DNA of 64,000 nt, taken from contig CAVOMR010000003.1 in the NCBI GenBank assembly GCA_963697085.1, positions 1,282,745 to 1,346,744 of the forward strand, given 5' to 3'. Below are positions 1 through 64,000 of this stretch, one piece after another (the stretch's first letter is position 1; every line of letters starts with the position of its first letter). Under the pieces are notes generated by a model. It worked only from the letters and a program-made list of their open reading frames with translations, was not told the DNA's origin and did not search any database. The stretch comes from Candidatus Dormiibacterota bacterium (GTDB taxonomy: Bacteria; Chloroflexota; Dormibacteria; Aeolococcales; Aeolococcaceae). The position numbers and the translations under genes were made by a program.

Positions 1-331
1 GGTCGAGCTCGCCGAGTGTCGGCGCGAACCGATACGGGTCCTCCTGCTCCCACTCGCGGTCGTCGTTGCGGAATCGGAGCCGGTAGCCCGGGAGGTCGCT
101 GACCGGGAGCGCGACCTCGAACAGTCCGAGCCCGTTGAGCCGGCGCATGGGCGTGACCCCGTCCTCTCGGGCGACGCTCGCGGCGGTTGCGTCCGGATGG
201 AACGCCCGGATCACCGTCTGCTCGCCGGCGCGGTGTGGTCCGAGGATCTCGTGCGGGTCGCGCAGGCGGCCGGCGATGAGTCGCTCGAGCGCCGCCTCCA
301 GGTCGATCGCGGCGCTCTGGGTCGCCGTCAT
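1..331 (-). CDS. glgB: 1,4-alpha-glucan branching enzyme GlgB, N-terminal part only (gene runs off the window start)
   Basis: The minus-strand ATG at 331 overlaps the mak stop (ATGA). Hand translation gives [48 protein letters not shown]...YRFAPTLGELD, which resembles GlgB N-termini. Its position after glgE-treS-mak fits the known GlgE-pathway operon. Confidence 0.7.
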   Translation of the reverse strand, partial: MTATQSAAIDLEAALERLIAGRLRDPHEILGPHRAGEQTVIRAFHPDATAASVAREDGVTPMRRLNGLGLFEVALPVSDLPGYRLRFRNDDREWEQEDPYRFAPTLGELD

Positions 332-1841
332 TCGGACTCCGTGCCTCTGAGCAGGAAGCGGAGCGGGATCGCCGCCCATGTCGGGCGATGACCAAGCTCG
401 TAGCTGATCTCGTACACGGCCTTCTGGACCTCGAAGGCGCGGCGGAGCACCAGTGACGGCCCCGACTTCGGGAGCACGGGGTGCGAGCCGACCGCCTTGA
501 GATACGCGCTCCAGAACGCATCCCGATTCGCATCCGCCCACGCGTCGCCGAACCCGACGAGGCCCTTGGCATCGTCACCGCCCGGGATGACGCGCTCGGC
601 GATTGCGGCCGCTGCCGCGTAGTCGAATGACCGGAGCATCGCGGCGACGTCGCGCAGTGGCGTCGTGAGCTCGCGCCGCTGCGCCGGCGTCCGATCGGGC
701 TCGCCCTCGAAATCGAGCACGACCCAGCCCGTGTCCACGCGCAGCAGCTGGCCGAGGTGCAGGTCGCCGTGGATCCGGGTGAGCAGCCCACCCGGGGGCA
801 GCGAGCGGATCTGGTCGAAGCGCGCGATCACCTGCGCCCGGACCTTTCGGAGCGGGTCGAGGGTGGCGTCGTCGCGCGCGAGCAGCGCGTCGAGCTCGCC
901 GGTCATGGCGTCCGCCCACTGCGCGAGCAACTCGTGCGTGAGTGGCGCTTGCATCATCACGGCATCCCCGCGAACGGTGGCGAGCGCGAGATGCATCTCC
1001 GCGACCACCTCGCCGAGCCGGCGTGACTCGGCGACGAACGCGGCATCCTGCTCGTCAACGGCGGCGCGGCGCGCGGCCGCGTCGGCGGGTCCCATCCCTT
1101 CTGCCACGGCGTAGAGGTCGCGGAGCGATGTGAGCGCGAGAGCCCAGCCCTCGGTGCTGTTGTGGAGGAACGGCTGCAGGAGCGCGAGCGGCGACGGCGG
1201 GTCGGCTCCGCTCGCCCACACCACGCGTCCGAGCAGCGGCGCGATATGCGTGAATCCCGCCGCGGCCAGCGCGTCCGACATCTCGAGCTCCTGGGACGGC
1301 CCCGGCTCAACCCTGCGCATGTGCTTGAGGAAGAGCGCATCGCCGACCTCGACCGACGTGTTGCTCTGCTCGACCCGCAGATGGCGCACGGAGCTGAGGC
1401 TGCCGGTGTCGAGTGCGGACGCGTCGGGGCATGAGCAGCGCATCTCGCCGCTCGTCGTGGTGAGCACGCGTTGCGAGCGAACCGAGTCGAGCAGCCACTC
1501 GATGTACTCGGGATCGCCGATCGCGTCGAAGAGGAGGAGGTCCCGTGGCGCGTCGGGCCACGCGATCAGGAAATCGGGTGCCCGCTCGGCGAGGGGATCG
1601 CCGACGGCGCGAACGCTGAGCGGCAGCGCGTAGCGGGTCGTGACGCCGTCGGTATAGGTGACCGCGGCGAGGGCGTGCAGCAGGAGCGGCGCCTCGCGAA
1701 GGATGACCGCCGCATCGACGATCTCGATTCGCTCGATGGTCCGGCCGTGCGCGCCCGCCCACCGCTGGTGCGCGATGTATGCGGCAAGCGCGGCTTCGCA
1801 TCCGTCGATGCCGTGATCGCGGAGCAGAGCCGCAGCGGACG

Positions 1842-1845
<4 letters not shown>
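328..1845 (-). CDS. mak: Maltokinase (maltose 1-phosphate forming; Pep2/Mak)
   Basis: 505-aa ORF with the kinase-like motif [26 protein letters not shown]. Its start overlaps the treS stop (ATGA). It lies between treS and glgB. Confidence 0.85.
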
Positions 1846-5479
<3,634 letters not shown>

Positions 5480-5556
5480 CTCGCCAAACGCTAGCAGACG
5501 CGCACCCGTCCGTAATGTTCCGTCAACGTGCCACCCATAAAGTCGAGCGCACCAGG

Positions 5557-6607
5557 ATGACCCGATACCGCGCCGCGCTTGCCGCCGTCGCCGTGCTCAT
5601 CGTCGCTGCCGTGCTGGTCACGGTGATCCGCATGCCACCGCCACCGGCCACCGCGTCGACCACCGGCGGCCAGGTGCTCCCGGCGAGCCAGCGGATCGAG
5701 GCGCCGGACTTCGTCGGCATCGACGGCTGGCTCAACAGCCCGCCCCTGACGCTCGCCGACCTTCGCGGCAAGGTCGTCCTCATCGATTTCTGGACGTTCT
5801 CGTGCGTCAACTGTGTGCGGACGATCCCGCACCTCCAGGCGCTCTACAACGACTACAAGGACGACGGCTTCGTCATCGTCGGCGTGCACTCGCCCGAGTT
5901 CGACTTCGAGATGGTCACTGCCAACGTCGCTGCCGCCGTCACGCGGCTCGGGGTGACCTGGCCGGTCGCCATCGACAGCCAGATGGCCACGTGGAACGCG
6001 TACCAGAACGAGTACTGGCCCGCGGAGTACCTGCTCGATCAGCAGGGCCGGGTCGCGTACACGAGCTTCGGTGAAGGCGACTACACCCAGACCGACGCCG
6101 CCGTGGCGCAGCTGCTCGGCGTCAAGCAGGCCGCGGTCCCGTCGTCGACGCCGGTGCCCTCGGACACGACCCCCGAGCTGTACGTCGGCAGCGACAGCGG
6201 GCGCGGGGAGCTCGCCGACAACGAGAGCTACGGGCCGATGGGACAGCCGGTCGACTATCCGGATCCCGGTCCACCCCAGAACGACGACCTGCCCCAGGTG
6301 ACCGGCACCTGGACCGACGAGGGCCAGTACCTGCAGGCGGACACGACCGGGCACCTGAGGCTGAGCTTCCAGGCCGAACTCGGTGTACGTCGTCGCCGGG
6401 ACGGGCGGATCCGAACTGCACGTTTCTGTCACGCTTGACGGAAAGTCGGTGGGCACGGTGAACAGCGGCCCGGCGCTGACCGGCTCGGGATTCACGGTGT
6501 CGCGCCAGGACCTCTTCCAGCTGCTCACCGGCGTCTCATCCGGTTACCACCTCATCGACCTCACCGTCCCGGCCGGCTTCCGTATCTATACCTTTACCTT
6601 CGGCTGA
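5557..6607 (+). pseudogene. Secreted thioredoxin-like thiol-disulfide oxidoreductase (DipZ soluble-domain-like), frame broken by one extra base near 6374-6383
   Basis: N-terminal TM helix, then the redoxin motif DFWTFSCVNCVRT (CxxC). The frame-1 ORF ends at 6438 in Arg-rich junk. Frame 2 (open from 6365) continues as VYVVAGTGGSELHVSVTLDGKSVG...IYTFTFG, the DipZ-type C-terminal domain. This is either a pseudogene or an assembly error. Confidence 0.7.
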
Positions 6608-7341
6608 TGATTTCGATTGCGACGGTGCTCGCGACGTTCGTCGCGGGGCTCGGGTCCTTCCTCGCACCCTGCACGGTCCCGCTGCTGCCCGCGTACCTCG
6701 CCTGCGTCTCAGGGGTGAGCGCCGCCGAGCTCACCAACCCGGACCGGCACAGCTTCCGGCTCCGCCTCCTCGCGGGGTCGCTCCTGTACGTCGCCGGGTT
6801 CACGCTCGTCTTTGTGCTGCTCGGGCTGACCGCCGGTGGGATCGCCCGCGTGGCCAACGGGGCGGTGAGCGGCCGTATCGTCGAGATCGTCGGCGGCGTG
6901 GCCGTGATCCTCTTCGGGCTCGCGATCATCGGCGTGGTCCGCATCGGGCTGCTCGAGCGCACGGCCGGGTTCCAGCTGCCCGAACGTCTCCGCCGCCGTG
7001 GCGTGCTCGGCGCCTTCCTGGTCGGTGTCGTCTTCGGCATCGGGTGGACGCCCTGCGTCGGGCCGTACCTCGCCGCGGCGCTGACGCTTGCCGCGCTCAG
7101 CGATCACGCTGTCGCCGGCGCATTCCTGCTCGTCATCTACTCGCTCGGCCTGGGGTTGCCGTTCATCGCCACCGCACTGGTGTGGGCGTCACTGCCCGAC
7201 CTCCCGCGAAAGCTCAACCGGTTCGTCCGGCCGCTGACCCTCGCCGGCGGCGTCATCACCGTCGCGCTCGGCGTCCTCCTGGCCACCGGCGCCTACTCGC
7301 ACCTCACCTCCTACCTGGCGCAGCTCTCGACGCCCAGCTGA
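6607..7341 (+). CDS. ccdA: Cytochrome c biogenesis / thiol-disulfide transporter CcdA (DsbD transmembrane-domain family)
   Basis: Polytopic membrane protein with the two conserved Cys motifs FLAPCTVPLLP and GWTPCVGPYL. Its ATG overlaps the upstream stop (TGATG). Confidence 0.85.
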   Translation: MISIATVLATFVAGLGSFLAPCTVPLLPAYLACVSGVSAAELTNPDRHSFRLRLLAGSLLYVAGFTLVFVLLGLTAGGIARVANGAVSGRIVEIVGGVAVILFGLAIIGVVRIGLLERTAGFQLPERLRRRGVLGAFLVGVVFGIGWTPCVGPYLAAALTLAALSDHAVAGAFLLVIYSLGLGLPFIATALVWASLPDLPRKLNRFVRPLTLAGGVITVALGVLLATGAYSHLTSYLAQLSTPS

Positions 7342-7342
7342 T

Positions 7343-8302
7343 CTACGGTATGAGGACGGTCCGGACGCCGGGATCCTCGGGCGCGGTCCAGGTGGCCTCC
7401 ACCTCGGCCAGGGGGACCGGGTGGACGTTGATCTCGAGTGTCCCGGAGCCGATCTCGTCGACCAGCGACGGCAGCTCGGCGAGGTAGGCCTGAGGCGACA
7501 CCGCGCCCTGACCGTTCCCCTGGATCCGGAGGTTCGCCGATCGCAGCGCCACCGAGGGCAGCTCGATCGTGGGACCGGCCATCGCTCCGATCTCGATCCA
7601 GTCCAGCGCCCGGCTCCGATCGGACCTCGCCGTGAGCAGGGCCACCATCGCGCTCGATGCGGGCTCGCCCCAGAGGTAGTCGATCACGACGTCCACCTCG
7701 GCTGCCGCGTCCGCGAGGCGATGTCCGGTGACCGCTCGATCGTCGAAGAGCGCGACGACCTCGTCAGCGCCGAGTCCGAGGAGCGCGGACAGCCGCTCCG
7801 GGTTGCGGCCGGCGCCGACGACGCGTCCGGCCCCGAGGCGCTTCGCGATCTGGACGGCCATCGTCCCGGCATTGCCGGTGGCCCCGAGCACCAGGACGGA
7901 CTGGCCCGGCACCAGCGGCACGCGCCGGCGAAGCGCGACCCACGCGGACATCGCGGGGTTCATGGCCGCGGCGATGCGGGCGGCGTCGGCGCCGTCCGGC
8001 AGTGGGACGATCCGCCGCCGGTCGACAACTGCCTGGTCGGCCATCGAGCCCCAGGCGTCGTCAGGGATGACGAAGTAGCCCCGGCGGCCGTCCGGCATGC
8101 GGCCAACGCCGTCGATGCCGGGGATCATCGGCAGGGTGCCGGTGCTCGTGTAGTGCCGGCCCGAGGCGTCGGTGCGGACCCGTGGATGGAGCCCGACCGC
8201 AAGGACGTCGACGAGCATCTCGTCCGGTCCCGCCGGCTCCGGGCTCTCGTGGGTCTCGTATCGAGGAGGGTGGTCGAACGACCGCACGACGGCGGCGTGC
8301 AT
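7343..8302 (-). CDS. Zinc-binding dehydrogenase / quinone oxidoreductase family protein (MDR superfamily)
   Basis: Starts at MHAAVVRSFDHPP. Rossmann motif VLVLGATGNAGTMAVQIAKRLGA. The upstream part of the 487-aa ORF overlaps the methyltransferase gene and is rejected. Confidence 0.75.
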   Translation of the reverse strand: MHAAVVRSFDHPPRYETHESPEPAGPDEMLVDVLAVGLHPRVRTDASGRHYTSTGTLPMIPGIDGVGRMPDGRRGYFVIPDDAWGSMADQAVVDRRRIVPLPDGADAARIAAAMNPAMSAWVALRRRVPLVPGQSVLVLGATGNAGTMAVQIAKRLGAGRVVGAGRNPERLSALLGLGADEVVALFDDRAVTGHRLADAAAEVDVVIDYLWGEPASSAMVALLTARSDRSRALDWIEIGAMAGPTIELPSVALRSANLRIQGNGQGAVSPQAYLAELPSLVDEIGSGTLEINVHPVPLAEVEATWTAPEDPGVRTVLIP

Positions 8303-8331
8303 GCCGGTTCCGCGTTCCGCCGGGCCCTCGC

Positions 8332-9216
8332 TCAGGCGAACTTGCGGCACACCACGACATCGAGCGTCACGTTGCGCTGGATGTGGCGTGCGAGGCGGAG
8401 GTACACCCTGAAATCGCGGTAGTGCTGGGCGCCGACCATCTCCTTGAGCTGGTCCGCGTGCTTGTGCATGTTGGCGAGCCAGTGGTCGATCGTCACCTCG
8501 TAATGGCGGCGCTCGATGTGGTGCACGCGCTCGATGTCGAAACCGGCCGCGTTCGCGAGCCCGAGCTCCTCGGACAGGGTCCGGTAGTTGCCGGTGTCGC
8601 CGTAGATCTGGCTGACGAACTCGCCGCCGCGCTCGAGCTTGGCGTGGCGCGGGTGCTTGAGATGCAGCTCCTTGTTGATCATCACGCCGCCGGGCTTGAG
8701 CCAGTCGTGGCACTTCGTGAAGAACCCGCCCAAGTTGAAGAAGTGAACGATCACCTCGTCGGTGTAGATCGCGTCGACCTGCTCCTCGGGCGTGTAGTCC
8801 TCCCAATGGCTGAGGACGATCGTGGCGTCGACGCCATGGCGGGCGATCCTCCCCTCGGCGTAGCCCTTCTGCGTCGGCGACAGCGTCAGCCCCGTCCCCT
8901 TGAGGCCGTACGTCTCGCAGAGATACGTGAGCGGCCCTGCCCAGCCGCAGCCGACGTCGATGAGGCGCATGCCCTTCTCGAGACCGGCGAGCCGCGCGAT
9001 CAGGTCGAGCTTCGCGGCCTGTGACTGGGTGTCGGTCTCGGTGCCGGGGTCCCAGAGATTGGCCGAGTACACATTCCAGTCCCCGCCCGTGATGAGCAGG
9101 AAGAACTCCGGCGGCTGCTCGTAGTGGACGTTGGTCCGGGCCTGGTCGACGTCGGTCGAATACTGGTGGTAGAGCTGGTGTTCCGGACGGAGGTCCGTCT
9201 TTTGGCTGGTCGCCAC
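8332..9216 (-). CDS. Cyclopropane-fatty-acyl-phospholipid synthase-like SAM-dependent methyltransferase
   Basis: SAM motif I RLIDVGCGWAGPL and CMAS-family-like N- and C-terminal regions. GTG start preceded by AGAGGG. Confidence 0.8.
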   Translation of the reverse strand: MATSQKTDLRPEHQLYHQYSTDVDQARTNVHYEQPPEFFLLITGGDWNVYSANLWDPGTETDTQSQAAKLDLIARLAGLEKGMRLIDVGCGWAGPLTYLCETYGLKGTGLTLSPTQKGYAEGRIARHGVDATIVLSHWEDYTPEEQVDAIYTDEVIVHFFNLGGFFTKCHDWLKPGGVMINKELHLKHPRHAKLERGGEFVSQIYGDTGNYRTLSEELGLANAAGFDIERVHHIERRHYEVTIDHWLANMHKHADQLKEMVGAQHYRDFRVYLRLARHIQRNVTLDVVVCRKFA

Positions 9217-9319
9217 CGATTTACCCTCTTTGTCGCCGCTGACAGGACGAGAAGAATAGCCGCGCGGTTCCCCGAGTTGTGGTCAGGTCGACTGTTTCGG
9301 GTGCGAAGATGGGTGGGTC

Positions 9320-12064
9320 ATGGCTGCCAGCGATCCGTTCGGCACCAGGGCGCAACTCGTGCCCGGGGTTGAGTATCACCGTCTCGAGGCGCTTGCCGAG
9401 CGAGGCATCGGCGACGTCTCGCGGCTTCCCGTCACGGTCAAGATCCTCCTCGAGAACAGCGTGCGCAACGCTGCAGCACCCTCCGTCCGTAAGGGTGATG
9501 TTGAGGCGATCGCGAGGTGGAACGGCACCGTGCTGCCGACCGACCGCGAGCGAGCGTTCATGCCGGCGCGCGTGCTCCTGCAGGACTTCACCGGCGTTCC
9601 CGCCGTCGTCGACCTTGCCGCGATGCGCGCCGCGGTCGCCCGTGCGGGTGGCGACCCGATGCGGATCGATCCGCTGGTGCCGGTCGACCTGGTCGTCGAC
9701 CATTCGGTCCAGGTGGACGCGTTCGGCAACCGTGAGGCGTACGAACGGAACATCGTCCGGGAGTACGAGCGCAACCGGGAGCGGTACTCGCTGCTCCGCT
9801 GGGCGCAGCAGGCGTTCCGCGGCTTTCGGGTCGTCCCCCCGGGGATGGGCATCGTGCACCAGATCAATCTCGAGTACCTCGCGCAGGTGGTGCAGGTTCG
9901 CGAGATCGCCGGGGTGCGCACCGCGCTGCCCGACACGCTCGTCGGCACCGACTCGCACACACCGATGGTCAACGGCGTCGGCGTGCTCGGCTGGGGTGTC
10001 GGCGGCATCGAGGCCGAGGCGTGCATGCTCGGCCAGCCGCTCTTCCTGCTCGCGCCGATCGTGGTCGGCGTTCGATTCCACAACGCGTTGCCGGCAGGCA
10101 CGACTGCCACGGATCTCGTCCTGACCCTGACGGAGATGCTCCGAAAGCACGGCGTGGTCAACAAGTTCGTCGAGTTCTGCGGCAGCGGCCTGAGCTCGAT
10201 GTCCGTGCCGGACCGCGCCACGCTCTCCAACATGTCGCCGGAGTTCGGGGCAACCGCTTCGCTCTTCCCCGTCGACGCTCGGACGCTCGAGTACCTGCGC
10301 GGCTCGGGCCGCGATCCCGAGCACATCGCACTCGTCGAGCGCTACACCAAGGAACAGGGCATGTTCCGCACCGACGAGTCGGAGATCCCGCTCTTCAGCG
10401 AGACGGTCGAGCTCGACCTTGCGAGCGTGGTCCCAAGCGTCGCCGGTCCAAAGCGCCCGCAGGATCGCGTCGCGCTGCCGGACGTCTGGAACTCGTTCAC
10501 GAGCGTCTGGGCGCAGCGGGCGGCGCGACCGACCAGCGAGGTCACCGCCGAGGGCGAGGTGCCACGGCTCGTCGAGGAGGGTGGGATCGACCCCGACGGC
10601 AACGCGGTCCCGTCGGTGCCCAACGGTCCGCGCGACGCCGACCTGGTCCGCGACGGTTCGGTTGTGATCGCGGCGATCACCTCGTGCACGAACACGTCGA
10701 ACCCCGCGGTCATGGTCGCCGCCGGGCTGCTTGCACGCAACGCGGTCGCGCGCGGGTTGATGCCCCCCGACTACGTGAAGACGTCACTCGCGCCGGGATC
10801 GCGCGTGGTCACCGACTACCTCGAACGCGCGGGCCTGCTCGGCTCACTCGAGCAACTCCGCTTCAACCTGGTTGGCTACGGCTGCACGACGTGCATCGGC
10901 AACAGCGGGCCGCTTCCCGAGCTCGTCGCGGAGCGAATCGATGAGGAGGACCTCACGGTTGCCGCGGTGCTGAGCGGGAACCGCAATTTCGAGGGACGCA
11001 TCCATCCGCAGGTCAAGGCCGCGTACCTCGCGTCGCCGCCGCTTGTGGTGGCGTACGCGCTCGCGGGACGCCTCGACATCGATCTCACCACCGAGCCGCT
11101 CGGCGCCGGCCATGACGGAAAACCCGTGTATCTGAGCGACATCTGGCCGAGCACCGACGAGGTGACGAGCACGGTGCTTGCGGCAATCGGAAGCGACCTG
11201 TACACGCGCGAGTACGAGCGCATCTTCGACGGTGACGAGCACTGGCGGCAGCTGCCGTCGCCGACCGGTGCGCTCTTCGACTGGGATGCGGACTCGACCT
11301 ACGTGCGCGAACCACCGTACTTCGTGGGGATGTCACCGGTGCCGCAGCCACCTGCGGACATCATCGACGCGCGCGTGCTCGCGCTGCTCGGCGATTCGAT
11401 CACGACCGACCACATCTCGCCTGCGGGAAGCATCGCGGGCACGAGCCCGGCGGCGCAACATCTGCGCGAGCACGGTGTCGAGCCGCGAGACTTCAACACC
11501 TACGGCGCGCGCCGCGGCAACCACGACGTGATGGTCCGCGGCACGTTCGCCAACATCCGGCTCCGCAATCAGCTCGCCGACGGCAAGGAGGGCGGCTGGA
11601 CGGCGCATCTTCCGGACGGCGCCGTGATGAGCATCTTCGACGCGTCGGCGCAGTACCAGGCGGACGGCATCCCGCTCATCATCATCGCGGGCAGCGAGTA
11701 CGGTTCCGGGTCGTCGCGCGACTGGGCCGCAAAAGGCCCGCTGCTCCAGGGTGTTCGCGCGGTGATCGCCGAGTCGTACGAGCGGATTCACCGCAGCAAC
11801 CTGGTGGGCATGGGCATCCTCCCGTTGCAGTTCCGCGCAGGCGAGAGTGCGGAGTCGCTGCATCTTGACGGCACCGAGCTGTACACGATTCGCGGTGTGG
11901 CGCACGCCGCGCCTGGTGCCACCATCCGTGTGATCGCGCGTCGCGCCGACCAGGCCGACATCGAGTTCGACACGGTCTGTCGCCTCGACAGCGAGACCGA
12001 CGTGGAGTACCTGCGCAACGGTGGGATCCTGCCGCTCGTGCTTCGTCAACTCATGGGCGCCTGA
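9320..12064 (+). CDS. acnA: Aconitate hydratase A
   Basis: 914-aa ORF with hallmark aconitase blocks (DSHTPMVNG, CTNTSNP, GCTTCIGNSG, SGNRNFEGR). Confidence 0.95.
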   Translation: MAASDPFGTRAQLVPGVEYHRLEALAERGIGDVSRLPVTVKILLENSVRNAAAPSVRKGDVEAIARWNGTVLPTDRERAFMPARVLLQDFTGVPAVVDLAAMRAAVARAGGDPMRIDPLVPVDLVVDHSVQVDAFGNREAYERNIVREYERNRERYSLLRWAQQAFRGFRVVPPGMGIVHQINLEYLAQVVQVREIAGVRTALPDTLVGTDSHTPMVNGVGVLGWGVGGIEAEACMLGQPLFLLAPIVVGVRFHNALPAGTTATDLVLTLTEMLRKHGVVNKFVEFCGSGLSSMSVPDRATLSNMSPEFGATASLFPVDARTLEYLRGSGRDPEHIALVERYTKEQGMFRTDESEIPLFSETVELDLASVVPSVAGPKRPQDRVALPDVWNSFTSVWAQRAARPTSEVTAEGEVPRLVEEGGIDPDGNAVPSVPNGPRDADLVRDGSVVIAAITSCTNTSNPAVMVAAGLLARNAVARGLMPPDYVKTSLAPGSRVVTDYLERAGLLGSLEQLRFNLVGYGCTTCIGNSGPLPELVAERIDEEDLTVAAVLSGNRNFEGRIHPQVKAAYLASPPLVVAYALAGRLDIDLTTEPLGAGHDGKPVYLSDIWPSTDEVTSTVLAAIGSDLYTREYERIFDGDEHWRQLPSPTGALFDWDADSTYVREPPYFVGMSPVPQPPADIIDARVLALLGDSITTDHISPAGSIAGTSPAAQHLREHGVEPRDFNTYGARRGNHDVMVRGTFANIRLRNQLADGKEGGWTAHLPDGAVMSIFDASAQYQADGIPLIIIAGSEYGSGSSRDWAAKGPLLQGVRAVIAESYERIHRSNLVGMGILPLQFRAGESAESLHLDGTELYTIRGVAHAAPGATIRVIARRADQADIEFDTVCRLDSETDVEYLRNGGILPLVLRQLMGA

Positions 12065-12096
12065 CCCCGCGCATGCGTTCAAGGCCTCGCGACTGA

Positions 12097-12775
12097 ATGC
12101 TGCTCTTCTTCGGCATCCTCGCTCTCGTCCTCGTGGCCGGCGTGGTGTCGTTCTTCGTCACGCAGCAGCGCGTGCGCGACATGCGGACGTTCGCCACCGC
12201 TCATGCTCTGACCTACATCGGAAGCCGATGGGACCTCGGCAGCTGCTTCTTCTCGCTGTTCCTCTCGGGAAACAGACGGTACTGGCGCAATGTGCTGCGC
12301 GGATCGTGGGGGCCGCTGCCGGTGACCTACTGCGACTACACGTACGTCCAGCAGGAGGGGAAGAACTCGTCGTCCTTCTCGTTCTCGTGCGTGCTCACCC
12401 CACTCGGCATGCAGATGCCCCAGGTGAGCGTGTCACCGCGCAGCGCGCTCGGCGCCTTTGCCGAGCGGTCGATCGGAGCCCCCGGCATCCGTTTCGAGTT
12501 CGATCGATTTCAACGACCGGTTCGACGTGCAGTCGAGCGACCAGGCGTTTGCCGTCGAGCTCATCGACGCGCAGATGATCGAGACGCTGCTCGGCCTCGA
12601 CCACGGGATCCACGCGGTCTTCGGTCCCGAGTACCTGATGCTCTACAAGCACCGGCAGGCGGTCGGGGAGATCGGCGCGATCTTCGATGCCACGTCGACC
12701 GTCTCCCAGCGCATCCCGGCCCTGGTCCGCGAGAGTCAGGCAACTCCGAATCAGCCCCAGGCACCCTCCATCTGA
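12097..12775 (+). pseudogene. Uncharacterised membrane protein upstream of lemA, frame broken by one extra base at about 12496-12508
   Basis: Frame 1 gives an N-terminal TM helix and ...GAPGIRFEF, then junk. Frame 2 continues as IDFNDRFDVQSSDQAFAVELIDAQMIETLLGLDHGIHAVFGPEYLMLYK... to the stop at 12775. The junction lies in GAGTTCGATCGAT. Confidence 0.55.
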
Positions 12776-12863
12776 CCTCAGCCAGGCGCTGGGCGTTTGG
12801 ACGCCGCTTCCGGCGCGGTACCCTTAGGGCCGCAATCGATTCCCCATTGCGAAGGAGACGTTC

Positions 12864-13526
12864 GTGATTCCCCTGATCATCGTCCTCGTCATCATCGTGG
12901 TCCTCGCCCTCGCGGTGGTGGCCTCGTACAACAGGTTCGTCTCCCAGCGCAACGCGGTGCAGAACGCGTGGGCGGACATCGACACCGAGCTCAAGCGCCG
13001 GTACGACCTCATCCCGAACCTGGTCTCGACGGTGCAGGGATATGCCGCGCATGAGCGCGGCGTCTTCGAGGAGGTCGCCCAGGCACGGTCCGCCGGTATG
13101 AACGCGCAGGGACCCGCAGCCGCGGCCGCTGCCGAAGGCCCGTTCCAGATGGCCCTCGGGCACCTCTTCGCGGTCGCCGAGAACTACCCGGAGTTGAAGG
13201 CCAATCAGAACTTCCTGCAGCTCCAGGCAACGCTGTCCGACACCGAGGATCGCATCCAGGCGTCGCGCCAGATCTACAACGCCAACGTTCAGCAGTTCAA
13301 CCGCCGGGTCCAGGCGTTCCCGTCGAACGTCATCGCCAACATGTTCCATTTCCAGAACGCGGAGTTCTTCCAGATCGACGCGGCCCAGCGGGCCGTGGTC
13401 GCCGAGGCGCCGAAGGTCGATTTCAGCGCGATCACGAACGCGACGTACGGTCAGGCTCCGAGCGTCGCGCCGCCCGCGCCGGCCGCGCCCGGCACGCCAG
13501 GGACACCTCCGACCTCAGGAGCCTGA
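12864..13526 (+). CDS. lemA: LemA family protein
   Basis: N-terminal TM helix plus YNRFVSQRNAVQNAWADIDTELKRRYDLIPNLV. GTG start with a GAAGGAG SD. Confidence 0.85.
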   Translation: MIPLIIVLVIIVVLALAVVASYNRFVSQRNAVQNAWADIDTELKRRYDLIPNLVSTVQGYAAHERGVFEEVAQARSAGMNAQGPAAAAAAEGPFQMALGHLFAVAENYPELKANQNFLQLQATLSDTEDRIQASRQIYNANVQQFNRRVQAFPSNVIANMFHFQNAEFFQIDAAQRAVVAEAPKVDFSAITNATYGQAPSVAPPAPAAPGTPGTPPTSGA

Positions 13527-13535
13527 GGCCGGCCG

Positions 13536-15272
13536 GTGCAGCCGGCGCCGCGTCGCTGGCGGGTGAGCGACGCCGAGCCACTGTCCGGGATGCATCCGGT
13601 CGTCGGGCAGGTGCTCGCGGCGAGGGGTCTCGACGCGGCCGCGGCGGCGGCGTTCCTGGCGCAGACCGGCGGCTATCACGACCCCTTCGCACTGCCCGCG
13701 ATGGACGTGGCGGTGGCCACGGTTCTGTCCGCGATCCGCGACCACGTCACGATCGCGATCTACGGTGACTACGATGCGGACGGCGTGACCGCCTGCGCGA
13801 TGCTGACGCGCGCGCTCCGCTCGGCCGGGGCGACGGTGATCCCGTACATCCCCAACCGCATGACCGAGGGATACGGTCTCCATGCCGCCGCCCTCGAGGA
13901 TCTCGCCGCGCAGGGGGCGGGCTGTGTCATCACCGTCGACTGCGGGACCAGCAGCGTCGAAGTCGCACGCGGCCGCCCGGCAGGCATGCGGCTGGTGGTC
14001 ACCGACCACCACCTCGCGCTCGCTCCCGGCGGCACCCCGCCGCAGCTCGCGCCTGCGGATGCGCTCGTCAACCCGAAGCTGCCCGGCTCGACGTACCCGT
14101 TCGACGGGCTCGCCGGGGCGGGCGTCGCGTTCAAGCTCGTCCAGGCGCTCGAATCGGCCGGGGCGGTGCCTGCGGGAAGCGCCGACGCGTCGCTCGGGCT
14201 CGCGGCGCTGGGCACGATCGCCGACATGATGCCGCTGCGCGGTGAGAACCGGGTCATCGTTCGCGACGGATTGCCGCGGATCACCGATCTCCCCGGTCTG
14301 CGCGCGCTCTGCGAGGCAGCCGGGACGGCGATTCCACCGCACGCCACGGACATCGCGTTCGCGGTTGGTCCGCGCATCAACGCAGCGGGGCGGATGGAGG
14401 ATGCTCGCCTCGCGCTCGAACTCTGCCTGTCGGATGACCCCGAGGAATCGGAGCGGCTCGCCGCCGACCTGGACACCCAGAACCGCTTGCGCCAGCAGGC
14501 GGTCGCGACGGCGCTCGGGCAGGCCGAGGAGCGGGTTGCCGCCATCGCCGACGACGCCCCGGCGATCGTCCTCGGAGACCCGGACTGGCCGATGGGAATC
14601 GTCGGCCTCGTTGCCGGGAGGCTCGCGGAGCGCTACGCCCGTCCGACCTTCATCGTCTGCCTGGATCCCGCCGAGGCCAAGGGATCCGCGCGAACGGCGG
14701 GCGACGTCCACATCGTCCGGGCGCTCGACGGCGCAGCGCCGGCGCTGCTCCGGTACGGCGGGCACGCCGCTGCCGCAGGCTTCAGCCTCGATGCGTCCCG
14801 CTTCGACGAATTCCGCGACCTCATCAACGCCTCGGTGGGCGAGCAGAACGCCGGCCTCGAGCGCCGGCGCGACTTCCCGATCGATTGCGAGATCACCGGC
14901 ATCGATGTGACGCCCGAGCTCTGCAACGCGCTCGATCAGCTGGAACCCTGCGGTCAGGGCAACCCGGCGCCGCTCCTCTCGGTCCGCGGCGCTCGCGTGC
15001 TCGGGACGTCCACGTTCGGCTCGAACGGGCAGCACATCAGGGTCGCCCTCGCGACCGGCGACGGCATCGTCGAGGCGATCGCCTTCAACAAGCCGGGTCT
15101 TGCCGACCATCTGCCGCGCGGACGGATCGTCGACGCCTGCTTCGGGCTCGACCTGGACAGCTTCCAGGGATTGCTCCGAGTCCGAGCGCGACTGCGCGAT
15201 CTGCGTCCGGCGCGGGAGCTCGCGCTCAGCGGCCGGCCCGCGGCGGCCGTGGTCGGAGCGCCGCCAGCCTAG
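13536..15272 (+). CDS. recJ: Single-stranded-DNA-specific exonuclease RecJ
   Basis: DHH-family motifs IAIYGDYDADGVTA, VITVDCG and VVTDHH, plus a DHHA1-like GGHAAAAGF. Confidence 0.85.
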   Translation: MQPAPRRWRVSDAEPLSGMHPVVGQVLAARGLDAAAAAAFLAQTGGYHDPFALPAMDVAVATVLSAIRDHVTIAIYGDYDADGVTACAMLTRALRSAGATVIPYIPNRMTEGYGLHAAALEDLAAQGAGCVITVDCGTSSVEVARGRPAGMRLVVTDHHLALAPGGTPPQLAPADALVNPKLPGSTYPFDGLAGAGVAFKLVQALESAGAVPAGSADASLGLAALGTIADMMPLRGENRVIVRDGLPRITDLPGLRALCEAAGTAIPPHATDIAFAVGPRINAAGRMEDARLALELCLSDDPEESERLAADLDTQNRLRQQAVATALGQAEERVAAIADDAPAIVLGDPDWPMGIVGLVAGRLAERYARPTFIVCLDPAEAKGSARTAGDVHIVRALDGAAPALLRYGGHAAAAGFSLDASRFDEFRDLINASVGEQNAGLERRRDFPIDCEITGIDVTPELCNALDQLEPCGQGNPAPLLSVRGARVLGTSTFGSNGQHIRVALATGDGIVEAIAFNKPGLADHLPRGRIVDACFGLDLDSFQGLLRVRARLRDLRPARELALSGRPAAAVVGAPPA

Positions 15273-15898
15273 GTGTAGCGTCCGCTGAGCGTCGACACTC
15301 CCTCGCCGGTGAGGTCCGACAGCCCGGCCTTGCGACCGGTGAGCGCGAGGATGATCGCTCCCAGCGGGCCCTGCACCTCGGGACCGTCGCCACGGGTCCA
15401 CTCGACGTCGCTGGCCACGAGCTTGAGCCCGGTCGCCCGGCGCTTGCCGCCGAGGAGGGCGTTGCTCCTGATCGTGAAGTCGGCAACCAGGGTCAGCATC
15501 TCGGGCTGAAAGGTGTGCGCGATCCGCAGCGGCCAGCGGATGTCCTGACTGTGGATGACCATGTCGCCTGCCATCACCTCCGCTGCGGGACCGGGCGGGT
15601 GCGTCTTCGCGTCGAGCTGCGAGCGGAACCCGGCAAGCGTGTCGGCAGCGGACTCGCCGAGCTGCGCCCTCACACCCGACTGGGTCATCGCGTTGAAGCG
15701 GAACCCGCTCGCGATGAAGTGTCCGACGAAGCCCGGCGTCGTCATCTTCGCGGTGGCCGTCATGTGCGCCAGCACCTCACGGACCGTCCACGCGGCGCAG
15801 AGCGACTGCGTGGACCACTGCGCCTCGGGCAGGCTCTCGAGGTCGGCGATGAGCGCGGCGCGTTCCGCTCTGATGAGCGGCCACTGGTTGGCAGACAC
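15269..15898 (-). CDS. Maleylpyruvate isomerase-family / mycothiol-dependent DinB-superfamily protein (TIGR03083-like)
   Basis: N-terminus WPLIRAERAALIADLESLPEAQWSTQSLCAAWTVREVLAHM is typical of this family. Confidence 0.7.
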   Translation of the reverse strand: MSANQWPLIRAERAALIADLESLPEAQWSTQSLCAAWTVREVLAHMTATAKMTTPGFVGHFIASGFRFNAMTQSGVRAQLGESAADTLAGFRSQLDAKTHPPGPAAEVMAGDMVIHSQDIRWPLRIAHTFQPEMLTLVADFTIRSNALLGGKRRATGLKLVASDVEWTRGDGPEVQGPLGAIILALTGRKAGLSDLTGEGVSTLSGRYT

Positions 15899-16074
15899 GT
15901 CGCACCTCCGTGTTGGATATGGCTTCGACGGTAGCAGCGCGGCCGAAACGAGCCTCCCGCCCCGTTACAACTTCGAACTTGCCTGCGCCGACCCCCGGTG
16001 CTAGCGTCGATGTGCGAGCTCCCGCGATCGATGAGCTCGGTGAGCGTTCTCAAGGCGCCCCCTGGAGGTACCTC

Positions 16075-17550
16075 ATGCTCGAGGAGGTCGGGATTCCTCG
16101 ACTGGTGGTCGGCGGGCTCGGTTCGGGTTCCGGGAAGACCTCGATCAGCCTCGGCCTCACCGCTGCACTGCGCGCCCGCGGTCGCACGGTGCAGACGTTC
16201 AAGGTCGGCGCCGACTTCATCGACACCGCGTATCTCGCGCACGCGAGCCGCAGGCCGTGTCGCAACCTCGATTCCTGGCTGCTCGGCGGCGACGGCGTTC
16301 GGCGCTCGCTCGCGCACGGCTCACTCGGAGCGGACCGGGTGATCGTCGAAGGCGCGATGGGCCTGCTCGACGGCCATGGAATGCCGTCCGACGTGGCGTC
16401 CGGGACGCCGGAGTTCCCGGGGAGCACGCTCGAAGTCGCCCGCCTCATCGCGGCGCCGGTCGTGCTCGTCATCGACGCGTGGGCGATGGGCGAGACGTCG
16501 GCCGCGGCGGTGCTCGGCATCAAACAGCTGGACCGATCCGGAAGCGTTGTCGGCGTCATCCTCAACAACGTCCCCAACGACAACCGGCGTCGCGTCATCG
16601 AGGACTCGATCTGGTCGCTCGCGCGCATGCCGGTCCTCGGCGCACTCCCTCACATTCAGTCGGTGCGCATCCCCGAGCTGCGGTCGGGACTGCTGCCCCT
16701 GCTCCAGAACCCCAACGTCGACGAGGCGATTGCCGAGCTCGGTGACGCCGTCGCGCGCGACTGCGACCTCGACCTCATCGAGCGCCTCATGGGGCGTGCG
16801 CGAATGGTCACCCCGCCCGCGTCGGCCCTGCGTGCGAATCTCCGCAGCGAGGAGCCGGTGCGCATCGGTGTCGCGTTCGATGACGCCTTCTGCTTCTACT
16901 ACCCGGAGAACCTCGAGCTGCTCGAGGATGCGGGCGCGGAGATCGTCACCTTCTCGCCGCTCGAGGACCACGCGCTGCCTCGCGACCTCGGACTCATCTA
17001 CATCGGCGGGGGCATCTCCGAGGCCTTCGTGCCGAAGCTCGCAGCGAACCAGCCCTTCCTCGAGTCGCTCCGCCGTGCGCGCATGCACGGGATCCCCGTC
17101 TACGCCGAGGGCTGTGGTCTGCAGTACTCGGCGCGCACGCTGCGCACGAGTGACGGGGAGACCCATCAGATGGCGGGACTGATCCCGATCGACGTCGCGC
17201 TCGAAGCCGGCACGCTGCACAGCGGCTACCGCGACCTCACGATGGCGACCGCCTCGATGCTCGGACCCGCGGGGACACGGCTGCGCGGGCATGAGTTCCA
17301 CTTCAGCCGGCTGCTCCCTGGCGGCGACTGCCTGAGCCCCGCATACTCGATGCACGACTGCGACGGTGAGCCGCTCGGCTGCGAGGGCTGGACCGGTCCG
17401 CTGCTCCTGGCGTCGTTCATCCACCTCCACTTCGGCCAGCAGCAGGAGCTCGCCGACCGGCTCGTCGCCGCGGCGCGCGCGTCGATCGCGACGCGCCGCG
17501 AGGACACGGCGCTCACGGGTCGCGGGACCCGATTCACCGCCCCGGTGTAG
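16075..17550 (+). CDS. cobB: Cobyrinate a,c-diamide synthase (CobB/CbiA)
   Basis: P-loop GGLGSGSGKTSISLGL, FKVGADFID, and a C-terminal glutamine amidotransferase-like domain. The ATG at 16075 follows a GGAGG SD, so the longer ORF start at 15910 is rejected. Confidence 0.85.
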   Translation: MLEEVGIPRLVVGGLGSGSGKTSISLGLTAALRARGRTVQTFKVGADFIDTAYLAHASRRPCRNLDSWLLGGDGVRRSLAHGSLGADRVIVEGAMGLLDGHGMPSDVASGTPEFPGSTLEVARLIAAPVVLVIDAWAMGETSAAAVLGIKQLDRSGSVVGVILNNVPNDNRRRVIEDSIWSLARMPVLGALPHIQSVRIPELRSGLLPLLQNPNVDEAIAELGDAVARDCDLDLIERLMGRARMVTPPASALRANLRSEEPVRIGVAFDDAFCFYYPENLELLEDAGAEIVTFSPLEDHALPRDLGLIYIGGGISEAFVPKLAANQPFLESLRRARMHGIPVYAEGCGLQYSARTLRTSDGETHQMAGLIPIDVALEAGTLHSGYRDLTMATASMLGPAGTRLRGHEFHFSRLLPGGDCLSPAYSMHDCDGEPLGCEGWTGPLLLASFIHLHFGQQQELADRLVAAARASIATRREDTALTGRGTRFTAPV

Positions 17551-17562
17551 GCTTGGGACGCG

Positions 17563-18963
17563 ATGTCCCAGGCCCCAGCCACGATCGGTGAGTTGCGTCG
17601 CGCGGAGTACCGCGTGCTACCGGTGCGCACCGAGCTGCGCCGCAACCTCATCCGCAAGCTGAGCAACCACGAGGAGCTCTTCGGCGGCATCCGTGGCTAC
17701 GACGAGTCGGTCATCCCGCAGATCGAGAACGCGATCCTCGCGGGCCAGGACATGGTGCTGCTCGGCGAGCGTGGCCAGGCCAAGTCCCGCCTCATCCGCT
17801 CGCTGACCACGCTGCTCGACGACGCGGTTCCGGCGATCGCGGGCTGCGAGATCAACGACGACCCGTACGCGCCGATCTGCCGCCGCTGCCGCGACCTCGT
17901 CGCCGAGCACGGTGACGCGACGGAGCTGGCGTGGCTGACTCCCGACCAGCGCTACTCGGAGAAGCTCGCGACGCCCGACACGTCGATCGCAGACCTGATC
18001 GGCGAGGTCGACCCCATCCGCGTTGCCGAGGGGCGCTACCTCAGTGACGAGCTGACCATCCACTACGGGCTGATCCCGCGCACCAACCGCGGGATCTTCG
18101 CTGTCAACGAGCTGCCCGACCTCGCCGAGCGCATCCAGGTCGGCCTGCTCAACATCATCGAGGAGCGCGACGTCCAGATCCGCGGCTACCGCCTGCGCAT
18201 GCCGCTCGACGTCTACGTGGTCGCGACTGCGAACCCCGAGGACTACACCAACCGCGGCCGCATCATCACCCCGCTCAAGGACCGGTTCGGCGCGCAGGTG
18301 CGCACCCACTACCCGCGCACCCTCGACGACGAGATCGCCATCGCCGAGCAGGAGCGCATGACCTTCGACGACATGCCGGTGCCGGTGATCGTTCCCGCGT
18401 TCATGCAGGAGATCGTCGCCGAGCTCTCGCATGTCGCCCGCAGGCACCCGCAGGTGAACCAGCGCAGCGGCGTGTCGGTTCGGCTCACCACGGCCAACTA
18501 CGAGAACCTTGCGGCGGGAGCGCTGCGCCGCGCGCTCCGCACCGGCGAGCGTGAGGCGGTTGCCCGGATCAGCGATCTTCCCGCGCTCACGTCGTCGACG
18601 TCGGGAAAGATCGAGCTCGAGACCTGGGAGGACGGTGACGACGGGGCGGTGCTCGAGAAGCTGATGCGCACCGCGTGCAACAACGTCTTCCGGCGCCACT
18701 TCACGGTGCAGGAGTTCGGCGACCTCGTGCAGCGCTTCGACCGCGGCGGGTTCACCGTCGAGGTTGGCGACCAGCACCCGATCTCGCACTACTCCCAGGC
18801 GCTCACCGAGCTTCCCGGCGTCGAGAAGGCGCGCCAGCGTCTCGGCGAACCGGACAGCGATGCGATGCGCGTCGCGGTGCTCGAGTTCATCCTCGAGGGG
18901 TTGCATCTCGGCAAGCGCCTCAACAAGACCGCTCTCGACGGAAGCGCGGTCTATGGAGGATGA
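17563..18963 (+). CDS. AAA+ ATPase, Mg-chelatase ChlI-like / MoxR-like
   Basis: Walker A LLGERGQAKSRL and a ChlI-like core (NRGIFAVNELPDL, NIIEERDVQIRG). Directly followed by a vWA protein. Confidence 0.75.
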   Translation: MSQAPATIGELRRAEYRVLPVRTELRRNLIRKLSNHEELFGGIRGYDESVIPQIENAILAGQDMVLLGERGQAKSRLIRSLTTLLDDAVPAIAGCEINDDPYAPICRRCRDLVAEHGDATELAWLTPDQRYSEKLATPDTSIADLIGEVDPIRVAEGRYLSDELTIHYGLIPRTNRGIFAVNELPDLAERIQVGLLNIIEERDVQIRGYRLRMPLDVYVVATANPEDYTNRGRIITPLKDRFGAQVRTHYPRTLDDEIAIAEQERMTFDDMPVPVIVPAFMQEIVAELSHVARRHPQVNQRSGVSVRLTTANYENLAAGALRRALRTGEREAVARISDLPALTSSTSGKIELETWEDGDDGAVLEKLMRTACNNVFRRHFTVQEFGDLVQRFDRGGFTVEVGDQHPISHYSQALTELPGVEKARQRLGEPDSDAMRVAVLEFILEGLHLGKRLNKTALDGSAVYGG

Positions 18964-21108
18964 ACCGCTCGTCGAGCGGCCACTCGTCGAGCTGAGGCGG
19001 AGCGCGCGTCAGCATCGCTTCAGTGGCTGGGACGGCACGCAGGATCCGCTCGGTGACGAGGCCGACGCGCTCTTCGACCGCCTGAGCGAGGACGTCTACC
19101 ACGGCTGGGATTTCGAGACGGCGCTGCGCCGGCTCCTGAGTCAGGGATGGCGCGACCGCGATGGGAAGAAGTTCGCGGGGCTCGAGGAGTTGATGGAGCG
19201 GCTGCGCAAGCAGCGTCAGAAGCAGCTCGAGCGCTACAGCCTCGACAACGTCTTCAAGGACATCGAGGAGAAGCTCGACAACGTGCTCCGGCTCGAGCGC
19301 CAGGGCATCGACGAGCGCCTCAAGAACGCCACCGACGAGCGTGCGCAGCGAATTCTCGAGCGCGTCGCGAGCAAGCGGCGCGAGCATCTCGACAACCTGC
19401 CCCAGGAACCGGGTGGTGTCATCCGTGAGCTGCAGGGCTACGAGTTCATGGACCAGCGCGCGGAGCAGGCGTTCCAGAAGCTGCTCGAGGAGATCAAGCA
19501 GAACGTCGTCAACACGTACTTCAAGCAGATGTCCGAGCAGATGGGCCAGATGTCGAAGCAGGACGTCGCAGCCCTGCGCGAGATGGCCCGCGACCTCAAC
19601 TCGCTCGTGCGCCAGAAGCTCGAGGGCGTCCCCGAGGCGCAGCTGCAGCACAACTACGAGGATTTTCTGAAGAAGTGGGGCGCGATGTTCCCGGATGCGC
19701 CGGCGACCTTCGACGAGTTCCTCGCGCAGCTCGCCGCGCAGATGGCGCGCATGGACTCACTGATGCAGTCGCTCTCTCCGGAGATGCGCCATCAGCTCGA
19801 GGAGATGGTGTCCGCGACATTCGGCGACCCCGATCTGCAGGCACAGCTCGCCGAGTTGATGGGTGGGTTGGAGCTGCTCTCCGATCGCCGCCATCTCGGT
19901 CAGCGCTATGGCTTCTTCGGGAACGAGCAACTCCCCTTCGATGAGGCGATGGGTGTGATGGACCGCCTCCAGTCGATCGAGGAGCTCGAGCGCGGGCTCC
20001 GCGGCATGTACCGCGGTGATCCGCTCGACGCCGCGACCGAGGAGGCGCTGCGCGATGTGCTCGGTGAGAACGCGGCGCGCGATCTCTCACGTCTGCAGCG
20101 CATGACCGAGGAGCTCGAACAACGCGGATTGGTCGAGCGCGACGGTGAGGGTATGAAGCTCACCGCGCGTGGACTCCGACGCATCGGACAGAAGGCCCTC
20201 GGAGACCTCTTCGCGCGGCTGCGTCGCGATCGCTTCGGTGATCACCCCATCGCTCGACATGGACAGGGCGGAGAGCGCGAAGAGGACACGAAGCCGTATG
20301 AGTTTGGGGACGTGTTCGACCTGGACGTTCGGGAGACGCTCATGAACGCGGTACGCCGCGACGCGGACTCGTCGGTGCTCGCGACGGACGGGGGGACGTC
20401 GGCTCCGGCAACTCCCCTGGCTATGTCGCCTCCGCCGACGTCCCCCCGTCCCACGTCCGCATCTAGACCGCGGCGCTCTGTTCCTCGACTCTCGCCGGAC
20501 GACTTCGTGGTGCATCGCTCGGATACGCTCACGCGGTCGGCCACGGTCCTCATGCTGGACATGAGTTCGATCGATGCCACTCCGTGGCTATTTCTATGCG
20601 GCGAAGAAGGTTGCGCTGGCGCTGGATTCGCTAATACGCAGTGCTTATCCGCGGGATACGTTGCACATCATTGGATTCAGTGACCTGGCACGTGAGATCA
20701 AGCCTGCTGCCCTGCCGCATCTCTCGGTCAATGAATATGTGTACGGGACCAACATGCAGCACGGGTTGATGCTGGCGCGACGGCTGCTTGCCCGGGATCC
20801 CGGTGAGAACAAGCAGATCATCATCGTCAGTGACGGCGAGCCGACGGCGCATATCGAGAATGGAAGGCCGGTGTTCTTCTATCCGCCGCTGCCGGAGACG
20901 TTTCACAAGACCCTGCTCGAGGTGAAGCGCTGCACGCGCGAGAACATCGTGATCAACACGTTCATGCTCGAGTTCGAACCATCACCTCGTGCAGTTCGTG
21001 AACCAGATGACACGCCTCAACCGGGGGCGCGCGTTCTTCATCAGCCCAGACCGGCTTGGGGACTACGTGCTCGTCGATTACGTGAGCTCGAAGCGAGGAG
21101 CGGCATAA
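18953..21108 (+). pseudogene. vWA domain protein with a long coiled-coil N-terminal region, broken by two single-base insertions (about 20563-20575 and 20970-20980)
   Basis: Frame 2 reads to ...ATVLMLDMSS. Frame 0 continues MPLRGYFYAAKKVALALDSLIRSAYPRDTLHIIGFSD...DGEPTAH...INTFMLEFE. Frame 1 finishes HHLVQFVNQMTRLNRGRAFFISPDRLGDYVLVDYVSSKRGAA* at 21108. Removing one base at the first site restores a DxSxS MIDAS motif (DMSSSM). Confidence 0.7.
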
Positions 21109-21112
21109 GGGC

Positions 21113-21847
21113 GTGGACTTCCCGCGTTACCTCGATCACATCCGCGACGACGGTGATCTGGTTGCCGCAACCGCGCCGCGCGGCCTGCATCTTCCGATCC
21201 CCGCCTGTCCTGGATGGGATGTCAGCGAGGTCGTCGCGCATCTTGCGGACGTGTACGACCACAAGGTGACGGCGATGCGTCTCGGGCGGCGCCCTGTGGC
21301 CGGTGAGTGGATCACCGATGAGCCGTTTGGCAAGAGCACGGTCGAGTGGTTCGAGGATGAGCACGCGAAGTTGCTCGCCGAGCTCGAGGCGCACCAGCCG
21401 AAGGATCCAGCGTGGTCGTGGTGGCCGCCCGACCAGACCGTCGGGTTCTGGTACCGGCGGATGGCATTGGAGACCGTCGTCCATCGCGTTGACGTCGAGG
21501 CGCAGTTCGGGCCTCCGAGCGCCATCGACGAGGATCTTGCGATCGATGGCATCGACGAGGTGCTCACGCTCATGCTCGGTGGCGAGGACGAGGCAGCCGT
21601 CGAGGCGCCGGGCACCGGGACCGTCGAGGTCAGAGCGGGTGACTCAGCGTGGTCGATCAGGCTCGAGGATGCGCGAACGGTCGTCGAGAGCGGACGGCGT
21701 TCGTCGTCCGATGCGGTGCTGTCGGGCGACCCGGCCACGCTCTTCCTGTATCTCTGGGGCCGCGCCCCGCTGGACACGCTGACCCGGAGCGGTGACGAGT
21801 CGAAGATAGCGCTGATGCGAGCGCGGCTCGCCCTGGCGACGCAGTAG
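21113..21847 (+). CDS. Maleylpyruvate isomerase-family mycothiol-dependent enzyme (TIGR03083-like, DinB superfamily)
   Basis: GTG start. N-terminal CPGWDVSEVVAHLADVYDHK metal-binding-type helix and a C-terminal SCP2-like region. Confidence 0.7.
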   Translation: MDFPRYLDHIRDDGDLVAATAPRGLHLPIPACPGWDVSEVVAHLADVYDHKVTAMRLGRRPVAGEWITDEPFGKSTVEWFEDEHAKLLAELEAHQPKDPAWSWWPPDQTVGFWYRRMALETVVHRVDVEAQFGPPSAIDEDLAIDGIDEVLTLMLGGEDEAAVEAPGTGTVEVRAGDSAWSIRLEDARTVVESGRRSSSDAVLSGDPATLFLYLWGRAPLDTLTRSGDESKIALMRARLALATQ

Positions 21848-21851
21848 GGAC

Positions 21852-22682
21852 ATGGACCGGGGGGCGTTCGCCGAGCGGATCCGGCTCCAGCTCACCGCGC
21901 GGTATCACGACGCGCACGTCGAGGTGGACATCGCGCGGTTCGCGTTGCATGTGACCGGTTCGGGTCTCGACCTCACGCTGCCACTTGCGCCGCTCTACCA
22001 CTCGGTCGAGCGCCATCCCGACAGCACTCCGGCGCTCATCGCGGAGTACGTCGCCTCGGTCGAACACCAGCTGACGCCGCAGCCCGCGATGATGCTCGCC
22101 ACGTCGCGGTTGCTGTGGTGCGTGCGCAACGACCGCTCGCTCGCGAAGCTCTCGCGCGCAAACGATCTGCTGCGTGTGCGAGTCGGCGCGGGCATGAGCG
22201 CGTTCGCCGCCGAGGAGTTGCCCGGATCCATCATGCGGGGCGTCCCGCGCGAGGAGTGGACGTCAGCCGGTCTCACCGACGATGACGTGCAGCGCGCGAC
22301 GACCGCCAACACCGCCGAGCGCTTCGCCCCGCTCGCCGGACGGATCGCGCAGACCGACCGCATTCCCAACGACGGATGGCGGGTCGCGTCCGAACCGCTC
22401 TTTCAGGGCAGCCTGCTGATGGCTCCGGCGGTGCTCGAGGCGTTCGCGACCCGCGCCGGGGGTGACGTGCTCCTCGGCGTGCCCGACCGCAGCGTCGTGC
22501 TCGCACTCCCGGCGGCACTACCGGCCGGCGAGCGATTCGAGCGCCGCGTGGTGCACGAATGGCGCAACGCGATGAACCCGTGCTCGCGGGAATTGCTGAT
22601 CACCGACGGGCGGTCCCTGCGCTCGGTCTCGCGCAGGACGCGGCTGTCAGGCCCGGTGGTTCTTCCCTGGCTGGCGGAGTAG
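21852..22682 (+). CDS. Hypothetical protein (weakly DUF1444-like)
   Basis: 276-aa ORF with good third-position G+C. No recognisable catalytic motif. Confidence 0.5.
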   Translation: MDRGAFAERIRLQLTARYHDAHVEVDIARFALHVTGSGLDLTLPLAPLYHSVERHPDSTPALIAEYVASVEHQLTPQPAMMLATSRLLWCVRNDRSLAKLSRANDLLRVRVGAGMSAFAAEELPGSIMRGVPREEWTSAGLTDDDVQRATTANTAERFAPLAGRIAQTDRIPNDGWRVASEPLFQGSLLMAPAVLEAFATRAGGDVLLGVPDRSVVLALPAALPAGERFERRVVHEWRNAMNPCSRELLITDGRSLRSVSRRTRLSGPVVLPWLAE

Positions 22683-23039
22683 GAGCGGCGTTCCACCCTC
22701 GAGCCGCGTCGCCTCCTGGCGGGCGACGATCGCACCCGCGGCGCCGATCGCCATCGCGGCGGCGAATCCGACGAGCGTCCGCACGGCGGTGCGTGTCGCC
22801 TGGTTTCTGCCTCGCGTGGTGACCCCGGGGAGGCCCGGGCCCTCGCCGAACCAGAGGGTGAGCGCCGTCTGATCCGCGACGACGTCACCACCCGATCGGA
22901 CGTGGCTTCGCTCGATGCGCATCGCGGCCGGTCGCGGACCGCGCCAGCGTCGCGAGTCGAGCAGTCCGGGCGCCGCGCGGAGCGCGCTGCTGCCGGCGAT
23001 CGCACGAACCACTGCCACGGCACGCTCCGACGTCGCCAT
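22647..23039 (-). CDS. Hypothetical small protein with a C-terminal hydrophobic segment
   Basis: In-frame ATG at 23039 and acceptable GC3. TM-like VGFAAAMAIGAAGAIVA. No family recognised. Its 3' end overlaps the convergent gene. Confidence 0.3.
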   Translation of the reverse strand: MATSERAVAVVRAIAGSSALRAAPGLLDSRRWRGPRPAAMRIERSHVRSGGDVVADQTALTLWFGEGPGLPGVTTRGRNQATRTAVRTLVGFAAAMAIGAAGAIVARQEATRLEGGTPLLLRQPGKNHRA

Positions 23040-23064
23040 GGCTCGAAAGGATAGCGTTCTGTCG

Positions 23065-23805
23065 ATGGCGCTGATCGACGACCTGCCCGGCCGGATCGAG
23101 GCGAGCTTCATCGGCGCCCTGGCGGGTGAGCACGCGGCGGGCACGGCCGCTGGAACCGCCGACTTCGTCGGTGTCGCCGAATCGGCGGCGGCCTGCGGCG
23201 GCTTCGACGACGCCGATCTCCGCCAGCGTGGGCTCGAGCGACCATCGCGCGCCGGCGCAGCGGGCCTCCTGCTCCGGGCGCTGCCCTTCGGGCTGCTCAG
23301 CCCGCTCGATCGCCCGCGCCTGCGGCGCGACGCCTATCGGTGTGTCGCGATGGCCGGCGCCGACGAGGGCACAGCGGTCACCGCGGTCGCGGCGGCGCTG
23401 CTCATCGCGGATCTGCTCCGCTTCGACCTGGACACCGCGCTCGTCCGGGTCCGCCAGTCGCTGCTCGAGGATGCGCCGATGGCGTTGCTCGAACGGCTGC
23501 GCGTGGTCGAGGCGGGTCCGCCGATGGACGTCTCGGATCCCGACCCGGGCCTGACGCTGCAGCGCGCGATCTGCGCGCTCGCCACTGCGAATCCGTTCGA
23601 CGACGTGCTCGCGGCTGCCGCGGACGGCACGGCCGTCGCGGCGAGCCTTGCGGGGGCCCTCGTGGGCGCGCGGGACGGCGAGCGCGCAGTTGCCGGCGTG
23701 GACCGCGACCACCTCCCCCACGCGGACCGCGCGCTCGGCGTCGCGCACCGGCTCGCGGACGTCGCGGTCGCCGCCCTCCCCGCTCCGGCGGCGCCGAACG
23801 GCTGA
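23065..23805 (+). CDS. ADP-ribosylglycohydrolase-family-like protein, apparently degenerate in the metal-binding motifs
   Basis: Start MALIDDLPGRIEASFIGALAGE... has an ARH-like layout. The GDAxG-type position reads GEHAAG and the DTDT-type position reads ADGTAV. High GC3. The opposite-strand 287-aa ORF is an Arg-rich shadow. Confidence 0.5.
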   Translation: MALIDDLPGRIEASFIGALAGEHAAGTAAGTADFVGVAESAAACGGFDDADLRQRGLERPSRAGAAGLLLRALPFGLLSPLDRPRLRRDAYRCVAMAGADEGTAVTAVAAALLIADLLRFDLDTALVRVRQSLLEDAPMALLERLRVVEAGPPMDVSDPDPGLTLQRAICALATANPFDDVLAAAADGTAVAASLAGALVGARDGERAVAGVDRDHLPHADRALGVAHRLADVAVAALPAPAAPNG

Positions 23806-23848
23806 ACTCGTCGGGGCGGACCGGCGCAGGCTCTAACATCAGGAGCGC

Positions 23849-24280
23849 ATGGAGGCAACCGCCGCGCCGCCAACCGGGCGCAAGATCAGGATCCTCACGG
23901 CCAAGGTCGGCCTCGACGGACACGACCGGGGCGTGAAGGTCATCTCCCGGGCGTTGCGGGACGCGGGCGTCGAGGTGATCTACACGGGCTTGCACCAGAC
24001 CCCGGCGATGGTGGTCGAGGCGGCGATCCAGGAGGACGTCGACGGCATCGGCATCAGCCTCCTGAGCGGCGCCCACATGACCCTCTTCCCGGAGATCATC
24101 CGGCTGCTCAAGGAGCGCGACGCATCGGACATCGTCGTCTTCGGCGGCGGCATCATCCCGGACTCCGACGTGACGGCCCTCGAGAAGCTGGGCGTCGACA
24201 AGGTCTTCACGCCCGGGACCTCACTCGACGAGGCGGTCTCGTACGTCAAAGAGCGATTCGGTTCGGGGGCGGCAGCCTGA
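23849..24280 (+). CDS. Stand-alone cobalamin (B12)-binding domain protein (methylmalonyl-CoA mutase C-terminal-domain-like)
   Basis: RILTAKVGLDGHDRGVKVISRALRDAGVEVIYTG with the DxHxxG B12-binding signature. 143 aa. Confidence 0.85.
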   Translation: MEATAAPPTGRKIRILTAKVGLDGHDRGVKVISRALRDAGVEVIYTGLHQTPAMVVEAAIQEDVDGIGISLLSGAHMTLFPEIIRLLKERDASDIVVFGGGIIPDSDVTALEKLGVDKVFTPGTSLDEAVSYVKERFGSGAAA

Positions 24281-24399
24281 CCCCCGGGCTGCTGTGCCTG
24301 GCCACGGCGGCTGCTCGCGCGACACGTTGCCTCACCGATCCCACGGACAGCAGGGCGACGGTCGCGCCACCACATCCCGCCTTTGCGGCCTTCCGGAAG

Positions 24400-24987
24400 A
24401 TGTCGTACATCTGGGTGGACGGCCGCGCCTTCGAGCCGATCGGCGACAGCCTCGACCTCTGGCTCGTCTTCCTTCGCGACCGGGGAGCTCGGCAGGCGTG
24501 GCTTGACGTGAGCGGCGGCTCTGAGGTCTGCCGCGTGGTCCGGGGCGACGGGAACGAGACCTGGACGATCGTCTGGAACGGCGGCATCTACATGCTCCAC
24601 GGCACCGAGGACACCGGCCCGCCGCGCTCCCGTGAGATCGATCTCGCGGGCATGGCACAGCGTCTCGGCGAGGCGGTCGACGCCGAGCTCGGGGCCGGCG
24701 CGACCGATGTCCGGCGGACCTCGCTGGAGCGGGCACGGGCCATCCTCGCCTCTGACGGCGATGGTGAGGAGCTCTCCGACGTCGCCTGGCCGTACTTCGT
24801 CCTGCCCGAGGGCTCGTCGACGGCATCGCGGCGGCTCATCGCTGCCGCCTGCGCGGCCTGGCCGGAGACCGGCGGTCTGGTCGACCCGGAGGCCGCGACG
24901 CCTCGTGGAGATCCCGGCGTTGAGGCGGCATTGCATGCCATCGCGGCAGCGGTGAACTCTTCGGGAGCCGCCGAGCCGGTAGAGTAG
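24400..24987 (+). CDS. Hypothetical protein
   Basis: 195-aa ORF with strong third-position G+C bias. No family recognised. Confidence 0.5.
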   Translation: MSYIWVDGRAFEPIGDSLDLWLVFLRDRGARQAWLDVSGGSEVCRVVRGDGNETWTIVWNGGIYMLHGTEDTGPPRSREIDLAGMAQRLGEAVDAELGAGATDVRRTSLERARAILASDGDGEELSDVAWPYFVLPEGSSTASRRLIAAACAAWPETGGLVDPEAATPRGDPGVEAALHAIAAAVNSSGAAEPVE

Positions 24988-24995
24988 CCAGTCTG

Positions 24996-25658
24996 ATGGC
25001 CACCGCTCTCGAGCTCCACGCGTCCATCCGGTCGGAGACCGGCCGTCACGTCCACGCCGTCCGCCGGCGCGGCGAGGTCCCGGCGGTCCTCTACGGACAC
25101 AACGTCGAGCCACAGAACATCGCGATCAACGCGCGCACCCTCCAGAAGGTCTGGCACGGTGCCGGCCACAGCCACCTCGTCGACCTCGCCCTCGACGGCG
25201 GGAGAGCGCGCAAGGTCCTGATCCGCGAGCTGCAGGTCAACCCCCGAACTCAGGAGCTCATGCACGTCGACCTCTTCGCGGTGAACCTGCGAGAGAAGCT
25301 CACCGTCGAGATCCCGCTGATCCCGATCGGCGAATCGCCGGCGGTCACCGAGTTCAAGCTCGGCGTGCTCCAGCAGATCATCACCTCGGTCAAGGTGGAG
25401 TGCATGCCGGGCGACATCCCGGCGCTGCTCAACGTCGACATCTCGGGTCTGACCGAGATCGACCAGGGCATCCGCCTTGGTGAGGTACCGCTGCCCGAGC
25501 GCGTCTCACTCGCGACCGGGGTGGATGCGGACGAGCTCGTCCTCAAGGTCGCCCAGGTCCGCGTCGCCGTCGAGGCCGAGGAAGCGGAGGTCGCCGCGGA
25601 GGCCGAGGTCGAGGCCGAAGCCGAGGGCACCGAAGACGACTCCGGGTCGTCCTCCTAG
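24996..25658 (+). CDS. rplY: 50S ribosomal protein L25 / general stress protein Ctc
   Basis: RSETGRHVHAVRRRGEVPAVLYGHN..., long form with an acidic C-terminal tail. Confidence 0.85.
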   Translation: MATALELHASIRSETGRHVHAVRRRGEVPAVLYGHNVEPQNIAINARTLQKVWHGAGHSHLVDLALDGGRARKVLIRELQVNPRTQELMHVDLFAVNLREKLTVEIPLIPIGESPAVTEFKLGVLQQIITSVKVECMPGDIPALLNVDISGLTEIDQGIRLGEVPLPERVSLATGVDADELVLKVAQVRVAVEAEEAEVAAEAEVEAEAEGTEDDSGSSS

Positions 25659-25713
25659 CGGCAGCGATTCAGGTTCCGACGCCGGTGTCTGCCGACACTG
25701 ATGGGAGGCGGCG

Positions 25714-26565
25714 GTGATCGCCGACGCCTCGACCTGCAACTCCGGCAACTGGTTCAACTTCGTCTGCACGGCGATCCAGCCTCACGGCACGACGGGACCG
25801 GTCGGCCCGTTTGTCGAGGCGGCGATCAGCGCGATCGCGATCTTCCTCATCGTCTACGTGATCGGCCGGCTGGTCCGCGTGGTGGTGCTCTGGACGATGC
25901 GCCGGAGCAAGGCCGACCGCCAGGTGCGGACGCTCGTGCGCAACCTGATCATTGTCACAACGTACGTCGTCGCGGTTGTCAGCGGCCTGGTGGTCGCGGG
26001 GGTGAACGTCGCGCTCATCGTGACCGCCGCCGGTGTCGGCACCGTCGCCGTGGGCCTTGCGTTCCAGGACCTGCTTCGCAACGTGCTCGCCGGAATCTGG
26101 CTGCTCCTCGAGCAACCCTTCAGGCTCGGTGACACCATCACCGTGCTCGACCAGACGGGCGCCGTGCAGAACATCACGTTGCGAACGACGACACTCCGCA
26201 CCGGCGTGGGCGAGCTCGCAATCCTGCCGAATCTCACCGTTTTTACCGGCATTGTCATCAACTCGAGCCACTACGACACGCGCCGTCTCAGCGTCACCGT
26301 CCGGCTCCCGGCGGGAGCCGACCTCGCCGATCTGATGCGCCGTTCGCGCGCGATCGTCGAGAAGGTGCCGGGCATCGACGCGAAGCCCGGTGTGACCTTC
26401 GAGCCGATCCTGGACCGTGAGGCGCCACTGCTGCAGTGCAGCTTCTGGGTGGATCAGCGCGAGCAGGACCCGGACGCCGTCACCGCCGCCGTCGCCGAGC
26501 AGCTGTGGGAGGCGGTGGGCGCGAAGCCGCCGCCGGCGAGAAAGGTACCGGAGCCGAAGGCGTGA
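25714..26565 (+). CDS. Mechanosensitive ion channel family protein (MscS-like)
   Basis: TM helices followed by GLAFQDLLRNVLAGIWLLLEQPFRLGDTITV. GTG start after GGGAGG. Confidence 0.8.
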   Translation: MIADASTCNSGNWFNFVCTAIQPHGTTGPVGPFVEAAISAIAIFLIVYVIGRLVRVVVLWTMRRSKADRQVRTLVRNLIIVTTYVVAVVSGLVVAGVNVALIVTAAGVGTVAVGLAFQDLLRNVLAGIWLLLEQPFRLGDTITVLDQTGAVQNITLRTTTLRTGVGELAILPNLTVFTGIVINSSHYDTRRLSVTVRLPAGADLADLMRRSRAIVEKVPGIDAKPGVTFEPILDREAPLLQCSFWVDQREQDPDAVTAAVAEQLWEAVGAKPPPARKVPEPKA

Positions 26566-27164
26566 GCGTCGCGGTTGAGCCTGGCGAACCGATACAACGA
26601 ATCGTGCTGGTGCGCCACGGTGAGACGGAATGGAGCCGCATCAACCGTCACACCGGCCGCAGCGACATCGCGCTCACCGCTCTCGGCGAGGAGCAGGCAC
26701 GCGGTCTCGCCACCACGCTCGCGGGATGGCGTTTCGCGGCGGTCTACGTGAGCCCGCTGCAACGCGCACAGCAGACCTGCGCGCTTGCCGGGTATGGCGA
26801 GGCCGCCGTCATCGACCCTGACCTGATCGAGTGGGACTACGGCTTGTACGAGGGGAAGACGAGCGCCGAGATCCAGACAACACACCCCGGATGGACGCTG
26901 TTCGGCGACGGCGTTCTCGGCGGGGAGACTCTTGCCGATGTCGCCGCTCGCGCGGCGCGGGTCATCGGTCGTGTCCGTGCTGTCTCGGGAGATGTGCTGC
27001 TTTTCGGGCACGGACACCAGCTGCGCATACTCACCGCCCTCTGGCTCGAGTTCGCTCCCGTCGCGGGCCAGCACCTGCAGCTTGCGCCGGCGTCACCGTC
27101 GACGCTCGGGTACGAGCACGACTGGACCGCGCTGTTGAGCTGGAACGGGCTGCACAAGGACTGA
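26562..27164 (+). CDS. Histidine phosphatase family protein (phosphoglycerate mutase-like)
   Basis: GTG at 26562 overlaps the MscS stop (GTGA). RHG motif IVLVRHGETEWS. Confidence 0.8.
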   Translation: MSVAVEPGEPIQRIVLVRHGETEWSRINRHTGRSDIALTALGEEQARGLATTLAGWRFAAVYVSPLQRAQQTCALAGYGEAAVIDPDLIEWDYGLYEGKTSAEIQTTHPGWTLFGDGVLGGETLADVAARAARVIGRVRAVSGDVLLFGHGHQLRILTALWLEFAPVAGQHLQLAPASPSTLGYEHDWTALLSWNGLHKD

Positions 27165-27174
27165 GGGAAGGATC

Positions 27175-27654
27175 ATGTCGATGGCGTTGAACCCGCCGTT
27201 CCCGGAAGGCAACCCGGACGAACGCGAGTTGCTGCTCAGCTGGCTCGGGTTCCTTCGTGGCGCGATCCTGCGAAAGATCACGGGTCTGACGGATGAGGAC
27301 GCGCGATGGACGCCGGATGGACAGCTCATCTCGCTGCTCGGGATCGTGAATCACCTCACGCATCTCGAATGGCGGTGGATCGATGGTGTCATGCGTGGTG
27401 AGGCGACCAGTCGCGGGGAGGCGGAGTTCTATCCGGGTCCGGAGGTGACCGTGGATTCAGCCGTCGCCGCGTACCGTGCGAGGGCGTCGGTCACCGACGA
27501 GTACATCAGAGCCACGCCACTCGACACGCCGTGCAGCGCGGGCGGTCCGACGGACCTGCGCTTCGTCGTCCTGCACCTGATCAACGAGACGGCGCGGCAC
27601 GCCGGCCACGCCGACGCGACGCGTGAGCTGCTCGACGGGGTCGTCGGCGAGTAG
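27175..27654 (+). CDS. DinB family protein (DUF664-type)
   Basis: ERELLLSWLGFLRGAILRKITGLTDEDARWTP...NHLTHLEWRW...ETARHAGHADATREL. Confidence 0.8.
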   Translation: MSMALNPPFPEGNPDERELLLSWLGFLRGAILRKITGLTDEDARWTPDGQLISLLGIVNHLTHLEWRWIDGVMRGEATSRGEAEFYPGPEVTVDSAVAAYRARASVTDEYIRATPLDTPCSAGGPTDLRFVVLHLINETARHAGHADATRELLDGVVGE

Positions 27655-27707
27655 ACGCGCAATCCTGGATCGTGCGGTGCCCTCCACAGCCGCTCCCGCG
27701 TGGAGCG

Positions 27708-28844
27708 TCAGTAGATAAACGCCTCGACGTCGTAGAGCGAACCGATGTGGCGCTGGTCGATGACGCCGAGTCCGAGGTAGTTTCCCTCGTCGATCGTGAA
27801 GCTGTGGCCGCCCTGCACCGAGACCACGTACGCGACATGTCCGAATCCGCTGTAGCCGTGGCCCGGACCGAAGACCACGAGTGCACCGACCCGCGGCGTC
27901 ATTCCCTCAGGACGACCTGCATTGCGCGCGGTCGCGGCCCATTCCCACGCGTTGCCGCTCCAGTTGACGTTGCGAAGCGATGCGGCATACCACGTGCACT
28001 GCCCCCAGGGGAATCCGTCGACGAGAGGCCCGAATGCGAACGGTGGCAATGCGTTCCCGATGACACGCGCTGCGCCCGCGCCGGCTGCGGCGGCTGCGGC
28101 TGCGGCAGCCGCCTCCTGCTCGCGGCGGACCTGCGCGATCTTGGCCCGCACGCCGCGAAGTTGCACCATGAACGTTGCGGCCTTCCCCTTCAGCGTCGAC
28201 GCCTGGTGCGTGTACGCGAGCTCCTCGGTCTGCTGCTGCCCCGCGAGCGTTTGCAGGTTGTTGACAAGTTCCGTCGCCGTCGCCTGATCGCGTGTCTGCT
28301 GCAGGGCGAGCGCGTCCAGCTGATCCTTCTGTCCGCGGATCTGGGTCACGAGCGTCTGGACGCGGTTGCTGACCTGGTCGATGCTCGTGAGCGTGTCCAT
28401 CGCGTCCTGCAGGCTCTTGCTGTCCACGAGGATCGCCGTGACGGTGCCGTCGTCGCTCAGCTCGTACACATGGACGAGCAGCTGTGACAGATCCGTCTGG
28501 TCGGTGTTGTACTGAACGCGCACCAGCTGCAGCTGCTTGGTCGTGTCGGCGAGAGCCTGGTTCGCGTGGTCGAGCTGCAGCTGCGCATTCGCCAGCTCGG
28601 CCTGCGTGTTCGAGATTGCCTGCTCCGATGCGAGCGCGTTACTGGTCGCCTCGGAGCTCCCGTGACTCAGCGACGCGATCTCACGGCTCAGCGCGTTCGC
28701 CTGCGCCGTCAGGGATTGGATCTGATGCGTGAACTGATCCGCGTCAACGCGCACCTCGGTGAGCGGCGAGCCGGCGATGACGAGCGCGATGACGCCCGAT
28801 GCGGCAACGAGGCGAACGCGACCAGCGAGCAAGAGCGCCTCCAT
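27708..28844 (-). CDS. Secreted coiled-coil + CHAP-domain peptidoglycan hydrolase
   Basis: N-terminal signal/TM segment, a long Q/A/L-rich coiled coil, and a C-terminal CHAP domain with catalytic-type [10 protein letters not shown] and GFGHVAYV. Confidence 0.8.
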
Positions 28845-29021
28845 GAGAGAGAAGAGAGCTGGAATGGATGCCGGTGCACCGTACCAGCCGGGCTCTCAGC
28901 GGTCAACCCGGTCCAACGTCGGGATCCAGCGTATTCAGAGGAGATTCGATCGTTTCCCGCTCAGCGCCGATTGAGGAGATCGGCGCGATTGCGGCTGAGC
29001 GCGGCGCCCGGCCGACGTACC

Positions 29022-29300
29022 ATGCGCTGCATGGACACGGAGTTCGCCGCGAGGCTGCAGAAGAGTCCCGCCAAAGGCGGCTGGACCTACGTCGTCCTGC
29101 CGGATTCGGCGGAATTCTTCGGAACGCACGGCCTGGTCAAGGTGCGGGGCACCGTCGACGGGAAGCCATTCACGAGCGCGTTCATGGCCATGGGTGACGG
29201 GACGCACAAACTCCCCGTGAAAGCGGACATCCGCAGGGCCATCGGCAAGGAAGCCGGCGACACCGTGAAGGTCCACCTGTCGGAGCGACTCGGAGGCTGA
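29022..29300 (+). CDS. DUF1905 domain protein
   Basis: [32 protein letters not shown]. The upstream part of the 244-aa ORF is antisense to the CHAP gene and is rejected. An alternative ATG is at 29031. Confidence 0.65.
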
Positions 29301-29322
29301 CCGCCGCCCGCGGGCGATGCTG

Positions 29323-29826
29323 CTACCCCAGCACCAGCCACTGACGGCCATCGATGAGCTCGCGCACCGCGTCGAGGTGACCGGCGTGCACCGCCGTCTC
29401 GGTGATCACGTGCAACAGCATGGCGCGGAGGTCCGCGAACCTCCATGTGGGCCAGCGCTCCTCCGGCCAGGCAGCGGGTGGAGCGTCGAGCGGTGACGCG
29501 GCGATGATGGCGTTCGCCGCTGCGATCTCCGTGCGGTAAAGCTCAAACACCGTCTCCGCCGGTACTTCCGGAGCGACTCTCCACGCCGACGGCTCGAAGG
29601 CGCTGAAGTCCACAGCCTCGCCGGCGAAGATGCCGCGGAACCAGAACCGCTCGACGTCGATCGCGAGATGTTGCACCAGGCCCACACACGTCCACCCCGA
29701 CGCAAGCACCGGACGGTGCAGATCCTCGTCGGAGAGTCCCTCGAGGATCCCGAGCACGTGATCCCGCTGGTTGTTCAAGGACGACAGAAGCGCGCCGCGC
29801 TCGGTGTCGACGGATGTCTCTGCCAC
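29323..29826 (-). CDS. DinB family protein (DUF664-type)
   Basis: LSSLNNQRDHVLGILEGLSDEDLHRPV...HVITETAVHAGHLDAVRELIDG. Confidence 0.75.
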   Translation of the reverse strand: MAETSVDTERGALLSSLNNQRDHVLGILEGLSDEDLHRPVLASGWTCVGLVQHLAIDVERFWFRGIFAGEAVDFSAFEPSAWRVAPEVPAETVFELYRTEIAAANAIIAASPLDAPPAAWPEERWPTWRFADLRAMLLHVITETAVHAGHLDAVRELIDGRQWLVLG

Positions 29827-29952
29827 GGCGACACAGCATACCGACGGCGCGCGGGCACCGTGGCCTCAGCGCCCGAGGGTCACGCGGATGCTTCGCCCGT
29901 GGAGGCCGAGGTGCCGGCGGCTGCCGGGGACACCTGGCAGTGCTGTGCCACC

Positions 29953-30504
29953 ATGCGGCACGAGATGGAGCGGATCGGTCCTGCCGGTGTGGCCATCCGC
30001 CGTCTGGGTGCGGAGGACGCCCAGCTGTACCGAGCATTTCGCATTCGCGCGGTGCGGGAGACGCCGACCGCGTTCACTTCGAGCCTCGCGGAGGAGCATG
30101 CCCGGCCGCTCGCCGCGACGGTCGAGCGCCTGACGGCGCCGGGTCGACCGAACGACGCCATGTTCGGCGCCTTCACGAGCGACATGACGCTCGTGGGGGT
30201 CGTCGGCTTGCACACAGGAGTTGGCGAGCAGGAGCGGCATAAGGCAACGCTCTTCGGGATGGCGGTGTCCCCCGATCACTCCGGGCTGGGGATCGGCACA
30301 GCGCTCGTCCAGCACCTGCTCAGCTACGCGCGCGGAATCGACGGCCTCGCGCAGGTCGATCTTCGCTTCACGGAGGGCAACCGCGCTGCCGATCGTCTCT
30401 ATCGATCGTGCGGGTTTGTCGAATGGGGACGCGAGCCTGACGCGGTGCGCGTCGATGGGCAGGCGATCACCAAGGTGCACATGACCTGCGTGCTCTCCCG
30501 ATGA
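29953..30504 (+). CDS. GNAT family N-acetyltransferase
   Basis: VAIRRLGAEDAQLYRAFRIRAVRETP...FGMAVSPDHSGLGIGTALVQHLL (acetyl-CoA-binding-type motif). An alternative ATG is at 29965. Confidence 0.75.
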   Translation: MRHEMERIGPAGVAIRRLGAEDAQLYRAFRIRAVRETPTAFTSSLAEEHARPLAATVERLTAPGRPNDAMFGAFTSDMTLVGVVGLHTGVGEQERHKATLFGMAVSPDHSGLGIGTALVQHLLSYARGIDGLAQVDLRFTEGNRAADRLYRSCGFVEWGREPDAVRVDGQAITKVHMTCVLSR

Positions 30505-31532
30505 CCTGGACGGGCCCCGGCTTCGTCGACCACCACGCGCATCTCCTCCACGACGCGAGTGTTCGCGGGCCGCGGTGGGGCGGGACTGACGCAATCCGCG
30601 CGCTGCATCGCGCATGCGCTGAGCGTGGCGACACCCCGGTCGACGCGATCGAGCCACCGGAGCGGAACGATCTTCCGGCGGCGCTCCGCGCGGCGATGCA
30701 ACGCGCCGCCGCGGCCGGTCTCGTCGAGATCTGGGAGGCCGGGAGCCGGCACCGGGCGTACTGGACCGCGCTCCGCGCGCTTCGCGACGAGGGGCCACTG
30801 CCCCTCCGAGTCCGTGTGCTCGTCGCAGCCGGCGTGGCAGAGCGCGGAATGCCCGAGCAACTCGGGGACGCGTGGCTCGACGTCGCCGGCGTCAAGTTCT
30901 ACGCGGACGGATGGCTGGGTCCGCGGACCTGCGCGCTGTCCGCGGACTTCCACGACGAACCCGGCAATGAAGGTCTGCTCTTCGAGCCGGCGGATCACCT
31001 CGCACGCCGCATCGAACCGTTCGCGAGTGCAGGATGGACGATCGCGACACACGCGATCGGTGACCGTGCCATCGAGTCGGTGCTCGACGCGTACGAGCGC
31101 GTGTACGGCGACGACTGCGCAGCGGCCGCACCGCGCATCGAGCACGCACAGCTCCTGCGAGCTGACCTCGTTGCACGCATGGCCGCACTCGGAGTCGGCG
31201 CGTGCGTCCAACCTGGCTTCGCTCTCGACGACATGGAGCAGGCGCGTGCAGGGCTGGGTGACGCATGGCCACTCGCCTACCGCTGGAGTGCACTGCTCGA
31301 TGCCGGCGTTCGTGTCGTGACGGGCAGTGACTACCCGATCGATGACCTCGAGCCGTTGCGGGGCCTCGCGAAGCTGATGCGCAATCCATTCGACTCCGTG
31401 TCGCGATCCGACGCGCTGCGGCTGATGACGCGCAGCGACGCGGGCACCATGACGCTCTCCGCGAACCCAGCCGAAGTCGATGTCGACTCCCTCCCTGATG
31501 TCAAGGTGCTTGCGACGAGTCCGTCGGGCTAG
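30501..31532 (+). CDS. Amidohydrolase family protein (Amidohydro_3-like metal-dependent hydrolase)
   Basis: HxH motif FVDHHAHLL, plus ATHAIGDRA, PRIEHAQ and TGSDYP. ATGA overlap with the GNAT stop. Confidence 0.75.
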   Translation: MTWTGPGFVDHHAHLLHDASVRGPRWGGTDAIRALHRACAERGDTPVDAIEPPERNDLPAALRAAMQRAAAAGLVEIWEAGSRHRAYWTALRALRDEGPLPLRVRVLVAAGVAERGMPEQLGDAWLDVAGVKFYADGWLGPRTCALSADFHDEPGNEGLLFEPADHLARRIEPFASAGWTIATHAIGDRAIESVLDAYERVYGDDCAAAAPRIEHAQLLRADLVARMAALGVGACVQPGFALDDMEQARAGLGDAWPLAYRWSALLDAGVRVVTGSDYPIDDLEPLRGLAKLMRNPFDSVSRSDALRLMTRSDAGTMTLSANPAEVDVDSLPDVKVLATSPSG

Positions 31533-31651
31533 CGACCCGCGAGGCAGAGTGGTCATGCCGCAACCGGCGTAAGTGGACCAAGTGGTATGCGAGCTGCGCA
31601 GCACGCACATTGCCATTCAGACGCGTTTGCGGGGCCGGCGCGCGCACATCG

Positions 31652-31730
31652 CTCACCCGTTGGAATGAAATCGCGCGCGACGTCTCACCCGATGGGGTGA
31701 AATGCGCGCCGTACCTGTGATTTCGCGCGC
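31652..31730 (+). repeat. Imperfect tandem direct repeats (about 27-30 bp, two full units plus a partial third) in the intergenic region upstream of the peptide SBP gene
   Basis: CTCACCCGTTGGAATGAAATCGCGCGCG (31652-31679) and CTCACCCGATGGGGTGAAATGCGCGCC (31684-31710), followed by TGATTTCGCGCGC (31718-31730). Confidence 0.55.
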
Positions 31731-31834
31731 AACCGGACGCTACGCTTTTTCGGTTTCACGACGCGCACAACCCATGCGCACGCGTCGTGCTTCGCGATAT
31801 CGGCACAGCGTCCAAGGACATCGGAGGAATCACA

Positions 31835-33634
31835 GTGCGAGCGACAAAAGTCGGTCTCGGTGCAGTCGGGCTGGGGGTGGTCGGTCTGCTCGCCGTTGCT
31901 GCGTGCGGGAGCACGACGGGGGCCACGACGGGCACCCTGGCGTCGTCCCAGGTATTGCACTTTCCCGTCTTCCAGGACCCAGGAACCTGGGATCCCGGTG
32001 AGATGGATGCGGAAGTCGACACCGAGCTCATGCAGAACGTGTTCGACAACCTCTGGCGCTTCGACGACAAACTCAACATCGTTCCGGATATCGCTCTGAC
32101 AGTGCCGACGCAGGCCAACGGTGGCATCTCCGCGGACGGCCTCACCTACACGATCCACCTGAACCCCGCAGCCAAGTTCTCCAACGGCGACCCGGTCACC
32201 GCGAAAGACGTGCTGTACTCGTGGAACCGCGGCGCGGACCTCCAGGGCGCGTACGCATCGATCCTGAGCGCGATCCAGGGCTTCAAGGCCGCGCAGACCG
32301 CTGCCGGTGCACCGCCCTCGTCGGGCACGCCGACGAGCTTCCAGGCGAACATCGAGAAGCAGCTTGCAGCCGGCAACCCCGCATTCATGATGAGCGGCCT
32401 CACCGCGCCCGACGGCGCGAACGGCGAGACCGTGCAGGTCAAGCTCGCGAGCGCCTGTGGCTGGTGCCTCACGGCGTGGACCCTTGAGGGTGCTGTCGGC
32501 GCGATCGTCGACGAGAAGGTCATCGACGGCGCGGGTGTCGACCCCGTCAACTGGTGGCAGACGCCCGCCGACCTCGTCGGCACCGGCGCGTACAAGCTCA
32601 CCTCCTACACGCCAAAGCAGTCGATCGTGTTCAGCCAGGTCCCGAATTGGTGGGGCTCGCCGAAGCCGACTCTCACGACGATCAACATCGACATCAAGGA
32701 CCCCTCGACCGCACCCACCACTGTGGACGCGTTCTTCCAGGGGGGCTACGACATCATCGGCTACGGCGGTGACAGCGCACTGATCCCGCTGGCGAACGTG
32801 CTCGCGATCGACGCCAACTCGCGCGAGAAGCCGGACCTGCTCGTGCAGCCGAAGGGACGCACCACGTGGCTGAGCTTCAACATCGGCTACCCGTCGACCG
32901 GTGGACCGTTCCTCGGTGAGACAGCGGCAGCCAAGGGGCTCCGTCTCGCCTTCGACCTCGCAGTCGACAAGCAGGGCCTGGCCACAACCGTGTGCCACAA
33001 CCTGATCTGCTCGGCGGCGACCGGCGGTCTCATCACCACAGGGCTCGTCGGCAACGGCGGCCCGAACAGCGACCCGCTCGCGAAGTTCGATGCGACCCAG
33101 GCGAAGGCACTGCTCAAGCAGTACGACCCGACGGGCTCGCTGACCAAGAACCTCACCTACTCGTACAACGCCGGCAGCCTCAACGAGAGCGTGGCCGATT
33201 ACCTGCAGAACGAGTGGCAGACCAACCTTGGGGTGCATGTCAACCTCAACTCGGTCTCGGACGCGTCGATCTTCATCAGCAACCGGCTCTCGGGCAAGTA
33301 CGAGATGTCGCGTGACGGCTGGCAGTTCGACTACAACCACCCGCAGGACTGGTACGACAACCTCTGGGGCGCGATCCCCACGGCTGAAGGCGCCAACACC
33401 AGCGGCTTCGACGATCCCCAGTACGACAGCATCCTCAAGCAGGCCGACGCAGAGCCGCTGCAGACAGCGCTTCCTCTGTACAACCAGCTGTCGACCATCC
33501 TGCAGAACGATGTCGTCTACATCCCCCTCTACTACTCGGTGGGCAATTTCCTGATCCAGCCGTACGTCAAGGCCGCAGGTTCGAACACCGCCTTCGACCA
33601 CTACTGGGACGAGATCAAGATCCTCAACCACTGA
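31835..33634 (+). CDS. ABC transporter substrate-binding lipoprotein, peptide/nickel (family 5, OppA/DppA-like)
   Basis: GTG at 31835 after GGAGGA. Lipobox LLAVAACGS. Family-5 SBP-like body of about 600 aa. Confidence 0.85.
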   Translation: MRATKVGLGAVGLGVVGLLAVAACGSTTGATTGTLASSQVLHFPVFQDPGTWDPGEMDAEVDTELMQNVFDNLWRFDDKLNIVPDIALTVPTQANGGISADGLTYTIHLNPAAKFSNGDPVTAKDVLYSWNRGADLQGAYASILSAIQGFKAAQTAAGAPPSSGTPTSFQANIEKQLAAGNPAFMMSGLTAPDGANGETVQVKLASACGWCLTAWTLEGAVGAIVDEKVIDGAGVDPVNWWQTPADLVGTGAYKLTSYTPKQSIVFSQVPNWWGSPKPTLTTINIDIKDPSTAPTTVDAFFQGGYDIIGYGGDSALIPLANVLAIDANSREKPDLLVQPKGRTTWLSFNIGYPSTGGPFLGETAAAKGLRLAFDLAVDKQGLATTVCHNLICSAATGGLITTGLVGNGGPNSDPLAKFDATQAKALLKQYDPTGSLTKNLTYSYNAGSLNESVADYLQNEWQTNLGVHVNLNSVSDASIFISNRLSGKYEMSRDGWQFDYNHPQDWYDNLWGAIPTAEGANTSGFDDPQYDSILKQADAEPLQTALPLYNQLSTILQNDVVYIPLYYSVGNFLIQPYVKAAGSNTAFDHYWDEIKILNH

Positions 33635-33663
33635 GAACCTCCACTTCCCCCGGCCCGTTTATG

Positions 33664-33693
33664 GGGCGCCCGGCATCGTGCCGGGCGCCCTTT
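33664..33693 (+). terminator. Rho-independent terminator after the SBP gene
   Basis: Perfect 12-bp stem GGGCGCCCGGCA / TGCCGGGCGCCC with a 3-nt loop, followed by TTT. Confidence 0.65.
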
Positions 33694-33743
33694 CATATTC
33701 CCGGATCCGTTGCGGCGCGAGTGCCATGCAGAATACGCGCACC

Positions 33744-35351
33744 ATGGGATTCGTTGATGTGAAAGGGTTGCGGCACGTTCTGCCGGACGGCCGCGTGCTG
33801 TTCCAGGACCTGTCGTTTCGCGTCGGCGAGGGGAGCAAGACAGCCCTGCTCGGTGCCAACGGTGCTGGGAAGACGACGGTGCTCAGGATGGTTGCCGGCG
33901 ACCTGAAACCCCAGGAGGGCACCGTGACAAGCGGCGGTGTCCTCGGAGTCATGCATCAGTTCATCGGTGGCGTTGCAGGTGTGCGCACAGTGCGCGACCT
34001 GCTCATCTCCGTTGCGCCCACGTCGCTCCGCCGCGCCGCGATGGCGCTCGACAAGACCGAGACCCTGATGCACCAGCAGCCCGGTGACGTCGCCACCGGG
34101 GCTGCGTACGCGCAGGCGGTTGCCGACTACGCCGATGCCGGCGGATACGACGCTGAATCCGTGTGGAATCTGTGCACGAACGCGGCGCTCGACCAGGACT
34201 ACGACGAGGCCGCGTCGCGGCCGGTCAACGAGCTGAGCGGTGGCGAGCAGAAGCGTCTGATGCTCGACGCGCTGCTGCGTGGCGCCGCATCAGTGCTGCT
34301 GCTCGACGAGCCGGACAACTACCTCGACGTCCCGAGCAAGGAGTGGCTCGAGGCCGCGCTCATCGCGAGCACGAAGACGGTGCTGTTCATCACGCATGAT
34401 CGTGAGCTGCTCTCGCGCACAGCGCAGCGGATCATCACCATCGAGGGACACGGCGCGTGGATCCACGGAGGCGGCTACGCGTCGTATGCAGAGGCACGCC
34501 GGAACCGGACCGAGCGCATCGAGGAATTGAACCGACGCTGGAACGAGGAGCACGAGCGGATCATCGAGTACGTGCGCACGTTGCAGCAGCAGGCGTCGCG
34601 CAGCCCCGCGATGGCGTCGCGGTACAAGGCTGCGCAGACGAAGCTCCGCCATTTCGAGGAGAAAGGCAGGCCCGCCGAGCGCCCCAGCGAGCAGAACGTG
34701 CGCATGCGGCTGCGCGGCGGTCGGACGGGTGTGCAGGCGATCATCTGCAAGAGGCTCGAGCTGACCGGGTTGCTCGAGCCGTTCGACCTCGATGTGGTGT
34801 TCGGCGAGCGCGTCGCGGTCGTCGGGCCGAACGGCTCCGGGAAGTCCCACTTCCTGAGCCTGCTTGCCGGTGAGGATGTCGCTCACACTGGCGACTTCCG
34901 TCTCGGGGCGCGAGTCGTTCCCGGTGTGTTCTCGCAGCTGCACAAGCGACCCGACCTTGCGGGCCGCTCGCCGGTCGCGATCCTCGGCAACGTGCAGCTC
35001 GAGCGCGGCAGGGCAATCGGCATGCTGCGCCGGTACGGCCTCGACCAGCAGGCGGATCAGCTCTTCGAGACGATGAGCGGCGGCCAGCAGGCGCGCCTGC
35101 AGATCCTGATGCTGGAGGTCGAGGGAGCGACGCTGTTGCTGCTTGACGAGCCGACCGACAACCTCGATGTCGACAGCGCGCAGGCACTCGAGGACGGGCT
35201 CGAGTCGTATGAGGGAACGGTGCTCGTGGTCACGCACGACCGCTGGTTCGCGCGCAGCTTCGATCGTTTCCTCGTGTTCGGCGAGGACGGTCGTGTGTGG
35301 GAGTCGGCCGATCCCGTCTGGACGCAACCGGTCCCGCAGGCAGCACGGTAG
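33744..35351 (+). CDS. ABC-F family ATPase (two ABC cassettes, no TM domain)
   Basis: Walker A GANGAGKTT and GPNGSGKSH. Signatures LSGGEQKR and MSGGQQAR. The earlier ORF start at 33678 lies inside the terminator hairpin. An alternative ATG is at 33726. Confidence 0.85.
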   Translation: MGFVDVKGLRHVLPDGRVLFQDLSFRVGEGSKTALLGANGAGKTTVLRMVAGDLKPQEGTVTSGGVLGVMHQFIGGVAGVRTVRDLLISVAPTSLRRAAMALDKTETLMHQQPGDVATGAAYAQAVADYADAGGYDAESVWNLCTNAALDQDYDEAASRPVNELSGGEQKRLMLDALLRGAASVLLLDEPDNYLDVPSKEWLEAALIASTKTVLFITHDRELLSRTAQRIITIEGHGAWIHGGGYASYAEARRNRTERIEELNRRWNEEHERIIEYVRTLQQQASRSPAMASRYKAAQTKLRHFEEKGRPAERPSEQNVRMRLRGGRTGVQAIICKRLELTGLLEPFDLDVVFGERVAVVGPNGSGKSHFLSLLAGEDVAHTGDFRLGARVVPGVFSQLHKRPDLAGRSPVAILGNVQLERGRAIGMLRRYGLDQQADQLFETMSGGQQARLQILMLEVEGATLLLLDEPTDNLDVDSAQALEDGLESYEGTVLVVTHDRWFARSFDRFLVFGEDGRVWESADPVWTQPVPQAAR

Positions 35352-35355
35352 GTTC

Positions 35356-36585
35356 GTGAGTACCGCCCCGCCGCGCGTGAGGCGCGCGTGGTGGACGCGT
35401 CGTGCAGGCGGTCTCCCTCGATCCTTCTGGGTCGTCTTCGCCGGCACGGTGATCAACCGGCTCGGCTACGTCGTCGAACCGTTCCTGGCTCTCTACCTCG
35501 TGCACGGACGCGGACTGTCCGTCGGCGTCGCGGGGTTGCTCATCGCATGCTTCGGAGCCGGAGCGTTTGTTTCCCAACCGCTCGGAGGCCTGCTTGCGGA
35601 CCGAGCCGGCCGTCGCCTCACGATCATTCTCGGGATGACCGGCTCGGCGGTCGGATTCATCGTGCTCGGTCTCGCTCCGACGCTCGTGGTCATCGGCATC
35701 GCCGCCGCACTCTGCGGGCTGGCGATCGACCTGTATCGACCAGCCGTGGCAGCCATCGTTGCCGATGTCGTCCCAACGCCGGATCGTACGCGAGCGTATG
35801 GCCTGCTCTACTGGGGTCTCAACCTCGGCGTCGGCGTCGCGGCGGTCGCGGGCGGCTTTCTTGCGCAGCACTCGTACTGGTTTCTCTTCATCCTCGATGC
35901 TGCGACGTGTGTCGGTTTCGCCGTCGTCGTGGGCGTGGGCCTGCCGGAGACTCGGCCGGAGCGCCACATTGAAGAGCAGGGCGGCTACGGCGCAGTGCTC
36001 TCCGACAGGTTGATGCTCGCGATCGCCGCGTCGGCGTTTGTCAGCGGTGTCGTGTACCTGCAGTCATTCGTGACGCTCCCACTCGTGATGAGCATTCACG
36101 GTCTCGGCCCGGCTGCGTACGGCCTGGCGTACGTCGTCAACCCGATTGCGGTGATCGTCGTGCAGCCGTTGACCATTCGATGGCTGGCGAAGCAGCGGCT
36201 GGTCTCTGTGTACGCCGGCGGCGCGGTGCTGCTCGGGCTCGGCTTCTTCGTCACCCTCTTCGCTCGCTCGGTGCTCGCATACGCAGCCACGGTGTTGCTG
36301 TGGACACTTGGAGAGATCGCCTTCAACGCGGTCGGGCCCGCACTCGTGGCGGATCTCGCCCCGATACACCTTCGTGGACGCTACAACGGTGTCTTCGGCA
36401 CCGCATTCGGCGCCGCCGCACTGGTTGCGCCGATCGCCGGGACCGCAACCCTCCAGCACCTGGGTGAGGGATTGCTCTGGAGTGCCTGTCTGGTGGTCTC
36501 GGTGATCGCCGGGTGCGGCATCCTGCTGCTCGGGACCCACATCGACAAACGACGCGCATTGATGGGCGCCGCGGTCGCCGGCTGA
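35356..36585 (+). CDS. MFS transporter
   Basis: The GTG at 35356 lies just after the ABC-F stop. 12-TM-like profile with the motif GGLLADRAGRR. Confidence 0.8.
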   Translation: MSTAPPRVRRAWWTRRAGGLPRSFWVVFAGTVINRLGYVVEPFLALYLVHGRGLSVGVAGLLIACFGAGAFVSQPLGGLLADRAGRRLTIILGMTGSAVGFIVLGLAPTLVVIGIAAALCGLAIDLYRPAVAAIVADVVPTPDRTRAYGLLYWGLNLGVGVAAVAGGFLAQHSYWFLFILDAATCVGFAVVVGVGLPETRPERHIEEQGGYGAVLSDRLMLAIAASAFVSGVVYLQSFVTLPLVMSIHGLGPAAYGLAYVVNPIAVIVVQPLTIRWLAKQRLVSVYAGGAVLLGLGFFVTLFARSVLAYAATVLLWTLGEIAFNAVGPALVADLAPIHLRGRYNGVFGTAFGAAALVAPIAGTATLQHLGEGLLWSACLVVSVIAGCGILLLGTHIDKRRALMGAAVAG

Positions 36586-36589
36586 GAGG

Positions 36590-36621
36590 GGTGAAGGACC
36601 GCCGCCGGGCGGTCCTTCACC
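36590..36621. terminator. Bidirectional hairpin terminator between convergent genes
   Basis: Perfect 14-bp stem GGTGAAGGACCGCC / GGCGGTCCTTCACC with a 4-nt loop. Confidence 0.65.
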
Positions 36622-36682
36622 AGTCTCCGCTCTCGCACATGTCAGCCCACCGACGTCGGACATCAAGCGCAGACGCGTCGCC

Positions 36683-36883
36683 TCACGCCCTGGTCTGCTC
36701 CGGAAACTCCGGTACCTGTCCCGGAACGTTCGGGGTTGGGACCTGAGGTATCTCTCCCGGCGCCTCCAGCGGTGGCGTGTCCGCGGGGAAGTCTCCCGGA
36801 GCCGACGGCGGCTCGATCTGAGGGGTCTGCGGGGGATCGATCTGCGGTGTCTCCTGGGGCATCTCGCCTGCTGAAAGGCTCAT
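36683..36883 (-). CDS. Small acidic proline-rich protein (66 aa) with PQ-x-x-PP repeats
   Basis: The ATG overlaps the stop of the upstream gene (ATGA). Sequence MSLSAGEMPQETPQIDPPQTPQIEPPSAPGDFPADTPPLEAPGEIPQVPTPNVPGQVPEFPEQ. No family recognised. Confidence 0.4.
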   Translation of the reverse strand: MSLSAGEMPQETPQIDPPQTPQIEPPSAPGDFPADTPPLEAPGEIPQVPTPNVPGQVPEFPEQTRA

Positions 36884-37128
36884 CGCTTCGCGTGGCCACC
36901 GGCCATGAGCTGCCGCCAGCCTCGTACCTCGATCTCGACGCCGAAGCGGCGTGCCGCCGCCCGGATCTTCCTCCAGGCCCGGTCACGGTCGGCATCGCTC
37001 ACGCCTTCGACCTGATTGAAACGCGCGAGCGCATTGCGGACGTGGTCCGCATCGGTCAGCGGTTCCTTCCGCTGCTTCGTAAAGGCGAAGCTGCGGGCGT
37101 CGAGCTTGTTTCGTCCCCGAGTTTGCAT
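36880..37128 (-). CDS. Small conserved actinobacterial-type protein (DUF6582-like)
   Basis: FAFTKQRKEPLTDADHVRNALARFNQVEGVSDADRDRAWRKIRAAARRFGVEI. Confidence 0.6.
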   Translation of the reverse strand: MQTRGRNKLDARSFAFTKQRKEPLTDADHVRNALARFNQVEGVSDADRDRAWRKIRAAARRFGVEIEVRGWRQLMAGGHAKR

Positions 37129-37146
37129 GGCCGGTTCCTCGTTTCC

Positions 37147-37338
37147 TCAGCGGTTGTCCGCTTTGTCCTTCAGGGCGTCGGCGGCTCCCTTCACTTTGTC
37201 GGCGGCATCACCAAGCGCGTGCTCTGCGCCACCGACGGCGTGTTGCATCTTGCCTTCGGACTCGCGTTCCTTGTCGCCGGTGACCTTGCCCTGAACCTCT
37301 TTCGCCCTGCCGATGACCTGGTCCTGCTCTCCAGACAT
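37147..37338 (-). CDS. CsbD family stress-response protein
   Basis: MSGEQDQVIGRAKEVQGKVTGDKERESEGKMQHAVGGAEHALGDAADKVKGA. Confidence 0.8.
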   Translation of the reverse strand: MSGEQDQVIGRAKEVQGKVTGDKERESEGKMQHAVGGAEHALGDAADKVKGAADALKDKADNR

Positions 37339-37462
37339 GTCGCGTCCTCCGATGAGAGAGGGACCGATGTGGAGCCGGCAGCCTCTCGTGAATATGATAG
37401 TGACACTATCATGAAAGTACCAGGCTAGGATATGGGGTGTGGCCTCACCCGCCACCGCGTCC

Positions 37463-39838
37463 TCAGCTTTGTCGTGCGGTCTCGGGCTCCCGCACCGGGG
37501 CGTCTCGTGGCGTCCGGAACCGGGCCACCAGCTCGTCGGGCGCGATCGGCCGGCTGATCAGGTACCCCTGCAGCTCCGAGCAATGACGGCTCGAGAGGTA
37601 CTGGCGCTGCACCTCGGTCTCCACGCCCTCGGCCACGACCGTTAGACCAAGGCTCAGACCCATGGCGATCATGGCGTCGATGATCGGAGCGTCCTGCGAC
37701 GCGCTGACGATCGCGCGCGTGAAGGACAGATCGATCTTGAGTGTGTCCACCGGGAATCGCTCCAACCGGCTCAGCACGGAATAGCCGGTGCCGAAGTCAT
37801 CGATGGCGATGCGCACACCGAGGTCGCGGACCATCTGCAGCAGGGCGAGCGCCTCGCCCTGCTGCGGCACGGCAGCACTCTCGGTGATCTCGAGCTCGAG
37901 GAGGCGCGGATCCAGACCGGTGACGTTGAGCGCATCGATGACCCGCTCGAGCAGACGGCAGCTCACCAGGCTTCGACCCGAGACGTTGACCGCGACGGGC
38001 AGGGGGCCGGCGTCGGAGTTCGCCCATGACTGCGCCTGCCGGCACGCCGCTGTGAGCACCCAGGTGTCAAGGTCGTTGATCAGCCCGCTCTGCTCCGCGA
38101 TGGGTATGAACACGTCCGGTGCTACCGGGCCACGGGTGGGATGGTTCCAGCGCACCAACGCTTCGACACCCTTGAGGACATTGGTCTGCGCGTCGACCTT
38201 CGGCTGATACACGAGCATGAGCTCGCCGCGCGCCATCCCGGCGCGAAGGTCCTGCTCGAGCGTCATCCGCTCGAGAGCGTCGACGTACATCGTGCCGGTG
38301 AACACGGCATGACGGTCCTTGCCGTCGGCTTTGCCCACGTACAGCGCCACGTCTGCGTTCCGCACCACATCCGCCGCGACCTTCGCATCGATCGAGGTCG
38401 CGACACCGATGGTTGCGGTGATGCTCATCCGCCGCTTACCGATGGTGAACGGCGACTGCAGCGCAACGCGCAGCCGCTCCGCCGTCCGTGAGGCCTCGCA
38501 CGGGTCGGTGAGATCCTCCAGGAGGATCGCGAACTCGTCGCCGCCGAGCCGCGCCGCGGTGTCGCTCGGTCCGATGCCACTGGCAAGACGCTGGGACACC
38601 TTCACCAGAAGGTCGTCGCCGGTTGGGTGACCGAGGCTGTCGTTGACGGTCTTGAAGTTGTCGAGGTCGATCATCAGCACGGCGTAGCAGCCACCGCTGG
38701 ATTCCAGCCGCTGATGCGCATGCTGGAGCCTGTCGCGGAACAGCGAGCGATTTGGCAGGCCGGTGAGCTCATCGTGAAACGCCTGATGCTCGAGCTCATG
38801 CTGGAGGCGCGCGCGATCGGTGACATCGCTCGGGCAGATGATCATCGCAGGCTCGCCGTCGAAGATCATCTGCCGGGTGTCAATCTCGATGTCGAGAACG
38901 TCGCCGGCTTTCGTGCAGTGACGGATGTTCTCGAAGTGCGTCCGCCCGCTGCGGACTGCGAGCAGGTTGCCGACCAGTTGCTCGCGATCCTCCGGAGGGC
39001 GGATCTGCCCGAGATGGAGCGCGAGGAACTCGGCGCGCGTGTAGCCGTACATTGCTTCGGCCGCCCGGTTCACAGAGAGGAATTGCAGCTCGCCCGTCGG
39101 GTGTGCAGACGCCGGGAGCCTCGTGACCAGCATCGGTTGCGGGTTCTCGTCGAACAGTGAGCGGAACGTCTCCTCGCGGGTCGCAATGACACGCGCGTTG
39201 TCCGCGAGCCGGTGCGCGACCGTCTCTGCGGCGATGATCCTGTGGCGCCGGCGGCGCGCGAAGAGCGCGAACACGCAGATCAGCAGGCCGGCGGCGATCA
39301 CCAGGCCGACCGTCGCCACAAACGCGATGGTCACCCCGCCGGCGGCGCTCGCGGCCTCCGCGTTAGCCTCAGCCTTCAATGCGGCGTCCAGCGGCGCGAA
39401 CGTCGCCTCAACCAGGCTCACCGAGAGGTCGGCAGGCGTCTCCGTGCCCGCAATCCGCATCCCGTTCAGCTCACCTGAGACCGCTTCCTGATACGCATTG
39501 GTGAGTTGCGTGATGTGTGTCAGCACCGCACTGGATGCGTCCAGCGACTGGATGCCACGGAGCGCCTTCTGCGCCTCTGCCTGCAGCACCGTCCGCGTGG
39601 CCACGCTGTCGAGCACGCTCTCCTGCTCCACAGCGATATCGGTCCGCAGTCCGCTCATCGCCTGTGCCGCGGCCTGCTTCTGGTCAGACCAGACGTGCAG
39701 CGCGACGAAGGCGGCGAGGACGGCGCAGGTGAGGGCACCGTAGGCGACGAATCCAACCCAGACAGGCATATCCGCCGGACGCGAAGACCTTCCTGGCCGA
39801 GTGATTTTCACTGCTGCCTCGTATTTCGCCTGCAGCAA
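37463..39838 (-). CDS. Membrane sensor with PAS, GGDEF (diguanylate cyclase) and EAL (phosphodiesterase) domains
   Basis: RLGGDEFAILL (GGDEF) and GVEALVRWNHP...ELEITES...DDFGTGYS (EAL). N-terminal TM/periplasmic-type region. The start is uncertain: TTG at 39838 or ATG at 39769. Confidence 0.9.
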   Translation of the reverse strand: MLQAKYEAAVKITRPGRSSRPADMPVWVGFVAYGALTCAVLAAFVALHVWSDQKQAAAQAMSGLRTDIAVEQESVLDSVATRTVLQAEAQKALRGIQSLDASSAVLTHITQLTNAYQEAVSGELNGMRIAGTETPADLSVSLVEATFAPLDAALKAEANAEAASAAGGVTIAFVATVGLVIAAGLLICVFALFARRRRHRIIAAETVAHRLADNARVIATREETFRSLFDENPQPMLVTRLPASAHPTGELQFLSVNRAAEAMYGYTRAEFLALHLGQIRPPEDREQLVGNLLAVRSGRTHFENIRHCTKAGDVLDIEIDTRQMIFDGEPAMIICPSDVTDRARLQHELEHQAFHDELTGLPNRSLFRDRLQHAHQRLESSGGCYAVLMIDLDNFKTVNDSLGHPTGDDLLVKVSQRLASGIGPSDTAARLGGDEFAILLEDLTDPCEASRTAERLRVALQSPFTIGKRRMSITATIGVATSIDAKVAADVVRNADVALYVGKADGKDRHAVFTGTMYVDALERMTLEQDLRAGMARGELMLVYQPKVDAQTNVLKGVEALVRWNHPTRGPVAPDVFIPIAEQSGLINDLDTWVLTAACRQAQSWANSDAGPLPVAVNVSGRSLVSCRLLERVIDALNVTGLDPRLLELEITESAAVPQQGEALALLQMVRDLGVRIAIDDFGTGYSVLSRLERFPVDTLKIDLSFTRAIVSASQDAPIIDAMIAMGLSLGLTVVAEGVETEVQRQYLSSRHCSELQGYLISRPIAPDELVARFRTPRDAPVREPETARQS

Positions 39839-39934
39839 AGCATGGCTGCTCCCAGTCGCACGCTAGCGCGCGCGACCCGATCCGCACCACGGCATTGCAA
39901 AGTCCGCGCAAACCCGAGACAATCGCCGACTTGC

Positions 39935-39949
39935 ATTAGGTTGCCTAAT
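39935..39949. promoter_or_regulatory. AT-rich palindrome, candidate MarR operator
   Basis: ATTAGG-TTG-CCTAAT (6-bp inverted arms) about 17 bp upstream of the marR-type gene, followed by a related half site TAGCCTAA. It is conspicuous in otherwise GC-rich DNA. Confidence 0.45.
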
Positions 39950-39965
39950 TTGGTAGCCTAACGAT

Positions 39966-40403
39966 ATGACCGTCACAGCGAGTGAGATCGTCGAGGCGCT
40001 GGACTCGGACTTTCCCACCGCGATCACCCGGCTCTACCGGCGCCTGCGCGCCGAGCGACCTGGTGACCAGATCAGCGACTCGCAGCGGACGGTGCTGGCG
40101 CTCCTCGTGCGGGAAGGACCGCACACGCTGCGAGAGCTCAGCGACCACGAGCACGTCACGCCGCCGTCGATGAACCAGACGGTGAACTACCTCGCGAGCG
40201 CCGGTTACGTGGCGCGAACCGACGACCCTAAGGACGGCCGCAAGGTGATTCTCACGGCGACGGCGGAGGGCATCGCGCTCATCGCGGAGGCGCGCCAGCG
40301 GCGCCACATGTGGCTGAACGGGCAGCTCCAGCAGCTCTCGAACGACGAGCGCGCGGTGCTGTCCAAGGCGACGCACATCCTCAACAAGATCGCTGACTCG
40401 TGA
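39966..40403 (+). CDS. MarR family transcriptional regulator
   Basis: Winged-helix region SDSQRTVLALLVREGPHTLRELSDHEHVTPPSMNQTVNYLASAGYVARTDDPKDGRKV. Confidence 0.85.
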   Translation: MTVTASEIVEALDSDFPTAITRLYRRLRAERPGDQISDSQRTVLALLVREGPHTLRELSDHEHVTPPSMNQTVNYLASAGYVARTDDPKDGRKVILTATAEGIALIAEARQRRHMWLNGQLQQLSNDERAVLSKATHILNKIADS

Positions 40404-42100
40404 GCGCGCAGGCGACTCTCGAAAAGCCGGCGGTTGCGGGGATCTCGCCCCGCTACAAGTGGCTCGTGCTGTCCAACACCACGATCGGCGTGCTGCTGGC
40501 GACGATCAACTCGTCGATCATGCTCATCGCGATGCCCGACATCTTTCGCGGCATCAAGCTCAATCCGCTCGCGCCGGGGAACAGCTTCTACCTGCTCTGG
40601 ATGATCCTCGGCTATCTCATCGTGAGCAGCGTGCTCGTCGTGAGCCTCGGGCGGCTCGGCGACATGTTCGGTCGCGTGCGCATGTACAGCCTCGGGTTCG
40701 TCATCTACACATCGGCCTCATTCGTCCTAACTGTTGACCCGTTGACCGCGCAGTCCGGCGCCCTCTGGTTGATCATCGGCCGCCTCCTGCAGGGAGTCGG
40801 CGCGGCGTTCCTCGTCGCCAACTCCGCGGCGATCCTCACCGATGCGTTCCCCTCGAACCAGCGCGGTCTTGCGCTCGGGATCAACAGCATCGCAGCGATC
40901 AGCGGGCAGTTCATCGGCCTGATTCTCGGCGGCGTCCTCGGGTCGATCGACTGGCGCCTCGTGTTCCTCGTCTCAGTGCCGTTCGGTCTTTTCGGGACGA
41001 TCTGGTCGTACCGCAATCTCAAGGAGTTGGGCCAGCGTCACCGGGCGAAGGTTGACTGGAGGGGCAATGTCACCTTCGCGCTGGGGCTCGTGCTCGTGAT
41101 GATCGGCATCACGTACGGGATCGAGCCCGCGGACGGCAAGAGCATGGGCTGGACGAGCGCGCCGGTGATCGCGTTGCTCACCACCGGTGTGGCATCGCTC
41201 GTCGCGTTCGGCGTCATCGAATCCCGTGTCACGGAGCCGATGTTCCGGCTTGCGCTCTTCAGGATCAAGGCGTTCACGTTCGGCACGCTGGCGACGTTCC
41301 TATCTGCCATCGGGCGTGGGGGCCTGATGTTCATGCTGATCATCTGGTTGCAGGGGATCTGGCTGCCGCTGCACGGGTACAGCTTCGAACAGACACCGCT
41401 CTGGGCCGGCATCCTGATGCTGCCGCTGACCGCCGGCTTCCTGCTCGCCGGGCCGGTTTCAGGCTATCTGTCGGACAAGGTCGGCGCGCGATATCTCGCG
41501 ACCGGCGGGATGACCGGTGCGGCGTTCGGATTCCTGCTGCTTCTCTTCCTGCCGATCGACTTCGCGTACGTCGGTTTCGCTGCGATCCTCCTGTTTGTCG
41601 GGCTCTCGATGGGAGCGTTCTCCGCGCCGAACCGCGCCGCGATCATGAACAGCCTTCCAGCCCGGCATCGCGGCGCCGGGGGTGGCATGAACTCGACGTT
41701 TCAGACGTCGGCGCAGGTCCTCTCCATCGGCGTGTTCTTCACGCTGATGATCGTTGGACTGTCAGCGACTCTCCCGACGACGCTGACGCAAGGCCTGGTG
41801 GCGCACGGTGTTCCGCTGTCGGTCGCGACGCACGTCGGCAACCTGCCGCCGGTGTCAATCCTCTTCTCGGCCTTCCTTGGCTACAACCCGATCCAGACGC
41901 TGGTCGGTCCCACAGTGCTCTCGCATCTCTCCGCGGCGAATCGCGCGGCGCTGACCGGGCACTCGTTCTTCCCCAATCTCATCGCCGGCCCGTTCCATTC
42001 GGGCCTGGCCGCGGCGTTCATCTTCGCGGCCACGGTGTCGCTGATCGCGGCGGCAGCGTCCTGGTCGCGCGGCTCGCGGTACGTCAGCGTCGATCTCTAA
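40400..42100 (+). CDS. MFS efflux transporter, DHA2 (EmrB/QacA, 14-TM) type
   Basis: The GTG overlaps the marR stop (GTGA). Motif GRLGDMFGRVRMY and 566 aa of polytopic sequence. Confidence 0.85.
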   Translation: MSAQATLEKPAVAGISPRYKWLVLSNTTIGVLLATINSSIMLIAMPDIFRGIKLNPLAPGNSFYLLWMILGYLIVSSVLVVSLGRLGDMFGRVRMYSLGFVIYTSASFVLTVDPLTAQSGALWLIIGRLLQGVGAAFLVANSAAILTDAFPSNQRGLALGINSIAAISGQFIGLILGGVLGSIDWRLVFLVSVPFGLFGTIWSYRNLKELGQRHRAKVDWRGNVTFALGLVLVMIGITYGIEPADGKSMGWTSAPVIALLTTGVASLVAFGVIESRVTEPMFRLALFRIKAFTFGTLATFLSAIGRGGLMFMLIIWLQGIWLPLHGYSFEQTPLWAGILMLPLTAGFLLAGPVSGYLSDKVGARYLATGGMTGAAFGFLLLLFLPIDFAYVGFAAILLFVGLSMGAFSAPNRAAIMNSLPARHRGAGGGMNSTFQTSAQVLSIGVFFTLMIVGLSATLPTTLTQGLVAHGVPLSVATHVGNLPPVSILFSAFLGYNPIQTLVGPTVLSHLSAANRAALTGHSFFPNLIAGPFHSGLAAAFIFAATVSLIAAAASWSRGSRYVSVDL

Positions 42101-42127
42101 CATCACGGGCATGGAGTCGGTGCGGCG

Positions 42128-43006
42128 GTGAGCACACCGCAGACCGGGATCTTCGCGCTCGGAACGGCGTCGCACACCTACCTTGAATTCGACCTGGTCC
42201 CCGGAGCGGACGGCCAGGACCTTGTCGCGAAGGTCGCGTCGCTGCGCGAGCCGCGCACCACGGTGGGCGGCGTGAACCTGGTCGTCGGATTCCGGCCGGA
42301 GCTGTGGCGAAGGTACGCGCCGGAGGCCGCACCCCTCGGCGTCACGGGGTTCGACAGCGACATCGTCGGGGTCGACGGGTTCCTGATGCCGGCCACGCAA
42401 CACGACGTGGTGGTCTGGGTATCGGGGATCGCGTACGACGTCGTCTTCGGGGTCGCGAAAGCGGTCATCGGTGCGCTCGACACCGTGGCGACCGTTGCAG
42501 ACGAGACGGTGAGCTGGCCCTACGAACGCGATCGCGACCTGACCGGGTTCATCGACGGCACCGAGAACCCCGATCTCATCGATGCGCCAGGCGTTGCGTT
42601 GATCGCCGACGACCAGCCGGGCGCAGGTGGCACCGTGCTGCTGCTGCAGAAGTGGCCGCACGATCGCCGAGCCTGGGAGTCGCTTCCGGTCGAGCAGCAG
42701 GAGCAGATCATGGGGCGCAGAAAGCTCGACGGCGTCGAGCTCGAGAACAAGTCGGTCCATTCGCACGTCGGCAGTACGGACCAGGACCGCTTCGGCAAGG
42801 TGTTCCGGCGCAACATGCCGTACGGGAGCGTCACCGACCACGGCACGATGTTCGTCGGCTTCAGCGCTGACCAGCAACGGCTCACCGCGATGCTGGAGAG
42901 CATGGCCGGTCTCCACGACGGCGTTCGCGATGCCCTGACGGCCTACACGCGACCGCTCACCGGCGCGTACTACGTCGTTCCATCATCGGTGAGCCTGCGC
43001 GGGTAG
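42128..43006 (+). CDS. Dyp-type (dye-decolorizing) peroxidase
   Basis: GFIDGTENP (GxxDG motif), RRNMPYG, and a ferredoxin-like duplicated fold length of about 290 aa. Confidence 0.85.
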
Positions 43007-43698
43007 GCCTGGTACTCGAGGGGATCCACGGCGCCGGCTTCCTGGAAGCCCTTGAGGCGCAGCAGGCAGGAGTCACACGCGCCGCAGGGACGACCTTCGT
43101 TGTCCGGGTCGTAGCAGCTGCTCGTGAGGCCGAAGTCGACGCCGAGCGCCAGGCCCTTGCGGATGATGTCGGCCTTGGTCATCGCGATGAGCGGCGTGTG
43201 GATCGTGAGGCGCCAGGTGCCTTCGACAGCAACCTTCACGGCCAGGTTCGCCATCCGCTCGAACGCCTCGATGTACTCGGGGCGGCAGTCCGGATACCCG
43301 CTGTAGTCGAGCGCGTTGACGCCGATGAAGATGTCCTGCGCACCGAGCACCTCCGCCCACGCGAGTGCGAAGGACAGGAAGATCGTGTTGCGTGCGGGGA
43401 CATATGTGATGGGTATCCCCGCGTTCATGGTGTCGAGCGCTCGGTGCTTCGGCACTTCGATGTCGCTGGTCAGCGCTGACCCGCCGAACACGCGCAGGTC
43501 GATCGTCGCGACGACGTGCTCACTGGCATCGAGGGCGGCCGCGACTCGCCGCGCGGCCTCGAGCTCGTACGCGTGCCGCTGCCCGTACTGAAAGCTCAGT
43601 GCGCGCGTGTCGAAGCCGTCGGCTTTCGCGACGGCGAGCACGGTGCTCGAATCGAGACCACCGCTGAGGAGTACGACAGCACGCGGGTTCGGTGGCAC
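42970..43698 (-). CDS. queC: 7-cyano-7-deazaguanine synthase QueC
   Basis: PP-loop [11 protein letters not shown] and Zn-binding Cys cluster SCYDP...[10 protein letters not shown]. The GTG at 43698 is chosen. The longer ORF N-terminus is Arg-rich and non-homologous. Confidence 0.85.
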
Positions 43699-44091
43699 GA
43701 CACAGCAAATGCTGGCAGATCGATGCCGATGTGCTGCGGTCGCGATTCCCAGTGAGTCCACAGCGCGATCCGAGAGTTCCCGGAGCCGCGATCGCCATCG
43801 TCGACGTTGTCGAAACCAAAGCTCATCGGAGACATGACATGACGACGGCAACCATCTTCTTCAACCTCGCGCTCGGCGCCGGGACATCGGGCCTGGTCGG
43901 AACAGCAATGGCCCTCGTTCCCAATATCGACCAACTCCGCGTCGCCGGTCGAACGCGAACTGTGCATCACGTCCATCGCCCGCAGGGACATCTTGGGGCT
44001 GACCTGCAACCCGGCGGGTAGGCCGCCGAGTGGCGCCCGCCGGGACACGAAGCGATACTAGAGAGCAGGACGCACACGGAGGTGAGTACCT

Positions 44092-44523
44092 GTGAGCAAG
44101 ACATTCGTTGCCGAGAAGACCGTCTCGATCGACGCTCCCCCTGAGGTCGTCTGGCAGGCGCTGACTGACCCCGACAAGGTCAGGGAATACTTGCACGGCA
44201 CCACGCTCGCGACCGACTGGGAGGTCGGCAGCCCGATCACATGGAGTGGCGAGTGGAAAGGCACGCCGTACCAGGACAAGGGAGTCGTCCTCGCCTTCGA
44301 GCCGACGACGTTGCTGAGCACAACGTATTGGAGCTCAATGAGCGGGAAAGAGGACAAGCCCGAGAACTATTACACCGTGACGTACACCCTCCAAGACGAC
44401 GACGGGACCACGAATCTCACGTTGCAGCAGGACGGCAACGAGAGCCAGGAAGCCGCAGACCAGATGGCTGAGAACAACTGGGGCCCTGTGCTCGAGAGTC
44501 TCAAGGCAGTCGCCGAGCGGTAG
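44092..44523 (+). CDS. SRPBCC / AHSA1-like (START-fold) protein
   Basis: VSIDAPPEVVWQALTDPDKVREYL... GTG start after GGAGG. Confidence 0.8.
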   Translation: MSKTFVAEKTVSIDAPPEVVWQALTDPDKVREYLHGTTLATDWEVGSPITWSGEWKGTPYQDKGVVLAFEPTTLLSTTYWSSMSGKEDKPENYYTVTYTLQDDDGTTNLTLQQDGNESQEAADQMAENNWGPVLESLKAVAER

Positions 44524-44524
44524 C

Positions 44525-45448
44525 GTGAGCGACGGGTCGCTGCCGCCGGCCATCTCGCTCGCCGACCTCCCGATCCCTCGCAACGCGGGTGCGGAGACGA
44601 TCGCCGCCCCTTCCGAGCGCGGACCGGGCCACTGGGTCGGAGCACCGAGCGCCCTGGTGCGCGACGGCGTTCATTACATCGCGTATCGAACCCGGCGGCC
44701 CGTCGACGATGGGCGCGGCGGCGACGTGATCGTTGCGCAAGTTGCGACTGACGGCGTTGGGATCGTCGAGCTCTGCCGCATCGACAAGCGATCCATGGAT
44801 GCCGAGTCCCTCGAACGGCCGGCACTCGTGGTGGATTCCAGTGGACGTTGGCGTCTCTACCTGAGTTGTGCCACGACTGGAACACGACACTGGCGCGTCG
44901 AAGTCCTGGATGCCGCATCGCCCGACGGCTTCGTGAGCACCGGGCGTCGCGTCGTGATGGCCGGTGACGCGCGCATGGCGATGAAGGATCCCGTCATCAG
45001 GTGCGACGGCCGCGGATGGCGAGCGTGGATCTGCTGCCACCCGCTCGATGATCCGGACGCCACCGACCGCATGTGGACGGAATACGCAACCAGCGACGAC
45101 GGCATCGACTGGACCCGGCACGGCCCGGCCCTGAAGCCGGCTCCGGGGCGGTGGGATCAGCGAGGCACGAGGGTGACGTCAATCATCGAACGAGGCAACA
45201 CGGTCGTGGCCTTCTACGACGGCCGGGCGGATGCCGCCGAGAACTGGGAGGAGCGTACCGGCGTCGCGGCCGGGCAAGCCGGGCACCTCGAGATCGTCGG
45301 CGATGCGCCGGTAGCGCAGGCGGTGGGCCCGTACCCCGCGCTTCGCTATGCCACCGTCGTCGAAGGTGGCGATCGCATTGCGGTGTATTACGAGGTCGGA
45401 TGCGAAGACGGCAGCCACGAGCTTCGACGGGAGTGGCTCGGAGCGTGA
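44525..45448 (+). CDS. Hypothetical protein, possibly a beta-propeller glycoside-hydrolase-like fold
   Basis: 307-aa ORF with good codon bias. Repeated W/Y-x-hydrophobic strand patterns. The family is not recognised with confidence. Confidence 0.45.
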   Translation: MSDGSLPPAISLADLPIPRNAGAETIAAPSERGPGHWVGAPSALVRDGVHYIAYRTRRPVDDGRGGDVIVAQVATDGVGIVELCRIDKRSMDAESLERPALVVDSSGRWRLYLSCATTGTRHWRVEVLDAASPDGFVSTGRRVVMAGDARMAMKDPVIRCDGRGWRAWICCHPLDDPDATDRMWTEYATSDDGIDWTRHGPALKPAPGRWDQRGTRVTSIIERGNTVVAFYDGRADAAENWEERTGVAAGQAGHLEIVGDAPVAQAVGPYPALRYATVVEGGDRIAVYYEVGCEDGSHELRREWLGA

Positions 45449-45499
45449 GCGACAACGAGTCGCTGTTCGCCGGTTGGCCGGAAGGTCACTATTGGGCGC

Positions 45500-46228
45500 A
45501 TGCCGTCCGTGAACAACCTCGAGCATGCCCGCTACGCACGCATGCGCTGGAACGCGCCGCTCTCCGAGGAGCATGCGAGTTTGCTGCTACGCCGCCTCGA
45601 CATCCGGCAGGGGGCGTCGCTGCTCGACCTCGGCTGCGGGTGGGGTGAGCTATTGCTGCGCGCGATCGACAGTGCCGGGGTCACGACCGGGACCGGCGTC
45701 GACAATGACCCGGAGGCCATTGCGCGAGCCCGATCTCTCGCTGCCGAACGCGGCCTTGACCGGCGTGCGACGTTCGTCGCCGGTCCGGCCGCCGAATGGC
45801 AGCAACCGGCCGATCGAGTCATCTGCGTCGGTGCTGCGCACGCCTTCGGGGGCGCCGAAGCGGCGTTGGCGGCCCTCGGCGGATTTGTGAATCCCAGTGG
45901 TCGAGTGCTGTTCGGCGACGGATGCTGGGAGCGGCCGCCGACTGAGGATGCCGCTCGGATGTTCGGCGAGTCCGTCCGAACACTGGGCGACCTGGTCGGC
46001 GATGCGCAGCGGGCAGGCTGGCGCATCCTGCACCTCAGCGTCGCCGATCAGCGCGAGTGGGACGACTTCGAGTCGACCTACCGCGCTGGACGTCAGGAGT
46101 GGTTGCTGGCCAATCCCGAAGACGAGCGAGCGGCCTCGGTGCGTGACGAACTGGACGTGCAGCTCCATCAGTACATCGGCACCTATCGCGGCGTGCTCGG
46201 CTTCTGCTATCTCGTGCTCGGCCGATAG
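45500..46228 (+). CDS. Class I SAM-dependent methyltransferase
   Basis: Motif I SLLDLGCGWGELLL and an acidic loop TGVDNDPEA. Confidence 0.75.
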   Translation: MPSVNNLEHARYARMRWNAPLSEEHASLLLRRLDIRQGASLLDLGCGWGELLLRAIDSAGVTTGTGVDNDPEAIARARSLAAERGLDRRATFVAGPAAEWQQPADRVICVGAAHAFGGAEAALAALGGFVNPSGRVLFGDGCWERPPTEDAARMFGESVRTLGDLVGDAQRAGWRILHLSVADQREWDDFESTYRAGRQEWLLANPEDERAASVRDELDVQLHQYIGTYRGVLGFCYLVLGR

Positions 46229-46271
46229 CGGATCCGACAGCACGACCACCTGACCCACTCCCGGACAAAGA

Positions 46272-46302
46272 GGGCCGCCTCCAAACGACTCAGAGGCGGC
46301 CC
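46272..46302. terminator. Bidirectional hairpin terminator between the methyltransferase gene and nrdJ
   Basis: 10-bp stem GGGCCGCCTC / GAGGCGGCCC with an 11-nt loop. Confidence 0.55.
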
Positions 46303-46330
46303 GGGCGAGAGGGGAGGAGGTTCTAGAAGA

Positions 46331-49217
46331 TCAGCTGCAGCCGCTCGTCGCTCCGCAGTTGTGGCACTTGTAGCAGGCGCCGTTGCGCACCATGAGGCTG
46401 CCGCAGTCACTGCAGGTTGGCGCGTCCTCCTGGTTGATGAATGCGCCCGCGCTGAGAGTCGATATCGGGGTGACGGCCTTGCGCACTGCTGCAGCAGGCG
46501 TCGCGACCGCGGCCGTTGACTCCACCGACGCGGTGTCGACACCGAAGTCGGCGAGGTCTGTCGCCTCGGGGGTTACGCTGCCATCGGGCTCGCGCCGGAT
46601 AATGCCGAGGCGATCCCGCTCCTCCTGCGGCAGGAAACGCGATGCCAGCCAGCGGAAGATGTAGTCCATCACCGACTTGGCAATCGGGATCTCGGGGTTG
46701 CGCGTGAAACCCTGCGGATCGAAGCGCGTGTGGGAGAACTTGTCGACGAGCGCCGGCAGCGGCACGCCGTACTGCAGCGCGAGTGAGACGGCGGTCGCGA
46801 ACGAGTCCATGAGCCCGCTGACCGTCGAGCCTTCCTTGGCCATCCGGAGGAAGATCTCGCCGGGTGTGCCGTCGTCGTAGAGGCCGACGGTGATGTAGCC
46901 CTCGTGTCCGCCGACCTCGAACTTGTGCGTCAGCGCCGTGCGCTCGACGGGAAGGCGCTTGCGCAGCGGGCGCTCCACCACTTGCGTACGGTGACCGGTG
47001 GTCTTGTCGATGCTGGTCGCGAGCGGCTGGCTGCGCTTGCTGCCGTCGCGGTAGATCGCGACCGCCTTGAGCCCGAGCTTCCAACCGTCCGTGTAGGCGC
47101 GCTCGATGTCCTCGACGGTCGCCTCGTTGGGCATGTTCACCGTCTTGGAGATTGCGCCGCTGATGAACGGCTGCACCGCCGCCATCATCCGGAGGTGTCC
47201 CTGCCACGTGATCGAGCGCTTGCCGTTCTGCGGTGTGAACGCGCAGTCGAAGACCGCGACGTCCTCCTCGCGCAGCGTCGGCGCACCCTCGATGGTGTCG
47301 TTGCTGTCGATGAACGCGATGATGTCGGCGATCGCGGTCTCGCCATACCCGAGCCGGCGGAGTGCCGCGGGGACGGTGCCGTTGACCATCTTCAGCATCC
47401 CGCCGCCGACGAGCTTCTTGTACTTGACGAGCGCGATGTCCGGCTCGACACCCGTGGTGTCGCAGTCGAGCATGAAGCTGATCGTCCCGGTCGGCGCGAG
47501 CACCGTCGCCTGTGAGTTGCGATATCCGTGGCGGGCACCGAGCTCGTGCGCCTCATCCCATGCGTGCCGCGCGGCACCGATGAGATCGGCCTCGATGTTG
47601 TCGGTCGGGATGTTGTACGCGGCCTCGCGATGCTTGCCGACAACTCGGAGCATCGGCTGGCGGTTGACCGCGTAGCCGTTGAACGCGCCGACCTCGCGCG
47701 CGATGCGCGCCGACTGCGCGTAGGCCTCGCCGGTGAGGATCGAGGTCAGGCAGGCTGCGAGGTCGCGGCCCTGGGGGGAGTCGTAGGGAACGCCGCGCGC
47801 CATGAGGAGCGCGCCGAGGTTCGCGTAGCCGAGTCCGAGAGGACGGAAGTCCTCGCTGTTCTTCGCGATCTTCTCGGTCGGGTACGACGCGTTGCTGACC
47901 AGGATCTCCTGCGCGGTGATCGTGATGTGAATCGCGTGCTTGTACAACTCGATGTCGATCGAGCCGTCGTCGTTCAGGAATCGCGTGAGGTTCAGTGACG
48001 CGAGGTTGCAGCTGGTGTCGTCGAGGAACATGTACTCGCTGCAGGGGTTGCTCGCGTTGATGCGACCCGTCGCCGCGGACGTGTGCCAGTCGTTGATGGT
48101 CGTGTCGTACTGCATGCCCGGGTCGCCGCACTGCCACGCGGACTCCGCGATGAGCTTCATGAGCGAGCGGGCCTTGACGGTCTTGAGGATGCGGTTCGAA
48201 GTCCGTCACCGCGCGCAGGTGCCAGTCACGGTCGTCCTGGACGGCGCGCATGAACTCGTCCGTCACGCGGACGGAGTTGTTGCTGTTCTGGAAGAAGACC
48301 GACGCGTACGCCTCACCGGTGAAGGAGCTGTCGTAGCCGCCCTCGATGAGCGTCCACGCCTTGCGCTCCTCGCTCACCTTGCAGGTGATGAAGTCCTCGA
48401 CGTCCGGGTGGTCGACGTTGAGGATGACCATCTTCGCGGCGCGGCGCGTGGTGCCACCGCTCTTGATGACACCCGCGAACGCGTCGAACCCCTTCATGAA
48501 GGAGACGGGTCCGCTCGCGGTGCCGCCGCCGGCCAGCGACTCGGTCGCGGAGCGGATCGGCGAGAGGTTGGTCCCGGTGCCGCTCCCGTACTTGAAGAGC
48601 ATACCCTCGGTCTTCGCGAGCGTGAGGATCGACTCCATGGTGTCCTCGACGCTGTTGATGAAGCACGCGGAGATTTGAGGCTTGCTCGTGACGACGCCGA
48701 GGTTGAACCACACCGGGCTGTTGAAGCTCATCTTCTGATGCAGCAACAGGTGGGTGAGCTCGTCCTGGAACGCCTGGGCGTCGGTCTCCGTCGCAAAGTA
48801 GCCTCCCTCTCGGCCCCACTTTGCGATGGTGTCGGCGACGCGCGAGATCATCTGCTTGACGCTGTTCTCGCGACCCGGAGTGCCGAGCTTCCCGCGGAAG
48901 TACTTGCTCACCACGACGTTTGTGGCCATCTGTGACCAGAACGTCGGGATCTCGCAGTCCTTCTGCTCGAAGACCGTCTCGCCCTTCTCGTTGCCGATGG
49001 CAGCGGTGCGCTGCTCCCACGTCACCTCGTCGAAGGGATGCACGCCTTCGCGGGTGAACCTGCGCTCGACCTGGATGCCACCGCTCTCGATCTCCACCTT
49101 GGTGCTCACGCGGGCGTGTTCCGACCCACTTCGGCGAGGTGCTCTCCGGCCGGTGGGCGGCTCCATCGAGATGTGGTGAGCGTCGTCAGGCGGGAGTTTG
49201 GAGGCGGAGCGATCCAC
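46331..49217 (-). pseudogene. nrdJ: Adenosylcobalamin-dependent (class II) ribonucleotide reductase NrdJ, frame broken by one extra base at about 48193-48203
   Basis: The N-terminal ORF reads ...WSQMATNVVVSKYFRG...SACFINSV...RDWHLRAVTD and then junk. The other frame continues NRILKTVKARSLMKLIAESAWQCGDPGMQYDTTINDWHT...NPCSEY... to the C-terminal Zn ribbon CSDCGSLMVRNGACYKCHNCG. The junction lies at GACTTCGAACC on the coding strand. Confidence 0.85.
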
Positions 49218-49320
49218 GAATCTTTCCTCTTCTAGCTGGTGGGCGCTTCATTGTGCGGAGACGTGTGCAGGACTGCGCCCTGGCTGGCTCGAGGCCCAAT
49301 CTCCGCGTACTGAGATCACC

Positions 49321-51510
49321 TCAATGATCCCACATGTTGGGCCCCAGCCGGTCGGGAGCCCCCATATCTTGCGAGTCAGTGGTCCGGGAGTCAAGGGGGT
49401 TTTGCACCTCTGTTGCACCGGTGAGGATGTCCCGGTGGAGGATCGGAACCTCGATCCGCATCGTGACGCGGCGATCCCCCGCGATCAGCAGGAACTCGCC
49501 CCGAGACGCGGTTTCGAGGAAGCCGCGCTGGGCCTCCGTCAGCCCGAACGCCTGCTCCATCCGGGCCGTTTCCGCGGCTCGATGCCCGCCCAGGAGGACC
49601 ACCGCGCAGTTCGTCGCGATCACGCTGCCCTCGTCGCTGCTGAGGAGGTCCTGCGCGTTCTGCGTGGCCACGACGAGCGACGCGCTGTACTTGCGGCAGC
49701 GTCGCGCCAGCTGCACCAGGAGCTCTCGCAGCGGACGGTGCGCGCAGAGCGCGCCGACCTCGTCGAACACGATGTGCCGGCGGCGTTGATCCCTGCGGAC
49801 CAGCTCCCACAACCAGCGGGCGACGATGAGCGTCGCCGCGGCGACGTGCTCCGGTGGCATGTCTCTGAGCGAGATCGCGCAGACGCCCGAGTCCACGGCG
49901 AGTGATGTGGGGCGGTTGAACAAGGCGCCGAGCCCGCCGGTGCAGAAGCGGCGCACGACGGTCGCGACCGGGCGTGCTTCCTCGTCGAGCGTTGGAAGGC
50001 AATCCTCGAGCAGCGGGATGCGATGTTCGCCATGCGCACGTTGGACAGCGTCGCGCGCCGCGACATCGACGACGGCACGCTCGACATCGCCGAGACGGTC
50101 GCCGCAGAGCACGGTCACGAGGCCCACGACCGCGGCGATCGTCTCCTCGGCATCGTCGTCAACACCTTCGAAGACGTTGACCGCCGCGTCGGTTCCAGGC
50201 GCCAGCTCGAGATACCGCCCGCCAAGCGCCTTCACCACGGCGCGATATTCACCCTCGGGATCGATGATCACCGAGTTCACGCCGGCGACGGCCGCCTCGA
50301 GCACGAGCGTGCCGATCGCAAAGCTCTTGCCGTGCCCCGACGCCGCGAACACCGCGATGTTCGGATTCGGGTGGCGGTCGGTGTCGAACGGCGCGACGGA
50401 GACCGGCAACCCGGAGCGGATCGCGGCGCCGAGACGGTAACCGCGATGGTCCGAGCACCCGGCCTCGATCCACGGAATGCACGTCGCGGCAGCGGCGGAG
50501 TCGACCAGCTTGCCGTCATGGAGGGCGTCGAAGCAGAGCAGCTGCGTGCTCATGAAGGCCTCCATGTGGCGGAAGTGCGTGATCTCCGCAGCTGTGAGCG
50601 CCGAGGCGAAGGCGAGTCGCAGCGCATCGCTCTGCAGGTCGAGGTCCTCCTGCGAGGAGCCGTGCGCGGTGGCGATCACCGAGAGATGCAGCGGACGACC
50701 CAGGTTGCGCGCGAGGCGGTCGCGCAAGGCCGTTGCGGAGTCGAGCCCGATATCGACGTGGACGTCGGCGAGCGCGCCGCGTTCGTATTCGAGCATCCGG
50801 TGCGCGGAGAAATCGCGCAGCCGCCGGTTCAGCCGGCCGAGCGCTTCCCCGAGTGGCGCAGGCGCCAGATGGATGGCGATATCGCAGTCGGCCCTGACGC
50901 TGAAGAGAGGCGCCAGCCATCCCGGGCCGACGGCGTGCCCCGGCAGGCGTCGCACGGCGAAGCCACGATGGGGCCGGCCGCCAACGTCCACCTGCCGCGC
51001 CTGCTCACGCCACCACACGCCGTCGTTTTCGTCATGATCGTCCGCAACAGCCTCGAGCAGGGCCATGTCCTCGAGCCGGGTGGCGCCGACGCCGAGCGCC
51101 CGGAGACGGTCCAGCGCGTGTGCGCAGGCGGCATCGAGCGCCGCGAGGGTTCGGCCGCAGAGCGCGACGTAGACCTGACGTGTGTAGCGACGGTCAGCCC
51201 ATATCTCGTCTTTCCAGTGCTGTTGCATCGCGTGGTCGAGCTCTTCATGTTGCGGCGGGAACGGGCCCGCGGGTGGGATCTGGAGGCGGCGGACGCGAAC
51301 CACGAGCTGCATCGGGCTCTCCAGCGTGTGGCAGAGCCGCGCGAATGCGGCGGCAGCGGCTGACTGGCGCGCCGGGTCGAGGGCGGTGATGTCGAGCTCA
51401 CTGGTCGCGAGCACGGCAGAGAACTGGCCCCGATGCTCGCATCGGTTGCCACGGACGACAACTGGAGCCGGTGCGGGGTTCTCCCAGGCGAGCGGCTTCA
51501 GCCGTGCCAT
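49321..51510 (-). CDS. VirB4/TraE/PrgJ-family type IV secretion-like ATPase (orphan)
   Basis: 729 aa. The N-terminal domain pattern FSAVLATSELDITALDPARQSAAAAAFARLCHTLESPMQLVVRV is typical of Gram-positive VirB4 homologues. Walker A FAASGHGKSF, Walker B HIVFDEVGAL, and RKYSASLVVATQNAQDLL...RGEFLLIAG. The start overlaps the upstream gene by 13 nt. Confidence 0.7.
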   Translation of the reverse strand: MARLKPLAWENPAPAPVVVRGNRCEHRGQFSAVLATSELDITALDPARQSAAAAAFARLCHTLESPMQLVVRVRRLQIPPAGPFPPQHEELDHAMQQHWKDEIWADRRYTRQVYVALCGRTLAALDAACAHALDRLRALGVGATRLEDMALLEAVADDHDENDGVWWREQARQVDVGGRPHRGFAVRRLPGHAVGPGWLAPLFSVRADCDIAIHLAPAPLGEALGRLNRRLRDFSAHRMLEYERGALADVHVDIGLDSATALRDRLARNLGRPLHLSVIATAHGSSQEDLDLQSDALRLAFASALTAAEITHFRHMEAFMSTQLLCFDALHDGKLVDSAAAATCIPWIEAGCSDHRGYRLGAAIRSGLPVSVAPFDTDRHPNPNIAVFAASGHGKSFAIGTLVLEAAVAGVNSVIIDPEGEYRAVVKALGGRYLELAPGTDAAVNVFEGVDDDAEETIAAVVGLVTVLCGDRLGDVERAVVDVAARDAVQRAHGEHRIPLLEDCLPTLDEEARPVATVVRRFCTGGLGALFNRPTSLAVDSGVCAISLRDMPPEHVAAATLIVARWLWELVRRDQRRRHIVFDEVGALCAHRPLRELLVQLARRCRKYSASLVVATQNAQDLLSSDEGSVIATNCAVVLLGGHRAAETARMEQAFGLTEAQRGFLETASRGEFLLIAGDRRVTMRIEVPILHRDILTGATEVQNPLDSRTTDSQDMGAPDRLGPNMWDH

Positions 51511-52688
51511 GCGACCGGCAGCTCACCGCCAATCCGTCGAGCGAGACGGCGAAGCGCCATCGCGGCGGGTCCGGAGTCGTCGAGCGCGACGAGGCGGTGC
51601 GCGTTCTCCGCCGTGACCACGGAGTTGTCGTCGGGGATGTCGCCGATCAGCTGACCACCGAGGTCGGCCATGGGTTCGGAGAGATCGGTGCCGGGACGCG
51701 AGCGATTGACGATGTAGCGCAGTTGATGACGCAGACCCAGTCGCCGCAACGCCTCGGTGCTGCGGTACGCGTCCTGGACGCCGCCCGCGGTCGGCACCAC
51801 GACGACGAAGACGTCATCGCACGCGCCGAGCGCCGCGATGTTCAGCGGCGACAGCTCCGGGGAGATGTCGACAACCACGAGGTCGAACGCGTCCATGTCG
51901 AGCTCGCGCAACACCTCCCTGAGGAGCGCAGGCGTCACCGGCCACTCCGGGTTGACCGGGCGCTGGGGGCCGAGCAGCACGCGTGTGCCGGATGCATGCG
52001 TGATCATGAAGTCGACGACGCTGCGGTCCTCAGGCGGCGCCAGCGCGAAGTCCAGCAGCGTCTTCTCGGGCGCGCCGAGACGGATGCCGACCGTGGGACT
52101 GCGCAGGTCGAGGTCGATGAGCGCAACCTTCAGCGCGGGGCGGTCGTCGCTGCTGCTGGCTGCAAGCAGGCATGCAAGCTCAGTCGCGAGGGTGCTGCGC
52201 CCCGTCCCGCCGCGCAGTGAGAAGAAGGTGACCCGTCGCGGCCCATCGCGGCGGTCCGGGTGCGCAAGGATCACCGGGGAGGTGGGGGCTCGCGGTGGCG
52301 GCGTCTGCCGAGCGCCGAAGAGCTCGATGATCGGAGCCTGCACCGGCTCGTCTGCGGGGGACGGCTGCGTCGGGTTGGGCGGAGACGGCGTGTCGGAAGT
52401 TGCGAGGTTGCAGCGCAAGGACCCGTGCCGCGCTCGAACCGAATACAGGCCCGCGAACACCGCCCAGTCCAGCGCGGGTCGCCCTGCGACGCTGATCCAC
52501 CCAAGTGCGGCGGCGATCGCGCCGACGACAACGGCCATCGGATCCGCGATCGCCGGAGAGAGCGGCGAACGGAGCAGCGCGTATGCGGCGAGCGCCCCGA
52601 CCATGACCACCACGAGCTGGCCGGCTCCGAGACCGAACGCGATCTGGTCGGGCCGGTCGAAGCCGTCGGCGAACTCGATCTGATCCAT
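51498..52688 (-). CDS. Fusion protein: PrgI/VirB3-like two-TM module + Pro-rich linker + ParA/MinD/CpaE-like P-loop domain
   Basis: ATG at 52688 after GGAG. The N-terminus MDQIEFADGFDRPDQIAFGLGAGQLVVVMVGALAAYALL...VVGAIAAALGWISVAGRPALDW resembles PrgI-family proteins. The linker is TSDTPSPPNPTQPSPADEP. The C-terminal region RVTFFSLRGGTGRSTLATELACLLA...LIDLDL...DLVVVD is ParA/MinD-like. The rest of the 938-aa ORF is antisense to the aldehyde dehydrogenase and is rejected. Confidence 0.65.
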   Translation of the reverse strand: MDQIEFADGFDRPDQIAFGLGAGQLVVVMVGALAAYALLRSPLSPAIADPMAVVVGAIAAALGWISVAGRPALDWAVFAGLYSVRARHGSLRCNLATSDTPSPPNPTQPSPADEPVQAPIIELFGARQTPPPRAPTSPVILAHPDRRDGPRRVTFFSLRGGTGRSTLATELACLLAASSSDDRPALKVALIDLDLRSPTVGIRLGAPEKTLLDFALAPPEDRSVVDFMITHASGTRVLLGPQRPVNPEWPVTPALLREVLRELDMDAFDLVVVDISPELSPLNIAALGACDDVFVVVVPTAGGVQDAYRSTEALRRLGLRHQLRYIVNRSRPGTDLSEPMADLGGQLIGDIPDDNSVVTAENAHRLVALDDSGPAAMALRRLARRIGGELPVAWHG

Positions 52689-52844
52689 CCGCCACTCCAC
52701 TGTTTGCGTTCGCAGAATGACAGCATCGTAGGAGTGTCCGGCTCCTCGTGAGCGGACAAACGGCCGGCCCCGCGGGGCGCCCCGCCGATCGCCGTCCATA
52801 ATCGACACCGGCGTCAACAACCGGTGCAGCGGTGGAGGTACCCA

Positions 52845-54371
52845 GTGGCAGCGATCGTCGAGCCCGACGTGGCGACGTACCAGCAGTACATCGATGGCGA
52901 ATGGACCGGGGCGGAAGACGGTCACAGCTACGAGGTCATCAATCCATCCACCGAAGAGGTGATGGCCACCGCGCCGGCGAGCACCAGGGCCGACGCCAAG
53001 CGAGCCGTCGAGGCCGCACGCCGCTCCTTCGAGGCAGGTGAGTGGCGGCTCAAGTCGCAGTTGCAGCGCTCCCAGATCATGTTCGAGATCGTTGAGCATC
53101 TTCGTGAGGTATCGGACGGCTGGGGGCTGCTCGAGGCGCAGAACGCGGGCGCCGTGCTCCGCAAGACCGAGGTCGTCGACGTGCCGCTCGCCATCGAGTG
53201 GTTCCGCAGCCTGGCCGAGCAGGCGCTCGGGATCCCCTGGTACGAGCCGCTGCCGTGGATCGATTCGCCGTACGTGTCCTGGAACTTCATGCAGCGCGAA
53301 CCCATCGGCGTGTGCGCGGGGATCATCCCGTGGAACTACCCCCTCATCTTCGCCATGTGGAAGATCGCGCCGGCGTTGGCGATGGGCAACTCGGTCGTGC
53401 TCAAGCCTGCCCCGCAGACGCCGCTGAGCGCCCTCGCGGTGGCTCGCGCCATCGACGAGACGGGCCTGCTCCCCAAGGGCGTCCTCAACGTGATCACCGG
53501 CGACAGCGCCGACGCGGGCATCGAGCTCGTCGAGAACCCGGACGTCGACAAGGTCGCGTTCACGGGCTCGACTGCCACGGGACGCCGGGTTCTCGCCGCC
53601 GCGGCCCCCACGATCAAGAAGGTCACCCTCGAGCTCGGCGGCAAGTCGGCGAACATCGTCTGCGCGGACGCCGACCTCGACATCGCCGTCGACGGCGCGC
53701 TCTTCGGCACCTTCTTCCACCAGGGGCAGATGTGCGAATCGGGCACGCGCATCTTCGTCCACGACGACATCTACGACACGTTCGTCGACCGCCTGGTCGA
53801 CGGCGCGGCTGCGCTTCGCGTCGGTGACGCCTCGGATTTCGAGAGCCAGGTCGGCCCGGTGATCAACAGGTCGCAGTACGACATGATCCTGTCGGCAATC
53901 GAGCGCGCGAAGGCGGAGGGCGCGACCGTCGCGTGCGGCGGCGGGCGCGCCACCAGTGCCGGCGATCGCGGATTCTTCGTGCAACCGACGGTGCTCACCG
54001 AGGTCTCCCCGGACTCGCACGCGGGCACCGAGGAGATCTTCGGGCCGGTGCTCGCGGTGCAGCGCTGGAGCGAGATCGGCGAGGTCATCAGTCGCGCCAA
54101 CCGGACGATCTACGGCCTCGCCGGCGGCGTGTGGTCGCGCGACACACGCGGGGCGATCGAGATCGCCAAGCAGCTTCGCACCGGGACCGTCTGGATCAAC
54201 GACTGGCACCTGCTGAATCCGCTGGCGCCCTTTGGCGGCTACAAGCAGAGCGGCATCGGTCGCGAGCACGGGCGCGAGGGGCTGCTCGAATACACGCAGG
54301 TCAAGCACATCCACGTCGACCAGGGCGTGCCCCGGGGCGAGCGCTACTTCTGGGACGTGCTGCTGGGCTGA
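52845..54371 (+). CDS. NAD(P)-dependent aldehyde dehydrogenase
   Basis: VTLELGGKSANIV, catalytic Cys block FFHQGQMCESGTRIF, and EEIFGPV. The GTG at 52845 follows GGTGGAGG. An alternative ATG is at 52824. Confidence 0.9.
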   Translation: MAAIVEPDVATYQQYIDGEWTGAEDGHSYEVINPSTEEVMATAPASTRADAKRAVEAARRSFEAGEWRLKSQLQRSQIMFEIVEHLREVSDGWGLLEAQNAGAVLRKTEVVDVPLAIEWFRSLAEQALGIPWYEPLPWIDSPYVSWNFMQREPIGVCAGIIPWNYPLIFAMWKIAPALAMGNSVVLKPAPQTPLSALAVARAIDETGLLPKGVLNVITGDSADAGIELVENPDVDKVAFTGSTATGRRVLAAAAPTIKKVTLELGGKSANIVCADADLDIAVDGALFGTFFHQGQMCESGTRIFVHDDIYDTFVDRLVDGAAALRVGDASDFESQVGPVINRSQYDMILSAIERAKAEGATVACGGGRATSAGDRGFFVQPTVLTEVSPDSHAGTEEIFGPVLAVQRWSEIGEVISRANRTIYGLAGGVWSRDTRGAIEIAKQLRTGTVWINDWHLLNPLAPFGGYKQSGIGREHGREGLLEYTQVKHIHVDQGVPRGERYFWDVLLG

Positions 54372-54387
54372 GCTTCGGCCGGGTGCC

Positions 54388-55269
54388 TCAGTGGCTGGGA
54401 ACAGGGCCGATCGTGGCCAGGAAGTCGGTGATCGCCGCCGCGACCTCGACGGGCCGCTGCACCGGGAGATCGTGCACGCCGTCGATCCACACGACGTGGG
54501 CGCGAGCGCCGAGCACCTCGCGGGCGTGTGCGACCGATCGCACCTTCGGCGAATCCTCGGCTCCGGGATGGCCCGCGGGAATGAAGAGCATGGGCGCCTG
54601 GACCTTCGCCATCAGCTCGTAACCGTTGGCGTCGAAGAGATGGTGCGCGATCTGCATGTGATGGTCGAGCGTCAGTCGCGGCCGGAGGGTGCCCTTGCCA
54701 GAGCCGTCGTCCTCGAAGTTGCCGCCGAGGATCGCGGCTGCGGTCTCGGGATCCGAGCCGTCGCGCAGCGGGGACGAGTCCATCCACGCCCTGACCATCT
54801 CGGCGGTGATCCCGGCCAGGGCGGGTGGTCGCATGGTCCGTTCGGCGACCGCCCAGCTCGGACCGAAGAACGCCTTGAGGTCGCCGGCGCCGCCGTCGAT
54901 GCAGATCACCCCGAGGGTCAGCTCCGGGTGGTCCACCGCGAAGGAGAGCGCGACGGTCGCGCCCCAGCTGTGTCCGACCACCACCACGGGCTCCGGGTGG
55001 CGGAGCGCCGCCAGCAGTCCCTCGAGGTCGGCTGAGACGGTGTCGAAGTCGTAGCCGGTGTCGGGTCGATCGCTACGGCCATGCCCGGGGAGATCGACGG
55101 CGATCACCCGGTGCGCCGGGACGAGATGGTCGGCGACGAGATCCCACCAGCGCGCGTTGCTCGCCAGTCCGTGGAGCGCCAGCAGTGCGGGCTCGTCGCC
55201 GGCATGGTCGCGCACCGACAGCGTCAATCGCGGCGTGTCGACCCGGTATTCGTCAGTGGGATGCGGCAT
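54388..55269 (-). CDS. Alpha/beta hydrolase
   Basis: LLALHGLASNARWW and nucleophile elbow VVVGHSWGA. The start is at MPHPTDEY (ATG 55269). Confidence 0.8.
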   Translation of the reverse strand: MPHPTDEYRVDTPRLTLSVRDHAGDEPALLALHGLASNARWWDLVADHLVPAHRVIAVDLPGHGRSDRPDTGYDFDTVSADLEGLLAALRHPEPVVVVGHSWGATVALSFAVDHPELTLGVICIDGGAGDLKAFFGPSWAVAERTMRPPALAGITAEMVRAWMDSSPLRDGSDPETAAAILGGNFEDDGSGKGTLRPRLTLDHHMQIAHHLFDANGYELMAKVQAPMLFIPAGHPGAEDSPKVRSVAHAREVLGARAHVVWIDGVHDLPVQRPVEVAAAITDFLATIGPVPSH

Positions 55270-55364
55270 TGGACAGGGATTGTGGCTGACGACACCGTCC
55301 GTACCGGCCCGGTAGCATGGCGATGGCGGGCCGGCCCCGCTCGGTCTGTGAAGGAGCCACGGCC

Positions 55365-56861
55365 TTGTCGGCGATCGAGCCGTACACACGGCGGATGCTC
55401 GGAAGCGTCCAGCCGATCATCGTTGCCAATCGAGCGCCGCTGGTGCTGCATGCGGCCGATCCGTACCGGAACACGCCCGAGCGGTTGGTCAAGGGTGCCG
55501 GCGGGCTCGTCACGGCGATGACGTCGCTCGCGGCAGCGACGGATGCGGTGTGGGTCGCACTGGCACGCGACCAGTCGGACCGCGCGCTCGCAGCGCGGGG
55601 CGACCCTGCGGAGCTCACCACCGACGACGGCAGCAAGGTGAAGGTCGCATTCGTCGAGCCCGAGGCGACCGCGTACGACCTGTACTACAACGTCATCAGC
55701 AATCCGCTGCTCTGGTTCATCCAACACTATCTCTGGGACCTCGCGCGCGAGCCTGTCGTCGACGAGACGATCAAGAACGCGTGGACCGACGGCTACGTGA
55801 CGGTGAACCAGCTCGTCGCGGATCGTGTCGTCGCGGAGGCGGAGCGTTCCGACAAGCCGGCACTTGTGTTCATCCAGGACTACCAGCTCTATCTCGTCGC
55901 GGGAATGATTCGCGCGCAGCGCGAGGACGTGCGCATTCAGCACTTCGTGCACATCCCGTGGCCCACGCCGCAGTACTGGACGATCCTCCCCAAGCACATC
56001 CGTGATGCGATTGTGCGCGGGCTGCTCGGTGCCGACATCATCGGATTCCAGACGCTGCGCGACGTGCGCAACTTTCTGCTCACGTGCGAGCAGAACCTCG
56101 GGTTCACCGTCGACCATCGCGAGCGCACCGTGTTCTTCGAAGGGCGGGCGGTGTGGGTACGCAACTACCCGATCAGCATCGATCCCAAGACCTTTCTCGA
56201 GCACAGCGAACGTCCCGCGGTCCACGCCGAGGAGGAGAAGATCAATCAGTGGCGGCCGAAGCACCTCATCCTCCGCGTCGACCGCACGGATCTTTCGAAG
56301 AACATCGTGCGCGGCTTTCTCGCCTACGAGCGGTTGCTCGCGGCGCACCCAGAGCTGCTCGGCGACGTGCTCTTCTGGGCATTCCTGCAACCGAGCCGGC
56401 AGGACATCGATGACTACCGCGCGTACCTCGGCCACGTGCTCAGCGTCGCCGCGCGCATCAATCGCGAGTTCAGTCGCGGTGGTTGGACGCCGATTCGCGT
56501 GGAGATCGACGACAACATGGAGCGCGCGATCGCCGGCTATCGCAACTTCGACGTGTTGCTCGTGAACCCCATCTACGACGGGATGAACCTCGTCGCGAAG
56601 GAGGGCCCGCTCGTCAACAAGCGCGACGGCGTGCTCGTGCTCAGCGAGAACGCTGGCTCACACGAGGAGCTTGGCGATTACGCGATCACCGTGAATCCAT
56701 TCGACATTGAGGAGACGGCGGAGGCGCTGTACTTCGGATTGATGATGGACGTGCCCCAGCGGCAGGTGCGGCTCAAGAAGATTCGCGAGACGGTGATGAC
56801 CAACGACATCACCCGCTGGATTGCCAATCAACTGCAGGATCTGCGCGAGTTGATCGGATAG
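55365..56861 (+). CDS. otsA: Trehalose-6-phosphate synthase OtsA (GT20)
   Basis: IVANRAPL, YYNVISNPLLWFIQHYLW, FIQDYQLYL and VNPIYDGMNLVAKE. TTG at 55365 with a GAAGGAG SD. Alternative starts are ATG 55317 or 55395. Confidence 0.85.
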   Translation: MSAIEPYTRRMLGSVQPIIVANRAPLVLHAADPYRNTPERLVKGAGGLVTAMTSLAAATDAVWVALARDQSDRALAARGDPAELTTDDGSKVKVAFVEPEATAYDLYYNVISNPLLWFIQHYLWDLAREPVVDETIKNAWTDGYVTVNQLVADRVVAEAERSDKPALVFIQDYQLYLVAGMIRAQREDVRIQHFVHIPWPTPQYWTILPKHIRDAIVRGLLGADIIGFQTLRDVRNFLLTCEQNLGFTVDHRERTVFFEGRAVWVRNYPISIDPKTFLEHSERPAVHAEEEKINQWRPKHLILRVDRTDLSKNIVRGFLAYERLLAAHPELLGDVLFWAFLQPSRQDIDDYRAYLGHVLSVAARINREFSRGGWTPIRVEIDDNMERAIAGYRNFDVLLVNPIYDGMNLVAKEGPLVNKRDGVLVLSENAGSHEELGDYAITVNPFDIEETAEALYFGLMMDVPQRQVRLKKIRETVMTNDITRWIANQLQDLRELIG

Positions 56862-56904
56862 CCCGCACGGAGCATCGCCGCTCCGATCCCCCTGAAAGGC
56901 CGGG

Positions 56905-57096
56905 TCAGTGATTGAAGCCGGCGAACCCCGCAATGAAGAGCCAGCCGACGATCGCGAAGAAGCCGATCCAGAGAGCGATCCAGACGCGCCCCATCGCGAT
57001 CCGCTGACGGCGGAGATACCGACGACGCACCGCCAGGTCAGCCGATCCGTCGGGCTGATTCCTGGGGAGTCGTCGGGCAGGGGAGATTTCCGCCAT
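56905..57096 (-). CDS. Small membrane protein (63 aa)
   Basis: ATG preceded by GGAG. Basic N-terminus, then a TM segment VWIALWIGFFAIVGWLFIAGFAGF. Confidence 0.45.
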   Translation of the reverse strand: MAEISPARRLPRNQPDGSADLAVRRRYLRRQRIAMGRVWIALWIGFFAIVGWLFIAGFAGFNH

Positions 57097-57226
57097 GTGC
57101 AGTCTCCAACGGGGCGGACCAGGGTTGGGTTACGCCCGGCGAGGTACGCGCAAGTATCATGCAGACCTGCCGAATTGTGGGTGAGAGTCCGGGCACGGGC
57201 CGCGCTTTCCCACGCCTGGAGGTTAT

Positions 57227-57643
57227 GTGGCCGGCGACGCGCCTGACAGCACCGACCCGATCGCGCTTGCGCGCCAGGTGATCGAGGACGCCATCCGCCT
57301 GGGACGCGCCGAACTCGCCGTCGTCGGCGCGGAGCTCAAGCGCGCGGTGATCCAGCTGGTCATCGCGGCCGCCATGATCATGGTCGCCGCGACCTTTGTC
57401 CTGATCGGAGTGATCGAGGCGCTGGGTGCGCTGCCGTCGGGGCTCGGGATCCTCGGCGCTGAGTGGGTGCGCTGGCTGGCGCTCGGCGGGCTCTTCCTGA
57501 TCCTCGCGGTGGTGCTCATCTATATAGGGCAGCGGCGGGCACGGAAGGCAATCAAACGGGGACGGACGCAGATCGAAAGCACGTTGAAGGAGGATGCCGA
57601 GTGGCTCCGGGATCTGACGAAGCGCAGCGTCAAAGGGAGCTGA
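57227..57643 (+). CDS. Holin-X / DUF1469-type actinobacterial membrane protein
   Basis: GTG after GGAGG. ARQVIEDAIRLGRAELAVVGAELK, then two TM helices and a C-terminal ...TLKEDAEWLRD. Confidence 0.7.
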   Translation: MAGDAPDSTDPIALARQVIEDAIRLGRAELAVVGAELKRAVIQLVIAAAMIMVAATFVLIGVIEALGALPSGLGILGAEWVRWLALGGLFLILAVVLIYIGQRRARKAIKRGRTQIESTLKEDAEWLRDLTKRSVKGS

Positions 57644-58032
57644 CCAAGCAGGCGCTCGCGCAGAGCGCCGGCAAGCTCGAGCAGCGTGTGCGCGCTGAAC
57701 TGGACTGGAAGGCGCGCCTGCGCCGCGACGGGCCGCGCTACGCGGCGATCGCCGGCGGCGCGATCGTGCTCATTGGGACCATCGTGATCGTGCGGTCGCG
57801 ACTCCGGCGCGACAAGGGCGAGGAAGAGGTGGCGCCGACCACGCTCGAGGATCTCGCGGCCGAGCTCGAGAAGATCCGCAAGGAGATCCGAAAGGGCGGC
57901 GACAAGACGCCGATCTGGCAGAAGGTGGTCCTCCGCGGCGTGACCGCGGCCGGGGCCGCGGGTGGCGCAGAGGTCGCGAAGCGGGTGACCGCCCGCCAGG
58001 AGGCTACGGCCGGGGCCGAACCGCGATCGTGA
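57601..58032 (+). CDS. DUF3618-like membrane-anchored protein
   Basis: The GTG at 57601 is preceded by GAAGGAGGA inside the 3' end of the upstream gene. Coiled-coil segment, one TM (YAAIAGGAIVLIGTIVIV), then a charged tail. Confidence 0.5.
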   Translation: MAPGSDEAQRQRELTKQALAQSAGKLEQRVRAELDWKARLRRDGPRYAAIAGGAIVLIGTIVIVRSRLRRDKGEEEVAPTTLEDLAAELEKIRKEIRKGGDKTPIWQKVVLRGVTAAGAAGGAEVAKRVTARQEATAGAEPRS

Positions 58033-58402
58033 TGCGGCCGACGGCGCAGAGGGCGCCGTCGTCGTTGGTGATCTCGACGTCCCAGATCCAGGTCGTCCGA
58101 CCGCGGTGACGCGGCTTCGCGTCGGCATGGATGGTGCCGGCGGTGATCGGGCGGAGGAAGTTCATGTTGTTGGACATTCCCACGGAGATGTTCCCCGCCT
58201 CCTGCACGCCGATGTAGGTGCCGACTGAGGCGATCGTCTCCGCCATGGCGCAGAAGACTCCGCCGTGGACGATGCCGAACGGTTGCAGGACCTTCGGCGT
58301 TACCGGGCACGTCGCCGTCATGTGGTCCGGCCTGGTCTCTCCGAACTCGAGGCCGTAGAGGCGGTCGAAGACCATGTCCTGACCCGGATCGAGGCTCGCC
58401 AT
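58004..58402 (-). CDS. PaaI-family hotdog-fold thioesterase
   Basis: LQPFGIVHGGVFCAMAETIASVG...HRGRTTWIWDVEI. Confidence 0.8.
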   Translation of the reverse strand: MASLDPGQDMVFDRLYGLEFGETRPDHMTATCPVTPKVLQPFGIVHGGVFCAMAETIASVGTYIGVQEAGNISVGMSNNMNFLRPITAGTIHADAKPRHRGRTTWIWDVEITNDDGALCAVGRITIAVRPRP

Positions 58403-58446
58403 ACGGCGGGGAAGTGTCGCACGACCCCCGGTCGGGGTCGTCGCCG

Positions 58447-58767
58447 TCAGTGCTTGACGAGCAACTCGGTAAGCGCGCCTTCGTGCGACGACAGGAGCGA
58501 ATGGAGCTCGAGCATCTCGTCACCGGTGATGGGGTCGACGACGTCCGGGACGCCCTCATCGATGGCCGGGGCTGCCTTCTCGTCGGCCTCAGTCTGGAAG
58601 ATGATCTGGAGGAGGTTCTCGTCGTTGCAGGACGCGCAAGTGACGCGGACCAGGGCGCGGTTGCCCTGCTGGGCAAGGACGTTGATCCCGCAGTCGGCCA
58701 TGTTCTCGCCACATGCCGAGCAGCGATATCTCCGTGCCTGAAAGCGGAGCAACTCGAGCAAGTCCAT
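58447..58767 (-). CDS. Hypothetical zinc-ribbon protein (two CxxC pairs)
   Basis: MDLLELLRFQARRYRCSACGENM...VRVTCASCNDENL. The longer ORF would run antisense through the tRNA and is rejected. Confidence 0.5.
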   Translation of the reverse strand: MDLLELLRFQARRYRCSACGENMADCGINVLAQQGNRALVRVTCASCNDENLLQIIFQTEADEKAAPAIDEGVPDVVDPITGDEMLELHSLLSSHEGALTELLVKH

Positions 58768-58845
58768 CACTGTCCAGTATATGCCGCCTGCCGAGGCCGC
58801 AAACAGGGGCCGAGTTGGGCGTCGGGTACACTCGACGATCTCCGC

Positions 58846-58920
58846 TGGGGAGTGGCCAAGTGGTAAGGCAGCTGATTCTGGATCAGCCAATCAGAGGTTC
58901 GAATCCTCTCTCCCCAGCCA
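58846..58920 (+). tRNA. tRNA-Gln (anticodon CUG), CCA encoded
   Basis: The cloverleaf was folded by hand. Acceptor stem TGGGGAG/CTCCCCA. Anticodon stem GCTGA/TCAGC with loop TTCTGGA. T arm AGAGG-TTCGAAT-CCTCT. Discriminator G plus CCA. 75 nt, closely resembling E. coli tRNA-Gln. Confidence 0.9.
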
Positions 58921-58946
58921 CTCTCTCCCCAGCCACACCCCAGCCA
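58906..58946 (+). repeat. Tandem duplication of the tRNA-Gln 3' end (15 bp x2 plus a partial third copy)
   Basis: CTCTCTCCCCAGCCA occurs at 58906-58920 (the tRNA 3' end) and again, identically, at 58921-58935. It is followed by CACCCCAGCCA at 58936-58946. Confidence 0.75.
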
Positions 58947-59138
58947 ACCCGAATGTGTACCTTCGGTTCACTCGTGACGAACGGTTCTCGGCTGAAGCCA
59001 CGTCCGCGTCGCAGCTACACTGCGGCGCGATGCACAACGGCGTTCGCCACGACCAGACGAGCGGAGCCGTCGCAACGCATAACGAGGCAGGGCAGATGGG
59101 TCGCCGTGGCCATGCGCACCCGGTGGCAATAGGAAGCG

Positions 59139-60059
59139 ATGGGTAAGGGCGTCGACATCGGGTTGGTGCTGCCAATGCATGAGCGGCCTGATGACGGCGG
59201 CAAACCGACGTGGGCGGATATCAGCGCATGGGCTCGTCGTGGCGAGGAACTGGGCGCCGATACCTTGTGGTTGGCGGACGAGATCCTCTGGCGAGTTGAA
59301 GCCTGGCCTGGTCCCCGAGGCTGGTGGGATTGCCTCACCATGACCGGCGCGGTTGCCGCCAACACATCGAAGGTTCGCGTCGGAACGTGGGTGATGTCTG
59401 CGCTTCAGCACCAGCCGGGGATGATCGTCCGGGCCGCTGAGGCGCTCGACGAGATATCGGGTGGGCGCTTCGTGCTGGGGCTGGGCGCTGGCCACGGCGG
59501 TGGCGCCGAGTCCTTCGGGTATCCGGCCGACAAGCCTGTAACGCGCTACCTGGAGGCGTTGGAAGTCATCGTGCCGTTGCTGCGGGGTGCGCCGAACTCG
59601 ACGTTCGACGGCGAATTTCATCATGTCAAGGACGCTGAAGTGCGTCCTCGTGGACCTCGACCCGGACGCATCCCTTTGATGATGGGCGGACATTCGACGC
59701 GCACGATGACGGCGGCAGCCACCCATGCCGACGTCTGGAGTGCATACGCAACGTCCAGCAGCTTGCCTGAGGCCTTTGCGACGATGACCGAGGAACTGGA
59801 TCGAATCTGCGAGAGCATCGGCCGCGACCCGACGACCATCGGTCGGTCAGTCGGCGCGTTCGTCGAGCCGGGTGACGCGAGGTTGGCTGAAGCAACAGGA
59901 TTCGGTGTCGCAATAACGGGCTCGATCGATCAGATCACGGAAACGATCGCCCGCTTCTCAGAAGTGGGCGTCACGCGGGTGGAAGTGATTCCCTGGCCGC
60001 CCTCGATCGACACGGTCGAGCAGCTGGAACCGGTGTTCTCCGCCCTTGCCACCGACTAG
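59139..60059 (+). CDS. LLM-class (luciferase-like) flavin/F420-dependent oxidoreductase
   Basis: GADTLWLADE..., RVGTWVMSALQHQPGMIVRAAEALDEISGGRFVLGLGAG, and a TIM-barrel-length ORF. Confidence 0.8.
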   Translation: MGKGVDIGLVLPMHERPDDGGKPTWADISAWARRGEELGADTLWLADEILWRVEAWPGPRGWWDCLTMTGAVAANTSKVRVGTWVMSALQHQPGMIVRAAEALDEISGGRFVLGLGAGHGGGAESFGYPADKPVTRYLEALEVIVPLLRGAPNSTFDGEFHHVKDAEVRPRGPRPGRIPLMMGGHSTRTMTAAATHADVWSAYATSSSLPEAFATMTEELDRICESIGRDPTTIGRSVGAFVEPGDARLAEATGFGVAITGSIDQITETIARFSEVGVTRVEVIPWPPSIDTVEQLEPVFSALATD

Positions 60060-60390
60060 CGATTGCCACCGGTTCAGCATGCTGAGAGGAGGACTCGAAC
60101 GCTGACGACACATCGTCTGATCCACATCGCACGTTGCGCCGTCTTCGATGTTCCGAGAAGGCTCGTGCCCGCCACTCCCACATGATCTCTCCAGGCTGGA
60201 CCAGATCCCAGGGTGGATACGGGGTGAATCTCAGGCGCTTTGTGCGGGACTCGCCGCCACGGCGCGCCGGGTTAGTAACTGCGAGTGCACTTGCGCACCC
60301 CGCGCATCCACTGACCGAATAGAACGGCCAATCCTGGATCATCGAGTTGCGCCTGGCGGACTCGCCGATGACCTCACCGTCATAAACGGC

Positions 60391-60559
60391 GGCGAGTTCG
60401 TGAGCGTGTTCTGGCAAAGGCGTGACGTGATCGGCGGAACGCTCCCCGCTGCGCTGGGAGCGGACTGGCTCGTCAGCGCATGGGATCAGAACCCGACATT
60501 GCGCTATGCCACGCCCGCGACAGCGGTTTCGGAGGTTGCTCGCCGGACGTGGCCGGCGG
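60391..60559 (+). pseudogene. Remnant of a PLP-dependent (group II) decarboxylase gene, N-terminal fragment only
   Basis: VIGGTLPAALGADWLVSAWDQNPTLRYATPATAVSEVA matches the conserved N-terminal block of this family. No upstream start region or downstream PLP domain is present, and the tryptophanase-family gene occupies the adjacent DNA. Confidence 0.35.
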
Positions 60560-62038
60560 TCAGCCGCCCGGCGCGACGGGAAGGGTCACCCGCACGCGTT
60601 CTGGAACCCCACTGGTGGATTTCGCCGGGACCGGAAGGGGTCGGAATCGCGCCAGGAAAAACCGCAGGTCCTGGGGTTCGTCGGTGAATGCCAGGCCGCC
60701 GATTTCGTCCGAGTTTGCGCACACGCCGGCGACTGACTCCGCGGCGACCTCCATGTGCGATTGCGTGTACACGCGCCGCGGGATGGTCAGGCGCACCAAT
60801 TCCAGCCGGGGATGGCGATTCTCGCCGGTGGCCGGATCGCGACCGGCTGACACGACGCCACGCTCCATCGTGCGCACCCCGGAGTCGAGATAGATCGCAG
60901 CCGCCAGCGACTGCGCAGGCAGGTCGTCCTGGGGCACCTGCGGCAAGATAGCCCGCGCGTTGAGATACACGCCATGTCCACCGATGGGCAGGACGATCGG
61001 AACGCCCGCATCGATGAGCAGATTGCCGAGATACTCCACCTGACCGATGCGAGCACGGACATGGTCGTCACCGTCCACCATCTCCCGGATGCCGCACGCG
61101 AGCGCCTCCATGTCGCGCCCGGACATACCGCCGTAGGTGTGCAGCCCTTCGTAGGCGACGAGCAGCCCGCGAGCACGCCGCGCGAGCTCCGGATCCCGCA
61201 CCGCCAGGAACCCGCCGATGTTGACCAGGTTGTCCTTCTTCGACGACACCGTGGCGCCGTCCGAGTGAGAGCAGATCTCGAGGAGGATCTCGGCGACACT
61301 CCGATCCGCGTAGCCGGCCTCGCGCTGCTTGATGAACCAGGCGTTCTCCAGGGCGCGGGTTGCATCGAGCATCACCAGGATGCCGTGCTCGTGGCACAGC
61401 GCATAGGTTGCTCTGAGATTGGCCATCGACACCGGCTGTCCGCCGGCCATGTTGACGTTGGTCTCGAGCGAGATGTACGGGATCCTTTCGGGGCCGACCT
61501 CGTCGATGATCCGGCGCAGCTTGTCGAGGTCGATGTTGCCCTTGAAGGGATGCAGGGACGCGGGATCGTGCGCCTCGTCAATGATCACGTCGGCGAAGGA
61601 ACCGCCGGCGTTTTCCTGATGCCACCGTGTCGTCGTGAAGTACATGTTGCCGGGAATGACGTCGCCGGGTTTGATGAGGATCTGGCTGAGGATGTGTTCC
61701 GCTCCCCGGCCCTGGTGCGTGGGCACGAACTCCGAGTAGCCATACACCTCGTGTACCGCGTCCACCAGGTGATAGAAGCTGCGGCTGCCCGCGTAGGCCT
61801 CGTCGCCGATCATCAGCGCTGCCCACTGCCGGTCGGACATCGCCGAGGTCCCCGAATCGGTGAGCAGATCGATGTACACGTCCTCGGAGCGCAACAGGAA
61901 CGTGTTGTACCCGGCGTCGCGGATGGCTGCCTCGCGGTGGTCGCGTGTGGTCATCCGGATCGGCTCAACCATCTTGATCCGATACGGCTCTGCCCAACGC
62001 CGATGGCCGCCGCCGAGCGCCTCCATGGTCCTGAGCAT
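60560..62038 (-). CDS. Beta-eliminating lyase (tryptophanase / tyrosine phenol-lyase family)
   Basis: EPYRIKMVEPIRMTTRDHREAAIRDAGYNTFLLRSEDVYIDLLTDSGTSAMS and the PLP-lysine block VSSKKDNLVNIGGF. There is a C-terminal tail of about 25 extra residues. Confidence 0.9.
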   Translation of the reverse strand: MLRTMEALGGGHRRWAEPYRIKMVEPIRMTTRDHREAAIRDAGYNTFLLRSEDVYIDLLTDSGTSAMSDRQWAALMIGDEAYAGSRSFYHLVDAVHEVYGYSEFVPTHQGRGAEHILSQILIKPGDVIPGNMYFTTTRWHQENAGGSFADVIIDEAHDPASLHPFKGNIDLDKLRRIIDEVGPERIPYISLETNVNMAGGQPVSMANLRATYALCHEHGILVMLDATRALENAWFIKQREAGYADRSVAEILLEICSHSDGATVSSKKDNLVNIGGFLAVRDPELARRARGLLVAYEGLHTYGGMSGRDMEALACGIREMVDGDDHVRARIGQVEYLGNLLIDAGVPIVLPIGGHGVYLNARAILPQVPQDDLPAQSLAAAIYLDSGVRTMERGVVSAGRDPATGENRHPRLELVRLTIPRRVYTQSHMEVAAESVAGVCANSDEIGGLAFTDEPQDLRFFLARFRPLPVPAKSTSGVPERVRVTLPVAPGG

Positions 62039-62256
62039 GCGACCGCCGGTTGCCGCCCGCCAGGGCCGTTTGTCACTTCTTGGGAGTCACAGTCCGCCAT
62101 CCGCGCGAAGGAACCCCTTCTCGCTGCGAGGGAACGGGCTATCCAGATCGCTTTCGGGTCCAAGGACCCTAGCTCGAGCCCTCCGCGAGGCGCTAGGCTC
62201 GGAGGTCGCGAGCCGTTGTGCGACGACCTCGCCGCGGGCCCGCTGGAGGTGTCCAG

Positions 62257-63537
62257 GTGACTGCGATCGCAACCGTGCCTTCAAACACAGTGGCGGCGGG
62301 AAACCCGTGGCATAACGCGCAGCGGCAGTTCGACGAGGCTGCCGAGTTAATCCACCTCGCACCCGGCCTTTGCGCCGTGCTCCGCGAGGTGAAACGTCAG
62401 CTCATCGTCAGCTTCCCGGTGAAGATGGACGACGGATCGGTGCGCGTCTTTGAAGGCTATCGCGTCCAGCACAACATGGCCCGGGGGCCAGCCAAGGGCG
62501 GCATCCGATACCACCAAGGCGTGACCCTCGACGAGGTCAAGGCTTTGGCGATGTGGATGACATGGAAGTGCGCCATCGCCGGATTGCCGTTCGGAGGCGC
62601 CAAAGGTGGCATTGTGGTCGACCCCAAACGCCTCAGTGAGGGTGAATTGGAGCGGATGACCCGGCGCTACGCCACCGAGATCAGCGTCATCATCGGCCCC
62701 GAGTACGACATCCCTGCTCCAGACGTGAACACGTCGCCGAAGATCATGGCGTGGATCATGGACACGATCTCGATGGAACACGGATTCTCGATTCCGGCCG
62801 TGGTCACCGGCAAGCCGCTCTCCGTGGGCGGCAGCCAAGGGCGCAACGCGGCGACCGGCCGGGGCGTGATGTTCGTGGCACTCGAGGCGTGCCAGCGACT
62901 TGGTATCGACCCCAAGGGCTCGACCGTCGCCGTGCAGGGATTCGGGAACGCGGGGTCGATCGCGGCGCAGCTCATGGCTGCGCAGGGCTTCACTGTCGTA
63001 GCGGTTTCTGACAGCAGCGGCGCGATCCACAGTCCCGCTGGCCTCGACGTGGGTCGACTGATCGCGCACAAGAAATCGACAGGCAGCGTCACCGGCTTCC
63101 CCGGCGCGAGCGTCATCGCTGCTCATGAGGTCCTCGAGGTGCCGTGCGACGTGCTCGTGCCGGCCGCGCTGGAAAACCAGGTCACCAGCGAGAATGCTGG
63201 ACGTATTCAGGCTCAGCTCATCCTCGAGGCGGCGAACGGACCGCTCACTCCCGACGCAGACATCCTGCTGGAGCAACGTGGCATCACCGTGGTGCCGGAC
63301 GTCCTCGCCAACGCGGGTGGTGTCACCGTCTCGTACTTCGAATGGGTTCAGGATCTGCAATCCTTCTTCTGGGATGAGGACGAGATCAACGCTCGCCTCG
63401 AGAAGGTGATGCACCGGGCTTTCACTGAGGTTTGGGATATGTCGAAGCAGCACGGGGCCTCGCTGCGTCAAGGCGCCTACTTCCTCGCCATCGAGCGGGT
63501 CGCTGAGGCGACGACCGACCGCGGCATCTATCCCTGA
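62257..63537 (+). CDS. gdhA: Glutamate dehydrogenase (Glu/Leu/Phe/Val dehydrogenase family)
   Basis: GPAKGGIRYH, TWKCAIAGLPFGGAKGG and Rossmann GFGNAGS. The GTG at 62257 follows GGAGG. An alternative ATG is at 62218. Confidence 0.9.
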   Translation: MTAIATVPSNTVAAGNPWHNAQRQFDEAAELIHLAPGLCAVLREVKRQLIVSFPVKMDDGSVRVFEGYRVQHNMARGPAKGGIRYHQGVTLDEVKALAMWMTWKCAIAGLPFGGAKGGIVVDPKRLSEGELERMTRRYATEISVIIGPEYDIPAPDVNTSPKIMAWIMDTISMEHGFSIPAVVTGKPLSVGGSQGRNAATGRGVMFVALEACQRLGIDPKGSTVAVQGFGNAGSIAAQLMAAQGFTVVAVSDSSGAIHSPAGLDVGRLIAHKKSTGSVTGFPGASVIAAHEVLEVPCDVLVPAALENQVTSENAGRIQAQLILEAANGPLTPDADILLEQRGITVVPDVLANAGGVTVSYFEWVQDLQSFFWDEDEINARLEKVMHRAFTEVWDMSKQHGASLRQGAYFLAIERVAEATTDRGIYP

Positions 63538-64000
63538 TGTCCGATTGGTGTATCGAGCAATCGCTCGAGTGAGCCAAAAATAACGCATCCATTGCCGATC
63601 TCCCGTCGGATTGGCTTGAGCGGGTAGTGCAAAGTGTGGTCGCCGAAATGTTGACAATCGGCCACCGACGTCGTGACGCGCATCCTCGCATGGTTCCTGG
63701 CTAACGGTCGCGCGGTCGGGCGCTGGCCTCTGGAGTGAACGTCACCCTGGAAAGGTCCTACGTGTCGAAAGACGCGGACGCGCATCGGTTCTAGACGCAC
63801 GCGTTCGCTGCACTCGCTGCCACGTGGCTCCGCCGTTGTCAGGAGGGGTCGCGCCCAACACGGTGCTACGACGTGCGCGCCATCAACCTGAGCGTCCCTT
63901 TTGCCGTGCGTTCCCGACGAAGGACATGCGGCCAGTGTCTCCTGCTCTTCACTAGAGTGTTTTCACCCAGCGCGCAATATGACGGACGCCGTTCAACCAC

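Follow-up and report, generated by a model that had tools for sequence, protein, structure and literature searches.

Layout and surroundings of the gene pair

The 64-kb stretch of DNA analyzed here (the window) contains two minus-strand genes, gene A and gene B, whose parts are listed in Table 1. The stop codon of gene A occupies 51498-51500 and the ATG of gene B occupies 51510-51508, and the two genes therefore overlap by 13 nt, as the first-pass annotation had described. The order that it had assigned to them, a PrgI-like gene followed by a VirB4-like gene, was also confirmed by their Pfam and NCBIfam matches. The overlap suggests that translation of the two genes may be coupled. In called genes it was again 13 nt in L001, L002, and L089, and it was 11 nt in L091. 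The GC content at 49 to 53 kb was 0.69-0.70, which is no different from that of the flanks.

Table 1. Positions of the gene pair and its predicted features in the window
Feature	Position	Strand	Description	Basis
Gene A	51498..52688	minus	396 aa; PrgI/VirB3-like membrane anchor fused to MinD/ParA-type domain	ORF, translation, Pfam, NCBIfam
PrgI-family hairpin	52419..52688	minus	gene A residues 1-90	Pfam, hhalign, AF2
Proline-rich linker	52245..52418	minus	gene A residues 91-148	alignments A1 and A8, pLDDT
MinD/ParA-type (SIMIBI) NTPase domain	51498..52244	minus	gene A residues 149-396	Pfam, PDB profiles, Foldseek
Variant Walker A RGGTGRS	52194..52214	minus	gene A residues 159-165	alignment, 37 homologues
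Gene A stop/gene B start overlap	51498..51510	minus	13 nt	sequence
Gene B	49321..51510	minus	729 aa; VirB4-class ATPase, N-terminal domain and C-terminal P-loop domain	Pfam, NCBIfam, PDB, AF2/Foldseek
Gene B Walker A GHGKS	50323..50337	minus	residues 392-396	alignment, 30 homologues
Gene B Walker B FDEVG	49753..49767	minus	residues 582-586	invariant columns, alignment A2
nrdJ promoter/operator-like element	49329..49394	minus	TTGAC, then two CAAnATnTGGG boxes 32 bp apart	alignment, sequence

The 3' tail of gene B contains a promoter/operator-like element that belongs to the neighboring nrdJ gene and not to the pair. The boxed region was aligned and found to be conserved in L002, L003, L004, and L087. 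The window is represented in the alignment only from GGATCAT on, which lies downstream of the boxes; its TTGAC and both boxes were read from the sequence, and the boxes are the sole exact matches in the 64 kb.

The surroundings of the pair were then compared to the earlier description of two genes embedded among housekeeping genes with no other T4SS gene in cis, and both parts of that description held. An HMM scan of all six frames found no second VirB4-, PrgI-, or MinD-fusion-like ORF in the 64-kb window, and phmmer found no TrbL-like protein, 197-aa partner, SLT, or Tad-like protein there. A Pfam search of 20 other window proteins gave housekeeping families or no match and nothing else, and the remaining proteins were recognized by eye from their translations. 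With this coverage, a VirB6-like channel, a T4CP, a relaxase, a wall hydrolase, and an integrase were all absent from the locus, which does not, as a result, encode a complete T4SS or conjugative element. That the window has no relaxase, T4CP, or integrase is well supported. No tRNA or integrase adjoins the pair. The only CHAP gene, which had been placed about 21 kb away, lies at 27708-28844, about 20.5 kb from the pair; its product has a coiled-coil N-terminus and a housekeeping look.

Domain composition of the two products

Gene B scored above the Pfam cut-offs for AAA_10, P-loop_TraG, and DUF87. Its best curated sequence family was NCBIfam VirB4-like CD1110 (3.8e-48, residues 170-685, model positions 200-735 of 752), and its nearest outgroup proteins with a source name were VirB4 proteins of Actinomycetota, one of them labeled CD1110 family. 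The score of gene B was under the curated NCBIfam cut-off of every VirB4 equivalog (164 bits versus 325 for CD1110, 73.8 versus 643 for TIGR00929, and 103.7 versus 567 for TraC-F), and these missed cut-offs place it in a divergent VirB4 subfamily. Searches of PDB sequences matched 4AG5 (7e-22) and TrwK (5e-11), and the AF2 model (pLDDT 80) gave a full-length Foldseek match to TrwK/VirB4 with a TM of 0.71 over about 760 columns. The possibility had been raised that profile searches would put the 729-aa protein in HerA/FtsK. Neither profiles nor structure did so, since HerA structures matched the model with a TM of only 0.31-0.37 and FtsK_SpoIIIE reached 13.1 bits, under its Pfam cut-off, and the assignment to the VirB4 class stands. 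Within the Walker A motif, G392, G394, K395, and S396 were invariant and H393 nearly so among the 30 homologues (56-91% identity), and the motifs RRCRK (603-607) and Q617-N618 downstream of Walker B were invariant in the 30 homologues of alignment A2. Residues 700-729 had a pLDDT below 50, and this 3' tail is unconserved. By both sequence and model, gene B encodes a VirB4-class ATPase of full length whose catalytic motifs are intact.

The product of gene A had been called VirB3(PrgI)-like, which proved correct for the first ~90 of its 396 residues but not for the larger part, a MinD/ParA-type domain whose fusion to the anchor is the defining oddity of the pair and had merely been hinted at in the first-pass annotation. 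Residues 1-90 comprise two transmembrane helices and an amphipathic helix (22-39, 45-64, and 72-88 in the AF2 model) and a conserved FADGFD motif. The Pfam PrgI family (PF12666) matched residues 12-77 at 1.4e-4 and 22.8 bits, short of the cut-off of 27, and a precomputed PF12666 match is on record for the gene A homologue P0192. Compared by hhalign to the small PrgI proteins encoded upstream of paralogous VirB4 genes, 14 of 15 of which have a Pfam PrgI match, the N-terminus of gene A gave a probability of 97.6% (E 3.6e-12). The predicted ~90-residue hairpin with two transmembrane helices, encoded directly upstream of virB4, is thus assigned to the PrgI/VirB3 family. The disordered linker that follows, which leads to a MinD/ParA-type domain on the cytoplasmic side, varies in length (55-110 residues) and is poorly conserved except for L123 and F124 in a short IIELF motif. 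Residues 87-151 had a pLDDT below 50, and the AF2 model of gene A as a whole was of low confidence (pLDDT 57).

Residues 153-366 of gene A scored above the Pfam cut-offs for ParA, AAA_31, and CbiA. PDB profiles of MinD, FlhG, FleN, and Soj matched this domain, the Foldseek neighbors of its low-confidence model were FleN, FlhG, and MinD, and its best NCBIfam matches were the MinD, Ssd, and CpaE families. Membership in TadZ/CpaE was rejected: the N-terminus is a PrgI hairpin, the window has no Tad genes, and TIGR03815 gave 39.4 bits versus a cut-off of 154. The switch and Walker B aspartates (D192, D194, and D274) were invariant among gene A homologues. The canonical KGGxGK[ST] signature with both lysines was not found; in its place is RGGTGRS, with arginine for both lysines, and this variant is invariant or nearly so in the clade of the window (R159, G160, G161, T162, G163, S165, and T166 in all 37 homologues and R164 in at least 90%). 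Deeper orthologues keep GKT, with GGGTGKT in L087 and NGGTGKT in L091, and the signature lysine is therefore absent throughout. Because both Walker A lysines are arginines, the domain in the window's clade probably binds nucleotide but hydrolyzes it poorly, or serves as a pure scaffold; the lysine-to-arginine change could also mean that the domain is catalytically dead. A MinD-type domain on a VirB3-like anchor is unprecedented.

Conservation of the pair and its relatives

Searches with gene A returned 344 homologues at E<=0.001, and the 120 listed shared 64-100% identity with gene A across no less than 98% of its length; where the organism names among those listed were informative, nearly all were Candidatus Dormibacterota. 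Homologues of the pair were named Candidatus Dormibacterota or Dormibacteria. Six other loci contain orthologous pairs; five of these loci come from Dormibacterota assemblies, the contigs are as long as 3.6 Mb, and nrdJ lies downstream of the pair in five of the six. The pair was followed downstream by nrdJ in L001 (a 3.57-Mb contig), L002, L003, L004 (whose sequence starts at gene B), L089, and L087, all at identities of at least 44%, and L091 (39% identity) kept the fused pair without nrdJ. Across orthologues at 39% to 91% identity the two genes remained adjacent and overlapped by 11-13 nt. Housekeeping neighbors were present at every orthologous locus, and synteny was high over about eight neighboring genes; the flanks differed among the window, L087, and L091, leaving only the pair kept across deep orthologues. 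The T4SS parts missing from the window were also absent within 10 kb on either side in the six orthologous loci, and in none of the seven loci was the pair linked to a VirB6-like channel, a hydrolase partner, or a substrate gene.

The dN/dS was 0.147 for gene A (versus L089), 0.089 for its MinD/ParA-type domain alone, and 0.122 for gene B, values (0.12-0.15 for the two genes) that indicate purifying selection on both. The best plasmid VirB4 was 29% identical to gene B, from about residue 142 onward only; no plasmid match covered at least 80% of gene B, and there was none at all for gene A. On this comparative evidence the two genes are inherited across the phylum like any ordinary chromosomal pair and are not part of a mobile element. 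The question of whether homologous pairs always sit in complete conjugative elements was thereby answered in the negative, since they lie in conserved chromosomal synteny instead, and the suggestion of a domesticated remnant fails insofar as it implies something inert, given the purifying selection and phylum-wide conservation.

Dormibacterota hold other VirB4-like families besides the MinD-fused module. One paralogous family consists of PrgI-VirB4 with a conserved 197-aa partner and is sometimes near TrbL/VirB6-like, CHAP, and SLT genes: the module of L088 adjoins a TrbL_4-type VirB6-like gene as well as CHAP and SLT genes, and that of L090 has a weak TrbL match nearby. In L085 a VirB4-like gene follows Tad-pilus-like genes, and in some paralogous loci (L006, L013, and L014) an integrase or AICE-like element is immediately upstream. 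A member of the paralogous family, P0462, is a natural PrgI-VirB4 fusion, which may be read as evidence that the two interact. Because these other families occur near TrbL/VirB6-like, CHAP, SLT, or Tad-pilin-like genes, it is plausible that partners of the pair are encoded elsewhere in the genome, and the earlier proposal of a minimal two-gene machine is not established.

Comparison to known systems and interpretation

As the first-pass annotation had stated, no described system with this composition was found. The monoderm MPF-FATA PrgI-PrgJ systems (pCF10, the CD1110 family, and actinobacterial plasmid T4SS) resemble the pair in having a PrgI-family hairpin and in the order PrgI then VirB4. 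Unlike them, the pair has no VirB6/PrgH, T4CP, relaxase, or hydrolase in cis, whereas the cluster on the Embleya plasmid L093, for example, encodes a TrbL_4-like protein, PrgI, VirB4, a T4CP, a relaxase-like protein, and NlpC/P60; the pair is also chromosomal and vertically inherited, and its PrgI is fused to a MinD-type domain. TadZ/CpaE, FlhG/FleN, and VirC1, like gene A, have a MinD/ParA fold partnered with a secretion or pilus ATPase, and NCBIfam CpaE_hom_Actino matched gene A at 3.9e-10. The Walker A motif of TadZ is atypical. However, these are separate soluble proteins, whereas the gene A domain is covalently tethered to a VirB3-like anchor and carries RGGTGRS; it also lacks the receiver-like N-domain of TadZ and the C-terminal amphipathic helix of MinD. 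VirB3-VirB4 fusions, which occur on Campylobacter and other plasmids and in the paralogue P0462, show that the VirB3 hairpin has its C-terminus in the cytoplasm, beside VirB4, which is the topology that the MinD-like domain of gene A requires. Here, in contrast, VirB3 carries another NTPase of a different kind, and VirB4 is separate and, judging from the overlap, translationally coupled. The archaeal Ced DNA import system (CedA, CedA1, CedA2, and CedB) is likewise a non-conjugative system of few components, with a VirB4/HerA-like ATPase and small membrane proteins, but it has a polytopic VirB6-like CedA and no MinD domain, and the very weak NCBIfam matches (CedD 1.2e-4, CedB 0.33) denote no meaningful sequence relationship. 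A precedent is provided by Patescibacteria, described as sister to Chloroflexota and Dormibacterota, whose T4SS, like the pair, is chromosomal, phylum-wide, and relaxase-free, with a monoderm-type VirB4 and PrgI/VirB3 (PMC12102498; PMC12857230). Unlike the pair, the patescibacterial loci have TrsD, VirB6, VirB8, and VirB2-like pilins near virB4, and their published description includes no MinD fusion.

Taken together, the above-described results point to a secretion-type motor taken over for a cellular job. Since the module has neither a relaxase nor a coupling protein, it is probably not conjugative. Our preferred reading, to which we give a probability of roughly 0.6, is that the two genes form a chromosomal motor module, passed on vertically, domesticated from a monoderm-type (FATA-like) T4SS and characteristic of Candidatus Dormibacterota, whose anchor carries a MinD/TadZ-like regulatory or positioning domain. 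In the T4SS of R388, VirB3 binds the N-terminal domain of VirB4. By analogy to R388 VirB3-VirB4, the hairpin of gene A would dock the VirB4 oligomer on the cytoplasmic membrane, and one tethered MinD-like domain per anchor could act as a nucleotide-dependent switch that controls the place or time of motor assembly or the choice of what the motor recruits. Control of this kind is exerted by TadZ/CpaE on the Tad pilus ATPase, by FlhG on flagella, and by VirC1 on the Agrobacterium T4SS. The module would most likely power a housekeeping envelope process, for instance one that deals with pilin-like or other membrane proteins or that translocates protein or DNA, and may work with channel and wall-hydrolase components from other loci.

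A self-sufficient two-protein machine, in which an anchored VirB4 oligomer and MinD-like domains alone carry out, for example, membrane-protein extraction or insertion or membrane remodeling, would account for the retention of the pair as the sole unit kept across deep orthologues with differing flanks, for the lack of a T4SS partner in cis at any of the seven loci, and for a fused MinD domain that is unique to the module. We nevertheless consider it rather unlikely, because a VirB4 without a VirB6-type partner is not known to work and a TrbL/VirB6-like gene is present at a paralogous locus in related genomes. To our knowledge, no VirB4 functions without such a partner. The review PMC12857230 is in support of this. 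Less probable still is a cell-cycle or DNA-handling role linked to nrdJ, in chromosome segregation, division-site selection, or DNA uptake. It is favored by the position of nrdJ directly downstream in all six orthologous loci at identities of at least 44%, by the top-ranking NCBIfam matches (MinD, Ssd, and CpaE families) of gene A, and by the place of VirB4 within the FtsK-HerA superfamily. However, nrdJ adjacency counts for little because synteny is generally high over about eight neighboring genes, nrdJ comes with a conserved promoter/operator-like element and a 5' leader of its own and is missing beside the L091 orthologue, and gene B has a VirB4 fold over its full length and not that of FtsK or HerA.

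Two further readings have very little probability. A decayed, functionless ICE fragment of which only virB3 and virB4 are left would fit the presence of just two T4SS-type genes with no partner within 64 kb, as well as the integrase or AICE-like elements directly upstream in some paralogous loci, but it is strongly disfavored by the conserved synteny and overlap of the orthologues, the low dN/dS, the invariance of all ATPase motifs, the GC content, and the lack of an adjoining tRNA or integrase. An anti-phage or conflict system, built from a HerA/VirB4-like ATPase and a variant P-loop partner, is suggested by weak PADLOC matches (mad8 1e-17 and HerA 4e-7 for gene B, PDC-M28B 1.4e-8 for gene A) and by an NCBIfam KGGVGR-variant AAA domain (2e-10 for gene A), but is most improbable given that these matches span generic P-loop cores only, that there is no effector domain (nuclease, Sir2, or protease), that the stable vertical inheritance and fixed synteny are unlike the patchy distribution of a defense island, and that the full-length structural similarity is to VirB4.

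Beyond the preferred reading of a domesticated motor module, we tentatively propose that Dormibacterota possess a domesticated chromosomal apparatus derived from a T4SS, in several paralogous families (MinD-fused; PrgI-VirB4-197-aa, sometimes with TrbL-like genes; and VirB4 with Tad-pilin-like genes), that has a housekeeping role in the envelope, in pili, or in DNA or protein transfer unrelated to conjugation. This apparatus may have a common origin with the chromosomal T4SS that is essential in Patescibacteria, the sister phylum. If this is true, the pair in the window would represent a new class of VirB4 motor, one with an assembly switch of the MinD/TadZ type built into its anchor.

Conjugation and type IV secretion have VirB4 as their signature ATPase, and its presence is usually taken to mark a mobile element. 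In this case, a VirB3/VirB4 pair behaves like part of the core chromosome throughout an uncultured soil phylum, and VirB4 genes in such genomes should not be tallied as conjugative elements. The pair is a natural construct with which the coupling of regulators to VirB4 through VirB3 can be studied, and it is a concrete target for metatranscriptomic and heterologous work on the cell biology of Dormibacterota. Together with the paralogous families and the recently described T4SS of Patescibacteria, it suggests that some deep monoderm lineages have repurposed T4SS motors for cellular functions.

The gene pair and its products

Exact-sequence look-ups of the window proteins encoded by gene A (a PrgI/VirB3-like anchor fused to a MinD/ParA-type domain) and gene B (a VirB4-class ATPase) returned no record, and the window was therefore annotated with our own codon-bias gene caller, which called 59 genes. 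The 13-nt overlap between the two genes recorded in the first-pass annotation was borne out by the sequence, the TGA stop of gene A (51500-51498) falling within the opening codons of gene B (ATG at 51510-51508). A GGAG precedes the gene A start by approximately 10 nt, the G+C content of the window is approximately 67% with no compositional break around the pair, and a scan of 48.9-53 kb for sigma-70 promoters and terminators gave nothing above chance. The coordinates of the features described here are collected in the table.

Features of the gene pair, of the adjacent nrdJ control region and of a related locus
Feature	Location	Strand	Description
Gene A	51498-52688	minus	396 aa ORF
Gene A, N-terminus	residues 1-90		hydrophobic helices 22-39 and 45-64; third helix 72-88
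Gene A, linker	residues 91-148		proline-rich, disordered, variable length; short conserved IIELF motif
Gene A, MinD/ParA-type domain	residues 149-396		Pfam ParA, AAA_31 and CbiA above cut-off
Gene B	49321-51510	minus	729 aa ORF
Gene B, Walker A GHGKS	residues 392-396		invariant or nearly so in homologues 56-91% identical
Gene B, Walker B FDEVG	residues 582-586		invariant or nearly so in homologues 56-91% identical
Gene B, RRCRK	residues 603-607		invariant or nearly so in homologues 56-91% identical
Gene B, Q617-N618	residues 617-618		invariant or nearly so in homologues 56-91% identical
nrdJ promoter/operator-like element	49329-49394	minus	within the gene B 3' tail (last ~70 nt)
Third-family VirB4 and Tad-like gene run	L085 7041-12184

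Gene B scored above the Pfam cut-offs for AAA_10, P-loop_TraG, and DUF87, and its top curated family was the NCBIfam "VirB4-like conjugal transfer ATPase, CD1110 family" (3.8e-48), with residues 170-685 matching model positions 200-735 of 752; it fell below the cut-off of every NCBIfam VirB4 equivalog model. The nearest solved structures by sequence were the Thermoanaerobacter VirB4 C-domain (4AG5; 7e-22) and R388 TrwK/VirB4 (5e-11). An AlphaFold2 model of gene B built from 30 homologues (pLDDT 80, pTM 0.78) superposed on full-length TrwK/VirB4 from the R388 cryo-EM structures with a TM of 0.71 over approximately 760 columns, while HerA, DndH, and TrwB matched the ATPase core only (TM 0.31-0.40). 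Because the TrwK/VirB4 match is full length and that of HerA is restricted to the ATPase core, assignment of gene B to HerA/FtsK was ruled out and the original naming of the protein as VirB4-like was upheld. These results demonstrate that gene B encodes a VirB4-class motor with intact motifs.

The first 90 residues of gene A matched Pfam PrgI at 1.4e-4, under the cut-off. Among 15 small proteins encoded directly upstream of paralogous VirB4 genes in the same phylum, 14 matched Pfam PrgI, one of them above the cut-off, and the profile of the gene A N-terminus matched the profile of these small PrgI proteins with a probability of 97.6% (E 3.6e-12), demonstrating that gene A carries a PrgI-type anchor. 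For the C-terminal domain, the NCBIfam matches were MinD (1e-14), BcsQ, a KGGVGR-variant AAA domain, and CpaE_hom_Actino/Ssd (4e-10), and the PDB profile matches were MinD, FlhG, FleN, and Soj. Foldseek agreed with the MinD assignment, and its matches were used solely to support the sequence-based assignment since the gene A model was of low confidence (pLDDT 57). The Walker A motif of this domain is deviant: it reads RGGTGRS, with arginine at both lysine positions of KGGxGK[ST], and varies little or not at all across 37 homologues. Three aspartates are retained, the switch residues D192 and D194 and, in Walker B, D274. Since the motif reads GGGTGKT and NGGTGKT in the deeper orthologous loci L087 and L091, respectively, we infer that the P-loop Lys-to-Arg change is derived within the clade of the window. 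The signature lysine is absent throughout, from this clade as well as from L087 and L091. The arginines at both Walker A lysine positions suggest that the domain is probably a slow or non-hydrolysing nucleotide binder.

Conservation of the pair and its surroundings

At E<=1e-5, 193 homologues of gene B were found (55-91% identical among the 120 matches listed), and at E<=0.001 there were 344 of gene A (64-100% identical among the 120 matches listed). Organism names, where given, were Candidatus Dormibacterota or Dormibacteria save for a few MAG labels that we judged unreliable, and many of the homologues are carried on contigs of 0.2-3.6 Mb. Seven related loci were compared (L001, L002, L003, L004, L087, L089, and L091). 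The order of divergent aldehyde dehydrogenase, gene A, gene B, and nrdJ recurred in L001, L002, L003, and L089, as did the window neighbours α/β-hydrolase, OtsA, and holin-X-like, and L004 begins at gene B and runs on into nrdJ. In L087 (45% identity) the upstream genes differ and gene A, gene B, and nrdJ are kept; in L091 (39% identity) the fused gene A and gene B are kept with an 11-nt overlap and nrdJ is absent. Because the flanks vary while the pair, always adjacent and overlapping, persists down to L091, comparison of these loci points to the pair itself as the conserved unit, with the nrdJ linkage confined to a subclade of at least 44% identity.

Measured against the closest orthologue, dN/dS was 0.122 for gene B and 0.147 for gene A, within which the MinD-like domain gave 0.089; these values demonstrate purifying selection. 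A search of 72,556 plasmids gave a top match of 29% identity to gene B that started only at approximately residue 142-194; no match covered 80% of gene B, and gene A had none. The suggestion that the pair might be a remnant of a decayed ICE was rejected on the basis of this locus conservation, the dN/dS values, and the plasmid search. A canonical actinobacterial cluster on an Embleya plasmid (L093) has TrbL_4-like, PrgI, VirB4-like, T4CP, relaxase-like, and NlpC/P60 genes, whereas the window pair stands without the rest. The 349-aa "PrgI family protein" of that plasmid (L093 7278-8327) was considered as a precedent for the fusion and rejected, as it is not MinD-like; by eye, its C-terminal extension looks like the beginning of the VirB4 N-terminal domain, and the Embleya VirB4 may exist as two parts, the N-terminal one joined to PrgI.

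The first-pass statement that the window lacks other T4SS genes held for a second VirB4 or PrgI and for a TrbL-like gene, which were covered by HMM and phmmer searches, and for the remainder was assessed by Pfam for 20 proteins and by eye for the rest. Six-frame HMM scans of the window gave no second VirB4-, PrgI-, or MinD-fusion-like ORF, and phmmer searches of the window with the TrbL-like, 79-aa, 197-aa, SLT, CpaB, PKD, and TadE-like neighbours of the paralogues matched the CHAP gene at 27708-28844 alone. The 20 proteins compared with Pfam were the less obvious ones, among them every polytopic membrane protein, and they had no match or belonged to housekeeping families (CHAP, LemA, MoxR-like AAA, Redoxin, DsbD_TM, MFS, ABC_tran, RecJ, holin-X, and DUF1905 among them). 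Genes read by eye were those for TreS/Pep2/GlgE, aconitase, CobB, L25, MscS, GGDEF-EAL, Dyp, QueC, tryptophanase, and GDH; positions 2-5458 (minus strand) hold a GlgE-pathway α-glucan cluster (GlgB fragment, maltokinase Pep2, TreS, and GlgE), identified by eye from translations only. The MoxR-like AAA ATPase has a VWA-type partner (18953-21113) that is 576 aa long with an odd C-terminal tail and is followed by a 430-nt gap before the next gene; the L003 orthologue of this partner has 673 aa, and the window form may reflect another assembly frameshift.

The unconserved, disordered tail of gene B (pLDDT <50 at residues 700-729) contains TTGAC and, after it, two CAAnATnTGGG boxes at a spacing of exactly 32 bp; the two boxes are the sole exact matches in the window. 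This element is conserved in L002, L003, L004, and L087 and is followed by a conserved leader, a AGAGGAAA ribosome-binding site, and the nrdJ GTG. It looks like an nrdJ promoter with tandem boxes, putatively of NrdR type, and the coding tail of gene B overlaps this putative regulatory DNA. An Rfam scan found tRNA-Gln alone and no riboswitch near nrdJ. Compared with its intact L001 orthologue, the nrdJ gene itself, encoding a B12-dependent ribonucleotide reductase (46331-49217, minus strand), has a 1-nt insertion that breaks it into two frames (junction at approximately 48196-48200); by tblastn, residues 1-339 fall in the first of these and 340-956 in the second. Because nrdJ, OtsA, and QueC are likewise in pieces in the assembly of the closest relative, L089, a pseudogene is less likely than an error of long-read assembly. 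In L003 (15170-22082), nrdJ and one further gene precede His_Phos, MscS, L25, and B12-binding genes. The window counterparts of these lie at 23.8-27.2 kb and are separated from nrdJ by approximately 19 kb of other genes (including CHAP, ABC transporter, GGDEF-EAL, MFS, Dyp, and QueC; approximately 27200-46300), an arrangement that L089 has in part.

Related VirB4 families in the phylum

When 1.8 billion representatives were searched exhaustively, 261 proteins matched at E<1e-30, among which a graded full-length series of approximately 700 aa ran from 57% down to approximately 30% identity; past it, ordinary VirB4 proteins of other lengths matched from approximately residue 170 only. All four organism-named members of the series were Dormibacteria, and the nearest source-named outgroup proteins were Actinomycetota VirB4, one labelled as CD1110 family. 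Scanning species-representative genomes with a distant subgroup (approximately 31% identical to gene B) gave 80 loci, which form a paralogous family and not outgroups. Most were labelled Dormibacterota or soil "Chloroflexi" MAGs, with a few odd labels, and we take the soil "Chloroflexi" MAGs to be Dormibacterota.

This second module, which is phylum-wide (L005-L084, L088, and L090), consists of a small PrgI, VirB4, and a 197-aa protein that is conserved in 78 loci and has no Pfam match, followed by housekeeping genes, with which its components are interleaved. Its upstream side is variable, sometimes with an integrase or AICE-like element, and appears to be an integration hot spot: at L006 4428-8869 the module borders an AICE-like integrated element that encodes SSB, a 437-aa FtsK/SpoIIIE-type protein, a 326-aa unknown protein, and a tyrosine integrase, and in L013 and L014 integrases adjoin the module. 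In L088 and its lower-GC relative L090 the module is extended by genes for Dtd, a protein of 79-80 aa, and a TrbL/VirB6-like protein, with a TrbL_4 match above cut-off in L088, where CHAP and SLT genes lie 6 kb upstream. By eye, some PrgI proteins of the second module seem to bear a short MinD-like domain remnant, which hints that the PrgI-MinD fusion may be old. The paralogous family also includes a PrgI-VirB4 fusion (P0462, 808 aa), and VirB4-α-galactosidase (Melibiase) fusions of approximately 1274-1288 aa were found (P0430, P0443, P0444, P0458, P0461, and P0505). A third family (P0267) is represented by L085 and L086 (Dormibacteria, 2.47-Mb contig), where a 727-aa VirB4-like ATPase directly follows Flp/DUF4244-like, TadE-like, PKD, and CpaB/RcpC genes. 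No TadA, TadB, or TadC was called within 10 kb on either side, and in these loci a motor of VirB4 type may have taken the place of the Tad ATPase.

Proposed role of the module

In R388 structures, the TrwK/VirB4 N-domain is bound by TrwM/VirB3 (entry 8RTB). By analogy with R388 and with natural VirB3-VirB4 fusions, the gene A hairpin, its C-terminus facing the cytoplasm, would dock the VirB4 oligomer on the membrane, so that each anchor would tether one MinD-like domain near the motor. This domain could then act as a nucleotide-dependent switch for assembly, positioning, or recruitment, as do its regulatory and positioning analogues TadZ/CpaE, FlhG, and VirC1. Having neither relaxase nor T4CP, the module is not conjugative, and gene A and gene B most likely form the motor of a domesticated envelope function, which possibly shares the TrbL-like channel of the second module. 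The main rival is that the two proteins constitute an autonomous machine by themselves. A cell-cycle or nrdJ-linked role, as the position beside nrdJ might suggest, is less likely, since nrdJ has its own putative control region and any functional argument from adjacency is thereby weakened. A defence role is also less likely, and a defence or phage origin was rejected because PADLOC and PHROGs yielded generic P-loop matches only.

The component folds are all known, and NCBI and JGI label the individual genes generically ("VirB4 family", "DUF87", "MinD-like ATPase", and "P-loop NTPase"). Neither Dormibacterota VirB4 nor a PrgI-MinD fusion was the subject of any paper returned by the literature searches, the only link being a paper on Patescibacteria T4SS that mentions Dormibacterota solely as a sister lineage. 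The novelty lies in the fusion architecture, its phylum-wide chromosomal inheritance, and the paralogous families.

Follow-up and report, generated by a model that had tools for sequence, protein, structure and literature searches.

The window, a 64,000-nucleotide stretch of a Dormibacteria genome, carries on its minus strand a gene for a protein of 396 amino acids (51498–52688), in which a VirB3/PrgI-like hairpin is joined through a linker to a ParA domain of the CpaE/MinD type. This was recognized from the translation, Pfam and NCBIfam matches, homologues and an AF2 model. The protein starts with MDQIEF, and an SD-like GGAG lies 9 nt ahead of the ATG. A longer frame of 938 amino acids upstream is the antisense of the neighboring aldehyde dehydrogenase gene. 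The VirB3/PrgI-like module comprises residues 1–87 (52428–52688), the proline-rich linker residues 88–150 (52238–52427) and the MinD/ParA-fold domain residues 151–396 (51501–52237), all on the minus strand. The next gene on this strand encodes a VirB4-family ATPase of 729 amino acids (49321–51510). Both flanks are housekeeping genes: a class II ribonucleotide reductase NrdJ (46331–49217, minus strand; Pfam, NCBIfam), split into two frames, and an aldehyde dehydrogenase (52824–54371, plus strand; Pfam Aldedh 5e-162), which is conserved as a neighbor in L001–L003, L018 and L024 among the related loci. The divergent intergenic region between fusion and aldehyde dehydrogenase genes (135 bp, 52689–52823) presumably holds the promoter. 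A promoter and terminator scan of the locus gave nothing useful, with no sigma-70 consensus in this region.

The first-pass annotation had described a single ORF with a TM hairpin, a proline-rich linker and a ParA-type domain. Translation, Pfam and homologues bore this out, and the motifs it cited were all present (TSDTPSPPNPTQPSPADEP in the linker, FFSLRGGTGRSTLATELA, LIDLDL, DLVVVDISP and two hydrophobic helices). Pfam matches of the whole protein were ParA (9e-9), AAA_31 (2e-8), CbiA (6e-8) and PrgI (1.4e-4). Full-length homologues with 64–86% identity formed more than 120 clusters, drawn from NCBI, JGI, ENA and Logan; at 50% identity, about 75 representative clusters of full-length fusions were counted. 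Independent soil metagenomes supplied short-read contigs that covered the linker without gaps (52215–52431 and 52093–52343), and another one (51396–51621) spanned the junction with the VirB4-like gene, also gap-free. Because of these clusters and the contigs over the linker, a mis-joined frame, named beforehand as one of the findings that would overturn the claim, was excluded. An assembly artefact, in which a frame error joined two genes, could draw on the frameshifted NrdJ 3 kb away in the same assembly; L001 and L002 carry an unbroken NrdJ (956–962 amino acids), and the assembly has a base at 48199 that is missing from one short-read contig. Against full-length fusions from four sources and gap-free contigs, its probability is negligible and we rejected it.

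Both domains are under purifying selection, with a dN/dS of about 0.1–0.2. By part, the values in the Tad-less genus were 0.09–0.24 for the hairpin, 0.12–0.17 for the ParA domain and 0.28–0.71 for the linker. These results confirmed that the fusion gene is genuine and strongly conserved in Dormibacteria, a class of uncultured soil bacteria. Named cluster members belonged to this class, bar two odd-looking MAG labels. A wide spread outside Dormibacteria was rejected, since the phylum sample gave only one hit beyond the class, a classical REC-CpaE (G185). The existing database names for genes of the family are only “MinD-like ATPase”, “AAA family ATPase” and “P-loop NTPase”.

The structure was modeled with AF2 on a diverse alignment of 57 sequences (mean pLDDT 85), used instead of an alignment of only 26 close homologues, which gave a poor model (pLDDT 56). 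Hydrophobic segments were found at residues of about 15–44 and 43–70, and the model placed helices at residues 22–40 and 45–64 with pLDDT >90 (79–98 over the whole module). The hairpin was predicted as N-in/C-in, in agreement with the two-helix layout first proposed. From alignment invariants, the module has an acidic N-terminus, a GL motif (G19, L20), the two TM helices, W64, R70, W75 and an arginine-rich helix. The isolated module of the window matched PrgI (PF12666) with 9e-6 and 26.6 bits, just below the gathering score of 27. The same family was matched by 15 of 15 diverse modules (best 7.5e-8), and was the only one common to all. When 1.84 billion proteins were searched with a profile, the fusions ranked first, followed by short stand-alone PrgI-like proteins; an N-terminal profile had no match among PDB sequences, even at E = 10. 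All six sampled genomes of family f3 encoded the module as a separate ORF of 102–178 amino acids, which immediately precedes the VirB4-like orthologue. The N-terminal module of the fusion is orthologous to these stand-alone ORFs. Together with the 15 PrgI matches, they support the PrgI-family identity suggested for residues 1 to about 90.

The linker was delimited by length variation, low pLDDT and read coverage. Homologues differ in its length by some tens of residues up to more than 100, and it is predicted to be disordered (pLDDT 47–61). For the C-terminal part, a ParA/MinD-type fold had been proposed, and Pfam, NCBIfam, PDB and Foldseek all pointed to it. NCBIfam matches were MinD (8e-15), the KGGVGR variant (2e-10) and CpaE_hom_Actino (4e-10), with MinD scores of 52–55 bits, far under the cut-offs of 202–213. 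The PDB sequence match was MinD (1hyq, 3e-9). Foldseek hits of the AF2 model were MinD/FleN/FlhG with a target TM of about 0.8; the output was filled by ParA folds, with no TadZ structure in the top 50. In fold as in sequence, this is a generic MinD/FlhG/FleN-like domain. Its CpaE/TadZ label comes from operon position and a KGGxGR-type P-loop, and is contextual because the closest folds and sequences are MinD/FleN/FlhG and TadZ structures were absent from the top 50.

In the variant Walker A motif RGGTGRST (residues 159–166; 52191–52214, minus strand), both lysines of KGGxGK[ST] are arginines. This motif was invariant across the 26 close homologues. Family-wide, the first lysine position held K, R, N, S, A or Q and the second K or R, while G160, G161, G163 and D274 were invariant. 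A true MinD was rejected, since RGGTGRST lacks both lysines and the NCBIfam MinD bits fall far under the cut-offs. No MinC or MinE genes adjoined the fusion, whose neighbors are the VirB4-like and aldehyde dehydrogenase genes. With such a P-loop, the domain probably serves as a scaffold that binds ATP, dimerises and hydrolyses slowly, unlike a fast-cycling MinD-type ATPase.

The downstream gene encoded the VirB4-like motifs AASGHGKS (Walker A) and IVFDE (Walker B). NCBIfam gave conju_CD1110 (3.8e-48, residues 170–685), below the cut-off of that equivalog, and also TraC and VirB4_CagE. PDB matches were VirB4 (4ag5, 7e-22) and TrwK (5e-11). Hydrophobicity revealed no TM segment; judged from its sequence, the product is a soluble VirB4-family ATPase. 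The start and stop of the two genes overlap by 13 nt (ATGGCACGGCTGA), the VirB4-like ATG lying 10 nt before the TGA of the fusion, and the genes appear to be translationally coupled. The VirB4-like frames were broken in the long-read assemblies of L001 and L002. In L003 the gene ended at residue 368, ahead of an apparent inserted element. Because of this truncation, some lineages may be able to do without the hairpin-VirB4 partnership.

In related genera, seven Tad-pilus genes lie between the fusion and VirB4 genes (L015, L016, L020, L023 and L026). The operon order is fusion, CpaF, TadB, TadC, TadE-like, TadE/G-like (the second of two TadE-like genes), PKD protein, CpaB and VirB4-like. The operon of family f4 (G110) was split, with the fusion, CpaF, TadB and TadC on the L022 contig and TadE-like, CpaB and VirB4 on L035. 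The fusion was thus the first gene before CpaF/TadB/TadC in L022 as well as in the five unsplit operons. Since Tad genes sit between fusion and VirB4 in these genera, the ParA domain occupies the CpaE/TadZ position. A search for Flp-type pilin ORFs found one upstream of the fusion in L018 only; the pilin of the full operon was not located.

In the window, no Tad genes follow the fusion, and the VirB4-like gene comes directly after it. The CpaF orthologue of the cassette was absent from this genome, the best match (42% identity) being in other Tad loci on contig C2. The first-pass annotation had proposed that a CpaE/TadZ-type module is tethered to VirB4. The Tad operons of relatives, with their terminal VirB4, support this claim, with two refinements: the fold is generically MinD-like, and the window genome, lacking the Tad genes, has nothing Tad-like at the locus to be tethered.

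The VirB4-like orthologue was present in 19 of 22 genomes of the class. Thirteen had it with the fusion (three of these with the genes on separate contigs), six had it with the stand-alone module and three had neither orthologue. Module and VirB4 therefore co-occurred in 19/19 genomes, and their orthologues were jointly absent in 3/3. The trees of both genes follow families f1–f4, and we therefore conclude vertical inheritance. The window clade was sister to genera with the adjacent arrangement, with the Tad-bearing genera g3 and g7 branching just outside. Loss of the cassette in the window lineage, as opposed to insertion elsewhere, rests on parsimony, a node with 85/91 support and an AU test with p = 0.038, in which the tested group was chosen after viewing a tree.

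We consider it rather probable that the fusion is a membrane-anchored adaptor, pairing a VirB4 motor with an organiser in the CpaE/TadZ position, and that this genome lost the Tad cassette but kept the core pair. The VirB3/PrgI-type hairpin, with both ends cytoplasmic, would be the cognate small partner of the soluble ATPase encoded downstream. It may bind this motor and hold it at the membrane, by analogy with VirB3 in type IV secretion systems. Through the flexible linker, the hairpin would be joined to the MinD/ParA-fold organiser that belongs to a Tad (type IVc pilus) operon specific to Dormibacteria. A single polypeptide would then bridge the Tad pilus motor and the VirB4 motor in the related genera. 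In the window lineage, seven Tad genes would have been deleted, leaving the fusion and VirB4-like genes adjacent and under purifying selection. As the pair was retained in this way after the deletion, its function would be independent of a cis-encoded Tad cassette. This suggests that the role of the ParA domain is tied to VirB4 itself, beyond the pilus.

We are more tentative about a wider reading, against which we lean slightly: a chromosomal, vertically inherited nanomachine of Dormibacteria in which the VirB3-CpaE polypeptide docks a VirB4 hexamer onto a Tad platform, without relaxase or coupling protein. If true, two superfamilies, type IV filaments and type IV secretion systems, would be hard-wired into one chimera. 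With the help of the dispersed VirB6-like and VirB2-like genes, it might exchange or take up DNA or protein. The window lineage would then show that the VirB3-CpaE/VirB4 core does not depend on Tad genes of its own; on this reading, family f1 probably lost the cassette on two occasions, while selection kept the core. At C3:836.9–838.1 kb, a two-helix ORF of 86 amino acids was seen ahead of a TrbL_4/VirB6-like gene.

Other explanations were weighed against the adaptor. The fusion could be a generic membrane-anchored MinD/CpaE protein with a PrgI likeness by chance, working with Tad loci elsewhere and not with VirB4. This would agree with the PrgI score below gathering in the window protein, with the other Tad loci of the genome, adjoined by the closest ParA paralogues (C2:535–539 kb), and with L019 and L025, where neither Tad nor VirB4 genes adjoin the fusion. 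It is nevertheless improbable, given that PrgI was the sole family matched by all 15 modules, that the module alone precedes the orthologous VirB4 in every f3 genome, and that co-occurrence with VirB4 was perfect over the 22 genomes. The distant short fusions P0232 and P0236 were also found directly upstream of VirB4-like genes. Alternatively, both genes could be functionless since the loss of Tad and be decaying to pseudogenes. The missing Tad genes, the broken or truncated VirB4-like frames of L001–L003, and the ParA domains that are shortened or degenerate in other lineages (e.g., the L038 protein, 293 amino acids, with GSGSTT) or lost in f3 are what such decay would leave. Set against them are two intact genes in the window, full-length homologues with invariant P-loop and hairpin motifs, and the low dN/dS of the Tad-less genus; the L001 and L002 breaks come from long-read assemblies, and it was an assembly of this type that split NrdJ here, in disagreement with a short-read contig. 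We therefore regard decay as quite unlikely.

Even less credence is due to the pair being part of an integrative conjugative element that transfers DNA with a VirD4-type coupling protein from another locus of the genome. Both VirB3 and VirB4 count as hallmarks of conjugation, and the only VirD4-like protein of the genome (PF02534, 1e-49) lies in a T4SS-like cluster (C3:1674–1694 kb). However, 345 kb separate this cluster from the pair, and it encodes a VirB4/AAA_10-type ATPase of its own. Near the focal pair no relaxase, integrase or coupling protein was found, the flanks are conserved housekeeping genes, and the gene trees match the taxonomy of the four families. We rejected membership in such an element based on the flanks and trees.

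Type IV secretion has, to our knowledge, a single universal motor, VirB4, with VirB3 as membrane partner, and Tad pili belong to a different machine superfamily. A class-wide covalent link between VirB3 and a Tad organiser is a concrete, testable candidate for the way in which two such machines could share one membrane platform. The first-pass annotation held the PrgI-ParA fusion to be an undescribed architecture, and we found no description in the literature on VirB4 with Tad/CpaE/CpaF/TadB, on VirB3-ParA/TadZ fusions or on T4SS and pili of Dormibacterota. The family forms a natural deletion series, from full operon, split operon and two-gene core to a degenerate ParA domain and a stand-alone VirB3-like gene. 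This series shows the dependence among the parts, and the window genome has the cleanest two-gene core.

Among known systems, VirB3, PrgI (pCF10) and TrwM (R388), the small inner-membrane subunits of T4SS in PF12666, share with the fusion a module of about 90 amino acids with two TM helices and a GL...Q/L motif, directly upstream of a VirB4 ATPase. VirB3-VirB4 fusions are known (PMC12102498). Here the module is neither free nor fused to VirB4, but joined through a long disordered linker to a ParA/MinD fold, and the system is chromosomal and vertically inherited, at a locus without relaxase or coupling protein. Patescibacteria, placed sister to Chloroflexota/Dormibacterota, have chromosomal relaxase-less T4SS with vertically inherited VirB4 and PrgI/VirB3, VirB6 and VirB2-like genes (Microb Genom 2025, PMC12102498). 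The vertically inherited chromosomal VirB4 without relaxase and a TrbL_4/VirB6-like gene are common to both, whereas no VirB3-ParA fusion or operon-internal Tad cassette is reported there (PMC12102498).

MinD, FlhG and FleN are the best matches in sequence and fold, but the fusion differs from them in both Walker A lysines, in lacking MinC/MinE or flagellar context and in its membrane attachment through an N-terminal TM hairpin. Agrobacterium VirC1, which is ParA/MinD-like, recruits substrate to the T4SS and is a separate soluble protein with a role at the DNA and relaxosome. It resembles the fusion as a ParA-family protein acting with a VirB4-containing machine; unlike VirC1, the ParA domain here has a covalent link to VirB3, and relaxosome genes are lacking. 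With TadZ/CpaE, the ParA-like organiser that comes first in Tad (Flp, type IVc pilus) operons, the fusion of relatives has in common the operon position ahead of CpaF, TadB and TadC, the ParA/MinD fold and an atypical P-loop, with arginine at the GK position as in the NCBIfam KGGVGR variant. Outside the fusion family, the best match (33% identity) was a classical CpaE with a receiver domain (REC) and a ParA domain (FSPKGGVGRTT), found at L027 in a different genome of the Chloroflexota. Unlike these proteins, the fusion in this genome is not followed by Tad genes, and a VirB3-like membrane hairpin replaces their N-terminal receiver-like domain.

The fusion gene (52688..51498, minus strand) had a translation of 396 aa, in which we found all the features quoted by the first-pass annotation: two hydrophobic helices (residues 15–44 and 43–70), a Pro-rich linker and three ParA motifs. 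The list of open reading frames held a longer frame of 938 aa, whose upstream part ran antisense to the gene for an aldehyde dehydrogenase (52824–54371; Pfam Aldedh, 5e-162). A GGAG was located 9 nt 5' of the ATG at 52688, and a MDQIEF-type motif began every homologue in the alignment.

A mis-joined frame between two separate genes had been named as an alternative to a fusion. A check with short reads mattered here, because the same assembly carries a frameshifted class II ribonucleotide reductase (NrdJ) 3 kb away. The matching contigs came from four metagenome runs, of soil or sediment origin; they spanned the linker at 52215–52431 and 52093–52343, and the junction between the fusion and the VirB4-like gene at 51396–51621, all without gaps. 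In a word-indexed set of 5.8 billion proteins, we found >120 clusters with 64–86% identity and 98–100% coverage. The clusters were drawn from NCBI, JGI, ENA and Logan, and those named were Candidatus Dormibacterota or Dormibacteria. Among homologues, the linker length varied by tens to >100 residues, with the frame kept in every case. The full-length clusters, the in-frame linkers and the gap-free short-read contigs together establish the fusion as one true ORF. The NrdJ gene itself (46331–49217, minus strand) was split over two frames that overlap (49217..47553 and 48160..46331) and was unbroken in two relatives (L001 and L002, 956–962 aa). A short-read contig at 48090–48242 had a single difference from it, a base missing at 48199, and therefore the split is probably an error of the long-read assembly and not a pseudogene.

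The N-terminal hairpin matched the PrgI family at 1.4e-4 in the whole fusion protein. The isolated module from the window scored 26.6 bits, against a gathering score of 27. PrgI was matched by 15/15 modules (best 7.5e-8), from genomes with identities as low as 24%, and was the sole family common to them. Their alignment had G19, L20, R70 and W75 as invariant residues. Against 1.84 billion representatives, a module profile had 922 protein matches at E ≤ 0.001. Of the 150 top-ranked ones, about 75 were full fusions; PrgI-like proteins that were short and stand-alone ranked next.

The C-terminal domain matched the Pfam families ParA, AAA_31 and CbiA (about 1e-8). From NCBIfam, it matched MinD (8e-15), BcsQ, a KGGVGR-motif variant (2e-10) and an actinobacterial CpaE homologue (4e-10), all far under their equivalog cut-offs. 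The solved structures retrieved by its profile were MinD, FlhG, FleN and Soj. An AF2 model built from 57 diverse sequences had a mean pLDDT of 85, with both domains >90 and residues 88–150 at about 50; in Foldseek, the modeled domain grouped with MinD/FleN/FlhG, at a target TM of about 0.8. Walker A was RGGTGRST, unchanged in 26 close homologues. In the family at large, the signature-lysine position was K, R, N, S, A or Q and the P-loop lysine position K or R, while the Walker A glycines, D192 and D274 (Walker B) were invariant.

Directly 3' of the fusion there was a VirB4-family ATPase gene (51510..49321, minus strand, 729 aa), with its ATG 10 nt 5' of the fusion TGA stop. The protein matched conju_CD1110 (3.8e-48, residues 170–685), as well as TraC and VirB4_CagE. 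Among solved structures, it matched the VirB4 C-terminal domain 4ag5 (7e-22) and TrwK (5e-11). Both its motifs, Walker A (AASGHGKS) and Walker B (IVFDE), were unbroken, and no hydrophobic segment was found in its N-terminal part. In one close relative (L003:11338-21299), the VirB4-like gene stopped at residue 368 and the fusion 5' of it was intact. After the break followed at least 9 kb with small ORFs, a LexA-like repressor and rve transposases; the gene looks interrupted by an inserted element.

To place the pair, we compared 201 genomes of the phylum-level group, 22 of them from the window's class, using at the compared loci ORFs picked in this analysis. The window's own genome had three contigs and 3.27 Mb. 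Fusion homologues were present in 13/22 genomes of the class; the lone further match elsewhere in the phylum sample was a classical receiver-plus-ParA CpaE. All 13 carried the VirB4 orthologue, six genomes had a stand-alone module plus the VirB4 orthologue, and three had neither. The co-occurrence of module and VirB4 orthologue was thus strict over the 22 genomes.

The locus took several forms. Fusion and VirB4-like gene were side by side in the window and in L001–L003, L017, L018, L021 and L024. They were 5–6 kb apart, with a Tad cassette in between, in L015 and L016 from the window's family and in L020, L023 and L026 from family f2. In L020 the fusion was followed by CpaF/T2SSE (2e-44), TadB and TadC (two T2SSF), a TadE-like, a TadE/G-like, a PKD and a RcpC/CpaB protein and the VirB4-like gene; the same intervening set recurred in the other four cassette loci. 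Neither relaxase nor coupling protein was found 3' of the VirB4-like gene in these loci, where housekeeping genes were located. In family f4, fusion and VirB4-like gene were on separate contigs. One f4 genome (G110) had the operon split, with fusion, CpaF, TadB and TadC on L022 and the TadE-like genes, CpaB and VirB4 on L035; in the remaining two (L019, L025), the fusion was flanked by neither operon half. Family f3 had no fusion. Instead, an ORF of 102–178 aa with the same N-terminal module was found directly 5' of the orthologous VirB4-like gene in 6/6 sampled genomes, and melibiase, Hydrolase_4 and D-Tyr deacylase genes downstream were common to f3 and f2. Two proteins, each encoded directly 5' of a VirB4-like gene, were intermediate in form: a PrgI-plus-CbiA protein of 316 aa (L039:4135-5085) and a protein of 293 aa with a degenerate P-loop, GSGSTT (L038:2727-3608). 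These short forms look like steps by which the ParA domain was reduced.

Two further genes were seen at single loci. A Flp-type pilin ORF (...GGQGMTEYALILVLIAVLVILVLTVLGK...) was located just 5' of the fusion in L018 (about 6440–6700), from a genus without Tad cassette; 5' of the fusion in the other loci, we found none. One f2 genome alone had, just 3' of the VirB4-like gene, a gene for a protein of 1018 aa, with DUF11 repeats and, at the C-terminus, a sortase domain (L030:2835-5891).

The four families were recovered in the trees of the fusion, of the VirB4-like gene and of their concatenate, indicating vertical inheritance. Within the window's family, genus g2, of the adjacent type, was the first branch, and the Tad-bearing g3 and g7 were sister to an adjacent-type clade with the window (support 96/98). 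Because the adjacent types branched apart, and imposing one clade on all their rows cost 7 log-likelihood units (AU p = 0.038), the Tad cassette was likely lost twice, with weak support. The window's genome had no orthologue of the cassette CpaF, the best match being 42% identical and located in other Tad loci on contig C2. Between the window and L001–L003, a Tad-less genus, dN/dS was 0.09–0.24 for the hairpin, 0.12–0.17 for the ParA domain and 0.28–0.71 for the linker, showing that the pair is kept up and not decaying.

Other secretion genes were found outside the window. A TrbL_4/VirB6-like gene (C3:836869-838078, L040:6870-8079; 313 aa, 1e-10) was located among housekeeping genes (TypA/BipA and CDP-alcohol phosphatidyltransferase), with orthologues near the VirB4 locus in L038 and L026. 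Ahead of it was a conserved ORF of 86 aa, with two hydrophobic helices and, from its size, shape and position alone, possibly a VirB2-like pilin. A T4SS-like cluster mixing Tad-type parts (C3:1674000-1693999, L013) encoded a weakly matching VirB6/TrbL-like protein, a 451-aa VirB4/AAA_10/TraG-type ATPase, a M23 peptidase, a SAF-domain protein, a 496-aa T2SSE ATPase and a VirD4 coupling protein (PF02534, 1e-49). This is probably an integrative conjugative element, separate from the fusion/VirB4-like pair. Tad-type loci at C2:504000-539000 had two CpaF paralogues, 42% identical to that of the cassette, and TadB/TadC-like genes. Three clustered ParA-like genes at 535–539 kb on C2 were closer to the fusion's ParA domain than any other paralogue.

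Both ends of the hairpin are expected in the cytoplasm, because Arg residues come after the second transmembrane helix and the ATP-binding domain has to be on the inner side. The hairpin would keep the VirB4-like ATPase, which is soluble, at the membrane, by analogy with VirB3-VirB4 (PMC12102498). Upon ATP binding, the ParA domain may dimerize, with little turnover, and serve as a scaffold. Where a genus has the full operon, this scaffold would act on the Tad motor; in the window's genome, it would act on VirB4 itself or on Tad machines encoded elsewhere.

Free ParA-like proteins working with T4SS are already known, as are TadZ/CpaE proteins with a receiver-like N-terminus. In the literature searched, we found no description of a VirB3-ParA fusion, or of a Tad operon with VirB3 and VirB4 at its two ends. 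Fusions of VirB3 with VirB4 have been described, and the nearest published analogue is the chromosomal, relaxase-less T4SS of Patescibacteria (PMC12102498).
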